Shown one piece after another: positions 1-64,000 of a stretch of 64,000 bases of DNA. Source of the DNA: an uncultured delta proteobacterium (lineage in GTDB: Bacteria; Myxococcota_A; Polyangia; Palsa-1104); assembly GCA_963785725.1 (NCBI GenBank), contig CAWAWS010000015.1:160001-224000 (forward strand), given 5' to 3'. The translations under genes were made by a program, and so were the position numbers. The first letter of the stretch is position 1; each line of letters begins with the position of its first letter. The notes below the pieces were generated by a model. That model saw nothing but the letters and a program-made list of their open reading frames with translations. It ran no database searches and was not told the DNA's origin.

Positions 1-540
1 CTCCGCGTTCGTGACGTCCTCTGCCGACGACGAGACGCGCGTCTCGTTCGACTGCTTCGTGATCGGCACCTCCGGGTTCGCGCCCGCCAGTTGTGCTTCC
101 GCCTGCGCCAAATCGGCCTCGGCGCGATCGACGGCCACTTGATAGTCGCGCGGATCGAGCTCGATCAAGAGCTGACCCTCCTTGACGCGCATGTTGTCGT
201 CGACGTGCACCGCGGCCACGTTGGCGGCGACCCGCGCGCTCACCGACGCGATGTGCCCGTCGATCTGCGCGTCATCGGTGTCCTCGAACGAGCGCAGCCA
301 CAGCCACAGCAGCACGCCGCCGACGATGGCCGCGACGGCGAGCACGCCGAGCGCGACCGCCGCCCGCGGATGTCCCTGCCGCCACCGTCGCATGCGCACG
401 CCGCGCGGCGCTCGGGGCGGCGCGGGGTCGGCGTCAGGACCGTGCTCGTCGTGGCCGTCGCCGTCGTGCGCCTCGGACGCGGGCTGTTCCGCTTTTGCCC
501 ACGGCTCACGATGCGGCTCGGCGCCTTCGCTGTGCTCCAC
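1..540 (-). CDS. HlyD/EmrA-family membrane fusion protein (3' part runs off the window)
   Basis: Manual translation, not in the ORF track. A TM segment is followed by FEDTDDAQIDGHIASVSARV...VHVDDNMRVKEGQLLIELDPRDYQVAV. Start GTG 540 (alternative ATG 393). Confidence 0.85.
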   Translation of the reverse strand, partial: MEHSEGAEPHREPWAKAEQPASEAHDGDGHDEHGPDADPAPPRAPRGVRMRRWRQGHPRAAVALGVLAVAAIVGGVLLWLWLRSFEDTDDAQIDGHIASVSARVAANVAAVHVDDNMRVKEGQLLIELDPRDYQVAVDRAEADLAQAEAQLAGANPEVPITKQSNETRVSSSAEDVTNAE

Positions 541-852
541 CTGGTGTTGATAGGGACGGCGCTCCCGTCTGCTACCCGGCCCAGCGTATTTTCGCGGCCG
601 ACGACTCGACCGGTCAAATGGAGAGCCGGAGCGCCGCGCCGCCCCGACTTTCCCTCAAGACGCGCGGCCGTACGGACGAGCTTCGGCTCGTCCGTGCGCG
701 GGCCACGGGTCCATGCGCCTACGGTAGGACGGGTCGTCGACGACGCAAGCGCCGACGGCGACGCGGTCGCAATAGGTGGCCATGGGTGACGAAATCGCCA
801 CGAGTGTGCAGGCGGCTGGTGCGCTTTTCCCGCATAGGCTAGCGTGCACGCC

Positions 853-2623
853 GTGAGCAAGGCCAAGCAAGAGCGGCAACGGCGTTTCGCGTTCGTCGTC
901 GTCGTCGCGCTCGGCGGCAGCGTGGGTTGTGCCGATCGGCCCCTCGCGCTGCCGGGCAGCGGCGACAACGGCAATGGCGGCGGCAGCCAGCAGCAGCGGC
1001 GGCGGCAACGCCGGTGGCAACGGCAAAGGCGGCGGCAGCGGCAAAGGCGGCGGCGGTGGCAGCGGGGCGAACGGCGGCGGCGGCGGCAGCGGCGCATCGA
1101 CGCCGGCGCCGCGCCTGCTCGCGCCCATGTCGACGTCGACGGTCACCTCGCCGCGTCCGCATCTGCGCTGGAGCATGCAGGGCGTCGTCGGCAGCGCCAG
1201 CGTCGACGTGTGCGCCGATCGCGGCTGCACCCAGGTCATCGGCAGCGCCACCGTCGACGGCAGCGGCGCCGCCGCGCAGCCCGACGCGCCGTTGCCCGCC
1301 GGCGTCGTCTTCTGGCGCGTCCGTGCCGGGGCCACCACCAGCGCGACCTGGGAATTGTTCGTCGGTCACGGCAGCGGCGGCGCCGCCGACTCGAGCTACG
1401 GCGCGACCCTCGATCTCGACGGTGATGGCGTGCCCGACGTGGCGTTGACGCTGGCGTCGGGCGCCGTCGCCGTCTACCTCGGCGGCGCGGCGGGTCTTCA
1501 GCGGGCGCCGCTGGTGCTCGCCGATCCCGAAGCCGCCGGCGCCGCTTTCGGCTACGTGCTGGCGCCCGCGGGCGACGTCAACGGCGACGGCTACGGCGAT
1601 CTCGCCGTCGGTGAATGCGAGCGTTATCAGAGCGGCGGCGCCGTGCGCGTCTATCTCGGCGGCGCCGGCGGACCCAACCTCGCGGCGCCGGTCACGCTCG
1701 CCGCCAGCGACGGGCTCAAAGGCTTCGGCTGTCGTCTCAGCGCCGCCGGCGACACCGACGGCGACGGCTTCGGCGACGTCGCCGTCGCGCGCGTCGGCGA
1801 CGATTTTTCCGGCAGCCTCTACGTCTTTCGCGGCAGCGCCGGTGGCATGCAGACGACGACGACGCGCATCGACTCGCCCGATCAGAATCCGTCGCGCCTC
1901 GGCTACTCGCTCGCCGGCGCCGGCGACCTCGACGGCGACGGCTACGCCGATCTCGTCGCCAGCGAGATCGCGGTCAGCGACTTGACCGGCCACGTCCACG
2001 TCTACCTCGGCGGCGCGGGCGGCATCTCCAACGCCCACGTCTTGACCTTGCCGAGCGTCGATCCCGACGGCTTGCAGTTCGGCGGCACCGTCGCCACGGC
2101 CGGCGACGTCGACGGCGACGGCCATCCCGACTTCGTCGTCGGCGCGCCCGTCGTCTCGACCGCCAAGCTCGACGCCAAGGCGCACGTCTATCGCGGCGGC
2201 GCCGGCGGCGTGCCGGCGGGCCAAACGCCCATCGAGCTCGACGCCGACGGCTCGCCCGGATTTGCCACCGAAGTCGAAGGCGGCGGCGACGTCGACGGCG
2301 ATGGCCTCGCCGACGTCATCGTCGCGTCGTCGAGCAGTGTGACGCTGTTCTCGGCCGGCAAAGGCAGCGGCGTCTCCGTCGCCGCCAGCGGTCAAGGCGT
2401 CAACCCGCGCCACGTCAGCGTCGCCGGCGATCTCGACGGCGATGGCTACGCCGACATCATCGTCGCCGACAGCGCGGGCGTGGAGCAGATCCCGGGCGGC
2501 AAAAACGGCCTCGATCGCACGCGCGCAGCCACCGTCGCCGCGCCCGCCGGGCAGTCCGGCTTCGGCGGCGCGGTCGTTCGTCGCGCCCATCCGCGCCCCG
2601 TCAGAGGTCGTCCGCGCGCGTAA
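853..2623 (+). CDS. FG-GAP/integrin-alpha repeat lipoprotein (frameshift near 988)
   Basis: Repeated AGDxDGDGxxD motifs in ORF 929-2623. The signal peptide and lipobox (FAFVVVVALGGSVGC) lie in the 844 frame and join through a Gly-rich linker near 988. Confidence 0.8.
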
Positions 2624-2813
2624 CGGACTCGACCCCCACTGCAACTCATCGTCGGCAGAAGACACACCCCGAACAAAGTCTGCACGAATGCGCTGGGTTG
2701 CCGCTTCGCGTCACGCATGTAAGAAATAGTCATACGTTGGTGTCTCGTGTGCGAGACGTGGGAGGAGTATTTCCCCAGCGGCCGTAAGGCCCCGACGATG
2801 TTACGCTCGCAGA

Positions 2814-4133
<1,320 letters not shown>

Positions 4134-4163
4134 GCGCTGCCACTGAGCGCAGGGTCATATCCG

Positions 4164-5559
4164 TTGATTAAGCCCGAGGTTACGCGCGGCGCCGTCGAGC
4201 GGACGTTCGGCCGTTATCAGCTGCTGGAACCGTTGACCAAAGGCGGTATGGCCGAGGTATGGCGCGCGAAGCTCGTCGGTGCCGAGAGCTTCGAGCGGCC
4301 GATGGTCATCAAGCGCATCCTGCCGCATCTGTGCGACGACCCGGCGTTCGTGCGCATGTTCATCACCGAGGCGCGGCTCTCGGCGCGGCTGAACCATCCC
4401 AATATCGTGCAGGTGTTCGAGCTCGGCGACGTCGACGGCGAGCTGTTCATGGCGCTCGAGCTCATCAACGGCGCCGACTTGGCGACGCTGCTCAACTCGG
4501 CGCAGCAGGCGCTGCCGCTCGGATTGTGCGCGCTCGTGGCCCACGAGATTCTGTCGCGCGCTCTCGTACGCGCAGAGCGTGCCCGACGAGTTCGGCAAGC
4601 CGCTGGCCATCGTCCATCGCGACGTCAGCCCGTCGAACGTCATGATCGGCTACGACGGCCAGGTGCGCCTGCTCGACTTCGGCATCGCCAAGGCGCTCGG
4701 CGCCGCCACCGACCATCGCTCGCGCACCGGCAGCATCAAGGGCAAGCTCAGCTACATGGCGCCCGAAGTCTTCGACGGCGCGCCCTTCGACCATCGCAGC
4801 GACCTGTTTGCCGTCGGCGTGCTCTTGTACGAGATGCTGACCGGGCGGCGCCTCTTTCGCGCCGAGGACGAGCTGCAGACGATGGCGCTCGTGCGCGCTT
4901 GCCAGGTGACGCCGCCGTCGCACGTGAACCCCGACATCACGCCGGAGCTGGAAGCGGTCACGATGCGGGCGCTGGCGCGCAATCCGCGCGAGCGCTACGC
5001 GCACGCCGACGACATGATGGCCGACATCGCGCCGCTCTTGCATGACCTGCGTTGGGGCGCGCGCGAGACGATGGGGGTCTTGCAGCGACTGGTGCCGGCG
5101 ACGAGCTTGTCCGAGCCGACGGGCACGAAGTCGGCGTCGGCGTGGGTTGCGCGCGGCAGCTCCAACAGCGCGCCCACGTCGCTGACGCCGGCGGGCGGGC
5201 GGCGACCGGTGTGGCCGCTCGTCGCCATCGCCGTGTTGACGGTGGCGCTGGCGGCGTCGGTGACGCTGGCGTTCACGCGCTCGCGGACGCGCCCGCAGCC
5301 GCGCGCGATTCCGCTCGTGACGGCGCCGCTGGTCGCGCCGCCGCAGCCGGCGACGCCGCCCGTCATCGTGCAGCCGACGACGCCGCCGCCGGTCGTCGCG
5401 CCGCCGACCGCGCATGCCGTCGCCGAGCCGGCGGCGCGCGAGCCGGAAGCGCCGAGCAGCGACAGCGAGCCCAAGGCGCACGCGAGCAAGAAGAAGAGGG
5501 CGGCGAGCAAGCATCACGCTTTGGACCTCGAGCGCGGCGATGTGCTCGACAAGCTGTAG
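4164..5559 (+). CDS. Membrane Ser/Thr protein kinase (frameshift near 4550)
   Basis: GGMAEV, IKRILP and HPNIV in the first frame. [23 protein letters not shown] and DLFAVG in the second frame, then a TM helix and Pro-rich tail. Confidence 0.9.
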
Positions 5560-5566
5560 CCTGCGC

Positions 5567-6386
5567 ATGTTGCTGCTGGCGCTCGTCTGCTCGTTCGCCG
5601 CGAGCGCCAACGCTCGCCCGGAGACGCCCGCGCGCGGCAAGGCGCACCTCGAGCGCGGCCTGCAGCTCTATCGCGACGGCATGTATCAGCAGGCGATCGC
5701 CGAGTTCGAGAGCGGCTACGCGGCGCTGCCGCGGCCGGCGTTCCTGCTCAACATCGCGCAGGCGTATCGCAAGCTGAACCAGCTCGAGCGCGCGCGAAAT
5801 TACTACCAGCAGTTCGCGCTCAAGACGACGCGCAGCGATCCGGCGCGGGCCCAGGCGCTGGCCATCGCCGACAAGATCGACGCGCAGCTGCGCGCGCAAG
5901 CCGCCGAAGCCGCGCACTCGCCGCAGCCGCCGGCGCGCGAGCCCGAAGCCGCGCCGCCGGCGACGGCGACCGCGCCGTCGATTGCGACGACGGCGCCGCC
6001 GGCGACCGGCACCGTCGCGTCGCCGTTCGAAGCGCCGCCGGCCGCCGAGGCGCGCGCGCCGAATTCACGCACGCCCGGCTGGGCCGGCGTCGGCCTCATC
6101 GCCGGCGGCGTGGCCGTGCTCGGCGTCGGCTTGGGCCTCACGTTGCAGTCGCTGCAGCTGCAAGAATCGCTATCTGCATCCGACGATGGGCACCGTCTAC
6201 GATCCGAATCTCATCGAGCAGCGCGACCTCTTTCGTAACGTGGGCGTCGGCTTCTTGGCCGGCGGCGGCGCGCTCGTCGTCGTCGGCGTGGCGCTGGCGG
6301 CGCGCTATCTGCCGGCGTCGCACGTCACGCGCGCCTCGCAGGTCGTGCGCGTCGGCCTGGCGCCGCGGCTGGACGTGACCTTTTGA
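5567..6386 (+). CDS. Secreted TPR protein with C-terminal TM segments (frameshift near 6165)
   Basis: Signal peptide MLLLALVCSFAASANA. TPR pattern GLQLY...AIAEF...Y...LLNIAQAYRKL. Pro/Ala linker. Hydrophobic C-terminus continues in the 5982 frame to ...LDVTF. Confidence 0.8.
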
Positions 6387-7867
6387 GCGCGCGCGTCGCC
6401 GTCGTCTTCGTCGCGGTCGCGGTCGCGGGCTGCTTCAGCGGCCGCCCGCTTCCCGGCGCCTACAGCTGCACGAACGCGACGAGCCCGTGCCCGGTCAACT
6501 ACGTCTGCATCGCTGGATTGTGCCAACCGCCCAACGCCGACCTCGGCGGGGTCGCCGGCGGCGGCGGTGGCGGAATCGCCGGCGGCGGCGGCGGCGGCGG
6601 CACCGGCACCGCGGATGTCGGCGACAAGTGCACGCAGTCGAGCGACTGCCAGACCGCCAACTGCGACACCACGAACGGAACCTGCGAGCTGGCGCCTCTG
6701 TCGCCGGGGTGGGTGTCGATCGGTCCCATGGCCTTCGCCCGCTTGCGGCCGACGGTGCTGCTGCGCGCCGACCATTCGATCATGGCCGCCGGCGGCGGCA
6801 TCACCGCGACGAACACCGTCGACGCCAGCGTCGAGGTCTACCTGCCCGCGAGCAGCAAGTGGCAAGACATCAGCGGCAACACGGCCCCGCCCTACGCCAA
6901 CCTGTTCTACGCGAATCAGAGCGCCGCTGCCGCGGAGCTCGGCGGAACGCTCTACATCGCCGGCGGCGGCGGCCAAGAGATCACGCTGCAGAAGTACGTG
7001 CCTGCGCAGGGAATGACCGCGGCCGCGTTCGTCTCCGTCACCAACAACACCGGCGTCTTCATCGATCAGGCCGGCAGCGCCGTCATGGGCGGCAAGCTCT
7101 ACGTCTTCGGCGGCTATCAAGCGGCGAACGTCGTCGGCGCCAAAGCCGAGTACTACGATCCGACGGTCAATCCGCCGACGGGAACGTGGACGAGCTTGGG
7201 CATCCTCAACACGGCGCGACGCGCGCTCGCCGGCGTGCTCGGCCCCGACGGAACCATCTACGCGATGGGCGGTCACGGCGACGGCAGCAACGACGTCACG
7301 CTCGCCAGCATCGAGACCTACGTGCCGGCGAGCTTCTCTTGGGTCCGCGCGTCGATGCCGATGCCGCAGGCACGCGAAGATCTGGCGGCCGCGACCGGTC
7401 CCGACGGTCGCATCTACGTCATCGGCGGCCTCGCGGGCGGCAAGGCGCAGAACACGGTCATGGTGTACACGCCGTTGCCGTCGGGCGGCGGCCGTTGGAC
7501 GACCGGCATGTCGATGCCATCGCCGCGCAGTGGGCTGGGCGCGGTCACCGGCGCCGACGGGCTCATCTACGTCATCGGCGGCGCCGACGCTTCCGGCACG
7601 CCGCTCAACACCGCCGCCTACTACGGCCCCAAAGTCACCGTCGTCGGCACCAACCTGCAAGGCAGCAACTTCGCCGCGAACGCCGTCGTCAGCGTCTACG
7701 ACGCGCCGACCGCCAGCGGCACCGCGGTCGGCACTGGCACGACCGACATGAACGGCCTGTTGGGCTCGGCGATTTCGCTCAGCATGCTGACGACCGGCGT
7801 GCACACGCTGACGGTCATGGACAACCACAGCCGCTACCCCGTGCAAACGACGTATACGGCGCCCTAG
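6383..7867 (+). CDS. Kelch-repeat lipoprotein with Cys-rich N-terminal modules
   Basis: Lipobox VAVAGC. Kelch motifs LYVFGG, IYAMGG, IYVIGG with W and PxxR. TTG start overlaps the upstream stop. Confidence 0.88.
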   Translation: MSARVAVVFVAVAVAGCFSGRPLPGAYSCTNATSPCPVNYVCIAGLCQPPNADLGGVAGGGGGGIAGGGGGGGTGTADVGDKCTQSSDCQTANCDTTNGTCELAPLSPGWVSIGPMAFARLRPTVLLRADHSIMAAGGGITATNTVDASVEVYLPASSKWQDISGNTAPPYANLFYANQSAAAAELGGTLYIAGGGGQEITLQKYVPAQGMTAAAFVSVTNNTGVFIDQAGSAVMGGKLYVFGGYQAANVVGAKAEYYDPTVNPPTGTWTSLGILNTARRALAGVLGPDGTIYAMGGHGDGSNDVTLASIETYVPASFSWVRASMPMPQAREDLAAATGPDGRIYVIGGLAGGKAQNTVMVYTPLPSGGGRWTTGMSMPSPRSGLGAVTGADGLIYVIGGADASGTPLNTAAYYGPKVTVVGTNLQGSNFAANAVVSVYDAPTASGTAVGTGTTDMNGLLGSAISLSMLTTGVHTLTVMDNHSRYPVQTTYTAP

Positions 7868-8616
7868 CCATCCTGGAACAGGTGCTTGAAGAAGCGCTCG
7901 CGATTGGCCAGGAAGTCGCGCGTGATCTGATAGTGCTCGGTCGCTTCGTAGACGATGGGCGCGATGCCGTCGCCGTCGAGCCGATAGATCGTCGCGTCGG
8001 GATAGGCCATCAAGATCGGCGAATGCGTGGCAATGATGAGCTGCGAGCCGCGCAAACGGACGAGCCGATCGATGATCTGGAGCAGCGCCAGCTGCCGGCT
8101 CGGTGACAGCGCCGCTTCCGGCTCGTCGAAGATGTAGAGCCCGTTGCCATGCAGCCGCGTCGCCGCCAGCGCCAAGAACGACTCGCCATGGCTCTGCTCG
8201 TGCAGCGACGCCGCGCCGTAAGCCGGTCCGATCGGCGCTCCGCCCGGCTCGCGGTCGAGATCCTCGATGTGCGTGGCGACGTTGAAGTAGCTCTCGGCGC
8301 GCAAGAAGTAGCCGTCGCGCTCGCGCTTGGCGTTGCGCGAGAGCCGCAAGACCGTGTGCAGGCTCGACTCCGAGCGGCGCGTGGCGAAGCGGAAGTTCTT
8401 GCTGCCGCCTTCGGCGTTGAACCCGGCAGCGACGGCGACGGCTTCGACGAGCGTCGACTTGCCGGCGCCGTTCTCGCCGACGAGGAACGTGACGCGCGGG
8501 TGCAGCGCGAGCGTCGTCAACGCGCGAATCGCCGGAATCGCGAACGGGTAGTCGTCGAACGACGGCACGCGATCGCGCAGCAGCGTCAGCGAGCGAATGA
8601 AGCCGTCGCGAGTCAT
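7864..8616 (-). CDS. ABC-like AAA ATPase (COG3910-type predicted ATPase)
   Basis: GENGAGKST, FLRAES, QSHGESF, DEPEAALS, IATHSP. Confidence 0.9.
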   Translation of the reverse strand: MTRDGFIRSLTLLRDRVPSFDDYPFAIPAIRALTTLALHPRVTFLVGENGAGKSTLVEAVAVAAGFNAEGGSKNFRFATRRSESSLHTVLRLSRNAKRERDGYFLRAESYFNVATHIEDLDREPGGAPIGPAYGAASLHEQSHGESFLALAATRLHGNGLYIFDEPEAALSPSRQLALLQIIDRLVRLRGSQLIIATHSPILMAYPDATIYRLDGDGIAPIVYEATEHYQITRDFLANRERFFKHLFQDG

Positions 8617-8697
8617 CGCGGGCGAGTATTGCAGATGGAAGGAGGGTGGCGAAAGCGGGGCGGGCTTACGAGCGCCGAGCGGGCGTGGCGCTGAGAA

Positions 8698-10380
8698 TTA
8701 CGGGCAGAACGTGACTTCGAACTGCGTATCCGACGGGCAGGTGTGCAAGCCGTTGGCGTCGTCGTAAGCGTACGAGTAGGCGCTCGGGCACATCGAGTGC
8801 ACCGCGGCGACGTAGCTCGTGTGCACGACCGAGCGCGCATCGGCGGCGTTGCTGCACGCCTGCGACGTCATGCAGCCGTTGGCCACGGTGCAGTTGCCGG
8901 TCGAGGGATCGATCGGCGTCGGGCAGCACATATGCAAAGCCGGGTCGGTGCTCTCGGGCAAGCCGACGCCCCACGGCGCCGGGTAGTTGAGCTTCTTGCA
9001 CGGCGAGATGCAGCCGATGACGTTGCCGGCCGAGTCGCGCACGCGCTCATCCTCGGCGGCGTACTGCGGGAAGGCGCCGCCTTCGCTCAAGTTGTCGCTG
9101 CCGGGGCAGCCGTTGACGTTCAGGTTGCCGCAGTCGGACGCGACGCAGGCGCCCGAGTTGGCGCCGTCGCCCATCGGCTGGACCTTGAACGGCAGGGTAA
9201 AGCCGTCGACCTGGCTGATGTTGTACCAAGTCTGCGCGCTGCCACCGACGGCGGCGAAGGTGACCTCGAACTTCGAGTCGATGGGCGGCTGGCAGCCGTT
9301 GGCCGGGCAGGGCACGCCGCCACCTTGGCCGTTGTCACCGATGGAGCAGTTGTGGCCCGTCGAGTCGCAGCCGATCTTGGGCCAATAGCGCACGGCCGCG
9401 ACGCCGCCCGTGGGAATGGCGTAGTCGTGCGACTGGCCCTTGCCGAGCTCGATGTTCTGCGGATTCGGGTCGGCGCTGTCGTGGGCGATCCAGATGTTCT
9501 GGCTGCAGTTGTTGACGATGCGCAGACGCGTCGGCAAGGTGCCGGTCGAGCCGCCGCCGCTGGTGGTGCCGCCGCCGCCGCCCGACGACGTCGTGCCGCC
9601 GCCCGAGCCCGAGCTGCCGGCCGAGCCGCCCATCATGCAGGTCGCGCTCTCGTTGGCGTTGCACTGCGTGTAGATGACCTGGCTCGCCTGGTTGAAGCAG
9701 GAGCCGTCGGTGGGGCAGCAGTAGTAGCCGGTGGGGCAGTTGCACTTGGACAGCTCCCCGCCCGTGCACTGCGCGCCGCCGAGGCCGGAGCCGCCCGACG
9801 ACGTCGTGCCGCCCGACGAGCTCTTGATGGTCACGAAGAACGACTCCCAGCCGCTGATGGCGGTGCGATCGGCGGTGACGCCGGCGCCGCCGCCGTTGGC
9901 GGCCGAGACGTAATCGCCGCTGATCTCGGTCTGCAGCGCGATCTGATTGCCCGAGGCGAGCACCTGGCCGCCGGTGCCGCCGATGATGAGGACGCGGAAC
10001 GTCTCCCACGTGCTGGCGACGGTGCGATTGGCGGCGAGCGAGCTGCCGCCGCCGTTGTTGGCCGACCAATAGCTGTTGTTGAGCGTGCCGATGTAGACGA
10101 GGTCGCCGTTCTGCAGCGTGCCGCCGTTGAGATCGTAGAGCGTAAAGGTCTCCCACGTGCTGGCGACGGGGCGGTTGGCGTTGATGGCGCCGCCGCCGCC
10201 GTTCTCGGCCGTGACGAAGTCGCCGACGATCGCAGTCTTCAAGTTCACCGAGTACGAAGGCAGCGTCGAATTGGCCGACGAAACTCCAGGCGAGCCGGTC
10301 GAGGTCTCGGCGCCGCAGCCGGAGAGCAGGAGCGCGGTCGCGGACAGTGCCGACAGCGCGAAGGTTGAAAGACGAGTCAT
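8698..10380 (-). CDS. Lipoprotein with fascin-like beta-trefoil and thaumatin-family domains
   Basis: ATG 10380 with GGAGG RBS. Lipobox LLSGC. Three AxNGGG...ANR...WETF repeats. Thaumatin motifs NNC...IW, YNISQVDGF, CISPC, CPSAYSYAYDD, VTFCP. Confidence 0.88.
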   Translation of the reverse strand: MTRLSTFALSALSATALLLSGCGAETSTGSPGVSSANSTLPSYSVNLKTAIVGDFVTAENGGGGAINANRPVASTWETFTLYDLNGGTLQNGDLVYIGTLNNSYWSANNGGGSSLAANRTVASTWETFRVLIIGGTGGQVLASGNQIALQTEISGDYVSAANGGGAGVTADRTAISGWESFFVTIKSSSGGTTSSGGSGLGGAQCTGGELSKCNCPTGYYCCPTDGSCFNQASQVIYTQCNANESATCMMGGSAGSSGSGGGTTSSGGGGGTTSGGGSTGTLPTRLRIVNNCSQNIWIAHDSADPNPQNIELGKGQSHDYAIPTGGVAAVRYWPKIGCDSTGHNCSIGDNGQGGGVPCPANGCQPPIDSKFEVTFAAVGGSAQTWYNISQVDGFTLPFKVQPMGDGANSGACVASDCGNLNVNGCPGSDNLSEGGAFPQYAAEDERVRDSAGNVIGCISPCKKLNYPAPWGVGLPESTDPALHMCCPTPIDPSTGNCTVANGCMTSQACSNAADARSVVHTSYVAAVHSMCPSAYSYAYDDANGLHTCPSDTQFEVTFCP

Positions 10381-10404
10381 CGTGGCCTCCTGTCGGTCGC
10401 TTAG

Positions 10405-10420
10405 AGCAGGATGCGGGCCG
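10405..10420 (-). promoter_or_regulatory. Putative sigma54 promoter of the thaumatin gene
   Basis: CGGCCCG-CATC-CTGCT (GG-N10-GC) about 25 nt upstream of the ATG. Confidence 0.5.
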
Positions 10421-10809
10421 ATATCGAAGTAGCCGTAACCACAGTCAGATCCAGCGTCGTTTGCGACTGTTTCTGTCTCGGCATCGATACAAAGTGAGGA
10501 GGTGACCCCCGCAAAACACGCGACCGCACGCACGTGACAACGCGCGCTGTCAGCACACGCCGTGGACGCGCGCGTATGACCCGCGGCGTTGACCGGCGGT
10601 GACGAAGCCGCGCGGCGCAATGGGGTGCGCGCGGCGCGATGCCGGCGCGGCGCCGATCGTTTCACGTCCTGACGTCGCGACGATCGGGCGCGCGGCTCGA
10701 GCGGAGTCGGTAGGCAGAGCGGCGTTGGCGCGAGTCGGCTACGGACCCGAAACGACGCGCCAAACGATCGGGATTCAGCGCGCGCGCGTCCGAAATCGCC
10801 GTCGAGGGG

Positions 10810-12201
10810 ATGGTCGTCTCCATTCCGCGACCCATAAAGACGAACGTGTATTCGCGACTGAGATCGAGACGTGCCCTGGTCGTCTCGATCCTGGTCTCGC
10901 TGTTGGCTTGCGACGTCGCGCAAGCGCAGCTGCCGCCGCCCGATCCCAACGCCGGCCAGCGCGCCGACGCCCGGATCGAGCCGGAAGAGGATCCGAACGC
11001 GGTGGCCTTGGCGCTGCCGCGTCTCCTCCTGTTGCCGCTGCGCGGGCTCGTGCTCGGCTTGGCGTGGCCGCTGAAAAAGTTCGCCGACTTCTCGGAGTTT
11101 CACCACACGATGCAGTGGTTCACCGACGCGACGACGACCTCCGACGGCAAGCGCGGCGTGCTCATCAACTTCGACTTGCAGGCGCACTTCGTCCCGTCGG
11201 CGGGCTTGACCTACTACGATCACAAGTCGCTCGGCCCCGACTCGACGTTGGAAGTGCGCGCCTCGGTCGGCGACAAAGAGATCGCCCAAGGCGGCATCTA
11301 CGTGCGGCCGCTGCGCAAGGCCAGCTGGACGCAGATCGACGGCCACTTCGACTTCATCCATCGCGACGACCAATACTTCGACGGCAGCGGCCCGCCCAGC
11401 AGCGCCACGGCCTCGCGTTATCGCCTCGACTCGCTCTACGCCATCGCCGGCTTGCATCGCCGGATCGCCTGGCCGCTCTACGTCGACTTGACCGGCGAGA
11501 GCGGCTGGAAACGCTTCGGCGACGGGCGGCAGTTCTACGAAGCCGGCCCCATCGGCGACCACTTTTGCGTGCGCGTCCTCGGCCGCTGTGAGTTCGGCAA
11601 CGTCGACAATCGCCTCGTCCCCGGCTTCGACTCGGGCACGCAGTTCATGCGCGGCTCGGCCACCGTTCGCGTCGACACCAACACGCGGCCGCTCGAGCCG
11701 CAAGGCGGCTTCTTCGCCAGCTTCACCGCCGACTACACGCACGGCATCTTCGGCGACGAGACGAGCTACTTCCGCCTTCATCCCATCTTGGGCGGCGTCA
11801 TCGATCTCTGGCACCGCAGCCACATCCTCATCTTGCGCGCCTCGGCCATCATGGTCGAGCCGGTCGGCCACTCGACCGTGCCCTTCTCCGAGCTGCCGGT
11901 GCTCGGCGATCCCGACGCGCTGCGCGGCTTCATCCTGGGCAGCGTCCGCGACCGGTCGCTGCTCGTGTATCGCGCCGAATATCGCTTCCCGATTTGGATG
12001 TACAGCGACGCCTTCGTCTTCGCCGATTACGGCGCCGTCTACAAACACAACTTCGCCGACTTCAACGATCGGCGCACCTACTGGGATCTCGGCTTCGGCA
12101 TTCGCGCCTATTCGCAGTCGCAGTTCTTCGTCCACCTCGGCGTCGCCTACGGCTTCGGCGGCGGTGGCTGGCAGTTTTACGTTCGCGGAGACGCCAAATG
12201 A
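10810..12201 (+). CDS. Omp85/BamA-TamA family outer-membrane barrel, no obvious POTRA domains
   Basis: Signal peptide, amphipathic beta-strands, LRGF loop motif, AEYRFP, FADYG, GFGIR. True start uncertain (10810-10872). Confidence 0.75.
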   Translation: MVVSIPRPIKTNVYSRLRSRRALVVSILVSLLACDVAQAQLPPPDPNAGQRADARIEPEEDPNAVALALPRLLLLPLRGLVLGLAWPLKKFADFSEFHHTMQWFTDATTTSDGKRGVLINFDLQAHFVPSAGLTYYDHKSLGPDSTLEVRASVGDKEIAQGGIYVRPLRKASWTQIDGHFDFIHRDDQYFDGSGPPSSATASRYRLDSLYAIAGLHRRIAWPLYVDLTGESGWKRFGDGRQFYEAGPIGDHFCVRVLGRCEFGNVDNRLVPGFDSGTQFMRGSATVRVDTNTRPLEPQGGFFASFTADYTHGIFGDETSYFRLHPILGGVIDLWHRSHILILRASAIMVEPVGHSTVPFSELPVLGDPDALRGFILGSVRDRSLLVYRAEYRFPIWMYSDAFVFADYGAVYKHNFADFNDRRTYWDLGFGIRAYSQSQFFVHLGVAYGFGGGGWQFYVRGDAK

Positions 12202-13823
12202 GCCGCCGTTTCATCGCGCTCTTGCTGCTCGCGTCGGCCTGTCACCACTTCAACCACGTGCGCTTCGAAGACCGCGCCATCTTGTGGCACTGGCCCGACG
12301 ATCGCCCGATTCCGCTGCCGAAGACCGAGCGGCTCGGCATCTACTGGGAAGGCGTGCGCGACGCGGTGATCGCGCCCGCCGATCGCGTGCTGTCGATCGA
12401 AACGGCGAGCGAAGCGGGCGACGTCAACGCGCTCGACGAGGCGCCCGATTCGACCTGGTTCCACGATCGGCGCCGCGTCGAGGGGCAAGCGCGGCCGCGC
12501 CGCTTCAGCGCCGACGAGATGGCGATGGGCGCGCTCGGTCCCGATGACGCGCCGGTCTTGCCGCTGACGGTGACCGAAGGCAAAGGCATCGGCGCGACGC
12601 CCGGCTTCGTCGCCACGGACGCGCGCGGCGTGAAGTACCTGGTGAAGCTCGATCCCTTGGAATATTTGGGGCTGACGACGCAGACGGAGCTGGTGGTGAC
12701 GCGTCTGGCGTGGGCGGCCGGCTGGCTCGTGCCCGGCCTCGCTATCATCGACATTCAGCCGGACACGCTGCTCTTGTCGCCCAAAGCCTACGCGAAAGAC
12801 AACTACGGCGAGAAGCAGCCGTTTACGCACGAGCACCTGGCGAAGATGGTGCAAAAGATGCCGCGCAACAAGCAGGACGGCAGCGTGCGCATGCTCGTCA
12901 GCCGCTGGCTCGAAGGCGTCAACATCGGCGAATTCGCCTACAAAGGCCGGCGCCGTGACGATCCCAACGACGTCATCGAGCATCAGCAGCGGCGCGTATT
13001 GCGCGCGTTCGGCGTCTTCTGCTCGTGGGTCAACAACGTCGATACGCTGCAGAACAACACGCTCGACATGTACCAAGGCAAGCCGGGGCAAGGCCACGTC
13101 GTCCACTACGAGCAGGACATCGGCGGCTCGTTCGGCAACTTCGCCGGCGTGCCCGAGGCGTATTGGAGCGGCACCGAGACGTTCTTCGACGCCAGCCTGG
13201 TCGTGCGGTCGTTCTTGACGCTCGGCTTTTGGCCGCGCCCGTGGGATGACGCCGAATATCGCGCGCGCAAAGACGCCCTGCGTAACCAGTGGCCGGAGAT
13301 GGGTAACTTCGACGCCGAGCGCTTCGTGCCGCGCAAGTGGGAGCCGGCGATCGAGAACGCGGCGTTCGTGCGCATGACCGAGCGCGATCGCTATTGGGGC
13401 GCCAAGCGCATCGTCGCCATCGACGGCAACGAGCTGCGCGCGGCCGTCGGCGCCGGCAAATACCGACCGGACGCGAGCGAGCACCTGTTCGACATCTTGT
13501 GGAAGCGGCGCCAGCTCATCGCGCACGACTTCTTCTCGCGCATCGCCGCGCTCGACCACTTCGCGCTCGACAAAGCCGGGCGCAGCCTGTGCTTCGACGA
13601 CTTGTGGATCGAAGCCGGCCTCGGCGGCGAGAACGCGACGGCCTATCGGAGCGATCCCGACGTCGTCGTGCGCGATCGTTGCCTGCAGCTGCCGGCCGGG
13701 GTCGGCTATCGCATCGTGTCGCTGGCCGCGCGGCGACCGGGCGAGCGGCACTTCGGCGCCGCCGTCCGCGTACACGTCGTGCAGGAAGCCGGCAAGAGCC
13801 GCATCATCGGCATCGAACGTTGA
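12198..13823 (+). CDS. Uncharacterised lipoprotein with atypical kinase-like motifs
   Basis: ATG overlaps the Omp85 stop (ATGA). Lipobox LLASAC. Motifs GxTPGF, YLVK, ELVVTRL, NNVDTLQNN, DIGGSF. Confidence 0.75.
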   Translation: MSRRFIALLLLASACHHFNHVRFEDRAILWHWPDDRPIPLPKTERLGIYWEGVRDAVIAPADRVLSIETASEAGDVNALDEAPDSTWFHDRRRVEGQARPRRFSADEMAMGALGPDDAPVLPLTVTEGKGIGATPGFVATDARGVKYLVKLDPLEYLGLTTQTELVVTRLAWAAGWLVPGLAIIDIQPDTLLLSPKAYAKDNYGEKQPFTHEHLAKMVQKMPRNKQDGSVRMLVSRWLEGVNIGEFAYKGRRRDDPNDVIEHQQRRVLRAFGVFCSWVNNVDTLQNNTLDMYQGKPGQGHVVHYEQDIGGSFGNFAGVPEAYWSGTETFFDASLVVRSFLTLGFWPRPWDDAEYRARKDALRNQWPEMGNFDAERFVPRKWEPAIENAAFVRMTERDRYWGAKRIVAIDGNELRAAVGAGKYRPDASEHLFDILWKRRQLIAHDFFSRIAALDHFALDKAGRSLCFDDLWIEAGLGGENATAYRSDPDVVVRDRCLQLPAGVGYRIVSLAARRPGERHFGAAVRVHVVQEAGKSRIIGIER

Positions 13824-13876
13824 CCCGTCAGTAGCTTCGCCGCCGCGCAGATGCGATGATGGCGCCGGGAGGGATC

Positions 13877-14299
13877 ATGAGACGACGAGCGTTCCTCGCT
13901 GCAGGTGCAGGCATTGTCGCCGCCGCGACGTCACTGAAGGCGCAGGCGGCGCCCGCCAAGCCGGCAGCCGCCGGCAGCATGTCCGGCGTCGCCGACGCCG
14001 CCAGCGACTGCGTGCGCAAAGGCGAAGTCTGTCTGCAGCATTGTCTGGCCATGTTGGCGACGGGCGATCAGTCGATGGCCGCCTGCTCCAAAACCGTGCG
14101 CGACGTGTTGGCGACGAGCCGCGCGCTCGAGACGCTGGCCGCCACCAACGGCCCGCACGCGCTGGCGATGGCCAAAGTCGCCGCCGACGCGGCGCGCGAC
14201 TGCCAGGCCGAGTGCGCCAAGCACGCGCAGCATCCGCCGTGTAAAGAGTGCGGCGACGCCTGCGGCCGCCTCATCGCCGCCATCGCCAAGCTGGGCTGA
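13877..14299 (+). CDS. csp1: Csp1-like four-helix-bundle copper storage protein, Tat-exported
   Basis: Tat signal MRRRAFL. Repeated CxxxC and CxxC motifs, CAKHAQHPPCKECGDAC. Confidence 0.8.
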   Translation: MRRRAFLAAGAGIVAAATSLKAQAAPAKPAAAGSMSGVADAASDCVRKGEVCLQHCLAMLATGDQSMAACSKTVRDVLATSRALETLAATNGPHALAMAKVAADAARDCQAECAKHAQHPPCKECGDACGRLIAAIAKLG

Positions 14300-14315
14300 G
14301 CGCCGGAGACGTCGT

Positions 14316-14990
14316 TCAGAGGCGGAAGCGCATGACGCCGGTCAGCGTCGACAAATCGCCGCCCGAGATGCTGTCGATCTTCGAGAAGCTCTCGCCGAAC
14401 TGGAAGTGATAGGTCGCCTCGATGGCAAAGCTGACGTGCCACGTGATCGGCACCTCGAGCCCGAACCCGACCGGAATCGCCGGCTCCGTCGTCGAATTCA
14501 GCCCCGACAAGGCGCGCGCGTCGCGTGCGCCCATCAGCTGGAAATTGTAGACGCCCACGCCCGAGAACACGTACGGCCGCACCCACGGCACCGGCAGCGT
14601 CAAGCGCACGATGAAGTCGCCCGACGACAGCACGTAGTTGACGTCGCCGCCGACGGTGACGCTGCCCTTGCCGTCGAGCCAGGCGCCGAAGTAGCGCGCC
14701 TCGAAGCCCAGCCACGACAGGACGTCGACGCCGAGGCGCACGCCCCACGCCGGACCGGCGCTGGTGACGCTGCCGACGCCGTCGTCGAACGCGAACGGAT
14801 GGCCCTCCTCCAAGTGGCCGCCGCCGAACTCGAAGCCCCAGGTCAACATCGGGCGGCGATGCGGCCGGCGCCAGCACTGACCGACGCCCATCCAGTTGTC
14901 GCGGCAGTAGTATTCGTCGTCGGCGCGCGCGCGGCCGGGCAAAACGAGGAGCACGAGCAAGGTCGAGAGGATGACGATTCGTGCGCTCAC
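14316..14990 (-). CDS. Small outer-membrane beta-barrel protein (OmpA-like TM domain)
   Basis: Signal peptide (GTG 14990). Strands GFEARY, VRPYVFSGVG, IPVGFGLEV, terminal GVMRFRL. Confidence 0.78.
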   Translation of the reverse strand: MSARIVILSTLLVLLVLPGRARADDEYYCRDNWMGVGQCWRRPHRRPMLTWGFEFGGGHLEEGHPFAFDDGVGSVTSAGPAWGVRLGVDVLSWLGFEARYFGAWLDGKGSVTVGGDVNYVLSSGDFIVRLTLPVPWVRPYVFSGVGVYNFQLMGARDARALSGLNSTTEPAIPVGFGLEVPITWHVSFAIEATYHFQFGESFSKIDSISGGDLSTLTGVMRFRL

Positions 14991-15104
14991 GAAGTGTCCT
15001 TTCGCGTCGAGCCAGCGAGCGCCGCCACCCGATCCGAACGGCGCGCGCTCGCACCCCAAGACATGAGCGCCGAGCGCGTCGTTTCAAGCCGCCGCGCGGG
15101 AAAT

Positions 15105-15362
15105 TCAGTCGTCGTCGGCTTCGAGCAGCTCGTCGACGATGGCGTGCGCGATGAACGCGGCGGCTTCCGGCGGCTTGGCGCACACGTCCGCGGCCGCCTC
15201 GGCGACGACGAATGACCAGCGCCGATGCCCGCGCGCCCACTCGACGAACGGCGCCGCCTGCCCGCCGACCGCCGCCGCTGCCAGCCGCCAGCCGTCGCGC
15301 GCCCAGCCGTCGCGATCGCTGCGCGCCTGCGCCAAAAGCCGCGCGATCAGTGCCTCGAACAT
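15105..15362 (-). CDS. Small hypothetical protein
   Basis: ATG 16 nt after the PLD stop. Protein-like composition, no recognised domain. Confidence 0.45.
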   Translation of the reverse strand: MFEALIARLLAQARSDRDGWARDGWRLAAAAVGGQAAPFVEWARGHRRWSFVVAEAAADVCAKPPEAAAFIAHAIVDELLEADDD

Positions 15363-15378
15363 AGAGAGAGAGTAGCGG

Positions 15379-16560
15379 TTAAAGCGCGGTGCCGGCGGCA
15401 AAGTCGGCGCGAACGGTGGTCTGCACCTTCGCCACTTCCGAAGGCGCGCCGATGACGAGCCCGAGCTCGCGGTTCATGTTCAGCGAGTTGTCGGTGAAGT
15501 TCTCCGAGCCGACAAAGGCGCGCACGCTGTCGATGACGATCGCCTTGGCGTGCAGATAGGGATTGGCCAGCTCCACGACCGGGATGTTGTGCGCCTTGAG
15601 CGTCGTCACCGCCGACTGCTGCGCCGACGTCAGCGTGTTGTTCGGCAGCGCGATCTTGACGACCACTTTGGCGTCTGCCCGCGCCGTCAGCGCATTGACC
15701 ATCTGCGTATCGCTCAGCTCTTCCACTTCCAGATCGATCGTCGAGGTCGCGCCTTGAATCAGCGTCACCAGCTTGCTCTGCGAGTTCGTCGGCGACACCA
15801 ACAGCGGCCCCGTCGTCGTCGCCGTGGTCATGGCGTAATCGGACTGAAAGATCGACTCGGCTTCGGCGACATCGGTCGGATCGGTGTCGATCGCCAGATA
15901 CTCGCGGTTCGTCTGCGCCGACGACTGCGTGGCGTTCATCGTCATGATCCACGCCGTCGTCCCGTCGAGGATGACGCACTTTTCGTGCGTGTAGACGAAC
16001 GCCGACGACGACCACACCGTGGGCACCGCCGGCGACGCCGTCGTCAAGGTCGTGTAGCTGGCCGCGTTCGTGGCGCTCGCCGCCGTGCCCGACGGAAACG
16101 TCGTATTGAGTATGACTTTGACGTCGAGCCCCGCCTTCTGCTTGGCGATGAGCGCGTTCATGATCTTCGTGTTCGTCAGCAGATACATCGTCATGTGGAT
16201 CGACTTCGTCGCCGCGTTGATCGCGTTGATGAGCCCCTGCGTGTTGTCGCTCGGCTCGACGATGATCGTGACCGACGAGGTCGTGCCCACGCCGCCGCCG
16301 TCGGAGGTCACCGGCGTCATCGCCATGTCGCCCGGCGTCTCCGGCGAACCGCCGCCGCCGCCGTTGGAACCGCCGCCACCGCCATTGGAACCGCCGCCGC
16401 CACCGCCGGCCTCGCCGCCGCCGCTGCTGATCGCGTCGTGCGTCGTCGTGCAGCCGGCCGCCATGCACGCGAACGCGAAGATGAGGCCACCGGCGAGCAG
16501 ACAGGCGACGGCAAAGAGCAGCCCAGCGATGCCTTTGGAGCCCAAGCTTCGATCTCTCAT
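15379..16560 (-). CDS. Secreted phospholipase D-like protein with two HKD motifs
   Basis: HEKCVILD and HAKAIVID...GSEN...NRELG. Hydrophobic N-terminus with a possible lipobox and a Gly linker. Confidence 0.88.
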   Translation of the reverse strand: MRDRSLGSKGIAGLLFAVACLLAGGLIFAFACMAAGCTTTHDAISSGGGEAGGGGGGSNGGGGGSNGGGGGSPETPGDMAMTPVTSDGGGVGTTSSVTIIVEPSDNTQGLINAINAATKSIHMTMYLLTNTKIMNALIAKQKAGLDVKVILNTTFPSGTAASATNAASYTTLTTASPAVPTVWSSSAFVYTHEKCVILDGTTAWIMTMNATQSSAQTNREYLAIDTDPTDVAEAESIFQSDYAMTTATTTGPLLVSPTNSQSKLVTLIQGATSTIDLEVEELSDTQMVNALTARADAKVVVKIALPNNTLTSAQQSAVTTLKAHNIPVVELANPYLHAKAIVIDSVRAFVGSENFTDNSLNMNRELGLVIGAPSEVAKVQTTVRADFAAGTAL

Positions 16561-16725
16561 GCTGTTGGCTAATGGCCCGAGCGCGCCCTTTCCTTCACGA
16601 AAATGTCACTAGCGCGCCCGTTTGGCTGCAACTCGCCGTCCGCAGCCATAGCGTCATTCAGTGCAAACGACTGTTCGCCCACGCCGCTCGCGCGGCTGTT
16701 TACGCGCGGCCGGCTCGACGCGGCT

Positions 16726-16870
16726 AAACAGTGTCGCGTGGCTTGAGAGACAAGCGAGAGACAAAGGAGGGAGCGAGGAGCCGGCGCAGCATACGTTTTG
16801 GTATGTGAGCAGGCACCGCAGCGCCGGACGCTGGATCTCGCGATGGATCACAAGCCACGCGACACTGTTT
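16726..16870. repeat. 145-bp palindromic element with 20-bp perfect terminal inverted repeats (MITE/RPE-like)
   Basis: AAACAGTGTCGCGTGGCTTG (16726-16745) and CAAGCCACGCGACACTGTTT (16851-16870). Internal hairpin CATAC-N6-GTATG. Confidence 0.8.
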
Positions 16871-17916
16871 TAGCTGACCGCGCGGCTCGGCGTGCGCTCG
16901 GCGAACGCGTGCGCGACCAGCTCGTAGGAGCGCAGTCGGGCCGCGGCTTCGTAGGCGTGCGTCGCCACCATGACCTCGTCGGCGCCGCTCTTCTGCGCCA
17001 GCGCTTCGATTTGCGCACGCACGCGCGCCGGCGTGCCGACGATCTGCACGCGCCGATAGAACGCCAGCGCCGCCTGCTCGTCGGGCGAGAACACATGCGC
17101 CAGCGCGTCGTCGGGGCTCGGCAGGCGACCGGGGCGACCGGCGCGCAGCTCGGCGAAGGCGACGCGCATCGACGCCGACATGCGCTCGGCCTCGCCGTCG
17201 CTGTCGGCGCAAAAGACCGAGAGCGCCAGGATCGCGTGCGGCCGCTGCAGCGCGCCCGGCACGAAGCGCTGCCGATAGAGCCGCATCGCCGCTTCCGGCG
17301 GATCGGGGCTGAAGTGACCGGCGAACGCGAAGCCGAGGCCGAGCTCGGCCGCCAGCCGTGCCGAGTAGTCGCTCGAGCCGAGCAGCCACACCGGCGGCAG
17401 CGGCACGTCGTCGGGCATGACGTGGATGCGCGCGAACGGATGGCTCGGCGGCAGCGTCCCGGCGCCGTATCCGCGCAGTTCCTCGAGCTGCTCGACGAAG
17501 TCGTCGGCGCCGAGCGCGGCCCGCGAGCGGCGCAGCGCCAGCGCAGTCAGCCCGTCGGTGCCGGGCGCGCGGCCGATGCCGAGGTCGATGCGACCGGGCG
17601 CCAGCGCCTCCAATAAACGATAGGACTCCGCAATCTTCAGCGGCGAATGATTGGGGAGCATGACGCCGCCGGCGCCGAGCCGAATCCGCGACGTCTGATG
17701 CGCCACGTGCGCGATCATGATCTCCGGCGCCGTCGTGGCGATGCCGGGCATGTTGTGATGCTCGGCGTACCACAGCCGCTCGTAGCCGAACGCCTCGACG
17801 CCGCGCGCCAGCTCCACCGACGAGCGCAGCGCGTCGGCGCTGGAGTAGCCGCGGCCGAGCGGCACCAAGTCGAGCACCGACAGCGGCAGGCGAGGGCGCG
17901 CGTCGGGGCCACTCAT
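16870..17916 (-). CDS. LLM-class (luciferase-like) flavin-dependent oxidoreductase
   Basis: LSVLDL, WYAEHH, RIRLGAGGVMLPNHSP, PGRIDLGIGRAPG, WLLGSS. Confidence 0.93.
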   Translation of the reverse strand: MSGPDARPRLPLSVLDLVPLGRGYSSADALRSSVELARGVEAFGYERLWYAEHHNMPGIATTAPEIMIAHVAHQTSRIRLGAGGVMLPNHSPLKIAESYRLLEALAPGRIDLGIGRAPGTDGLTALALRRSRAALGADDFVEQLEELRGYGAGTLPPSHPFARIHVMPDDVPLPPVWLLGSSDYSARLAAELGLGFAFAGHFSPDPPEAAMRLYRQRFVPGALQRPHAILALSVFCADSDGEAERMSASMRVAFAELRAGRPGRLPSPDDALAHVFSPDEQAALAFYRRVQIVGTPARVRAQIEALAQKSGADEVMVATHAYEAAARLRSYELVAHAFAERTPSRAVS

Positions 17917-18105
17917 CGCGCCACCTCCACCGACGTTCGCTGCCCGCTTCCTGCTCGACCCAAGCGCATCCGTGCCTCCTCGCTCGTCAATGTGCGGAGG
18001 CGAGCCGACCGCCGCAACGACATCTTCGGGCGCGGCGACGCATTCCTGACGCGCTGGGGAATTCCGCTGTGGCTGTCGTAACCAATCAGAAGTGGAATTC
18101 GTTGG

Positions 18106-18161
18106 GTGAATTTATATTCACATTTCGAATTGACAGTACGTCATAGTGAATTCATATTCGT
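18106..18161 (+). promoter_or_regulatory. sigma70 promoter with two TetR-type operators
   Basis: TTGACA (18130-35), 17 nt, CATATT (18153-58). Palindrome GTGAATTTATATTCAC (18106-21) and copy GTGAATTCATATTCGT (18146-61) over the -10. GGAGG at 18171. Confidence 0.75.
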
Positions 18162-18182
18162 CTTCGGAACGGAGGTTCACAG

Positions 18183-18860
18183 ATGCGAGACGTCGAATCC
18201 CCTGCGCGCCGCAAGCCCGGCCTCCGCGCCGAAGCCAAAGAGATCTTTCGTGACGCCATCTTACGCGCCGCCGAGGAAGAGCTGGCCGAGCATGGCTTTC
18301 ATGCCGCCCGCATCTCCGACATCGCCAAGCGCGCCCGCGTCGGCGTCGGCACCGTCTACAACCACTTCGCGCAGAAGGAAGACATCGTGCGCGCGCTGTT
18401 GTTGGAGCGGCTGCCCGACGTCATCGACGAGCTGGCCCCGCGCGCCGGCGACCCGAGCGACTGGGTCGGCTCATTTCGCGCGCGCATGGACCGCATGCAC
18501 GCGTACATCGAGGCGAATCGGCATTTCTATCTGGTCGGCTGCCAGATCGGCCTCTTCGGCCGCAGCGCCAACGCCGGCTCCGACGAGATCCCGAGCTCGT
18601 ACTCCGATCCGCGCGTCGCTCGGCTCATCGGCACCGTCGAAAGCATGATTCGCGAGGGCATCGACGCCGGATTCATCGCCGGCGATCCCGTGCGCCTGAC
18701 GCGCTTCCTCATGGGCGGCACGAAGAGCCTCTTATTGGGCGCCATGTCCGAAGGTGCCGTCCGCTTCAAGCCCGAGGGCGATTTCGCTCTCGACCTGTTT
18801 TTGAAGGCCGCCAGCTGTCCCGCGGCCGCCAGCACGGATCCGCACAAAGGAGAACGTTGA
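18183..18860 (+). CDS. TetR/AcrR family regulator
   Basis: ILRAA...GFHAARISDIAKRARVGVGTVYNHF..KE HTH. Confidence 0.93.
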   Translation: MRDVESPARRKPGLRAEAKEIFRDAILRAAEEELAEHGFHAARISDIAKRARVGVGTVYNHFAQKEDIVRALLLERLPDVIDELAPRAGDPSDWVGSFRARMDRMHAYIEANRHFYLVGCQIGLFGRSANAGSDEIPSSYSDPRVARLIGTVESMIREGIDAGFIAGDPVRLTRFLMGGTKSLLLGAMSEGAVRFKPEGDFALDLFLKAASCPAAASTDPHKGER

Positions 18861-18861
18861 T

Positions 18862-20130
18862 ATGTCCACCGCATCGTCCAATTCCTTGACCGCCGCCGAG
18901 GCTTTGCCGCTGCCGCCGCCCCCGACGGTCGAGCGCCGTCCGGTCGACGCCGACGCGGCGCCTGTCGAAAAGAGCGGGTCGAAGCGCATGGTGGCCATCG
19001 GTTTGGCCGTGCTGCTCGTCGGTGGCGCCGGGGCGTGGTGGGCGATGACGCGCGGCCTCGAGGACACCGATGACGCGCAGCTCGACGGCGACGTCGTCAA
19101 CGTGCCGGCGCGCACGAGCGGCGTCATCACGGCCGTGCACTTCGCCGACAATCAGACGGTGAAGTCGGGCGCGCTCTTGGCCGAGATCGACAGCGCGCCG
19201 GCGACGGCGAAGCTGGCGCAGGCAGAGGCCGAGCTGGCCTCGGCGCAGGCGTCCTTCGAGTCGGCGGCGGTGCAGGCGCAGCTCACGGGCACGAACGCGC
19301 GCGGCCAGCGCTCGGCGGCGCAAGCGTCGCTGCGCGGCGCCAAGGTGAACATCTCGACGACGCAGCAGCAGATCGCGGAGGCCGACGCGCAGCTGGCGGT
19401 GGCGACGGCGAACTTCAACAAGGCGCAGATCGATCTGACGCGCGCCAACACGCTCTTGCAGGCGAACGCCGTGCCGCAAGCGAACGTGGACTCGGCGAAG
19501 GCGGCGTTCGACGCGACGCAGGCGGCGGTGGCGCAGGCCAAGGCGCGCGCGGCCAGCGTGCGCTCGTCGACGGACGAAGTGGCGGCGCGCATCTCGGAAG
19601 CGAGCGCGCGCTTCACGCAGGCGGCGACGGTGCCGCAGCAGATCGCCGACGCCGACGCCAAGGCGAAGGTGGCGGCGGCGCGCGTGCAGACGGCCAAGGC
19701 GTCGCGCGATCTGGCGGCGCTCGAGCTGTCGTACACGAAGATCTTCGCGCCGCGCGACGGCGTCGTGTCCAAGCGCGCCATCAACGTCGGGCAGATGGTG
19801 ACGCCGGGAACGTCGATCGTCGCGCTCGTGCCGACGACGGAGCTGTGGGTGACGGGCAACTTCAAAGAGACGCAGCTTACGCACATGAAGCCGGGGCAGA
19901 AGGCGACGATCGAAGTCGACGCCTATGACATCAAGCTCGACGGCGTCGTCGACAGCTTCTCGGCGGCGACGGGCGCGCGCTTCACGCTGCTGCCGCCGGA
20001 CAACGCCACCGGCAACTACACGAAGATCGTGCAGCGCGTGCCGGTGCGCGTCGCGATCAAGAACCTGCCGACCGGGCTCATGTTGCGACCGGGCCTGAGC
20101 GTCGATCTGACCGTCGATACGCGTAACTAG
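18862..20130 (+). CDS. emrA: EmrA/HlyD-family efflux adaptor
   Basis: TDDAQLDG, coiled coil, APRDGVV, NFKETQL, LLPPDNATGNYTKIVQRVPVR. Confidence 0.93.
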   Translation: MSTASSNSLTAAEALPLPPPPTVERRPVDADAAPVEKSGSKRMVAIGLAVLLVGGAGAWWAMTRGLEDTDDAQLDGDVVNVPARTSGVITAVHFADNQTVKSGALLAEIDSAPATAKLAQAEAELASAQASFESAAVQAQLTGTNARGQRSAAQASLRGAKVNISTTQQQIAEADAQLAVATANFNKAQIDLTRANTLLQANAVPQANVDSAKAAFDATQAAVAQAKARAASVRSSTDEVAARISEASARFTQAATVPQQIADADAKAKVAAARVQTAKASRDLAALELSYTKIFAPRDGVVSKRAINVGQMVTPGTSIVALVPTTELWVTGNFKETQLTHMKPGQKATIEVDAYDIKLDGVVDSFSAATGARFTLLPPDNATGNYTKIVQRVPVRVAIKNLPTGLMLRPGLSVDLTVDTRN

Positions 20131-20171
20131 TCGCGATTTTTACCGCATTAGACCGTAGAAGGAGCCGCACC

Positions 20172-21767
20172 ATGTCCGCCGCCAGCGCCGCCGCCAGCCT
20201 TCCCGTCGCCCACGCGCGACCGGCGGCGGCCATCAACAAGTGGGCCATCGCCGCCGCCGTCGCGCTCGGCGCGCTGCTCGAGGTCGTCGACACCAGCATC
20301 GTCAACGTCGCGCTCACCGACATGCAGGCGTCGCTCGGCGCGACGCTCGAGCGAGGTCGAGCTGGGTCGTCTCCAGCTACGCCGTCGCCAACGTCATCAT
20401 CTTGCCGATGACGGCGTGGCTCGGCGATCGCTTCGGCAAGAAGCGCTACTTCGTCTTCTCGCTCATCGCGTTCACGCTGTCGTCGATTCTGTGCGGCTTC
20501 GCGACGACGCTGCCGATGCTCATCGTCGCGCGCGTCCTGCAAGGGCTCGGCGGCGGCGGTCTGCTCGCGAAGGCGCAGTCGATCCTCTTCGAGACGTTCC
20601 CGAAAGAGGAGCAGGCGATGGCGCAGGGCTTCTTCGGCGTCATCGTCATCGCCGGTCCGGCGATCGGCCCCACGCTCGGCGGCTGATCTGACGACCAACG
20701 TCAACTGGCGCTGGATCTTCTTCATCAACATTCCCGTCGGCATCGTCGCCGTCATCATGTGCCTGACGTTCTTGCCGAAGGACGAGGAGGGCACGCGTCG
20801 CCCCGGCGGCATCGACTGGCTGGCGATCGGCCTGCTCGTCGCCGGCTTGGGCGCGCTGCAGACGGTGCTCGAAGAAGGGCAGAGCGACGACTGGTTCGCG
20901 TCGACGTTCATTCGCGCCTTCTCGGTCATCGCGGTCGTGGGCATCGTCGCCTTCATCTGGCGCGAGCTGCGCACGAAGAATCCGGTCGTCGACCTGCGCG
21001 TCTTGAAGCATCGCTCGCTGTGGGCGGGCAGCATCCTGTCGGTCGTCATCGGCATGGCGCTGTACGGCGCGCTCTTCGCGGTGCCGATCTTCGCCGAGTC
21101 GATCATGCACTATACGTCGCAGCAGGTCGGCATGCTGCTCTTGCCGGGCGCGCTCGTCTCGGCGGTGATGATGCCGCTCGTCGCCAAGCTGCTCGGCAAA
21201 TACGACGCGCGCGTGCTCCTCGTGTTCGGCGCCCTGATCCTGGCCGGCGCCGTGCTGCAGCTGAGCCATATGTCGCCGCAGACGGGCGGCCGCGACTTCT
21301 TCTGGCCGCTGATTCTGCGCGCCATCGGCACGGTCATGATGTACTTGCCGCTGAGCATGGCGACGCTGGGGCCGATTCCGAAGAAGGACGTCTCGGCGGC
21401 GTCGGGCTTCTACAACCTGACCCGCCAGCTCGGCGGCTCCATCGGCGTCGCGCTCCTGACGACGATGTTGGCGCGCCGCAACGCCTTCCACCGCTCGATC
21501 CTCGTCGAGAAGTTGGGCGCCATCGCGCCGGCGGTCGTCGAGCGCGTGCATCAGCTGACCGGCGTGTTCTTGGCGCAAGGCTTCCCGCTCGCCGACGCGC
21601 AGACCAAGGCGCTCGCGGTGCTCGACGGCAGCGTCAGCCTGCAGGCGTCGGTGTTGTCGTTCGGCGATACGTTCTTGGCGACGGCGGTGCTCATCGTCAT
21701 CACGCTGCCGCTCGTGTTCCTGCTCGGCAAGGTCGACCGCGGCAGCAAAGTCGAGATGGGGCATTAG
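20172..21767 (+). CDS. emrB: DHA2/EmrB MFS efflux permease (frameshifts near 20350 and 20685)
   Basis: DTSIVNVAL, WLGDRFGKK, RVLQGLGGG, GPAIGPTLGG, WRWIFFINIP, RQLGGSIG, spread over three frames. Confidence 0.9.
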
Positions 21768-22002
21768 CCGCGACGACACCGCCCACGGTTCATGAGCGCA
21801 TCATGAATGATTCATGATCGCGTCCCGCCTACGTTTTTCGCCCGATAGCGAACGCCGATTTTTCCCCACGAAAGTAGATTCGCCCGCGCAGCGACGGTAG
21901 GCTGGCGCGCGCGGGTGGTCGTCCTGTGTGTCGTTTTCGCGCGACCCCTTGCAACGGCTACAGCGGTGCTTGTACTTCCGCGAGCCCTAGACAAGGAGCC
22001 CT

Positions 22003-22866
22003 ATGCGGCGACTCTCGGCAGTGCTGCTCGCGACGCTGACCCTCCTCGCTCCGGCGGCCGCGCGCGCAGATAAGACGGAGGCGTTCACGCACGACGAATC
22101 GCCGTACGAATTGCGGCTCGACATCGACATCGCGGCCGTCGTGCTCGGCGGCGTCTTGTGGGGCGGCACGACGCTCATCGGCAACACGGTGCCACCCTCG
22201 TACTGCGGCACCTCGACGACGCCTGCTTGCAATGCGAAGAACCTCAACGCCTTCGATCGCTTGGCGCTGGGCCACTCGAGCCAGAGCGCGCGCACCGCCG
22301 CCAACATCATCGAATTCGTTCCGCTGCTGTATCTGGCCATCGACATCGGCGACGTCGGGCTCAAGCATTGGAAGACCTATTTGACCGACTTATGGGTCTT
22401 CGCCGAGGTGCTGGGCTGGAACGGCGGCATCCAGGACGTCGTGCGTCGCGCGGTGCGCCGGCCGCGGCCGTTCATGTACACGCCCGGCCTGTACTCGCAG
22501 AGCGAGCGCGACGCCCCCGACGCGGGCATGTCGTTCTACTCCGGCCACACGGCGTTCGCGTTCGCCATCGCCACGACGGCGGCCTATACGTTCACGCTGC
22601 GCCATCCGCACTGGTGGGTGCGCTGGCTGGTGTGGCCGAGCTTGATGTTGGTGGCGTCGGTCGAGCCGTTTCTGCGCGTCTACTCGGGCGACCACTTTCC
22701 GACCGACGTCATCGTCGGCGCCGTCGCCGGCTCGGCGGTCGGCCTGTTGATTCCGGCGCTGCATCGTCGCACGGCGCGCTCGCCGTCGAAGATCCTGACC
22801 GGCATGCGCCTCGTCCCGGTGCAGACCAACACGTCGACGACGCTCTCGCTCGTGGGAATGTGGTAG
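22003..22866 (+). CDS. PAP2-family phosphatase
   Basis: RPRP, SFYSGHT, RVYSGDHFPTDV. Signal peptide. Confidence 0.9.
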   Translation: MRRLSAVLLATLTLLAPAAARADKTEAFTHDESPYELRLDIDIAAVVLGGVLWGGTTLIGNTVPPSYCGTSTTPACNAKNLNAFDRLALGHSSQSARTAANIIEFVPLLYLAIDIGDVGLKHWKTYLTDLWVFAEVLGWNGGIQDVVRRAVRRPRPFMYTPGLYSQSERDAPDAGMSFYSGHTAFAFAIATTAAYTFTLRHPHWWVRWLVWPSLMLVASVEPFLRVYSGDHFPTDVIVGAVAGSAVGLLIPALHRRTARSPSKILTGMRLVPVQTNTSTTLSLVGMW

Positions 22867-22867
22867 C

Positions 22868-23392
22868 TCAGCCGACTTCGACGACGGTCCACTCGCGCGT
22901 CTCACCGCCGATGGTGACGTCGATCTGATCGCCGGCGCGCCGTCCGAGGAGCGCGCGACCAACCGGCGACGCCGGCGTAATCACCGACAGAAAGCCGTCG
23001 CCGCCCGGTCCGGTCAGCTCGGTGCCGGCGCCGACGGGCAAGAGAATGAACGTGCGCTCCTGGCTGCCGTCGTCGCCGTCGACCGCGACGTCGATGACGG
23101 CGCCGAGGCCGATCGGGCTCTTGGCGCGAAAATCGGGCACGCCCGAGCGCACGAACGCCGCCAGCTGCTGCAGCTCCTCTTGCACCTTGCGAGCGCGCGC
23201 CGATTGCCCGGTCGCCAAGCTGCCGAACTCGATGGCCGCGCGCCCGTCCTCCTTCTTCTCCGACTCGGTCTGCAGCGTGCGCGCCGCCTCGCGCGCCTCG
23301 TCGCCGGCGCGGCGCGCCACCTCGTCCGACTGCTTGAGCCGCGCCGCCAGCTGCTCGATGAAGTGCTGCTTGTTGAAGCCCATGTCCTCCAT
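22868..23392 (-). CDS. GreA/GreB-family elongation factor-like protein
   Basis: N-terminal coiled coil. C-terminal IGLGAVI...VITPASPVGRALLGRRAGD. Confidence 0.8.
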   Translation of the reverse strand: MEDMGFNKQHFIEQLAARLKQSDEVARRAGDEAREAARTLQTESEKKEDGRAAIEFGSLATGQSARARKVQEELQQLAAFVRSGVPDFRAKSPIGLGAVIDVAVDGDDGSQERTFILLPVGAGTELTGPGGDGFLSVITPASPVGRALLGRRAGDQIDVTIGGETREWTVVEVG

Positions 23393-23450
23393 GTTAATCA
23401 GCTCGCGAAAGCTGACAATTTTCCGTCATTTTCGCGGCTAGAATCGGCCC

Positions 23451-24293
23451 ATGCGCCTTCGTTACGTGTTGGTCGACGTCTTCACCGAGCACAAGCTGCA
23501 AGGCAACCAATTGGCCGTGTTTCCCGAGGTCGACGCGACGATCGCGACGGCGCAGCTGCAGGCGTTGGCGCTCGAGCTGTCGCTGTCGGAGACGACGTTC
23601 GTCGTCGGGCGCGGCGAGCGCGGTCCGCGCGTGCGCATCTTCACGCCCGAGGTCGAGCTGCCGTTCGCGGGCCATCCGACGCTGGGCACGGCCGCCGTCG
23701 TCTCGCCCGGCCAAGCGGTGACGCTGGAGCTGAACGTCGGGCCCGTCGCCGTCGCCGTCGCGACGACGGCATACGGCTGGCGCGCCGAGCTCACGGCGCC
23801 GCCGGCCGGCAAGGTGCCGCTCGCCGCCGACGCCGCGACGCTGGCCGCGCGCTTCGGGCTCACGGCCGCCGCCGTCGATCGCAGCTTGCCCGCCGAGGCC
23901 TGGTCGTGCGGCAACGCGTTCGCGTATCTGCCGGTCGTCGACGCGGCGGCGGTGGCGCGCGCGCACATCTCGTCCGAGCCGCCGGCCGCGGGCGAGCCGC
24001 TCGGCGTCGTCGTGTTCGCCGTGGCCGGCGCCGAGGTGCATGCGCGCGTGTTCATCCCCGGCTCGCGCGTGCCCGAAGATCCGGCGACGGGCAGCGCCAA
24101 CGCGCCGCTGTGCGCCTATTTGCACGCGCACGGCCGCTTGGCGCTCGGTCAAACGCTGACGACGACGCAAGGCGTGGAGATGGGCCGCCCGAGCCGCTTG
24201 TGGGCGCGCCTCGAGCGCGACAGCGACGGCGTGTTGCGCCCGCGCGTCGCCGGCGGCGTCGTGCGCGTCGGCGAAGGCGCGTTCGAAATCTAG
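23451..24293 (+). CDS. PhzF-family isomerase
   Basis: DVFT..GNQLAV, LSETTF, RIFTPEVELPFAGHPT, EDPATGSA. Confidence 0.93.
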   Translation: MRLRYVLVDVFTEHKLQGNQLAVFPEVDATIATAQLQALALELSLSETTFVVGRGERGPRVRIFTPEVELPFAGHPTLGTAAVVSPGQAVTLELNVGPVAVAVATTAYGWRAELTAPPAGKVPLAADAATLAARFGLTAAAVDRSLPAEAWSCGNAFAYLPVVDAAAVARAHISSEPPAAGEPLGVVVFAVAGAEVHARVFIPGSRVPEDPATGSANAPLCAYLHAHGRLALGQTLTTTQGVEMGRPSRLWARLERDSDGVLRPRVAGGVVRVGEGAFEI

Positions 24294-25126
24294 AACGCCG
24301 AACGGGTTACCGTTCGCCGCGCGGTTCCGGCGACGACGCGCGCGAAATAGCGCCAGAAGCTGGGCTCGTTGAGCCGCGGATCGATGCGCCCCGCGATCTT
24401 CGCGTGCTCGGCGGCCGCCAAGCTCCAGTGCAGCTTCGGCTGCAAATGATGAACGGTGTGCAAGCCGGCGTTGAACAGATAGGCGTTGAAGAGGGCGCCC
24501 GTGAAGTTGCGCGAGCTGTCGAATTTCGAGCTCGGGACCGTGTCGGCGTGCTGGAAGAAGTTGAAGTTGGCGATGGCGTTGATGGCGATCTGCTGCGGCA
24601 ACACGACCGTCCACAAGGCCTTGCGCCAGTCGATCCACACGAGCAGCGCGATCGTCCCGTAGAGCAGCACGATGTGCGAGACGTGGAACCAGAAGTGGCT
24701 CGGGTTGCGACGATGGATCGTGGCCAGCGCGCGGCCCGCTTGTCGCGTCATGCCGCCGAGGCAGCGCGGGACGTACAGGATCGCGCCCACGAGATCGTTG
24801 CGATCGCCGACGTTGTGCGTGGAGGTGACGTCGAGCGTGGGCCGATTCTGGTGCGCGTGGTGGCTGCGATTGTGGATGGCGAGCCAGGCGATCGCCGGGC
24901 CGCCGTAAAAGAACGTGAGCCAATAGCCGGTCAGCGTGTTGAGCCGATCGTCTTTCCACATCGGCGCGTGATGATGGTTGTGCGCCAAGACCGCGACCGG
25001 CAGCGCCAACACGATCGCGAGCAGGACTAACACCGGGTGAACGCCCCAAATCCACTGGCCGACGCACACCGTCGTTACCGCCGTCATGACCGCTACGGAA
25101 CGATAATCGTCTTTGTATTTGAGCAT
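24290..25126 (-). CDS. Membrane fatty-acid desaturase family protein
   Basis: His boxes HNHHH, HNRSHH and HTVHH, with TM segments. Confidence 0.88.
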   Translation of the reverse strand: MLKYKDDYRSVAVMTAVTTVCVGQWIWGVHPVLVLLAIVLALPVAVLAHNHHHAPMWKDDRLNTLTGYWLTFFYGGPAIAWLAIHNRSHHAHQNRPTLDVTSTHNVGDRNDLVGAILYVPRCLGGMTRQAGRALATIHRRNPSHFWFHVSHIVLLYGTIALLVWIDWRKALWTVVLPQQIAINAIANFNFFQHADTVPSSKFDSSRNFTGALFNAYLFNAGLHTVHHLQPKLHWSLAAAEHAKIAGRIDPRLNEPSFWRYFARVVAGTARRTVTRSAF

Positions 25127-25264
25127 TTGCTAAAATGACGCAGCGTGCAATAAGCGTGCTTGACGCGGTGCGTGAGATCACGCGGGGTTTGCGCCTGGTC
25201 ACTGTGCGCTTTTGTCACGACTGGCGTCCGCAGCAGCCGATCTCCGCGCGTGTTACGATGAGGC

Positions 25265-25972
25265 GTGCGCGTCTCGTCCTTCGCCTGGTGCGCTCTGGCC
25301 GTGGTCGCCGCGTGCGGTGGAAACGGCAGCGGCGCCAGCGGTAACGGCGGCGGCACCAGCAGCGGCGGCGGCGAGGTCGGCGGCACGCCGGAGTCCGGCC
25401 GTGCGACGTATTACGACGCCACCGGCGCAGGCGCCTGCAGCTTCGACGCGACGCCGGACGACCTCGACGTCGCGGCGATGGACATGCCCGAGTGGAGCGG
25501 CAGCGCGCCTTGCGGCGAGTGCGTCGCCGTCAGCGGACCGAAGGGCAACGTCACGGTCCGCATCGTCGACTTGTGCCCCGGCTGCGAAAAGGGGCACCTC
25601 GACCTGAGCATGGAGGCGTTCGCCAAGATAGCCGACGTCTCCGCCGGCAACGTGCCCATCACGTGGTCGGTCGTCCCGTGCGACGTCACCGGCAACTTGC
25701 AATACCGCTACAAAGAGGGCAGCTCGCAGTACTGGACGGCCATTCAAGTGCGCAACTCGCGCCGCGCCATCGCCAAGCTCGAGGTGCAGACGGGCGGCGC
25801 CTGGCAGTCGGTCTCGCGCGCCAGCTACAACTACTTCGTCGACGCGGCCGGCATCGGCACGACGAGCGGCTTCATGGTCCGCGTGACCGCGAGCGACGGG
25901 CAACAGCTGGTCGACTCGTTGCCGCCGGTGCAGTCGGCGCTGGTCGCCACCGGCCTCGCGCAGTTCCAGTAG
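25265..25972 (+). CDS. EXLX1/YoaJ-type expansin lipoprotein (DPBB + CBM63)
   Basis: Lipobox VVAAC. ATYY..GAGACS, CGEC, IVDLCPGC, HLDLS, KEGSSQYW, YNYF. Confidence 0.9.
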   Translation: MRVSSFAWCALAVVAACGGNGSGASGNGGGTSSGGGEVGGTPESGRATYYDATGAGACSFDATPDDLDVAAMDMPEWSGSAPCGECVAVSGPKGNVTVRIVDLCPGCEKGHLDLSMEAFAKIADVSAGNVPITWSVVPCDVTGNLQYRYKEGSSQYWTAIQVRNSRRAIAKLEVQTGGAWQSVSRASYNYFVDAAGIGTTSGFMVRVTASDGQQLVDSLPPVQSALVATGLAQFQ

Positions 25973-26020
25973 TCGCTCGTCGCGACTTGCACCGCGCGCC
26001 GGCGGGCGCAGAACCTGCGC

Positions 26021-26866
26021 ATGGCGCGTCCCTTGGAAATTCGCAGCAGCGGCTTGACCGATCGTGGCCGTGTCCGCGACCGCAACGAGGATCACTTCCT
26101 CGTCGCCGAGCTGCGCCGCATGATGGTCGTCGAGGCCACGAGCTTGTCGCAGCCGTCGGCGCTGTTCGGCTCGCATCGCGGTCACCTGTTGGCGGTCGCC
26201 GACGGAATGGGCGGCCATCGCGCCGGCGAGCAGGCGAGCGCGCTGGCCTTGGTCACCGTCGAGCAGTTCATGCTGAACACGCTGCGCTGGTTCCTGCAGC
26301 TCAAAGGCGAAGGCTCGCTCGTCGAGTTCCAAGAGGCGCTGCGCTCGGCCGACGCGCGTATCTTCGAGGCCGCGCGCAACGCGCCCGAGCTCAAGGGCAT
26401 GGGCACGACCTTGACGATGGCCTACGTCATCGACGGCACGCTCTATCTCGTGCACGCGGGCGACAGCCGCTGTTACCTGTTGCGCGCCGGCGAGCTCCAT
26501 CAGCTGACGCGCGATCACACGCTCGTCGCGCAGATGGTGCAAGCGGGCGCGCTGTCCGAGAGCGACGTCAAGACGAGCCCATTTCGCAACGTCATCACCA
26601 ACGCCGTCGGCGGCAACGATCCCGGCGTCAAAGCGGAGGTGAACAAGCTGACGCTGGAGGCCGACGACATCTTGATGCTGTGCTCGGACGGCTTGACGGG
26701 CATGGTGGCCGACGCCGACATCGCGCACGTGCTCAAGAGCGTGCGCGATCCGAGCGCGGCCTGCGCGCAGCTGGTCGCGCGCGCCAACGAGGCCGGCGGC
26801 GGCGACAACGTCACCGTCATCGTCGGCCGCGTCGAAGCCAGCCGCGAGCCCGAAACCCTAGAGTAA
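26021..26866 (+). CDS. PP2C-family Ser/Thr phosphatase
   Basis: GRVRDRNED, VADGMGGH, GMGTT, HAGDSR, QLTRDH, CSDGL, GGDNVT. Confidence 0.95.
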   Translation: MARPLEIRSSGLTDRGRVRDRNEDHFLVAELRRMMVVEATSLSQPSALFGSHRGHLLAVADGMGGHRAGEQASALALVTVEQFMLNTLRWFLQLKGEGSLVEFQEALRSADARIFEAARNAPELKGMGTTLTMAYVIDGTLYLVHAGDSRCYLLRAGELHQLTRDHTLVAQMVQAGALSESDVKTSPFRNVITNAVGGNDPGVKAEVNKLTLEADDILMLCSDGLTGMVADADIAHVLKSVRDPSAACAQLVARANEAGGGDNVTVIVGRVEASREPETLE

Positions 26867-26894
26867 CTAAGCGTAACCGAGTAACGAAGCGGGA

Positions 26895-27932
26895 CTAAGG
26901 CTGGGTCGTGCAGTCGCCGGTGTCGACGGCGTTGGGGACGACGGCCGGCGTGCCGTTGTAGCTCCAGGTCTGCGCGCAGGTGCTGTTGTCGATCTCTTTG
27001 GCCTGGTCGAGCACGGTGTACGTGCCGTCGGTGCCGTCGAACTCGACGAGCCAGAAGTTGTTGGGATCGTAGCGCGTGCCGCCCATCGTCCAGTGGAAGA
27101 CGTCGTTGTTGAAGGCGCTGGCGTCGACCCAGTGGTGGCTGTGGCCGGCCAAGAAGCCTTTGACGTTGGGGCTGGCGTCGAGCAGCTGCGGCAAGCCCGG
27201 ATAAGGCCCGGTCTCGTAGCTGTCGTAGAGCAGCCGGAAGATGTGGCTCATGACGATCGTCGGCTTGTTCTCTTGCAGCTGCGCCGTGGCCCAGGCCATT
27301 TGCGTGTCGCCCATCGAGGCCCAGCCGGTGTTGCAGTGCGGGCTGGTGAGGTCGAAGGTGTCGCCGCGCTGGCTGTCGATGAGCACGAACTTCCAGCCGT
27401 GATAGTCGACCGCCTGATAGGGCGGCTGGCCGAAGAACTCCATGAACCGATCTTCCGAGAACTGCCGATCGTAGCTGTCGGTGGTGTCGCCGCAGTCGAC
27501 CTCGTAGTCGTGGTTTCCCATCGTCATGTAGACCGGCATCGTGAACGTCTTGAAGATGTCGCGGGCGATGGAGTAGGCGTTGACGTTGTCGCGGTACCAC
27601 TGCGGATCGGTCGACAGATGCGCCTTGTGGACGACGTCGCCCATGACGAACACCATCGACGGCGGCGGCGTGATGGCGTTGATCGTGTCGCGCACGGCGT
27701 TCAAGCGGTCGACGGTGTGCACGATGCTGGCGTTGTCGACGTCGCTGTTCTCGGAGCAGCAGACATATTGCGGCCCGATGATGTGCGTGTCGGTGATGAA
27801 GACCGCGCGGAAGGTGTCGTGCGGCTTCGACTTGGCGGAGTTGCTGCAGCCGGCGACGATGAAGCAGCCGACCGCGGCGAAGGCGACGAATGAGCGCGAG
27901 CGAACCAAGAGCGACGACATGCCCGTGAGCAT
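26895..27932 (-). CDS. Calcineurin-like metallophosphoesterase lipoprotein
   Basis: DTH, GDVV, GNHD and GHSH motifs. Lipobox IVAGC. ATG 27932 has a GGGAGG RBS. Confidence 0.88.
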   Translation of the reverse strand: MLTGMSSLLVRSRSFVAFAAVGCFIVAGCSNSAKSKPHDTFRAVFITDTHIIGPQYVCCSENSDVDNASIVHTVDRLNAVRDTINAITPPPSMVFVMGDVVHKAHLSTDPQWYRDNVNAYSIARDIFKTFTMPVYMTMGNHDYEVDCGDTTDSYDRQFSEDRFMEFFGQPPYQAVDYHGWKFVLIDSQRGDTFDLTSPHCNTGWASMGDTQMAWATAQLQENKPTIVMSHIFRLLYDSYETGPYPGLPQLLDASPNVKGFLAGHSHHWVDASAFNNDVFHWTMGGTRYDPNNFWLVEFDGTDGTYTVLDQAKEIDNSTCAQTWSYNGTPAVVPNAVDTGDCTTQP

Positions 27933-28056
27933 CGAGCCTCCCATGCGAATCCTGGACGACGACCGCGAAACAATACCTCGTCGGAATGGAATCGGCAGGA
28001 GGCGAACGCGCGAACCGCTCTCGTCTTTTGTTGCGGCGCTCCGCGTCAAACAGGGG

Positions 28057-28815
28057 TCAGACGTGCTTTTCCACCGCGCTCAGGAGCTCGCGCACGTCGA
28101 GCGGCTTCGACAAGAACTCGTTCACGTGTAACGAACCGGCCTCGCGCTGGACGTCGGTCGTCGCCGATAGGATGATCACCGGAATCTGCGCCAGCCGCGG
28201 ATCGGCCAGCTGCGCCGTGCGGAAGGTCCAGCCGTCCATCACCGGCATCATGAGGTCGAGCAGCACGAGCCGCGGCAGGGATTCGCACTGCCGCAGCCAC
28301 GCCAGCGCGTCACGGCCGTTCGAGGCTTCGTGCACGGCCAGGCCTTCGAGCGCCAACAGCTGCGCGATCGACTCGCGGATCTCGTCGTCGTCCTCGACGA
28401 TCAGCACCGGATGCTCCTCGTTGCCGCGCTCGAGCAGCCGCCGCACCTCGGACAGGAGCGAATCCATCGAGCACGGCTTACTCAAGAACGCGTCACAGCC
28501 GCGGGCGCGCATCTCCTCGGCGTTGCGGCGCGCGAACTGCGCCGTCAGCATGACGACCGGCACTTTGGCGGTGCGCTCGTCCTGCTTGAGGAGGGTCATC
28601 GCCTCCGCGCCGTTCATGCCTTTGAGCTGATAGTCCATGACGACGAGGTCGGGCGAATGCTGCAGCGCCTTGCGGAGCACGTCGTCGCCGCTGTCGGCGC
28701 CGACGACGGAGAAGCCGGCTCCGGCGAGCACGTCGGAGTACAGCTCGTAGGTGTCCGCGTCATCCTCGACGAGCAGAATGGTGAACTGACTTCGGTCCCG
28801 AGTCGACAGATGCAT
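28057..28815 (-). CDS. Response regulator with two receiver domains and no output domain
   Basis: Two sets of LxVEDD / D..(K/P)xMxG / (T/S)A / KP. Confidence 0.9.
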   Translation of the reverse strand: MHLSTRDRSQFTILLVEDDADTYELYSDVLAGAGFSVVGADSGDDVLRKALQHSPDLVVMDYQLKGMNGAEAMTLLKQDERTAKVPVVMLTAQFARRNAEEMRARGCDAFLSKPCSMDSLLSEVRRLLERGNEEHPVLIVEDDDEIRESIAQLLALEGLAVHEASNGRDALAWLRQCESLPRLVLLDLMMPVMDGWTFRTAQLADPRLAQIPVIILSATTDVQREAGSLHVNEFLSKPLDVRELLSAVEKHV

Positions 28816-29009
28816 CGCTATGTAAGGATAGCTGGCTCGATGTCAGGCGGTAGTAAAACTGCGCAGCAAAGCGCTCGCGTCAGTCGTCGCCGCCCGGGCT
28901 CGCCGTTGCGGCGCCTCGTGTTTCGCCCGTACCAGCCGGCGGCCGAGCCGGCCGCCGATCATGCAACTGCGCGGGAGTCGTCACCTAATCGCGAACGGAG
29001 CGATCCGGT

Positions 29010-29025
29010 TGGCACGCTCCTTGGA
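29010..29025 (+). promoter_or_regulatory. Putative sigma54 promoter of amt
   Basis: TGGCACG-CTCC-TTGGA: exact -24 element and variant -12, about 80 nt upstream of the ATG. Confidence 0.6.
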
Positions 29026-29107
29026 CGACCTGCCCAGCCAAGAATTTACACGGAATAAACATGGCCGATAACGCCCTGCAACCGATTCTGGCTAAGCCTT
29101 TGGGGAC

Positions 29108-30434
29108 ATGAGCGCTTCGATCAACAGCGGTGACACGGCGTGGATGTTGGTCTCGACGGCGATGGTCATGTTGATGACGCCGGGGCTGGCGCTGTTCTAC
29201 GGCGGCATGGTGCAGCGCAAGAACGTGCTGTCGACGTTCATGCACTGCTTCTTCGCGCTCGGCCTCGTGACCTTGCAGTGGGCCGTCATCGGCTACTCGC
29301 TGGCGTTCGCGCCGACGCATCACGGGCTCATCGGCGGCTTCGACTACGCCTTCTTGCGCGGCGTCGGCATGACGCCGCAGCCGGGCGCGACCATCCCGCA
29401 CCTCGGTCTTCATGATGTACCAGTGCATGTTCGCGGTGATCACGCCCGCGCTCATCGCCGGCGCCTTCGCCGAGCGCATGAAGTTCTCGGCCTACTGCCT
29501 CTTCATCGTCTTGTGGTCGACGTTCGTCTACGACCCGCTGGCGCATTGGGTGTGGGGACCGGACGGCTGGCTGGTCAAGCGCGGCGCGCTCGATTTCGCC
29601 GGCGGCACCGTCGTCCACTTGTCGTCGGGCATCTCGGCGCTCGTCGCCGCCATCGTCGTCGGTGGACGCATCGGCTATCCCAAGATGCGCCACGCGCCGC
29701 ACAACGTCACCATGACCGTCACCGGCGCCGGCCTCTTGTGGTTCGGCTGGTTCGGCTTCAACGGCGGCTCGGCGCTGGCGTCGAACGGCTTGGCCGGCCT
29801 CGCGTTCGCCAACACGCACTTGGCCGCCGCCGCCGGCGCCGTCGCCTGGGGCTTCGTCGAGCGCATCCGCGTGCAGAAGGTGACGATGCTCGGCGTCGCC
29901 TCGGGGCTCGTCGCCGGCTTGGTCGGCATCACGCCCGCGGCCGGCTTCGTGTCGCCGATGGCCGCCATCGTCATCGGTCTCGCCGCCGGCGTCGTCTGCT
30001 ACGGCGGCGTGCTCCTGAAGTCGCGCTTCCGTTACGACGACGCGCTCGACGCGTTCGGCGTGCACGGCGTCGGCGGCGCGCTGGGCGCGGTCTTGACCGG
30101 CGTCTTCGCGGCCAAGGCCTTCAACCCCGCCGGCGCCGACGGCCTCTTGCTCGGCGGCGTCTCGGTGTTCGTCACGCAGCTCATCGGCATCGCCGCCGCC
30201 GGCGCGTATGCGGCCGTCATCAGCTTCGTGCTCCTCAAGATCATCGACGCGACGCTCGGCCTGCGCGCGCCGGCCGAAGAGGAGGGCGAAGGGCTCGATG
30301 CCACGCAGCACGGCGAATCCGGCTACGAGCTCGGCGTCGTCGGCGCCAGCGACGCCATGCACGCCGTGGCCAGCGAAGACGAGCCGGCGCCGAGCGGCCA
30401 CGGCTCGCTCACGCACGCCCGCAGCGCCAGCTAA
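29108..30434 (+). CDS. amt: Ammonium transporter (frameshift near 29405)
   Basis: MTPGLALFYGG, FAVITPALI, AERMKF, DFAGGTVVH, LWFGWFGFNGGS, DDALDAFGVHG. Confidence 0.93.
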
Positions 30435-30477
30435 GTCAGTCCCAAACGTCGTCGAAGACGTTCCAGCCGTAGCGCGT

Positions 30478-30957
30478 CTAGCCGCAGCATTTCTTGTGTT
30501 TCTTGCCGCTGCCGCACGGGCAGGGCTCGTTGCGGCCGACGGTGACGGCGCGCGCGGCCACCGGCGGCGCGACGTGCACGCCGTCGCGATAGCACCAGCG
30601 GCCGTCGGCGCGAATGAAGCGTGAGCGCTCGTGGTGGCGCTGCTCGCGGCCGTCGGCTCGATAGCGCGCCGCGAACTCGACGACACCGGCCGCTTCGTCG
30701 ACGGCGAGGATGGTCAAGCCGAGCCAGTCGGAGTCGCGCGCCCAGCGGCCGATGGCGCGGCGGTCGAGCGTGGCACGCGTGGCAGGGTCGTGCGTGTCGA
30801 CGATGTAATCGATGGCGCCGCGCACGTGCGCCGTGTAGCGCGAGCGCATGAGCGCCTCGGCGGTGGGTGCGGCGGCGCCGGCGATGAGCGGGCCGCAGCA
30901 GTCGGCGAAGGCGCGGCCGCTGCCGCACGGGCAGGCTGCGAGGTCGGGCTGCGTCAT
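30478..30957 (-). CDS. ychJ: YchJ-family SEC-C motif protein
   Basis: [43 protein letters not shown]. Confidence 0.92.
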
Positions 30958-31053
30958 GCCTCTTCGTAGCGCCATCGAGCGGCGCTGCCAACCTTTGTCA
31001 CCGGTCGGTGTTGCCCTCTTCAGCACTGCGCGCACCGCCAACTAGAGGACGCA

Positions 31054-33126
31054 ATGAACCGATTCGGCGCCATTCGTAACCAATTCCTCGTCATTTGCTT
31101 CGCTGCCAGCTGCGCGCCTTCGGGCGGCGAGCGGCGCGGCGTGTCGTCGGCCGGCCTCGACCTGTCGGCGATGGATCAGTCGGTCAAGCCGGGCGACGAC
31201 TTCTTCGCCTACGCCAACGGCCGCTGGTTCAAGGGCCACGCGATCCCCGCCGACAAAGCCGGCGACGGCGTGGGCGCCGAGCTCGCCGAGCTGACCGCCA
31301 AGCGCACGGCCGCGCTCATCGCCGAGACGGCGAAGACCGACGCGCCGCCCGGTTCGGACGCGCGCAAGATCGGCGACTACTACGCGACGTTCATCGACGA
31401 GGCGGCCATCGAAGCGGCGGGGCTCAAGCCGCTGCAGCCGGCGCTCGCCCGCGTCGCCGCCATCACCGACGCCACGAGCCTGTCGCGCTATCTCGGCTCG
31501 ACGCTGCGCGCCGACGTCGACGTCCTCAACAACACGCGCTTCGACACCGATCACCTGTTCGGCCTGTGGGTCGCGCAGGATCTGAACGATCCGACGCGCT
31601 ACGCCGCGTTCCTCTTGCAAGGCGGCCTCGGGCTGCCCGATCGCGACTACTACCTCGACGCGACGCCGCGCGCGCAGACGCAGCGCACGCAGTACCAGCG
31701 CACATCGCCAACGTCTTGAAGCTGGCCGGCATCGCCGACGCCGACGGCAAAGCGGCGCGCATCTTCGCGCTCGAGAAGCGCATCGCCGAGGCGCACGCGC
31801 CGCGCATCGAGACCGAGGACGTGCAAAAGGGCAACAACCACTGGCCGCGCAGCGAGTTCGCGACGCGCGCCGCCGGCATCGACTGGGACGCGTTCTTCGT
31901 CGCCGCCGGGCTCGACACGCCGACGAGCTCGTCGCCTGGCAGCCGGCGGCGGTGACGGCGATCTCGGCGCTCGTGCGCTCGCAAGATGCTCGCAGACCTG
32001 GAAGGACTATTTGACGTTCCACGCCATCGCGCACGTCAGCGGCAGCTCTGCCCAAGGCGTTCGTCGACGAGGGCTTCGAGTTCTACGGCAAGAAGCTGGC
32101 CGGCACGCCAAGCTGCCCGATCGCTGGAAGCGCGCCGTCTACGCCACCGACGACGCGCTCGGCGAGGCCGTCGGCAAGCTCTACGTCGCGCGCTATTTCC
32201 CGCCGGCGGAGAAGGCGCGCGCCGAGGAGATGGTGCACAACGTAGATCGCCGCCTTCGCGCAGCGCATCGATCGGCTCGACTGGATGGCGCCGGAGACGA
32301 AGGCGCAGGCGAAGGCCAAGCTCGCGGCGCTCAAGGTCGGCGTCGGCTATCCCGACAAGTGGCGCGACTACTCGGCGCTCGACGTCGTCCGCGGCGACGC
32401 GCATCGGCAACTGCGAGCGCGCCGAGCTGTTCGAATATCGGCGCAACCTGGCCAAGCTGGGGCAGCCGATCGATCGCGGCGAGTGGGTGATGACGCCGCA
32501 GCTGGTGAACGCCGTGAACCTGCCGGCGATGAACGCGCTCAACTTCCCGGCGGCGATCCTGCAGCCGCCGTTCTTCGATCCGAAGCGGCCGGCGGTCGAT
32601 GGACTACGGCGCGGTGGGCGCGATCATCGGCCACGAGATCAGCCACAGCTTCGACGATCAGGGCGCGCTCTTCGACGCCGACGGCAAGCTGCGCAACTGG
32701 TGGACGCCGGCGGACTTCGCGCACTTTACGGCGTCGTCGACGGCGCTGGTCAAGCAGTTCGACGGCTATCAGCCCGCTCCCCGACGTGCACGTCAACGGC
32801 AAGCTGACGGTGAGCGAGAACATCGCCGACGTCGCCGGGCTGGCCGCGGCGTACGACGCCTATCGCCTCTCGCTCGGCGGCAAAGAGGCGCCGGCGGTCG
32901 GTGGGCTCGCCGGCGATCAGCAGTTCTTCGTCAGCTTCGCGCAGACGTGGCAGCAGCAAGTCGCGCGAGCCGGCGCTTGCGGCAGCAGCTCATGACCGAC
33001 GGCCACGCGCCGGCCGAATTCCGCGCCGACACCGTGCGCAACCTCGACGCGTGGTACGACGCGTTCGGCGTGCACGAAGGCGAGAAGCTGTACCTAGGGC
33101 CGCAAGAACGCGTGCGCGTTTGGTAG
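31054..33126 (+). CDS. M13-family metalloendopeptidase (PepO/neprilysin-like), many frameshifts
   Basis: PGDDFF..ANG.W, GLPDRDYY, LGEAVG, VGYPD, VNAVN, FPAAILQPPF, GHEISH, ENIADV. Fragments alternate between frames about 8-10 times. Could be a real pseudogene. Confidence 0.85.
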
Positions 33127-33190
33127 TCGACCGCGCGCGTCTCATAAATGCGCGTCGCGCGACGATCGCGACTGCCGGCGGCGGCTGAAG

Positions 33191-33610
33191 CTACTTCGTC
33201 GTCGCCGGCAGCTTGAGCGTCTTTTCCACCCAGCGCAGGATCGTGTCTTTGTTCCACGGCTTGGTGATGACGCCGAGCATGAGGCCGTCCTCTTCGGCGC
33301 GCACCACCTCGTCGAGATCGCCGTGCGCCGTCAACATCAGGCACAGCATCGTCGGCTGCAGCGTCTTGGCGGCGCGCAGGAAGTGGATGCCGTTCTTGCC
33401 CGGCATCGAGTAGTCGACGAGCGCCAGATCGATCGGCTGCTGCCTGATGACCGCCAGGCCCTCGTCGACGGAAGCGGCCAGCGTCACCTGATAATCGTTG
33501 CGAAAGACGCGGCGAAACGTCTGCAAGTTGGGCATCTCGTCGTCGATGACGAGGATGCGCGGCTTGTGCGGCGGGTCGTTCGCGGGCGGAGAGGGAGGCG
33601 TCGTCGTCAT
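33191..33610 (-). CDS. Single-domain response regulator
   Basis: ILVIDDE, DYSMPGKNG, LTAH, KPW. Confidence 0.9.
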   Translation of the reverse strand: MTTTPPSPPANDPPHKPRILVIDDEMPNLQTFRRVFRNDYQVTLAASVDEGLAVIRQQPIDLALVDYSMPGKNGIHFLRAAKTLQPTMLCLMLTAHGDLDEVVRAEEDGLMLGVITKPWNKDTILRWVEKTLKLPATTK

Positions 33611-33626
33611 TGGCTCGCAGCGAGCA

Positions 33627-36600
33627 TCATACGTTTACCACCTCGGCGATACCAGCAACTGCGGCGAGTGGCAAACGCATGACGAAGCGGGCGCCGGTCG
33701 TCCACGTCGAGTCGAGCTCGAAGGTGCCGCCGTGATTGTTGACGACGATCTGGCGGCAGACGGCGAGGCCGAGCCCGGTGCCTTTGCCGACATCCTTGGT
33801 CGTGAAGAAGGGCTCGAAGATGCGCTCGCGCACCGTCGCCGGCACGCCCGGCCCGTTGTCGGTGAGCCTGACCTCGACGAAGGTCTCGTCGACGCTGCCT
33901 TCGATGACGATCTTGCCGTGACCGCCGAGCGCCTCGAGCGAGTTGGACAGGATGTTGAGGAACACCTGGCTCAGCTGCCCTTTGTGGAACGCCAACGGCG
34001 GCAGCTCGGGCAGCCGCTCGTCGATGGTGACGCCCGGCGGCAGCGTGCGCCGCAGCATCTGCACCGTCTCGTGCAGCGGCACGCGCAGGTCGCCCATCGA
34101 CTTCTGCAGCGTCCCGCCGCGCATGAACGCGCGCAAATCGGAGTGCACCGCCTGCACGCGCGCCGCCGCCATCTCGACCACGTTCAACGCCTGCTGAAAG
34201 TCGCTCAAGACGAAGTCGAGATCGCGCTCGGCCCACATCGCGTCGAGCTTGGTGCGCGCAAAAGGCGTCGCCAGCTCGCGCGCCTCCGCCAGCGTGCGCT
34301 CGAGATCGGTCAAGTAGTCGCGCATCGGCGGCAAGTTGTTGGCGATGACGTTGATGGGGTTGCTCAGCTCGTGCGACAGCTGCGCCAAGAGTCGTCCCAG
34401 CGCCGTGAACTTCTCGCTCTCGGCCACGCGCAGCTGCGCTTGCGTCAGCTCGCGCGTGCGACCGGCCACCATGCGCTCGAGCTCGAGGTTGCGCTGCTCG
34501 AAGCGGGCCAAGCGCCAGCGCACGGCCAAGAGCACGAGCGCGGCGATGACGAGCACGAACAGGCCGCGCAGCCACCAGTTTTGCCACCACGCCGGCATGA
34601 CGATGAACGCCGCGAACGCCGGCTCGCCCCACGCGCCCGAGCCGAAGCGCGAGCGCACGCCGAGCTGATAGTGACCGGGCGGCAACGCTTGGTAGCGCGC
34701 CTCTTTGGCGTCGGTGGCCATCCAGCGATCGTCGGCGCCGACGAGCCGCATCTGCCGCGACACTTGGTGGCTGTCGAGGAAGCCCAGCGTCGAATAGCGG
34801 AACTCGATGCTGTCGGAGCGGCCGACGCGCAGCTCGGCCGGCGGCGCGCCGAACAGCCGCTCGCCCACGCGCACCGACGAGATGACCGACTTGGGCGGCG
34901 CCGGCGGGCCGCGATAGTGCGCGCTGTCGAAGCGGCCGAGGCCGGTCGACGAGCCCAGCCACAAGGTGCCGTCTTTGTCGGCGAAGAAGGCCATGGCGTC
35001 GAGGTCGTCGCCGGGCAGACCGTCGCCGCGCTGGAAGACGTCGACGCGCCCGTCACTGCCGACGATGCCGAGGCCGGACGCGGTGCCGACGTACAGGCAA
35101 TCGTTGCCGTCTTCGCCGAGGAAGTAGGCTTTGTCGCTGGGCAGACCGTCTTGCCCGTCGAGGTGGCGGATGTCTTCGAGGCCGCGCGCGCCCAAGCGGA
35201 AGCAGCTTATGCCGATGGGCTCGAAATATTGGACGCAGAGGTCGCCCGAGCGGCGCGCCAAGATGCCGGAGACGTAGTCGCCGCGCAAGCCGTCGGCGCG
35301 CGTGAAGCGGCGGGCGCCGGCGCCGGAGGGCGTCACGAGGCCGAGGCCGCGCTCGCCCGCGGCCCAGATGCGGCCTTGCGCGTCGCTCGCGACCCAGTCG
35401 AAGTGCTCGGTGGCGCTGCCGCCGGGCAAGACGTACGACGAAAAGTGGGGCAGGGCGCCGCCTTCGGTGTGCGCGCCGCGCAAGAGCCCGGCGCCGTGCG
35501 TGGCCAGCCACAGGTCGCCCGCGCCGTCGACGGCGAGCCCCATGATCTGCAGGCCGCCGACGCCGTAATCGGCGCCGGCGCGGGTCACGCGCAGCGTCGT
35601 CGGATCGATGCGCAACAGCTCACTCGGCGAGCCGCCGCCGAAGAGCGCGCCGTCGTGCCAGCCGAGCCCGCGGAACGAGTGGCCTTCGGAGCCGGCCACG
35701 AGCTGCCAGCCCTTGGGCGTCGCGCGCAGTAAGCCGTCGTCGGTGCCGACCCAGAGTGTGCCGTCGGGCGTGCGCGTGATCTGCCAGATGACCTCGTTGG
35801 GGAGGCCGTCGGCGCTGCCGTAGCTGGTCATGAGATCGCGGCCGGCCAGACGATGCAAGCCGACGCTGGCGATCCACAGCGAGCCGGACGAGTCGGCGAA
35901 GGCGGCCATGGCCTCGTCGGTGGGTAGACCGTGCGCGCGATCGATGATTTCGCTGCTGCTCGCGCCCACGCGCAAGATGCCGCGCGTCGTCGGCACGAGC
36001 AGGCGGCCTTCGCGATCGGTCGACATCAGGCCTTCGGAGTTGCGCGACGGGAGCAGGCACGATCGCTCGACGAAGCCGCCCGAGTCTTCGGTCTCGCGCA
36101 GCCACAAGCGCGCGTGCGAGCGCATCCACACGCGGCGGCTGCCGTCGACGACGACGCTGGTGATGGTCTCGTGGTCGCCGATGACGCTGCCGTCGGCGAG
36201 CGTCTGCCAGCTGCCGTCGGTGGCGCGGCGCAACAGCCGATTGCCGACCGCGGCCAAGACGCGCCCGTCGCCGTCGACGGCGAGCGCGGACGCTTCGCCG
36301 CCGGGCCAGCCGCCGGCGAGCGCGAACTGGTCGGGCGCGACCTCGGCGTAGAGGCCGAGCCGCGAGGCCACCCACAAGCGCGCGTGGCTGTCGAGCGCGA
36401 GGCCGTTGATGATGGCGCGCGGCACGTCGGCCACGACGGTGAAGCGGGCGTCGTCGCGGCGCGCCAGGCCTTCCCACGTGCCCACCCACAGGCGGCCGTC
36501 GCGGCGCGCCGCCAGCGCGCTGACGTACGTCGACGGCAGCCCGTCGTCGCGTCCGAAGCGCACGAAGCGCGTGCCGTCGAAGCGAAAGAGCCCCTCTTCC

Positions 36601-36782
36601 GAGCCGCTCCACAAGTAGCCGTCGCGATCCTCGGCGAAGTCGAGCTCCGCCAAGTTGCTGAGGCCATCCTCGGTGCCGAACGACTCGAACTGATAGCGAC
36701 CGGGCGGTGGCGCCGGCCGATCGGCCGCCAGCGCGCACGTGAGGCTCGCTTGCAGGACCAACGTAGTGAGCGCGGACAGCAC
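33627..36782 (-). CDS. Sensor histidine kinase with beta-propeller (Reg_prop) and Y_Y_Y periplasmic domain
   Basis: Repeated DGLP...D.DG.LW.GT..GL, LPPGHY, TM, HELSNP, QVFLN, DNGPG, FEPFFTTK, GTGLGL. Confidence 0.93.
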   Translation of the reverse strand: MLSALTTLVLQASLTCALAADRPAPPPGRYQFESFGTEDGLSNLAELDFAEDRDGYLWSGSEEGLFRFDGTRFVRFGRDDGLPSTYVSALAARRDGRLWVGTWEGLARRDDARFTVVADVPRAIINGLALDSHARLWVASRLGLYAEVAPDQFALAGGWPGGEASALAVDGDGRVLAAVGNRLLRRATDGSWQTLADGSVIGDHETITSVVVDGSRRVWMRSHARLWLRETEDSGGFVERSCLLPSRNSEGLMSTDREGRLLVPTTRGILRVGASSSEIIDRAHGLPTDEAMAAFADSSGSLWIASVGLHRLAGRDLMTSYGSADGLPNEVIWQITRTPDGTLWVGTDDGLLRATPKGWQLVAGSEGHSFRGLGWHDGALFGGGSPSELLRIDPTTLRVTRAGADYGVGGLQIMGLAVDGAGDLWLATHGAGLLRGAHTEGGALPHFSSYVLPGGSATEHFDWVASDAQGRIWAAGERGLGLVTPSGAGARRFTRADGLRGDYVSGILARRSGDLCVQYFEPIGISCFRLGARGLEDIRHLDGQDGLPSDKAYFLGEDGNDCLYVGTASGLGIVGSDGRVDVFQRGDGLPGDDLDAMAFFADKDGTLWLGSSTGLGRFDSAHYRGPPAPPKSVISSVRVGERLFGAPPAELRVGRSDSIEFRYSTLGFLDSHQVSRQMRLVGADDRWMATDAKEARYQALPPGHYQLGVRSRFGSGAWGEPAFAAFIVMPAWWQNWWLRGLFVLVIAALVLLAVRWRLARFEQRNLELERMVAGRTRELTQAQLRVAESEKFTALGRLLAQLSHELSNPINVIANNLPPMRDYLTDLERTLAEARELATPFARTKLDAMWAERDLDFVLSDFQQALNVVEMAAARVQAVHSDLRAFMRGGTLQKSMGDLRVPLHETVQMLRRTLPPGVTIDERLPELPPLAFHKGQLSQVFLNILSNSLEALGGHGKIVIEGSVDETFVEVRLTDNGPGVPATVRERIFEPFFTTKDVGKGTGLGLAVCRQIVVNNHGGTFELDSTWTTGARFVMRLPLAAVAGIAEVVNV

Positions 36783-36833
36783 GATTTCCGCCGCTATTTT
36801 ACCAGACGCGACGGCGCTTGCCGGGCATTAAGG

Positions 36834-37412
36834 CTAGTCGTCGTCGAGCAGGTCGCCGACGAGCCGGTCGACGACCTGCTCGGCGACTTCCGAGTCGGCG
36901 TTGGCGCGACCGCGCGCCGCCGCGTCCTCGAGCGCGCGCTCGATGTGCCCGGCCACGTCGCTGCCCGCCGAGCAGCGCAAGCAGCGATAGCCGGTGCCGT
37001 AGCCGACGACGTCGGTGCGCTCGATGGGGAACGTGCCGCCGCAGGCCGCGCAGACGACGTCGTGCGGCTTCGGCGCCGTCAGCGGCGCCAGCCCGTCGCG
37101 ATAGGGCGCGACCCCGCGCTGCTGCAGCCACGGCGACGGCTTGGCCGCCGGCTTGCCGTCGGCGATGACCTCGTCCACCCGCCGCGACAGCGCCTGCGCA
37201 TCGAGCAGGCCCGCCTCCGTCAGCAGCGCCACCGTCGCCCGCACCGTCGCCACCAACACTTCGTTCTCGGCTTTGACGTCGACTTCGCGCTGTTTCATGG
37301 TCGTCATGTTCTGCTGCAGCTCGTCGAGCTTGCGCTCGAGCTCGGCCAACGCCCACGCCGGGTCGGCGCCGCCGCTCGACAGCCAAGCCCGCCATTTCTG
37401 CACGCCATTCAT
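36834..37412 (-). CDS. Hypothetical protein: coiled coil plus CxxC...CxxC zinc ribbon
   Basis: CAACG...CLRC, with an N-terminal heptad pattern. Confidence 0.65.
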   Translation of the reverse strand: MNGVQKWRAWLSSGGADPAWALAELERKLDELQQNMTTMKQREVDVKAENEVLVATVRATVALLTEAGLLDAQALSRRVDEVIADGKPAAKPSPWLQQRGVAPYRDGLAPLTAPKPHDVVCAACGGTFPIERTDVVGYGTGYRCLRCSAGSDVAGHIERALEDAAARGRANADSEVAEQVVDRLVGDLLDDD

Positions 37413-37476
37413 GCGCCGGCTTTAACCATACGCCCAAGCGCGAGCGTCGCCAACACGTGTGGATCTAGGAGGATAC

Positions 37477-38374
37477 TTAGGTGATGGGCGCTTGTGCGAG
37501 CTTCAGCGTCGTCGTGAACAGCATGTTGGAGCCGCCTTTGTGGCGCTCGGCGAAGAAGAAATCGAGCGGGTAAGCCGTGCCCTTGGTGAGGCCGAGGTTG
37601 TCGAGCACGACGTCGCCGATCTCGGGATCGTGGATGCCGCCCAAGTTGATGACGAGCTGATTGTTGATGTAGACGAACACGTCATCGTCGCCGCGATAGT
37701 GGAAGGTCTCGCCGCCCATAGTACGTGAACGTCGTGTGCGATTCGGCGGTGAACGAGAAGTTGTGCGGATCGCCCTGATTGCCGAACGCCGTCGCGTAGG
37801 GCGAGCCGTCGTCGATGGGGAAGAAGCCTTTGGACGACGGGTCGCCGGCGGTGTAATCGACGCCGTCGATGTTGCTGTCGTAGCCCCAGCTGCCGTCGGC
37901 CGCCTGCGTCAACGTGATCGGGAAGTCGACGTGGATGTTGATGTTGGGCGTGTCGTTGTACCACTGGTTGAAGCTGGCCAACCCGTGCGTCGTCAGCGTC
38001 GTGCCGGTCGTGTTCTTGTAGACCGGCTTGCGATCGGCGCCGAGCGTGTTGGTGACGATATCGGTATCCGGCCACGGCGACGGCGTCGACGGCACGTTCT
38101 CGAAGTTCGGGTTCGTGTTGGGATCGCTGGCGTTGTAGAGCTTGAAGTCGCGAATCGTAATCGTGATAATGTTGCTGCTGGTGGTGCCGGCGTCGCCGTC
38201 GCCGCCCGCATTGCCGCCCGCCGAGCCGCCGGCGCTGCCGCCCGCCGAGCCGCCGGCGGCGCCGCCGCCCGCCGAGCCGCTGCCGCCGCCGCCCGATACT
38301 TCGACCTTGGACGAGCAGCCGCTGGCGACGGCCGAGAGCGCGAAGACGAACGCAAAAACCAAGTTCCTATTCAT
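37477..38374 (-). CDS. Fibro-slime (PA14-like) domain lipoprotein (frameshift near 37715)
   Basis: Lipobox ASGC. IRDF, FNQWY, FFPID, HNFSFT, then GDDDVFVYIN..INLGGIH and DFFFAER in the next frame. Confidence 0.88.
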
Positions 38375-38401
38375 TACCGATCTCCTTCACGGGCCGCGTT
38401 A

Positions 38402-38417
38402 CGCAAACGATGCGCCA
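38402..38417 (-). promoter_or_regulatory. Putative sigma54 promoter of the fibro-slime gene
   Basis: TGGCGCA-TCGT-TTGCG, near consensus, upstream of an AAGGAG RBS. Confidence 0.65.
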
Positions 38418-38665
38418 ACCCGCTCGCGTCACCGCGAAGCGCCGCGGAGCATGGTCGCCAAGTAGCGCCGGCACATGAAGTAGAGACGGCTGCGCGCGCA
38501 CCGTCGCATTATTTTCCGGCGCCGTCTCCACGCGCATACAGCTGAGGACTGTTTCCCCAGTAGGTAAATGAATGCATTGGTACTTTTCCTCGCCCAGCGA
38601 ACCGACGCGCGTTATCTTGAATGTTCCCGGCGCGCGCGCGCCGAGGGCGGAGGCAGCCGGGCCAG

Positions 38666-40137
<1,472 letters not shown>

Positions 40138-40141
<4 letters not shown>

Positions 40142-40785
40142 GGATGACGATCGTGGCGAAGCGTTCGCGTGCGGCGGTGGCGGCCGCGCTGGTCATCCAG
40201 CTGTTGGCGCCGGCAGCGTGGGCGCGCGCGCCGAAGATCGGTGGCGCAGCGACGGAGCACGTCGCCGCCGCCAATCGCGCCTACAAAGAGAAGAACTACG
40301 ACAAGGCGCTCGAGGAGCTGCGTGCGGGTTATCGGCTGGCGCCGCGGCCCGAGTTCCTGCTGACGTTCGCGCAGATCTATCGCTCGGCGGGCAAGCTGCA
40401 GCAGGCGCTGGAGGCGTGTAACTCCTACTTGGCGACGATGCCGAACGGCTCGCTGGCGCCGAGCGCGCGCGAATTGGCCGACGTCTTGCGCGCCGAGATC
40501 GCCGCCGCCACGCCGCCGCCCGCGCCGCCGCCGCCGGTCGTCGCGCAGCCGGTCGCGCCGCCGCCCGCCGTCGTCACGCCGGTCGCGCCGCCGTCGGTCG
40601 TCACGCCGGTCGCCGCCGCTGTCGGCACGACCGCGCCGCCGCCCGATCATCGTCGCAAGGCGCTGGCGTGGGGGCTCGGCGTCGGCGCCGTCGTCGTGGT
40701 CGGCCTGGCCGTCGGGCTCGGCGTCGGGCTCGGCGTCGACCACGGGCGCGCCTCCACGTTCGGCAACGTCAAGTTCAACCCGTAG
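40138..40785 (+). CDS. Secreted TPR protein with C-terminal TM helix
   Basis: Signal peptide, AY...YDKALEEL..GY...FAQIYR, Pro-rich linker, GLGVG TM. Overlaps the kinase stop. Confidence 0.82.
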
Positions 40786-40822
40786 CCGGGATCGTCGCGG
40801 CGCGCGAAATCGGTCGGGAAAT

Positions 40823-41749
40823 TTAGTGCGAGCGCGTGGCGAAGAGGCGATGGAAGGTCATGTCGAGCTGGCTCTGCGCGGCTTGGATGATGCTGTCGCA
40901 GTCGGCGAGCGGAATCTGCAGCTCGGCCGTGAGCGCCTGGCGCGTGCCGTCGAGCAGCCGCTGCCGCGCCATGGCCAGCCAGCGCGCCGCCGTCGCCCGA
41001 TGGGTGCGATAGAGGCCGCCCAGCTGATCGATGGTCACGCTGTCGAGATAGTGCAGCCTGAGGAGGCTCTTGTCGCGCGCCGACAGCTGCGCCATCGCCT
41101 GCGCGAACGCCTTCTGGAACGCCTCTTTGGACCACGCTTTGGAGTACTGACCCTCGACGTCGCGCGCCGAGCCCGACAGGCGCGCGAGCGCGGCGTCGCC
41201 GTCGGACTTCTCGTCTTTGCCGCGCTTGAGCAGCTTGCAGGCGGCGCGAACGGCGCTGACGCTGAGCCAGGCGCCGAGCGCGCCGCGACCGCGAAAGCCA
41301 GCGATGCCGGGCCGTCCATCGCGGTGCCGCAGCAGCAGCTGCGCGCGCAGACCCTGCAGGATCTCGTCGACCGAGTGCGCCGGCAGCCGCATGCGCGCCA
41401 ACGACGCCCGCACCAGCGGAAAATAGTGGATCTCGAGCTGCGCCATCGCCGTCGTGTTGCCGGCGGCGCAGGCGCAAGCCAAGTAGAGCTCGGCCGCGGT
41501 CGTCGGCGACAGCATGACGTCGAGCTCGCGCGCGCTCACGCTGCGCTCGGCCAGCCAGGCGCCGAAGCGTGCCGGCGCCACCTGCAGCTCGGGCCATTGC
41601 GCCGTCGCCGCGTCCCAGGCGCCATCGAGGCGCTCGCGCAGCGTATCGTCGCCGGCCAGCTCCGCGCGCACGTCAGCGGTCAGGCCGCTCCAGAAGGAGT
41701 CGACGAAAGTGGTCGGGGCGTCTTCGGCGAGCGCGAGCTGCGTGGACAA
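40823..41749 (-). CDS. Myxobacterial-type sigma70/ECF-like factor
   Basis: ELYLACAC..G...A, FRGRGALGAWL, LSARDK.LLRLHY, TIDQLG..Y.THRATAARW. Recognised from memory as the TIGR03001-like family. Confidence 0.8.
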   Translation of the reverse strand: MSTQLALAEDAPTTFVDSFWSGLTADVRAELAGDDTLRERLDGAWDAATAQWPELQVAPARFGAWLAERSVSARELDVMLSPTTAAELYLACACAAGNTTAMAQLEIHYFPLVRASLARMRLPAHSVDEILQGLRAQLLLRHRDGRPGIAGFRGRGALGAWLSVSAVRAACKLLKRGKDEKSDGDAALARLSGSARDVEGQYSKAWSKEAFQKAFAQAMAQLSARDKSLLRLHYLDSVTIDQLGGLYRTHRATAARWLAMARQRLLDGTRQALTAELQIPLADCDSIIQAAQSQLDMTFHRLFATRSH

Positions 41750-41899
41750 GGTGCACCCATACAGAGCAACCGCCGCGCCAAGCTCGACAGCGCTAAGCCG
41801 GCGACTTCCTGTCTACGTCGCGGTTGCAGGTGGGGCTCGAGGCTCCACTTCGTCTCCTCGAGACCTCGGGGTTCGTGTGCGACGAAGACGCTGTCGCGC

Positions 41900-43435
41900 T
41901 CACGGCGGCGGCTGCTCGCCGCCCAGCGTCACGAAGGTGTTGCCGGCCTTTTGGAGGTTGTAGTCGGTCACGATCCAGTCGGCCGAGCGCGCCAGCCCCG
42001 AGATGCGCACTTCGTCTTCGATGCCGGCGAAGAACTGGTCGGCGGTGGCGTCGGCGGCGGCGCCCAAGCGCAAGGGCACGGTGCTCGTCAGGTCGTTCGA
42101 GGCCGTGAGGTTCGTCGGCGTGCCTTCGGGGCCGTCTTGGTAGGCGTGCAGCTGCATGCCGGCGCGGACGAACGTGACGAAGTGCCAGCTGCCGTCGGCG
42201 ATGCTGGTGCGGCCGCTGACGGAGTCGTTGCCGCTGTTCGACAGCGTCTGCGCCTGCCACGGGCTCGAGCTGTTCGCGTCGTGCAAGAAGACATCGTAGC
42301 CCTGCGTGCCGGCGTTCGTGTCGCGCTTGGACAGGAGGCGCGCGCTGCCGGTCTGTTGCGACGACTTGACCCACAAGGAGAGGGTGAAGTCGGCGGAGGC
42401 GCCGAAGTCGATGAGGGCGCTGTCGGCGACCTCGACGTAGTCGCTGGTGCCGTTGAATTGAAAGCCGTTGCCGATGGCGCCGGGCGTGATGGTCGTGCCG
42501 GTGAGCGTGCCGGTGTGGCCGCCCGTCGTGCTGTCGCTCGTCGCCGTCGCGGCCGCGGCGTTGAGGTGCCAGACGGCGCGAAAGTGGCTGTCCCAGACGT
42601 TGGCGGCGACGGGCGAGCCGGGCGGCGTTGCGTTGCCGTAATAGAGCGTGAGCACCGTGTCGTTCGAGGCCGCGGCCGTGTTCAGCGCCGGCACGCGCAC
42701 CCACGCGACGAGCACGCCGGCGTTGGGATCGTAGCGCTCGATTTCGTAGTCGAGCAAGCAGGGCGACGCGCCGGCGCAGGTCGCGCCCGTGGCCGTGAAG
42801 CGCAGGTCGCTGCCGTCGGCTTTGGCGACGTGACCGCCCGGCGCCGCTTGCAAGCCGGGATCGCTGACGGCGACGAGCAGCGGATAATTGGACAGCGTCG
42901 CCGCGCCGTCGGATGAGCTGACGCCGCCTTTGGCGATGGTGATCGTGCGCGAGTAGGCGTTGGCGACGATGGGAACGGCGGTCATGTCGACGCTCGGCAT
43001 CGACAGATCGTGCGGGAAGTTCTCGCCCATGTCGTCGAGCGGCGGGCCGCCGTCGTCGACCGCGACGGTGCCGGGCACGATGTCGGTCGAGATGTCGAAG
43101 ATGTGATGGGCGGCGATGTCGCCGGCGGCGACCTTGGCGTTGCCGACGGTGCTGCCTTTGTCGAGCGCGACGACGAGGAACGTGGTGACGCCGGCGTTAT
43201 CGGGCAGCTCGGCCAGCAGCGTCACGGGCCACTTCAACGCCGGACCGCCGCTGCCGACGGGCAAGACGTGCACGGCGCTGCCGATGGTCATCTCGGCCGT
43301 GATGCGCACCTGGTCGGCGACGACGTCGTGGCTGTTGGTGATCGTCAGGAAGACGCCGGTCGTATGATCGCACGCGGCAACGGTGGCAGCGACGGCGAAG
43401 AGGAGCGCGTAATGGGCGGCGGTGGCCCGCGTCAT
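41900..43435 (-). CDS. Lipoprotein with DUF2341 and LamG/concanavalin-like domains
   Basis: Lipobox VAAC. YPLLV, DGSDLRF, YEIE..WVRVP..LYYGN, VWHL, FNG..DY, WHFV, DEVRIS..RSADWI. Confidence 0.85.
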   Translation of the reverse strand: MTRATAAHYALLFAVAATVAACDHTTGVFLTITNSHDVVADQVRITAEMTIGSAVHVLPVGSGGPALKWPVTLLAELPDNAGVTTFLVVALDKGSTVGNAKVAAGDIAAHHIFDISTDIVPGTVAVDDGGPPLDDMGENFPHDLSMPSVDMTAVPIVANAYSRTITIAKGGVSSSDGAATLSNYPLLVAVSDPGLQAAPGGHVAKADGSDLRFTATGATCAGASPCLLDYEIERYDPNAGVLVAWVRVPALNTAAASNDTVLTLYYGNATPPGSPVAANVWDSHFRAVWHLNAAAATATSDSTTGGHTGTLTGTTITPGAIGNGFQFNGTSDYVEVADSALIDFGASADFTLSLWVKSSQQTGSARLLSKRDTNAGTQGYDVFLHDANSSSPWQAQTLSNSGNDSVSGRTSIADGSWHFVTFVRAGMQLHAYQDGPEGTPTNLTASNDLTSTVPLRLGAAADATADQFFAGIEDEVRISGLARSADWIVTDYNLQKAGNTFVTLGGEQPPP

Positions 43436-43512
43436 CGCGAAACAATAGCACGCACCGGCGCGTCGCTCTTGTCTTGCCGACGAGGTCGACGTGATAATGG
43501 AGCGCCCGCGCC

Positions 43513-46042
43513 ATGGCTCACCTGTCCGACAGCATCGTCGCCACCTTCACGGCGGGACAGGCGACGGCCGACGAAATCGAAGAGGTCGAGACGCATTTGG
43601 CCGGCTGTGCCGATTGCCGCGAGCTGGTGGCGCAATTGGCGGGCCTGCAGTCGCCACCGCCGTCCGATCACACGCTCTTGACGCCGCGTCCCGAGCACCC
43701 GCCGTCGCTGGCGGACGACGATGATGATGACGACGACGCGCCGCGCCGCAAGCGCCCACAGCCGACGCTGCCGCCGGGCACGATCCTGGCCGAGCGCTAC
43801 CGCATCGTCCATTTCGTCGCCCAGGGCGGCATGGGCGAGGTCTACGCCGCCGAGGACAACGAGCTACGCGAGACGCTGGCGCTGAAGATTCCCGCGCGCG
43901 GCGCCGTCGCCGACACCGATCTCTTGGCGCGCCTGAAGCGCGAAGTCTTACTGGCGCGGCGCATTGCGCACCCCAACGTCTGTCGCATCTTCGACGTCGG
44001 CTTTCACCGCGACGGCGCGCGTTCGATCGTGTTCTTGACGATGGAGCTGCTCGAAGGCGAGACGCTGGCCGCCAAGCTCCGTCGCGACGGCGCGCTGCCG
44101 GCCAAGGAGGCGCTGCCGCTGGCCGCGCAGCTCGTCGCCGGCTTGGCCGCCGCGCACGACAACGGCGTCATTCACCGCGACTTCAAGAGCAACAACGTCA
44201 TCCTCGTGCCCAGCGACGGGCCGGCGCCGCGCGCGGTGATCATCGACTTCGGCTTGGCCCGCGGCGAAGGCGGGCTCGACGCGTTCTCGCTCGGCTCGAT
44301 GTCGCGCGCGCTCGTCGGCACGCCGCACTATCTGGCGCCCGAGCAGCTGCAAGGCGCGCCCGCCAGCGTCGCCACCGACATTCACGCGCTCGGTGTCGTG
44401 CTCTTCGAATTGGTGACCGGGCGCCTGCCGTTCTCGGGCGCGACGCCGCGCGAGGCGGCCATGCGGCGGCTGCAAGAAGAGGCGCCGCGCGCGCGTTCGC
44501 TGGTCCCGCAGCTGAGCGCGGCCTGGGACGACGTCATCGCGCGCTGCCTCGAGCGCGACCCGGCGCAGCGCTTCGCCGACGTGCGCGCGGTCGGCAAAGC
44601 GCTGTCGCGACGACGCTGGCGGCCGCGACCGGGCTGGCGCACGGCGGCGAGCCTCTGCGGCGCGCTGGCGTTGGCGTGGGCGGGCACGGCGCTTTGGCAC
44701 GAGCGCGAGCGGGCGGCGGCGGCGCGACCGCGGCCGTCGCTGGCGATCGTCGACGCGGCCTTGTGGCGCGACGACGCGCCGTGGACGACGACGGCCGTCG
44801 CCGATGCGCCTGACCGCCGCCCTGGCCGCCGACGGCGACGTGCGCCTCGCCGACGCCGACGCGGTCGTGGCAGCGGCGGCGGAGCGGCGTGGCGACGGCG
44901 CGAGCGGCCTGCCGGCGTTGGCGCGGCGGCTCCATGTCGATCGTGTGGCGCTCGTCGACGCGTCGTTGGGCGAGCACGGGCGCATGCATGGCGAGGTGGC
45001 CTTGTGGTCGGCCGATCCGGCGCAGTCGCCGCGGCTGCTCGGCGAAGACGGCACGTTCGACGAGATTTCGGCGCGGCTGCGCGGCCAGCTGCGCACGGCG
45101 CTGCAGCGGCCCGCGCATGACACGACCGCGCCGCGCCATTTCGAGCCCGAGCGGCTGCAGCTGGCCGCCGAAGCCACGCGCCGGCAGCGGCGCGGCGACG
45201 ACGCGGGCGCCGTCGATCGCTGGCGGCGTGCGCTGGCGTCGGGCGCGCTCGACGCCGACTGGGGCGGCGCGCTCGCCCAGGCGCTCGACCGGCTCGGCTT
45301 TGCCGCCGCCGCGCGCCAAGAGCGCACGCGAGCGCTGGCCGTCGCCGAGCCGCCGCGTCTGCGCCGCCGCTTGACCGCCGATGCGGCGCGCGCCGACGGT
45401 CAATGGGCACAGCTGGCGACGATCGCGCGCGCCGCCTGGGCCGAGCACGACGACGACACGATGGCCGCCTTGGTGCTGCTCGAAGCCCAACGCGCGCTCG
45501 GTGACGTCGCCGGCGCGCACGCGACGCTGGCTCGTTTACGCGCGGCGCCGGCCGCCGAACGCGACGACGTGGCGCTCAATCTCGCGGCCGCGCGCCTGGC
45601 GCTCGCGACCGGCGAAGCGACGACCGCGCGCGCGGAAGCCGCCGCCGCCGCAACCGCCGCGCGCCGCGAGGGCGCGACCGCGCGCCTCGCCGACGCCCGC
45701 CGCCTCGAGAGCGCCGCGCTCTTGGCCGGCGGCGCGCCCGAGCCGGCGCGCTCGGCCGCCGAGGAGTCGCTGGCGCTGGCCGAGCAGCTGGCCGATCCGC
45801 TGCGCATCAGCGACGCCTTGGCGACGCGCGCGCTCGTCGAGATTCAGTCGGGCCAGCTCGACGCCGCCCGCGTGTCGCTGGCCGATGCGCTCGACCGCGC
45901 GCGCACGCTCGGCCAGGCCGAGCGCATGGCGCGGCTGCTGCTCGACCTGGCCGCGGTCGCGCGCCGGCAAAACCGCCCCGACGACGCCGCCCACTGGCTC
46001 GACCAATGGCGCGCGCTCGCCGCCGCCCGCAGCACGCCATAG
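43513..46042 (+). CDS. Ser/Thr kinase with N-terminal zf-HC2 (anti-sigma-like) zinc finger and TPR-like C-terminus (frameshift near 44803)
   Basis: HLAGCADC, GGMGEVY, HPNVC, HRDFKSNN, DFGLA, GTPHYLAPE, TM, then Ala/Arg-rich helical repeats in the 44804 frame. Confidence 0.88.
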
Positions 46043-46054
46043 CGGCACCCGCGC

Positions 46055-46070
46055 TGAGGCTGGCAGCCAC
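46055..46070 (+). promoter_or_regulatory. Putative enhancer box TGAGGCTGGCAGCCAC
   Basis: Identical 16-mer at 55234-55249. Palindromic core GGCTG-N-CAGCC. Confidence 0.65.
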
Positions 46071-46145
46071 ACGGTTGACTGGGAGAAGACACCCCCGACG
46101 ACCCTTCGCGTTTACGTAACTCGGCGTACGACAAAGGTTTGCGAT

Positions 46146-46161
46146 CGGCGCGCGTTTTGCT
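46146..46161 (+). promoter_or_regulatory. Putative sigma54 promoter of the pilin-HINT gene
   Basis: CGGCGCG-CGTT-TTGCT (GG-N10-GC), followed by GGAGG at 46174. Confidence 0.65.
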
Positions 46162-46184
46162 CTTGGGCAAGCCGGAGGGTTTGC

Positions 46185-48056
46185 TTGACCAGATCAACAC
46201 GCATTCGGCGCTCTTCGCGGGGTGCCTCGGGGATCGAATACGTCATCGCGCTGGTGCTCGTCTGCATGACGGTGATCGTCGGCTATCGCGCGTTCGGCAA
46301 GCGCGTCCGCTGCCGCATGGGCCTGGCCACGTCGGCGATGGCGCTCGACGGCAGCAAAGGCGAGAGCTGCGACGACGACGACGGCGCGCTCGCGCAGAAT
46401 GGTCCCTCCGGCAACGGCGGCAACAGCAACGGCCCGGCCGGACCGTCGGTCAGCGTCGAGTGCGAGCCGTGCAAGGTCAAAGGGCCCAACGGCGAGCCAG
46501 GCTGCTTCGTCGCCGGCACCAGCGTCATGACCGAGGCTGGGCCGCGTCCGATCGAGACGATCGCCGTGGGCACGACGGTGTTGACGCGCGATCAGCTCGG
46601 CGGCGAGCTGGAGTGGCGACCGGTCTTGCGCACCTTCGTTCACGACGTGCATGCGCCTCTGGTGCGCCTCACGGTCGCGACCGCCGAAGGCGTCGAGGAC
46701 ACGCTGGTGGCGACCGCCAATCATCCGCTGCAGAGCGACGAGCGCGGCTGGGTCGCCGCGGGCGAGCTGGTGCCCGGCCGCGACCACCTCCTCGATGCCG
46801 ACGGCGAGCGGCTCGCGGTGCTCGACGGCGAGACGCTGTCGAGCAACGAGCGCGTCTACAACTTCGAGGTCGAAGAGGCGCACACCTACTATGTCGGCCG
46901 GCTGCGGGTCTGGGCGCACAACGATTGCACCAAGCTGCAGCCGCCGTCGGCGGACACGAACACCGGACCGACCGTCTTGCCGCCGACGCCGGGGCCGACG
47001 CCGTCTACCACGACGACGCCGCCGCCGTCGACGACGCCGACGACGACGCCGACGCCGTCTACCACGACGACGCCGCCCCCGCCGCCTTCGTCGTCGACCG
47101 GAACGACCGGCGAACGGAACGGGTCGAATCATCAGTATCCGCCGGCGCCGGCCACCACCGGCGGCGGGTCGGGCGGCAACGGTCCCGGCGGCAGTGGCTC
47201 GGCCGGAAGCGGCGGCTCGGGTGGCGGCAAGTCGAGCCCGAGCCAGACGGCTGAGAAGTACACGGGCCTCGGTCAGAACGGCATCGACGTGCTCAACGGC
47301 GGCTTCGACGCGGCGAACAAGGGCGGCAACGTGGTCGGCCAGTCCAGCTCGATCACCCAGGCCATCGGCGGCGGCCTCGGCCTCGCGAATCAGGGGCTCG
47401 GTCTCTACAACCGGCCCAAGCCCAATCCGTTGAACCCCGGCAATCCGCCGCCGCCCATCGACAAGTGGGGCTTGGCGGGCGACGGAATCGCCAACGGCGC
47501 CGACGTCGTCGGCGGCATCAGCGGCGCCGTGGGTGGCTTCACCGGCAACTCGCAGGCGTCGACCATCGGCAGCTGGGCCAGCAGCGTCGGCAACGGCGTG
47601 TCGTCGCTCAACGGATTCCGGCAGGCGTGGAACTCGTGGAACGACGGCGAGCGGCGCGAGTTCATCAAGTATCTGATCGGCGCGACCGCCGACGGGTTCG
47701 GCTCGGCGCAGAACGCCATGCAAGCGCTCGGTCTGGCCGGCACGACGCAGTCCAACCTGCAGATCACGTCCGGCGTCCTCGCGATCATCGCGGCCGGGCT
47801 CGAGCCCGACGGCGTGCTCGCCACCTGGTTCAACAACGGCATGAACGCGTGGCGCGGCAACCAGCCGCCGCCGCCGCCTCCGCCGACGCCGAACCCGGTC
47901 GGGCCGCCGCCGATTTCGCTGACGCCGCCGGACAGCCCGCCGCCGGCGCAGCTGGGACCGCCCGATCCCAACCATCTCCAGCCGCCGCCGGTGAACAACG
48001 ACCCGGGCAACACGCCGCGGCCGCCACCGACGATCATCATCACGCCGCCCAACTAG
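46185..48056 (+). CDS. Flp-type prepilin - HINT autoprocessing domain - Gly/Pro-rich C-terminal cargo (623 aa)
   Basis: TTG start with GGAGG RBS. Basic leader then G|ASGIEY and a hydrophobic helix. HINT from CFVAGT (46503) through T.NHP, GWV.A.EL, VYNFEV..HTYYV to AHN (46922). Confidence 0.88.
   Translation: MTRSTRIRRSSRGASGIEYVIALVLVCMTVIVGYRAFGKRVRCRMGLATSAMALDGSKGESCDDDDGALAQNGPSGNGGNSNGPAGPSVSVECEPCKVKGPNGEPGCFVAGTSVMTEAGPRPIETIAVGTTVLTRDQLGGELEWRPVLRTFVHDVHAPLVRLTVATAEGVEDTLVATANHPLQSDERGWVAAGELVPGRDHLLDADGERLAVLDGETLSSNERVYNFEVEEAHTYYVGRLRVWAHNDCTKLQPPSADTNTGPTVLPPTPGPTPSTTTTPPPSTTPTTTPTPSTTTTPPPPPSSSTGTTGERNGSNHQYPPAPATTGGGSGGNGPGGSGSAGSGGSGGGKSSPSQTAEKYTGLGQNGIDVLNGGFDAANKGGNVVGQSSSITQAIGGGLGLANQGLGLYNRPKPNPLNPGNPPPPIDKWGLAGDGIANGADVVGGISGAVGGFTGNSQASTIGSWASSVGNGVSSLNGFRQAWNSWNDGERREFIKYLIGATADGFGSAQNAMQALGLAGTTQSNLQITSGVLAIIAAGLEPDGVLATWFNNGMNAWRGNQPPPPPPPTPNPVGPPPISLTPPDSPPPAQLGPPDPNHLQPPPVNNDPGNTPRPPPTIIITPPN
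46994..47077 (+). repeat. 30-bp direct repeat (54-bp period) encoding the Pro/Thr linker
   Basis: GCCGACGCCGTCTACCACGACGACGCCGCC at 46994 and 47048. Confidence 0.8.
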
Positions 48057-48129
48057 ATCTCATGCCGGCCGGAACGCGCGCAAGGCACGCGTTGACAGTC
48101 GCACGCCTTCGCGATCACACTTGGGTCAC

Positions 48130-49482
<1,353 letters not shown>

Positions 49483-49540
49483 ATCGGCTGACGCGTCCGC
49501 CGTCGCGCGCGCCCTGCGGCGCAAGTAAACGGGTGTTTAC

Positions 49541-50999
49541 TTAGGCCAGCGGCTCGTGGCCGAACAGGCGCAACAGCCAGTGCAGCCAGCGCGGCCAGCG
49601 GCTCGGTGGCGCGCGTCGCGACAACACCGTCACCTGCGGCTCGAGCGGCCGGCTGCTGCGTGGCGCGTCGATGCGCGTCGGCTCGGCCTCGTCGTGCATC
49701 CCGATGTCGTCGAGCTTGGGCGGCGCGCCGAAGCCGAGCGGCGGCCCCGGCTCGTGCAGCGGCGACGGCTCGCCCGTGACCGTCGGCTCGTACTCGGTGC
49801 CGAGCGGCGGCGCCTCTTGAATCATGCTCAGCTCGAAGCGCATCGCGTCGTTGTCCTTCGACGGATCGATCGGGAGCGCCGGCTGCGATGATCGAGTGAT
49901 CGGCGGTCTCTTCGTCCTGCAGCAGCTGCGGCTCTTCAGTGTCGCTGTTGTACGTGCCCGAGCGGTCGGCGTCGTGGCGCTTCTCGAGCTCGTCGAGCAC
50001 GAAGCCGGTGAACGCCTCGCCGCCCGAGTGCTGCGCCGCGCGCCAGGCGTCGACCGTGAGCGCGAACAGCTCGCGCATGTAGCGCGCCAGCCCGACCGGC
50101 GACACCGGCAGCTTCTGCTCGCGCGCGAACGACTCCAGCGCCAGCTGCAGCTCTTCGGCGGTCTGAAAGCGATCTTCGACGCGCAGGCTCAAGCCCTTCA
50201 TCAAGATCGCCTCTAACGCTGGCGGATAATCGGGCTCGATGCTGCTCGGCTTGGGCACGTCGGCGTTGGCGACGGCCTTCAAGAGGCCGAGCGGGCTCTT
50301 GGGATCGAAGAGGCGGCGGCCCAACGTCAATTCCCACAAGACGATCGAGACCGAGAAGACGTCGGAGCGGCGATCGATGGCGCCACCCAAGCACTGCTCG
50401 GGCGACATATAGGGGATCTTGCCTTTGATGGTGCGGTTGCGCGTCTCGATGAGGCGGCGCGCGGCCTTGGCGATGCCGAAGTCGACGACTTTGACGCTGC
50501 CGTCGTACGTGACCGAGATGTTGTGCGGCGAGATGTCGCGATGGACGATGTAAAGCGGCTGCCCGTCGAGCGCGACCCGTTCGTGCGCATAATGCAGGCC
50601 GGCGCACATGCCGAGCCCGATCGACAGCGCGTGCTCGAGCGGGATGCGCACGTTCTTGGCCTGCGCGTGCTTCATCAGGCGCGCGACGTCTTCGCCGTGG
50701 AGGTACTCCATGGCGATGTAGTAGCCGCCGTAATCCTCACCGAAGTCGTAGGTCTGCACGATGTTGGCGTGCTGCAGCGTCGCCGCCAGCCGCGCCTCGT
50801 CGAGGAACATGGCGATGTACTTTTGATACGTCGCCAGCTGCGGCCGCACGCGCTTGATGACCACGAGCCGCTCGATGCCGACGAGACCGGTGGCGCGCGC
50901 CAAGAACAGCTCGGCCATGCCGCCTTGGGCCAACGGCCGCAGAACTTCGTACTTGCCGATACGGGCCGGCACCGTCGACTGACCGGTGGTCACCGTCAC
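49541..50999 (-). CDS. Ser/Thr protein kinase (probable frameshift near 49860)
   Basis: GGMAEL, IKRVRP, HANIV, HRDISPHN, DFGIAK, GKIPYMSPE, DRRSDVF. The acidic Thr-containing tail continues in the 49541-49843 frame. Confidence 0.9.
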
Positions 51000-51151
51000 G
51001 TCGCTCGCGCCTGCAAACTACTTTGAGTACCAACCCTAAGCATTGCTGGACACAGAATGTACTACTCGGCTTCGGGCTGCGGCAAGGGGACGCGTCTGAA
51101 AGTGCTAGCGGGAGTAGGGGTTCGTACGGATAGCGAGAAGACGCGACTGGG

Positions 51152-51385
51152 TCAGTGCGACTGGCTGCAGACGAGGCCGATGCAGCCGTCGTCGGCAGGC
51201 TTGAGCTGCGTGTTGCTCGAGCCGGTGCATTCGGACGCGTGGTCGCCCGCCGCCATCTTGCAGCGCGCGATGCGGCCGAACTCGTAGACGACCTTCAAGC
51301 CGGCGATGGCGATGAACATGACGACGATGATCCACTCGACGGCGGCGGCGCCGCGCGTGCGGGCACGGAGCTGATGACGGGCCAT
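51152..51385 (-). CDS. Flp-like minor pilin with four Cys (77 aa)
   Basis: MARHQLRARTRG|AAAVEW, hydrophobic helix, then FGRIARCKM. GGAGG RBS. Confidence 0.75.
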   Translation of the reverse strand: MARHQLRARTRGAAAVEWIIVVMFIAIAGLKVVYEFGRIARCKMAAGDHASECTGSSNTQLKPADDGCIGLVCSQSH

Positions 51386-51387
51386 GC

Positions 51388-52266
51388 TCAACCTCCCTTG
51401 GCGATGACGGCCAGGTCGACTTTCATGGGGTCGACTTGATCGATCGAGAGGATGACGGTGCGCGCGCCCTGGTCGAAGCGCATGGTGACGCTGGCGTTGG
51501 AGCTCTTGGCGAAGCGCGGATCCTCGACCCAGTCGTGCTGCTTCATGGCGAACGCCAGCTGCGTCGCGACGCCCGAGACCGAGCCCTGTCCTTCGTAGAC
51601 GCGCGTGCTCCACGGCTTGCCCTTCTCGTCGAGCGCCAACACACGCTGCAGACCGGGGAGGCGCGGCACGTTGGGGATGTCGCCGCCGTCGACGTCGACG
51701 CCGTGCGGCGGCATCAGCTTGTCGAGCGAGAAGCGCGTGTCGGTCCACAGCGTCAAAAAGCGCGTGCCGCCGCCCGGCTCTTTGTGCCACTGGACGAAGC
51801 GGACTTGGCCGATGTCGCCGATGCGATGGCTCTTCAAGAACTTGAGGTAGCGATCTTTCAAGCTCGCCAGTGACAAGTCTTTGCCGAAGTCGAAGGCCAC
51901 GAGGCCGCCTTCGTCGTCGGTGCCGAAGGCCAGCTCGGTCGGCGGCGCCTTCTTGCCCGTCTGCGCCGCGATCTTCCGCAGCGCGTCCTGCGAGCTCGCA
52001 TATTGATCGACGTAGAAGTCTTTGACGCGCGCGCCTTGGTGCGGCGTCGAGCCCACGGCCACGTGCAAGAGCTGACCGTTGATGGCGACGGTGCGCGGCT
52101 CTTCGGTGGTGCGCTTGTCGTCGAGATAGGGCGCCATGTTCTTGCCGAAGTTCAGAAAGCCGTCGAACACCGAGCCTTCGGCGGGGCGCGGCGTCAAGAC
52201 GAGCGCGGCGATGGGCGCGACCGCCGCGATGAACGTCGTCAAACGCAAGATCGGCTTCCACCTCAC
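51388..52266 (-). CDS. Uncharacterised exported protein in the pilin operon
   Basis: Signal peptide, globular composition, translationally coupled to its neighbours. Confidence 0.75.
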   Translation of the reverse strand: MRWKPILRLTTFIAAVAPIAALVLTPRPAEGSVFDGFLNFGKNMAPYLDDKRTTEEPRTVAINGQLLHVAVGSTPHQGARVKDFYVDQYASSQDALRKIAAQTGKKAPPTELAFGTDDEGGLVAFDFGKDLSLASLKDRYLKFLKSHRIGDIGQVRFVQWHKEPGGGTRFLTLWTDTRFSLDKLMPPHGVDVDGGDIPNVPRLPGLQRVLALDEKGKPWSTRVYEGQGSVSGVATQLAFAMKQHDWVEDPRFAKSSNASVTMRFDQGARTVILSIDQVDPMKVDLAVIAKGG

Positions 52267-52772
52267 GGCTGCACCTCCAGCTCTTTGAACGCGAACGGCG
52301 TCATGACGTCGAGCAGCGAGCTGTCGGGCGTCGGCAGCTTGTCATTGCAGTGCAAGAACGTGCGGCCGGCGATCTCCTTCGACGTAAAGCCGTAGCCGCC
52401 TTGCTCTTTGGCGGCGGTGCGGCCGACGCGCGCGTCGATGCTCGACGTCGCCTCGAGGAACGAGCCGCGCGCCGCTTCCGGCAAGATGAGGTACGCGGCC
52501 ATCGTCTCGTCGCCGAGCGTGCCCAAGGAGGCGAGCGTCGCCGCCGAGATCGCGCTCGGCACCATCGTCGTGTCGCACTGACCCGACGTCGCGTGCGCCC
52601 AGGCTTCGGTGCGCGACTCGTGCAGGACCTGCTGCGCCATCAAATACTGAATGCGAAAGTGGTTGATGGCGGCCCACGTGAAGATGAGCAGCGGGCAGAT
52701 GATGGCCAGCTCGACCATGGCCGTGCCGCGTTGCCGGCGATTGCGAGACCGTCGCGCGCGTGTCGTCGTCAT
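52263..52772 (-). CDS. tadE: TadE/TadF-like pseudopilin
   Basis: RRQRG|TAMVELAIICPLL. ATG overlaps the upstream stop. Confidence 0.75.
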   Translation of the reverse strand: MTTTRARRSRNRRQRGTAMVELAIICPLLIFTWAAINHFRIQYLMAQQVLHESRTEAWAHATSGQCDTTMVPSAISAATLASLGTLGDETMAAYLILPEAARGSFLEATSSIDARVGRTAAKEQGGYGFTSKEIAGRTFLHCNDKLPTPDSSLLDVMTPFAFKELEVQP

Positions 52773-53932
52773 TAGTGGATCCACACTTTGTCGAGGATGG
52801 CGTTCAACGGGCCGGCGGTGAGGAACTTGAGCGGACCGAAGTCTTTGGCCTGCGACAGGATGAGGCGCGCGCGCCAGTCCATGTGCCACAGGTCTTCTTC
52901 TTTGCTGCCGCCGTAGCCGTAGACGCTCGCCTCCGACGTCGCCAGCATCCACTTGGCCGTCGCTTCCGGCGCGTCGCCGTACTGCGAAGCGGCGGCGACG
53001 AGATAGGCGCGGCGATCGTCGGGCTTGGAGTCGTCGAGGAAGCTGACGGCCTTGATGCGCGCCGTCGTCTGCCAATCGGGCGTGAGGATCTGCGGGATGA
53101 CGCCGTATTCGCCGCCGCAGGTCTCGGCCGCGCCGATGGCCAACGCCGCCGGCGACAGGCCGGCGATGATGAGCTTGCCCTCCGGCGGAATCTCCTTCGG
53201 CAGCTGCAAGAGGCCGATGGGGCCGAACGCCAAGCCGTACTCCTCTTTCTGCGGCGACGGGCCGCACACTTGATTGGGCGCGCCGTCCATCGCCGGAATC
53301 ACGGGCTTAATCGGATCGAGCACGGTGACGAGGCCCGGCAAGCGCTTGGCGTAGGCGTCATTCATGCTGACCTCTTCGGCCTCGACGGCGACGAGGATGG
53401 CGCCGGTCTTCTCGAGCTCCTTGGCGGCGTTGGCGATGGTCTTGATGCGACCGGCGAGCTCGCTGGCGGCGGCCTCGTAGCGCGCGGCGATCTCCTCGGC
53501 GATGCCCGAGTCGACGATGGCGCAGTCGGGCGCGTCGCCGATGCAGTAGGTGCCGAGCGACGCGGCCTCGAGCGTGCCGATGGCGGCGATGAAGCCGATG
53601 ATGGCGCCGCCGAGCCCGTTGAGCGTGTAGACCATGGCCATGCCGCAGGCGACGGCGAGGTTGCACCACGCGATCGAGTTCAGCGTCTTGGCCTCGGCGG
53701 CGGCGCCGGCGAAGGCGGCCGCGTCGACCGCGGCCTGGATGGTCTCCTTCTGCATGTAGCGGCGGCCGACGGCGATGACGAAGAACACCAGCGCCGAGAC
53801 GAAGAGCATGCAGACGGCGTAGAGGATAGCCACGTGGCCGCGCTCGTCGCGGTGCAAGCGCACGAACAGGCGCTTCGTGACGCGGCTGCGCAGCCGACCG
53901 AGGAATCCCGACGTCGAAGGTTTGGCGCGCAT
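52772..53932 (-). CDS. tadG: TadG-like pseudopilin (Tad N-terminal domain)
   Basis: DERG|HVAILY, TM, then VGR....IQAAVDAAAFAGA. Confidence 0.8.
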   Translation of the reverse strand: MRAKPSTSGFLGRLRSRVTKRLFVRLHRDERGHVAILYAVCMLFVSALVFFVIAVGRRYMQKETIQAAVDAAAFAGAAAEAKTLNSIAWCNLAVACGMAMVYTLNGLGGAIIGFIAAIGTLEAASLGTYCIGDAPDCAIVDSGIAEEIAARYEAAASELAGRIKTIANAAKELEKTGAILVAVEAEEVSMNDAYAKRLPGLVTVLDPIKPVIPAMDGAPNQVCGPSPQKEEYGLAFGPIGLLQLPKEIPPEGKLIIAGLSPAALAIGAAETCGGEYGVIPQILTPDWQTTARIKAVSFLDDSKPDDRRAYLVAAASQYGDAPEATAKWMLATSEASVYGYGGSKEEDLWHMDWRARLILSQAKDFGPLKFLTAGPLNAILDKVWIH

Positions 53933-53933
53933 G

Positions 53934-54533
53934 TCAGATGATCTTCCGCGGGTTGAGCTCGGGGTTCGGTCGGCCCTGTTTCGTCAGCGTGTGCTGCGCG
54001 CGCAAAATCAGATAGCGACCGTCGCCGGGCGTGATGTTCGCTTTGTGCAAATCTTCCTGCGCCGCCGACGGCAGGTCGCTGATCGGCCCGCAGAAGTAGC
54101 GGCTCGCGATGGGCACCGTGCAGTGATAGGCGTAGACGACGCGCACGGTGATCTGCGCGTCGTACTGGTCGGTGCCGAAGCGGCTCTCGGAGATGATGAC
54201 GCCGGTGTTCTTCGACGCCTCGGCCCAGCCGCCGCCCTTGCCGAACGAGTCGGCGATGGAGTTGCCTTGCGGCGCGATCGGCAAGATGGCGTAGACGGCG
54301 GCGTCGCGGATCGACTCGTTGTGCGCTTGATGGCCGTTCTCCTCTTCGTCGGGCACGACGACGATGGCGGCGCGCGCCGCGGCTTGCGCCGCGTAGTGCA
54401 CCGTCAGCTTCGCCACCGATAGCAGCGCGAGCTGAATGACGCCCGTGAAGATCATCATGAACGGGATGATGGCGATGACGAATTCGACCGCCACCATACC
54501 GCGCGGTCGTGCAGCACTACGCAGGCGTCGCAT
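53934..54533 (-). CDS. tadE: TadE-like pseudopilin
   Basis: RG|MVAVEF..IPF...YAAQAAARAA. Confidence 0.85.
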   Translation of the reverse strand: MRRLRSAARPRGMVAVEFVIAIIPFMMIFTGVIQLALLSVAKLTVHYAAQAAARAAIVVVPDEEENGHQAHNESIRDAAVYAILPIAPQGNSIADSFGKGGGWAEASKNTGVIISESRFGTDQYDAQITVRVVYAYHCTVPIASRYFCGPISDLPSAAQEDLHKANITPGDGRYLILRAQHTLTKQGRPNPELNPRKII

Positions 54534-54607
54534 GGGCGGCTCCGTTCCGAAGGCGCGACGGTCTCCCGTCGCGCCTTCGTGGCGAGCGTACGGTTGCTGG
54601 CTCGTTG

Positions 54608-54826
54608 TTACTCGAGGACCTGAACCGACGTGAAGTGCTGGTCGGCCGACGAGACGGCGCCCTTGAACTTCGAGCCGAACGCCTTGAACACGGCGATGCC
54701 GGTGATGGCGATGAAGATGAGGACGATGATGTACTCGACCGAGCTCGCACCCTTCTGCTTGTTGAGCTTGCGGGCGATCTTCTTCATCGAGCGGTTCTCC
54801 ATCTTGGCGAGCGCGAGGGTCTTCAT
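54608..54826 (-). CDS. flp: Flp family major pilin (72 aa)
   Basis: KQKG|ASSVEY, hydrophobic helix, FG. AGGAG RBS. Confidence 0.88.
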   Translation of the reverse strand: MKTLALAKMENRSMKKIARKLNKQKGASSVEYIIVLIFIAITGIAVFKAFGSKFKGAVSSADQHFTSVQVLE

Positions 54827-54852
54827 GGTCGTTTCTCCTGGTTGTGTGAAAT

Positions 54853-55032
54853 TCACGGTAAGGGCAGCTCGGTCATGAACTCGATCCGATCGTGATACCC
54901 GAGCAAGTACCGACCGAGCGGGGCCAGCGCGATGCAGGCTCCGAACGTGACCAGCGTGAGGATGATCAGCCACTCCAACATGGCCGTCCCCCTCTGCCGC
55001 TCTCGCGTTCGAATCCGACCGAGCCGTTTCAT
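54853..55032 (-). CDS. Flp-like small pilin (59 aa)
   Basis: RQRG|TAMLEW followed by a hydrophobic helix. Confidence 0.72.
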   Translation of the reverse strand: MKRLGRIRTRERQRGTAMLEWLIILTLVTFGACIALAPLGRYLLGYHDRIEFMTELPLP

Positions 55033-55045
55033 GTTCCCTGGCCTT

Positions 55046-55061
55046 ATCAAGTCCGATGCCA
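55046..55061 (-). promoter_or_regulatory. Putative sigma54 promoter of the pilin operon
   Basis: TGGCATC-GGAC-TTGAT on the minus strand. Confidence 0.55.
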
Positions 55062-55138
55062 AGTCGAATCTCCGCGGCTGCCGTGAAAGCGGGGTGAAAA
55101 TGGGCCCGATTTCGCCCGAATTTCGAGAGACTCGCGAT

Positions 55139-55264
55139 GGGGTTTTTCCCCCTCGGGCCCGAGGCTGGCAGCCTCGGGGCCGTTTGCGGATGCGCTTGCG
55201 CGGCAAGGGCCCGGGGGATTTCCCCCTCGACCATGAGGCTGGCAGCCACCCGAGACTGCCAGCC
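55139..55264. repeat. Two 35-bp imperfect direct repeats (74-bp period), each ending in GAGGCTGGCAGCC, plus an inverted half site
   Basis: GGGGTTTTTCCCCCTCG-GGCCC-GAGGCTGGCAGCC (55139) and GGGGGATTTCCCCCTCG-ACCAT-GAGGCTGGCAGCC (55213). CTGCCAGCC at 55256. Confidence 0.8.
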
Positions 55265-55334
55265 CCGTGCCGGAACTCCGCGCGGGACGTGGACCTCGCG
55301 GTCGAAGCCGCATCACGGACCGCTACATAGATAG

Positions 55335-55350
55335 TGGCCCCTCTCTTGTA
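55335..55350 (+). promoter_or_regulatory. Putative sigma54 promoter of the cpaB operon
   Basis: TGGCCCC-TCTC-TTGTA (variant -12). Confidence 0.45.
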
Positions 55351-55400
55351 TTGGCACTCGAGCCAACGGAGCGCGGCAACGGCCGCGAAGTGTGGGGACC

Positions 55401-56176
55401 ATGAAGAAGCGTCTATTGATTGCCGTCGCCTTTGCGATCGTCTCGATGGTGTGCGGCTACATGTATATCGACGGCCTCGGGGCCGCGACCACCGGCGGCC
55501 GCAAGGTGCCGGTGCTGGTGGCGGCGGCGGAGATTCCGGCCGGCTCGCGCATCACGAAGGAGATGCTCGGGGTGCGCGAGATCCCCGAAGCCTACGTCCA
55601 TCCCGAGTCGATCACGGCCGGGCCGGCGGAAGAGGCGCGGCTCATCGGCCGGCCGCTCTTCGCCAAGCTCGCGCAAGGGCAGCCACTTTTATGGAGCGGC
55701 TTCGATGTGCAGAAGGCTGGGCCGCAGAAGCTGTCGGCCGGCATTCCGCGCCACAAGCGCGCGCTCACGCTGCCCATCGATCTGCAGGGCGGCTTCTCGG
55801 GCATGTTGCGCTCGGGCGACCACATCGACGTGCTCGGCACCTTCACCCAGGCGGCCAACCAGTCGCAGACGGTGACGCTGCTGCAGAACCTGGCGGTCTT
55901 GGCCGTGGGCGACATGCGCGGTGATGCCGAGGGGCCGACGCGCGGCTTCAACAGCGTCACCCTGGCCGTCGACCTCGACGAAGCCGAGCTGCTCGTGTTC
56001 GCGCAGCAGCGTGGCGCGCTCAGCTACGCCTTGCGCTCGGAAGGCGACTTCGAGACGGTGGCCGACATCACCGAGAAGAGCTTCGGCGACGTGCTCGACG
56101 TGCATCGCCGCCAGGCCGAGTACAAGCGCAACGCGGCTCCGTCGGCGGCGCCTGCCGCTCCGCGAGCGGGTGGCCA

Positions 56177-56180
<4 letters not shown>
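55401..56180 (+). CDS. cpaB: Flp pilus assembly protein CpaB/RcpC
   Basis: TM, SAF domain VLVAA.EIPAG, RALTLPI, GDHIDVL, LLQNLAVLAV, VTLAV, ALRS. Confidence 0.93.
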
Positions 56181-57946
<1,766 letters not shown>

Positions 57947-58034
57947 GCGAGCGTAAGCGAGAGAACGTGAGCGTCCGGCCCGTAGGGCCAGCGGGTCGAC
58001 TGGCTTGTTCACGCTGCACCGACAAGGTGCACCG

Positions 58035-58892
58035 ATGAATCCGTCGATTTGGCTGTTACTCATGTTGGCGACGCTGGGCCTGTCGGTGTTCGGCCTCGTC
58101 GTGTTCGGCGGTCCCATCGTCGTCGCCTTCTTCGAGAGCCTGTGGGCCAAGTACGCGCGTTGGGCCGGCGGCGAGCTGAAGGTGCTGCACATGCCGATGA
58201 CGCCGGCCGCCTTCTTCGGTCGCCACGTGCTCGTCGTCCTCGGCACGATGTCGGTCGGCCTCATGATGACGACGCCGTGGAAGACCGCGATGCTGATGGC
58301 CGGCGCCGCGATCTCGCCGATCTTTTGGTTCAAGCGGCAGCGCTTCAATCGCCAGCAAGCCTTCAACGAGCAGCTCGATCCGGGCCTGCAGCTGATGGCG
58401 AACTCGGTGTTGGCGACGCAGAACCTCGTCGACGGCTTCGAGTCGCTGGCGAAGTACGGTCAGCCGCCGCTCAGCCAAGAGGCGGAGCTGTTCGTCAAAG
58501 AGCTGCGCATCGGCAACAGCATCGACGAAGCGATGGCCAACATGGCGCAGCGCTGCCACAACCGCAACGTCGACTCGGTCATCACGGCGCTCGCCATCGG
58601 TCGCCGCACCGGCGGCAACTTGCCGAAGGTGCTCGAGTCGACGGCCAAAGTGTTGCGCGAGACGATGCGCATCGAGGGCCTCATCGCCTCGAAGACGGCC
58701 GAGGGCAAGGCGTCGGGCGTCATCATGGCGGCGCTGCCGATCTTCTTCGCCGTCGTCATGTCGGTCGTCGATCCCGAGTGGATGGCGCCGCTCTACAACG
58801 ACGTCATTGGTAACTGCATCCTGGCAGGTGTCCTCGCGATGACGGTCGCGGGCGGCATGCTGATCCGCAAAGTGTCGACGATCGATGTTTAA
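58035..58892 (+). CDS. tadB: TadB (T2SSF) platform protein
   Basis: FNEQL..L, PPLSQE, TGGNL, TM helices. Confidence 0.9.
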   Translation: MNPSIWLLLMLATLGLSVFGLVVFGGPIVVAFFESLWAKYARWAGGELKVLHMPMTPAAFFGRHVLVVLGTMSVGLMMTTPWKTAMLMAGAAISPIFWFKRQRFNRQQAFNEQLDPGLQLMANSVLATQNLVDGFESLAKYGQPPLSQEAELFVKELRIGNSIDEAMANMAQRCHNRNVDSVITALAIGRRTGGNLPKVLESTAKVLRETMRIEGLIASKTAEGKASGVIMAALPIFFAVVMSVVDPEWMAPLYNDVIGNCILAGVLAMTVAGGMLIRKVSTIDV

Positions 58893-58921
58893 CCGTCGTC
58901 TCGAAATCGTGGGTGAACGTC

Positions 58922-59857
58922 ATGGGTGAGCTCCTGCAAAGCTTGACGACGAATCCGTCGCTGTATTGGCTCTTCGGCGCCATCGTGTGTATGGGCGTGG
59001 CCGCCTTCGTCATCGTCATGGCGGCGGTGCCGAAGCCGCGCGCGCTGACGCACCTCATGGGCTATCGCGCGACGGCACGCCGCGAGGGCCTCGAGCAGAA
59101 CCAGTTCCTGAAGATGGCGTGGCCGCTCGTCGAATTGGGCGCGCAATATTCGTCGGGAATCGCCATGCCGGAGTGGCGGCAGAGCATGGCCAAGCTGCTG
59201 CGCGACTCGGGCGCGCCGCTCGGCCTCGACGTCGACGAGCTGGTCGGCGTCATCTTCACCAGCACAGTGGCGCTGCTCGGCCTCGCGTTCGTGGTGGCGC
59301 AGCTGCGCGGCTTCGGCTTCGGCATCTACATCTTGGCGGCGTTCATCGGCGTCTGCTTGCCGTTCATGTGGCTGAGCGAGCAGGGCAAAGAGCGCTTCAA
59401 GTCGATCAACCGCGGCCTGCCGCAGGCGCTCGACCTCGTCGTCATGGCCATGGGCGCCGGCCTCGACTTCACCGGCTCGTTGCGCAACGTCGTCGAGCGC
59501 TGGACCGACAAGAAGGACCCGATGTTCCTCGAGCTCAGCCGCTTCTTGCACGAGCTCAGCCTCGGCAAGACGCGCCGCGAGGCGCTCGAAGACTTGGCCG
59601 TGCGCGCGCCCACCGAGCTCGTGCGCACCTTCGTCGCCAACGTCGTGCAGGCCGAGCAGCGCGGCACGCCGCTCGTCGAGATCTTGGCGATTCAGGCCGA
59701 CGTCGCGCGCACGCGCCGCTTTCAGACGGCCGAGAAAATAGCCGGTCGCGCCGGCGTCATGGTGCTTCTGCCGCTCATGTTAATCTTCATGGCAACCATC
59801 TTGGTGCTCTTCGGTGGTCTCATCGTCAAGGGCATCCGCGGGGAGCTCACGTCGTGA
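58922..59857 (+). CDS. tadC: TadC (T2SSF) platform protein
   Basis: LPQALDL...AGL, GKTRREAL, QAEQRGTPL, AEK.A, LPL. Confidence 0.9.
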   Translation: MGELLQSLTTNPSLYWLFGAIVCMGVAAFVIVMAAVPKPRALTHLMGYRATARREGLEQNQFLKMAWPLVELGAQYSSGIAMPEWRQSMAKLLRDSGAPLGLDVDELVGVIFTSTVALLGLAFVVAQLRGFGFGIYILAAFIGVCLPFMWLSEQGKERFKSINRGLPQALDLVVMAMGAGLDFTGSLRNVVERWTDKKDPMFLELSRFLHELSLGKTRREALEDLAVRAPTELVRTFVANVVQAEQRGTPLVEILAIQADVARTRRFQTAEKIAGRAGVMVLLPLMLIFMATILVLFGGLIVKGIRGELTS

Positions 59858-60783
59858 CGCCTGAACGCGCAGTCCCGGCGCCGGCCGTCGTGCCTTCGGT
59901 GCCTTTCGAGGTCCACGTCGGCACCGTCGACGGACCGATCCGCTCGTACCAGTTCGACGCCGAGCGCATCCTCATCGGCCGCGCCAGCGACGTCGATCTG
60001 CGGGTCGCGCACTCGGCGATGGCGCGCCATCAGTTCATCATCGAGCGCATCCTGCTCGACGGCGGACCGGCGCGCTTCCGCATCGTCCTCGTCGGCGGCA
60101 CCAACCCGACCTATCTGAACGGGCAGCCGGCCGTCGAAGGCAGCTTGCAGCCGGGCGAGGAGATCGCCGTCGGACCGCTGCGCATCTCGGTGCACTCGCC
60201 GAAGAAGCGCAAAGCGGCGGCCAAGGCCTCGGGCGGCGTCCGCGAGAAGGTCGTGCTCATCGCCGGCATCCTCGGCATCGGCCTCGTCTGCTGGTGGATG
60301 TTCGGCGACTCGGATCCGCCGCCGCAGGTGAACCCGGCCGAAGTCGACGCGCCCCTGTTCCATTCGCTGCCGCCGTTGTCGTGCCCGACGTCGGACGCCT
60401 GCGCGGCGCGCGCTCGCGAGCAGTACGCCAAAGGCCGGCAGTACGAAGACCTCGTGCAAGGCGACATCGGCAACCTGTATCGCGCGTCGATCGCGTTCGC
60501 CTACGCGGCGCAGCTGCGGCAGGCGTCGAACCAGCCGATGCCGGAGATCGCCGACGCCACCGGGCGCGTCGATCGCGACGCGCGCAAGGCGCAAGAGATC
60601 CTCGAGGACGCGCGCTTCCAGCTGCGGCGCGCGCTCGCGGCCGGTGACGGCGACCGCACCGCGCATTCGCTGGCGGTCATTCAGCAGCTCGTGCCCGAGC
60701 CGGGCCATCCGATTCGGCTCGGCCTCGACAAGATTCGCCGCGACCTGGCCAAGGACAAAGACAAGGACAAGGACGATAAATGA
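59854..60783 (+). CDS. FHA-TM-helical periplasmic protein
   Basis: GTG overlaps the tadC stop. IGR...ARHQ...NPTYLNG, TM, then CxxxxxC and TPR-like helices. Confidence 0.8.
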   Translation: MTPERAVPAPAVVPSVPFEVHVGTVDGPIRSYQFDAERILIGRASDVDLRVAHSAMARHQFIIERILLDGGPARFRIVLVGGTNPTYLNGQPAVEGSLQPGEEIAVGPLRISVHSPKKRKAAAKASGGVREKVVLIAGILGIGLVCWWMFGDSDPPPQVNPAEVDAPLFHSLPPLSCPTSDACAARAREQYAKGRQYEDLVQGDIGNLYRASIAFAYAAQLRQASNQPMPEIADATGRVDRDARKAQEILEDARFQLRRALAAGDGDRTAHSLAVIQQLVPEPGHPIRLGLDKIRRDLAKDKDKDKDDK

Positions 60784-61892
60784 GCCACGGTCCGCAGCGC
60801 ATCCCGGACGCGATCTTCCAGCAGACGCTGGTCGGGTTCCTAAAGCCGATCGAGAAGTTTCTGGCCGACGATCGCGTCTCGGAGGTCATGATCAACGGGG
60901 CGCGCGAGATCTACATCGAGCGCGGCGGCAAGCTGGAGCTCTCCGGCGCCGAGTTCCCGTCCGACCACGCGCTCGAGACGGCGGTGCGCAACATCGCGCA
61001 GTTCGTCGGCAAAACCGTCGACGCCGAGCGGCCGATCTTGGACGCGCGCCTGCCCGACGGCAGCCGCGTCTGCGCCGTCTTGCCGCCGGCCGCGCGGCGC
61101 GGCATCACCGTCTCCATCCGCCGCTTCCCGAAGTCGCGCCTGACGGTGCAGGATCTCGTCAACTACGGCGCCGTCTCGGAAGGCGCGCTGGCGTTCTTGA
61201 AGCTGTGCGTCGAGATGAAGCGCAACATCCTCGTCGCCGGCGGTACCGGCTCGGGCAAGACGTCGCTGTTGAACGCGCTGTCCTCGTTCGTGTCGGCGGA
61301 CGAGCGCGTCGTCGTCATCGAGGACTCGTCCGAGGTGCAGCTGCAGCAGCCGCACGCCGTCTACTTGGAAGCGCGCCCGCCCGATCACAAAGGCCAGCAC
61401 GCGGTAACCATCCGCGACCTCTTGCGGGCGACGCTGCGACTGCGCCCCGACCGCATCATCGTCGGCGAGTGTCGCGGTGGTGAGGCGCTCGACCTCGTGC
61501 AGTCGATGACCTCCGGCCACGGCGGCTCGATGTCGACCGTCCACGCGACCCATCCGCACGACACGGTTCAGCGTTTGGAGACGTTGTGCCTGATGTCGGA
61601 GGTGGAACTGCCCTTGCATGCTTTGCGCGGACAAGTGGCCTCCGCCGTCAACATGATCGTGCAGACGAACCGTCTCAACGACGGCAGCCGCAAGATCACC
61701 GACATCGTCGAGTGCCGCGGCCTCGACGCCAAAGGCTTCTACGATCTCAATCCGCTGTTCGAGTTCCGCCAGACCGGGGTCGATCCGAAGACGAGCAAGA
61801 TTCGCGGCGCGTTGGTCGCGACCCGCAACCCGGTCAGCTTCGCCGAAGAGCTGGAGGGCCACGGCGCGACGCTGCCCGAGGAGATGATGTAA
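60780..61892 (+). CDS. tadA: Second CpaF/TadA ATPase (no FHA)
   Basis: VSEVMING, PILDARLPDGSR, GGTGSGKTS, LRPDRIIVGECRG, SGHGGS..TVHA. Confidence 0.95.
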   Translation: MSHGPQRIPDAIFQQTLVGFLKPIEKFLADDRVSEVMINGAREIYIERGGKLELSGAEFPSDHALETAVRNIAQFVGKTVDAERPILDARLPDGSRVCAVLPPAARRGITVSIRRFPKSRLTVQDLVNYGAVSEGALAFLKLCVEMKRNILVAGGTGSGKTSLLNALSSFVSADERVVVIEDSSEVQLQQPHAVYLEARPPDHKGQHAVTIRDLLRATLRLRPDRIIVGECRGGEALDLVQSMTSGHGGSMSTVHATHPHDTVQRLETLCLMSEVELPLHALRGQVASAVNMIVQTNRLNDGSRKITDIVECRGLDAKGFYDLNPLFEFRQTGVDPKTSKIRGALVATRNPVSFAEELEGHGATLPEEMM

Positions 61893-63907
61893 TGCAGGAC
61901 GAAGAAGAAAAAACGTCGATGTTTCGGCAGAATAAGCCGATCGAGCCGGAGCGCACCGTGGTCGCGGCGCCGCGTCAGGTGGCGCGCCTGAAGGCCACGC
62001 TCGAAGACGGCATGCAGACGTTTTTGCCGCTCACGTCCGCGCCCGTGACGATGACGATCGGCCGCGATCCGTCGTGCGGCTGGTACCTGCAGGACTTGAG
62101 CGTCTCGCGCATTCACGCCTCCATCCGCTGGAGCGGCGTCGCCTTGTCGATCGAGGATCACGGCTCGAGCGGCGGCACGTTCGTCGCCAACCGCCAGGTG
62201 GGGACCACCCCTTGCCTGGTGAGGCCGGGCGACTCAGTCCGGGTCGGCGACGCCATCTTCGTCCTCGAGCTCACGAGCGGCATCGCGTCCAAGGATGTCG
62301 AGCAGACGCGCATGGTGCCGAACCCGTCGCCGATGTCGTACGCGGTGACGCCGGCGCCGTCGCGTCATCAGAAGCCGGTGGAGATTCCGCTCGGCACCTC
62401 GGCCGACGACGAGCGCACGGCGTTCTCGTCCGTCGCCGCGCCGCACGCGCGAGAGGGCCGTCAGGCGGCGCACGACGAAGAGGAGCGTACGGCGTTCTCG
62501 AAGGTGGCGACGCCGGCGCGCGGGCAGCGGGCGCACGCCGAGCTGCCGTCGATCGCCGCGCTCGCCGACGAGGAGAAGACGGCGTTTCAGGTCGAGCTGC
62601 CGAACGTCGTGGTGGCGTCGGACGCGACGGAGTCCGAGGTCGAGCTGCCGATCGCCGAATCGCGGCCGCAGCGCGTCGCGCCGGCCAAGCCGGTGGCGCA
62701 CGCCAAACCGGCCCCGAAGCCTGCGCCGCCGGTGCAGCAGACGCGGCCGACCACGCCGCCGAAGGCGATCCCGGCGGTCAAGCCGGCGCCGGTCAGGCCG
62801 GTCGCGCAGCCGAAGCCGGTCGCGGCCGAGCAGCAGACGACCGAGGCCGAAATTCCGCTGCCGGAAGCGGCGCCGTGGAGCAAGCCGTCGAGCGAGCAGA
62901 CGAAGACGGCGGCCGAGCTGCCCTTGCCGGGCGCACGCGCGACGCAGCCGCGCACCGAAGCCGAAGTGCGGCTGCCGCCCGAGCAGGCGCGCACGGCGAC
63001 CAAGACGCTGCCCGCCCATCAGCTGCCGACCGAGGCCGAGATTCCGCTGCCGGAAGCCAAAGCGCGCGCGCCCTTGCCGAAGACGGAGGCCCATATTCCG
63101 CTTCCCGCCGTCGCCGCCGCTTCGCGGACGGCGTCGACGGAATCGACGGTGGCGCCGGCTTCGCCGATCGCGATTCCGGTGCGCGCGCCCGATCACGAGC
63201 CGCTCGTCTACGTGCCCGAGAGCGACGTGCTGGCTCCGACGGAGGTGACGCGCAGCTGGGCCGTCGAGACGGCGCTGGCGAAGCCGAAGGAGGGCCTGTT
63301 CGGCGCGCGTCGCGGCACCGTGAAGTCGGGCATGCCGGTCAAGAAGTCGGCCGAAGGCAAGAGCGCGATCGGCAAGCTGGCGCAGCTGGCCAAGGGCGCC
63401 GCCAAAGGCGCCAAGACGACCGCCAAGACAGCGAAGCCGTCCCAGGCGGAGTCGACGGCGAAGACATGGACGTTGTCGAGCCAGCGCAAGCGCATCTTGC
63501 TGCTCGCGGGACCGGCCCTCTTGGCGATCGTCACCTCGGCGTCGGCGTGGATGCAGGCGCCGGCGGACGCGGCGAGCGAGGCCAAGCCGGCCGGCGCCAA
63601 GCACGCCAAAGCGCATCCGGCGAACGGCGCGGCGGTCGCGAACGGCGGCGCGGCCAACGGCGCGGCTGGCAATGGAGCCGGCGGCGACGGCAACGCGCAG
63701 CCCGCGGATCCGACGGCGGCGGTGGCGCCGGCCGCGGTCGCGCCCGTCGATTCGGCCGCGCGCGACGAGCTGCTCGCCGGCGCCATTCGCGCCTACAGCG
63801 ACGGCAATCGCGCCGAAGCGTTGAACATCTTCCGGCGCATGGGACCGAACGATCCGACCGGACGCGCGATGGTGCACATCATCACGCTGCAAGCCGAGGG
63901 ACAATAA
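61892..63907 (+). CDS. FHA protein with long Thr-motif repeat region and C-terminal TM
   Basis: ATG overlaps the stop. IGR...VSRIHA...DHGS.GGTFV. ExTAF and TEAEIPLP repeats. TM near 63500. Confidence 0.85.
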   Translation: MQDEEEKTSMFRQNKPIEPERTVVAAPRQVARLKATLEDGMQTFLPLTSAPVTMTIGRDPSCGWYLQDLSVSRIHASIRWSGVALSIEDHGSSGGTFVANRQVGTTPCLVRPGDSVRVGDAIFVLELTSGIASKDVEQTRMVPNPSPMSYAVTPAPSRHQKPVEIPLGTSADDERTAFSSVAAPHAREGRQAAHDEEERTAFSKVATPARGQRAHAELPSIAALADEEKTAFQVELPNVVVASDATESEVELPIAESRPQRVAPAKPVAHAKPAPKPAPPVQQTRPTTPPKAIPAVKPAPVRPVAQPKPVAAEQQTTEAEIPLPEAAPWSKPSSEQTKTAAELPLPGARATQPRTEAEVRLPPEQARTATKTLPAHQLPTEAEIPLPEAKARAPLPKTEAHIPLPAVAAASRTASTESTVAPASPIAIPVRAPDHEPLVYVPESDVLAPTEVTRSWAVETALAKPKEGLFGARRGTVKSGMPVKKSAEGKSAIGKLAQLAKGAAKGAKTTAKTAKPSQAESTAKTWTLSSQRKRILLLAGPALLAIVTSASAWMQAPADAASEAKPAGAKHAKAHPANGAAVANGGAANGAAGNGAGGDGNAQPADPTAAVAPAAVAPVDSAARDELLAGAIRAYSDGNRAEALNIFRRMGPNDPTGRAMVHIITLQAEGQ

Positions 63908-63909
63908 TC

Positions 63910-64000
63910 ATGATGCGTACGACGTTGCAGCTGGCGCTGTTGGCGGCGGTTTCGGCTTGGGTGGGCTGCACGCCGCCGCCGCCGCCGCGGCCGTTCGACA
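63910..64000 (+). CDS. Probable lipoprotein, truncated by the window end
   Basis: MMRTTLQLALLAAVSAWVG|C, starting 2 nt after the upstream stop. Confidence 0.6.
   Translation, partial: MMRTTLQLALLAAVSAWVGCTPPPPPRPFD

Follow-up and report, generated by a model that had tools for sequence, protein, structure and literature searches.

HINT domains are known from polymorphic toxin systems, in which a constant N-terminal trafficking part is followed by HINT, a variable toxin, and downstream immunity genes (PMC3482391). In the accessible part of that survey, the routes covered are T2SS/Sec, T5SS, T6SS, T7SS, PVC, PrsW, and MuF, and the terms "pilin", "Flp", "prepilin", and "type IV pil" have no occurrence in 300,000 of its 354,187 characters. 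The pilin-HINT family examined here has the same layout and, judged on that part of the survey, shares with those systems the toxin families Ntox16, Ntox21, Tox-PL, ART, HNH, and barnase. On the same basis it differs in that a type IV pilin forms the trafficking part, most members carry no RHS or filament stalk, and immunity genes are absent from many copies.

The second close system is Kil of Myxococcus xanthus, a Tad machine with an FHA-fused ATPase, FHA proteins, and two gene clusters, whose Flp major pilins and TadE/F/G-like minor pilins are encoded by dispersed, partly redundant genes (PMC8460266, PMC12075869). All of these traits recur here. According to PMC8460266 the Kil toxin is still to be discovered, and PMC12075869 only proposes effectors associated with the Tips. 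These Tips are KilLMN trimers without HINT, and neither "hint" nor "intein" occurs in PMC12075869, whereas in the present family the cargo, as read from the genes, is covalently fused to the pilin. Export of a protein by a type IV filament through a minor pilin is represented by the toxin-coregulated pilus (TcpB/TcpF) and the T2SS pseudopilus, as far as these are cited in PMC12075869; there the cargo is separate and docked non-covalently, while the pilin-HINT cargo is fused and would be self-released. Finally, Flp pilins are named among the carriers of ARC (CD38-fold) toxins, and a Pendulispora protein is listed, in the accessible part of PMC12605009, where Flp occupies one clause and HINT, Tad delivery, the family, and its regulation are not discussed; which of its proteins is the Flp fusion can only be surmised. 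No paper describing pilin-HINT toxins was found in a search that left most subscription journals outside its reach. The sequence-only reading knew of no characterization of this architecture, and its view holds apart from this passing mention of Flp-linked ARC toxins in the accessible part of PMC12605009.

The window analysed is a stretch of 64,000 nucleotides, and the gene of interest occupies 46185..48056 on the plus strand, encoding 623 aa from a TTG start. The order of the protein is a Flp-type prepilin helix, a Cys-rich linker, an intact PT-HINT domain, and a cargo of 377 aa. The basic class III leader peptide covers residues 1-13 (46185..46223) and ends in a Gly that is nearly invariant in alignment A3; the junction reads G13|ASGIEY. 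The mature pilin helix, residues 14-52 (46224..46340), has E5 and Y6 in place, reaches a Kyte-Doolittle 19-mer maximum of 2.28, aligns with Tad-locus pilins, and is predicted by AF2 with a 35-row alignment as a single helix at residues 16-52. The leader, cleavage motif, and hydrophobic helix proposed earlier are therefore all found in the translation, the hydropathy profile, and the structural model, and the pilin part is entirely helical, as in Flp/Tad pilins. Among family members, G-xxxx-E-[YWF] is present in 63/85 and G-xxxx-E-Y in 61/85. The length of 623 aa departs from the 50-80 aa of classical Flp, and the protein is therefore no classical major Flp but at most a Flp-headed minor pilin. 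A flexible Gly/Ser linker follows (46341..46502; low pLDDT at 67-98). Its cysteines C62, C93, and C96, together with C43 within the helix, are invariant across the six paralogues of the genome and likely form two disulfides.

The HINT domain, residues 107-246 (46503..46922), runs from CFVAGT to AHN and retains C107, T177-x-x-H180, and H245-N246, with Asp at position +1. Pfam PF07591 matches with an E-value of 9.8e-18 (65 bits; cut-off 27.7). The fold is predicted with pLDDT above 90, and its top match is the bacterial intein-like (BIL) domain 2lwy (E 3.6e-12, TM 0.88 over the target, 35% identity), similar in fold and catalytic residues, although 2lwy is a protease module only. Across the family, the catalytic residues are kept in 85/85 (C1), 84/85 (TxxH), and 82/85 (HN). 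A complete HINT domain of 140 aa ahead of a 377-aa cargo, as first noticed, is thus borne out. The profile check suggested with it succeeded for PT-HINT and failed for Flp_Fap, which gives no match to the window protein in Pfam. The same profile detects one paralogue below its cut-off (E 1.4e-6) and exceeds the cut-off in 1/85 relatives, with several others below; the bona fide major Flp of one tad operon likewise falls under it.

The gene is concealed in a longer ORF of 891 aa, as the sequence-only reading stated. The 5' portion of that ORF (45381-46184) has a GC content of 0.59/0.87/0.81 per codon position, which rules the ORF out as a true gene; this part is the shadow of a TPR gene in another frame. 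The start is placed at TTG 46185 on this account, because the product from another assembly (P0002, 99.5% identical) begins at the same residue, and because 24 nt separate the TTG from a sigma54-like promoter before it; the GGAGG ribosome-binding site (46174..46178) lies 6 nt 5' of the TTG. In soil metagenome X1, third codon positions account for 19/24 of the best-supported differences within the gene and 10/13 of those within the cargo, and two indels in the cargo linker are both in frame. These differences show that the cargo reading frame is under purifying selection. An allele from which the entire gene (46185-48056) is missing also exists in the X1 comparison.

Six HINT genes were found in the genome, each with a Flp-like head before its HINT domain and each with a different cargo. 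They are dispersed, and 5/6 lie far from the tad locus. As a new finding, these six genes and the Tad pilin operon have in common a putative palindromic enhancer and a sigma54-like promoter, as judged from upstream sequence. The palindrome, of 6-N5-6 form, was recovered without a prior motif in 6/6 paralogue upstream regions (IC 123.5 versus a null of 105.3+/-4.1, maximum 115.3, n=60). The copy at 46055..46071 (plus strand), 130 nt before the start, scores best of the 5 sites of at least 10 bits in the window and may be the site of a sigma54 enhancer-binding protein. The -24/-12 consensus of sigma54 promoters is GG-N10-GC, and an element of this type is present at 46147..46160 (plus strand). 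Such elements sit 27-40 nt before the start in 6/6 paralogues (IC 107.4 versus 92.9+/-4.6); this motif alone stays below the null maximum of 109.1, so some null sets are not beaten. The divergent Tad promoter region (55047..55267), kept out of motif training, contains a sigma54-like element at 55047-55060 (minus strand) and palindromes at 55160, 55234, and 55251. Among 487 paired motif matches genome-wide, the held-out gene for a giant low-complexity Flp ranked 6 and the Tad pilin operon ranked 22. Near the pilin genes of relatives, the palindrome was not recovered in most cases.

The Tad locus extends over 51152-63907. A neighbouring Tad pilus had been proposed, and the locus is indeed in the window, but it is separated from the Flp-HINT gene by 3.1 kb and is not adjacent. 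On the minus strand, the pilin operon closes with a short Cys-bearing Flp pilin (51152..51385), which consists of this head module alone, lacking both HINT and cargo, and matches the head profile with E 2.9e-22, a profile that includes this pilin. It also comprises an accessory gene (51388-52266) with a homologue in another tad operon, three TadE/F/G-like minor pilins (52263-52772, 52772-53932, and 53934-54533; Pfam TadE and Tad), a pilin that is probably the major Flp (54608-54826), and another short pilin (54853-55032). On the plus strand, 55392..63907 encodes the Tad/Kil core by Pfam: cpaB, an FHA-cpaF ATPase, tadB, tadC, FHA proteins, and a second ATPase. Secretin and prepilin peptidase genes are on contig C4. 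An FHA domain at the N-terminus, a trait reported for Kil (PMC8460266), is present in the window CpaF, and the Kil gene signature of that paper, by which the assignment is made, is complete: FHA-fused CpaF, CpaB, TadB/C, secretin, peptidase, and FHA proteins. Directly downstream of the Flp-HINT gene is an FHA-sigma54 activator gene (48121..49482, plus strand), not an immunity gene. It was considered as a candidate regulator; a specific role is unsupported because its paralogues are many (18 covering the FHA domain among the 60 matches listed) and the pilin-operon activator of relatives is closer to other copies.

The cargo of the window copy consists of a Pro/Thr- and Gly/Ser-rich spacer (residues 247-354, 46923..47246), whose length differs between strains, a core of about residues 355-556 (47247..47852), and a proline-rich tail (47853..48053). 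The core is composed of Gly/Ala/Asn-rich amphipathic helices with one weakly hydrophobic segment; these helices are AF2 predictions of low confidence (mean pLDDT 37 in a single-sequence run). Pfam at E up to 1 and NCBIfam left the cargo unmatched, a PDB sequence search returned just one spurious repeat match, and none of the three revealed a toxin family. Two homology searches (342-1091 aa; 362-2000 aa, top 8000 candidates) yielded only the same protein. In the ESM Atlas, the best neighbour, at 0.85, is unnamed and gave nothing usable, and the colicin and glycine zipper neighbours at 0.78 are at chance level. No immunity gene was found beside the window gene, nor an evident one for any of the six copies. 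The core is possibly membrane-active.

Pilin-HINT fusions make up 85 of the top 150 library matches, and 96 with a deeper profile. After exclusion of 3 cargos shorter than 30 aa, the remaining 82 fell into 62 clusters, while the N-terminal part formed one, and the nearest HINT neighbour has the same cargo in just 12/85. The polymorphism suspected for the regions after HN is hence plain, and the invariant C-termini named as evidence against the earlier reading were not encountered: one genome alone holds six different cargos, and relatives hold many toxin families. Pfam cut-offs for toxin families are exceeded by 22/85 cargos, not counting a coiled-coil match (P0110) and families overlapping HINT; these are ADP-ribosyltransferases, HNH nucleases, RNases, deamidases, M91 peptidases, and glycosyltransferases. 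Three further matches that exceed the cut-off are to GGDEF, Stv, and DUF4116, which are not toxin families, and 53/85 cargos have no Pfam match. Several relatives have adjoining immunity genes: Barstar after an RNase, Imm74 after an ARC-like cargo (L216, P0122), Imm6, Imm49, and CdiI_N after Ntox21. In two complete genomes, 5/14 copies have a Pfam-named immunity gene, a frequency that, like the Tad linkage figures, is based on about 30 loci. With a constant N-terminus, variable C-termini, toxin-family cargos, and PT-HINT directly before the cargo, the family is almost certainly a polymorphic toxin system.

The suspected tie of the fusions to Tad was also seen: CpaB is present in 17/17 carrier genomes tested (G493, its head cut by a contig end, was excluded) versus 148/301 genomes of the class. 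This co-occurrence is weaker than the count suggests, because Tad is found in half of the class and the carriers are related. Family f13 has CpaB in 0/46, and there 0/9 HINT matches extend into the pilin part. Two fusions lie inside tad operons: TadE-HINT-Ntox21 with CdiI_N between prepilin peptidase and cpaB (G258), and Flp-HINT-Ntox16 with DUF6714 at the operon end (G303). All 14 copies of G375 and G432 are more than 100 kb from cpaB; a copy in G366 that lies 14 kb from cpaB, its head not verified, was left out of the linkage count. Five close relatives have Tad yet no such fusion.

In this large family from predatory myxobacteria of soil, a pilin is joined to a domain that cuts itself and to an exchangeable payload, in many cases a recognisable toxin encoded beside its antidote, which suggests that Tad pili bring toxins to neighbouring cells. 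Because of the polymorphic toxin cargos, immunity genes, CpaB co-occurrence, pairs in tad operons, and common promoter motifs, the family is taken as polymorphic toxins for which Tad, of Kil type, is quite probably the delivery route. The full account, a Tad-pilin-targeted, HINT-released toxin family with this gene as a member, is likely. The earlier interpretation as a Tad-delivered effector is supported, and its steps would be as follows. The precursor would enter the inner membrane facing the periplasm and lose its leader of 13 residues to prepilin peptidase. Assembled as a minor subunit of the Kil-like Tad pilus, the Flp helix would carry HINT and cargo, joined to it by a linker that disulfides stabilise. 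On contact with a target cell, HINT would cut after His-Asn, possibly also before Cys107, and free the cargo. The six scattered genes would be turned on jointly with the pilin operon through the common sigma54 enhancer system. More broadly, and with the balance leaning in its favour, Polyangia-type Tad pili may form a toxin-delivery system whose toxins are encoded as Flp- or TadE-headed pilin subunits, loaded on the filament through ordinary pilus assembly, driven up to or into a target cell, and released by a built-in intein-like protease, as a genome-wide, sigma54-coordinated arsenal. Such an arsenal may hold up to ten swappable payloads and target both bacteria and microbial eukaryotes; the source organism is presumably predatory, given its kinship.

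A different role for the pilin head would be that of an inner-membrane anchor and export signal only. HINT would then cut in the periplasm of the producer, and the cargo would never be in a filament, leaving by another path, such as a push through the secretin of Tad, the T2SS, vesicles, or outer-membrane exchange. In two complete genomes, there are also HINT-toxin genes whose hydrophobic head is truncated or is not a pilin (L211-L213), other secretins are encoded in the genome, and spontaneous cleavage is common among intein-like domains. This alternative is nevertheless improbable, as the G|xxxxE-Y assembly motif is retained in 61/85, TadE, a second pilin class, bears the same HINT-toxin within a tad operon, and regulatory motifs are common to the fusion genes and the pilin operon. 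Even more doubtful, with only a slight chance, is that the fusions are substrates of the T2SS or a type IVa pilus, two systems that likewise rely on class III leaders: such systems are encoded, with pilin and secretin genes on C2, C13, and C17, but the head resembles Tad-locus Flp (E 2.7e-11) and not their pilins (E 0.28 or worse), and operon placement and common promoter motifs favour Tad. HINT might instead serve ligation, with a Cys107 thioester joining the pilin head to a nucleophile of prey or surface, or with the head spliced to the cargo. Bacterial intein-like domains are able to splice or ligate, C1 is universally retained, and the window copy has Cys248 two residues past Asn. The unconstrained +1 residue (Ser/Thr 12/85, Cys 0/85), the His-Asn pair for C-terminal cleavage kept in 82/85, and immunity genes, which imply intracellular cargo action, make this very improbable. 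A splicing intein proper was rejected on the same +1 residues, Asp in the window copy, and on flanks that form no conserved host protein.

A more serious alternative, though still unlikely, concerns the window copy alone: the family would be toxic, and this low-complexity helical cargo would be an adhesin, spacer, or decoy on the pilus or shed from it. It lacks a catalytic family, a homologue, and an immunity gene, Flp pilins of same-genus relatives bear helical, Gly-rich extensions and lack HINT, and the genome encodes the giant low-complexity Flp. However, the slot behind an intact HINT holds toxins in relatives, a sibling with a papain-fold toxin domain is equally without an immunity gene, purifying selection acts on the cargo frame, and homology to the Gly-rich domain of the same-genus proteins was rejected (E 0.44). 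That this helical, Gly-rich cargo is toxic is slightly favoured; if it is a toxin, it is perhaps membrane-damaging.

If the Tad-delivery reading is true, the effector is the pilin itself, a direct and testable answer to Tad/Kil contact killing in one myxobacterial branch, and polymorphic toxins gain an extra trafficking route in which a type IV filament is a covalent cargo carrier. The family is also a source of dozens of payload domains that await characterization and occupy what is known to be a toxin slot. In a HINT-motif scan of genome contigs, pilin fusions account for 5/74 loci among the matches listed, and RHS toxins predominate. In a phylum sample of 401 genomes, scored at 5 candidates per genome, at least 27 had matches; within the 30 loci inspected, pilin fusions appeared only in the source genome and G258, a lower bound given 16 further matches outside this set. 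Experiments are possible because a cultured species, Pendulispora rubella, has a member, the Flp-HINT-RNase protein WP_394832720.1 (P0086).

The pilin-HINT proteins form a polymorphic toxin family that is real and widespread, though patchy in its distribution, and the gene at 46185-48056 (+) is one member. Its product is 623 aa long from a TTG start, with GGAGG 6 nt 5' of it. A basic leader ends at G13 and is followed by ASGIEY, a hydrophobic helix, a Cys-bearing linker, a PT-HINT domain at residues 107-246 (Pfam, E 9.8e-18), and a cargo of 377 aa. In the AF2 model of head and HINT, a single helix spans residues 16-52 and the HINT fold is confident, with a bacterial intein-like domain as its top structural match in a fold search. 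The 5' portion of the longer ORF enclosing the gene was rejected as coding, being the shadow of a TPR gene, and an independent database gene call begins at the same residue. The hidden TTG start with its ribosome-binding site, the basic leader and G/ASGIEY motif, the HINT domain, and the cargo length proposed in the sequence-only reading are thus all borne out.

The heads and HINT domains of the six genes in this genome were combined into a profile and searched against 1.84 billion representatives; the counts here rest on the best 150 of 1,329 matches at E 1e-30 or better. A Flp-like head precedes HINT in 85 of these 150 (96 with a deeper profile). All 85 retain C1, 84 retain TxxH, 82 have HN, and 63 have G-xxxx-E-[YWF]; the +1 residue after HINT is unconstrained, which fits cleavage rather than splicing. 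As had been anticipated, the regions behind HN are polymorphic: 82 cargos of 30 aa or longer fall into 62 clusters and only 12 of the 85 proteins share a cargo with their nearest HINT neighbor, as cargo swapping would produce. Cargo Pfam matches at E 0.005 or better were obtained for 32 of the 85; 25 lie above the cut-off, and 22 of those belong to families of toxins or effectors. The carriers with names are MAGs of Polyangiaceae, Kofleriaceae and Myxococcales, together with Pendulispora rubella. One close member is labeled Polyangia bacterium, so the host is probably a Polyangia-type myxobacterium. Two HINT domains are present in P0017, P0019, P0048, P0058, and P0126, and some of these proteins carry two tandem cargo domains. 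The cargo of P0068 is a GGDEF-like domain that could act as a signaling effector.

The host genome (8.9 Mb, 68% GC) contains six HINT domains, each preceded by a Flp-like head. The cargo of one paralogue scores right at the cut-off of a papain-fold toxin family (E 8.7e-5, 24.0 vs 24.1 bits), and a homologue of another paralogue's cargo has ADP-ribosyltransferase Atlas neighbors (0.86-0.88), which serve as a lead only. Two paralogues are frameshifted, one directly after HINT and one close to the end; indel errors of assembly are a plausible cause, since the window's ammonium transporter (29108-30472) and M13 peptidase (31986-32995) genes are also split across frames. The paralogue on contig C7 (L004:7607-9328) lies tail to tail with a group of genes that, by eye, resembles a cluster for a phage baseplate or a contractile-injection spike.

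The window cargo opens with a Pro/Thr spacer and closes with a Pro-rich tail; the roughly 200 residues between them are rich in Gly, Ala and Asn and predicted to be helical, with a single segment of weak hydrophobicity. None of the sequence, family or Atlas searches run identified it, and it matches none of the other five paralogues' cargos. Composition and position make a membrane-damaging role the best guess, at about even odds. In soil metagenome contigs of about 97% identity that span the gene, most changes fall at third codon positions and the linker indels preserve the reading frame. One contig, derived from a related strain or species, runs directly from 46038 to 48090; at this empty site both the gene and its promoter are missing. 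The gene therefore behaves as a self-contained accessory cassette.

The Tad locus (51152-63907) starts 3.1 kb downstream of the gene. Its minus strand carries the genes for Flp pilins and TadE/F/G-like proteins, and its plus strand those for CpaB, an FHA-fused CpaF, TadB/C, FHA proteins, and a second ATPase; the secretin and prepilin peptidase genes are on another contig. The FHA-fused ATPase and split arrangement resemble those described for the Kil system of M. xanthus (PMC8460266). The final gene of the pilin operon (51152-51385) encodes a 77-aa Flp without HINT, whose Cys pattern is like that of the fusion head. On either side of the window gene (38621-50999) lie genes for three Ser/Thr kinases and an FHA-sigma54 activator, possibly a phosphorylation-controlled signaling cluster beside the FHA-rich locus.

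The expected link of homologues to Tad was also supported. CpaB occurs in 148 of 301 genomes of the class and in 17/17 distinct carrier genomes tested, these being related and hence non-independent cases, with G051 represented by a head assigned by eye and a weak CpaB match. In the family f13, CpaB is present in 0/46 genomes, and 0/9 HINT matches (9 candidates scored per genome) extend into the pilin part. A copy lies 6-8 kb or less from cpaB in G540, G311, and the window genome. Counting against the link, most family copies are dispersed, away from tad loci, and the fusion is absent from five close relatives that have Tad. In G303, the tad operon terminates with Flp-HINT-Ntox16 and DUF6714. 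A second pilin class of the same design, a TadE-type minor pilin-HINT-Ntox21 with CdiI_N, is seen within a tad operon of G258 (L157:11664-13642), in the order flp, prepilin peptidase, TadE-HINT-Ntox21, CdiI_N, further pilins, cpaB, secretin, and FHA-cpaF. In same-genus genomes, Flp pilins with long non-HINT extensions end tad operons and adjoin an FHA-sigma54 activator (L164:3037-3954, L162:5706-about 6640, L163:6354-7004); the two scanned gave no Pfam match.

Immunity genes were surveyed in two single-contig genomes, G375 (10 Flp-HINT genes) and G432 (4). A Pfam-named immunity neighbor accompanies 5 of the 14 copies, namely Barstar after an RNase in four (one match just below cut-off) and Imm74 after an ARC-like cargo in one; an unnamed ORF adjoins two more, six lack an immunity gene, and one is apparently broken. 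Further genomes contribute Imm6, Imm49, CdiI_N, DUF6714, and DUF4265, the last presumably immunity-linked. The Barstar-type partners indicate that at least some cargos reach the bacterial cytoplasm. No immunity gene is evident beside any of the six paralogues of the window genome, all of which stand alone. L211, L212, and L213 of G432 are HINT-toxin genes with a non-Flp or degenerate hydrophobic head that keep the pre-HINT cysteine motif; one carries an ARC-like cargo.

Beyond the sequence anatomy, we infer every step of the most likely mechanism. The precursor would be held in the inner membrane by an anchor, its HINT and cargo parts facing the periplasm, a placement that would shield the producer and may explain the missing immunity genes. 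It would then be processed and assembled as a minor subunit, the pilus would carry the HINT-cargo subunit outward, and Asn cyclization on contact would release the cargo. This pilin-based trafficking module is new to the literature searched, which lay mostly outside subscription journals and yielded no description of pilin-HINT toxins; no pilin route is among the trafficking routes in the accessible part of a polymorphic-toxin survey (PMC3482391). The earlier view of the architecture as uncharacterized holds to that extent and is qualified by PMC12605009, whose accessible text names Flp pilins once among ARC toxin carriers.

Motif discovery on the six paralogue upstream regions, with 60 sets as the null, revealed two elements: a 6-N5-6 palindrome lying 77-183 nt upstream (IC 123.5 vs 105.3+/-4.1, max 115.3) and, at 27-40 nt upstream, a GG-N10-GC element (IC 107.4 vs 92.9+/-4.6, max 109.1) that fits the sigma54 consensus. 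At the leave-one-out scores, 0.0001-0.022 matches would be expected by chance in each upstream region. When the genome was scanned with the two matrices, 487 pairs emerged; all six training genes rank among the first nine, a giant Flp gene left out of the training ranks 6, and the Tad pilin operon ranks 22. Moreover, of the three elements in the promoter region of the Tad locus, two are near-copies, spacer included, of the elements of two fusion genes. These shared elements tie the scattered fusion genes to the pilus independently of synteny. The palindromic element was not recovered near the pilin genes of most relatives and may therefore be lineage-specific. The giant Flp-headed protein (about 1180 aa, Gly/Thr/Pro repeats, without HINT) is encoded just past the window (L006:5206-8754 (-); contig C15:225205-228786), behind a sigma54-like promoter and an exact match to the palindromic element. 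Additionally, high-scoring enhancer-plus-promoter pairs at C26:140, C27:72270, and C39:528623 precede genes of unknown function, which are possible further members of the regulon.
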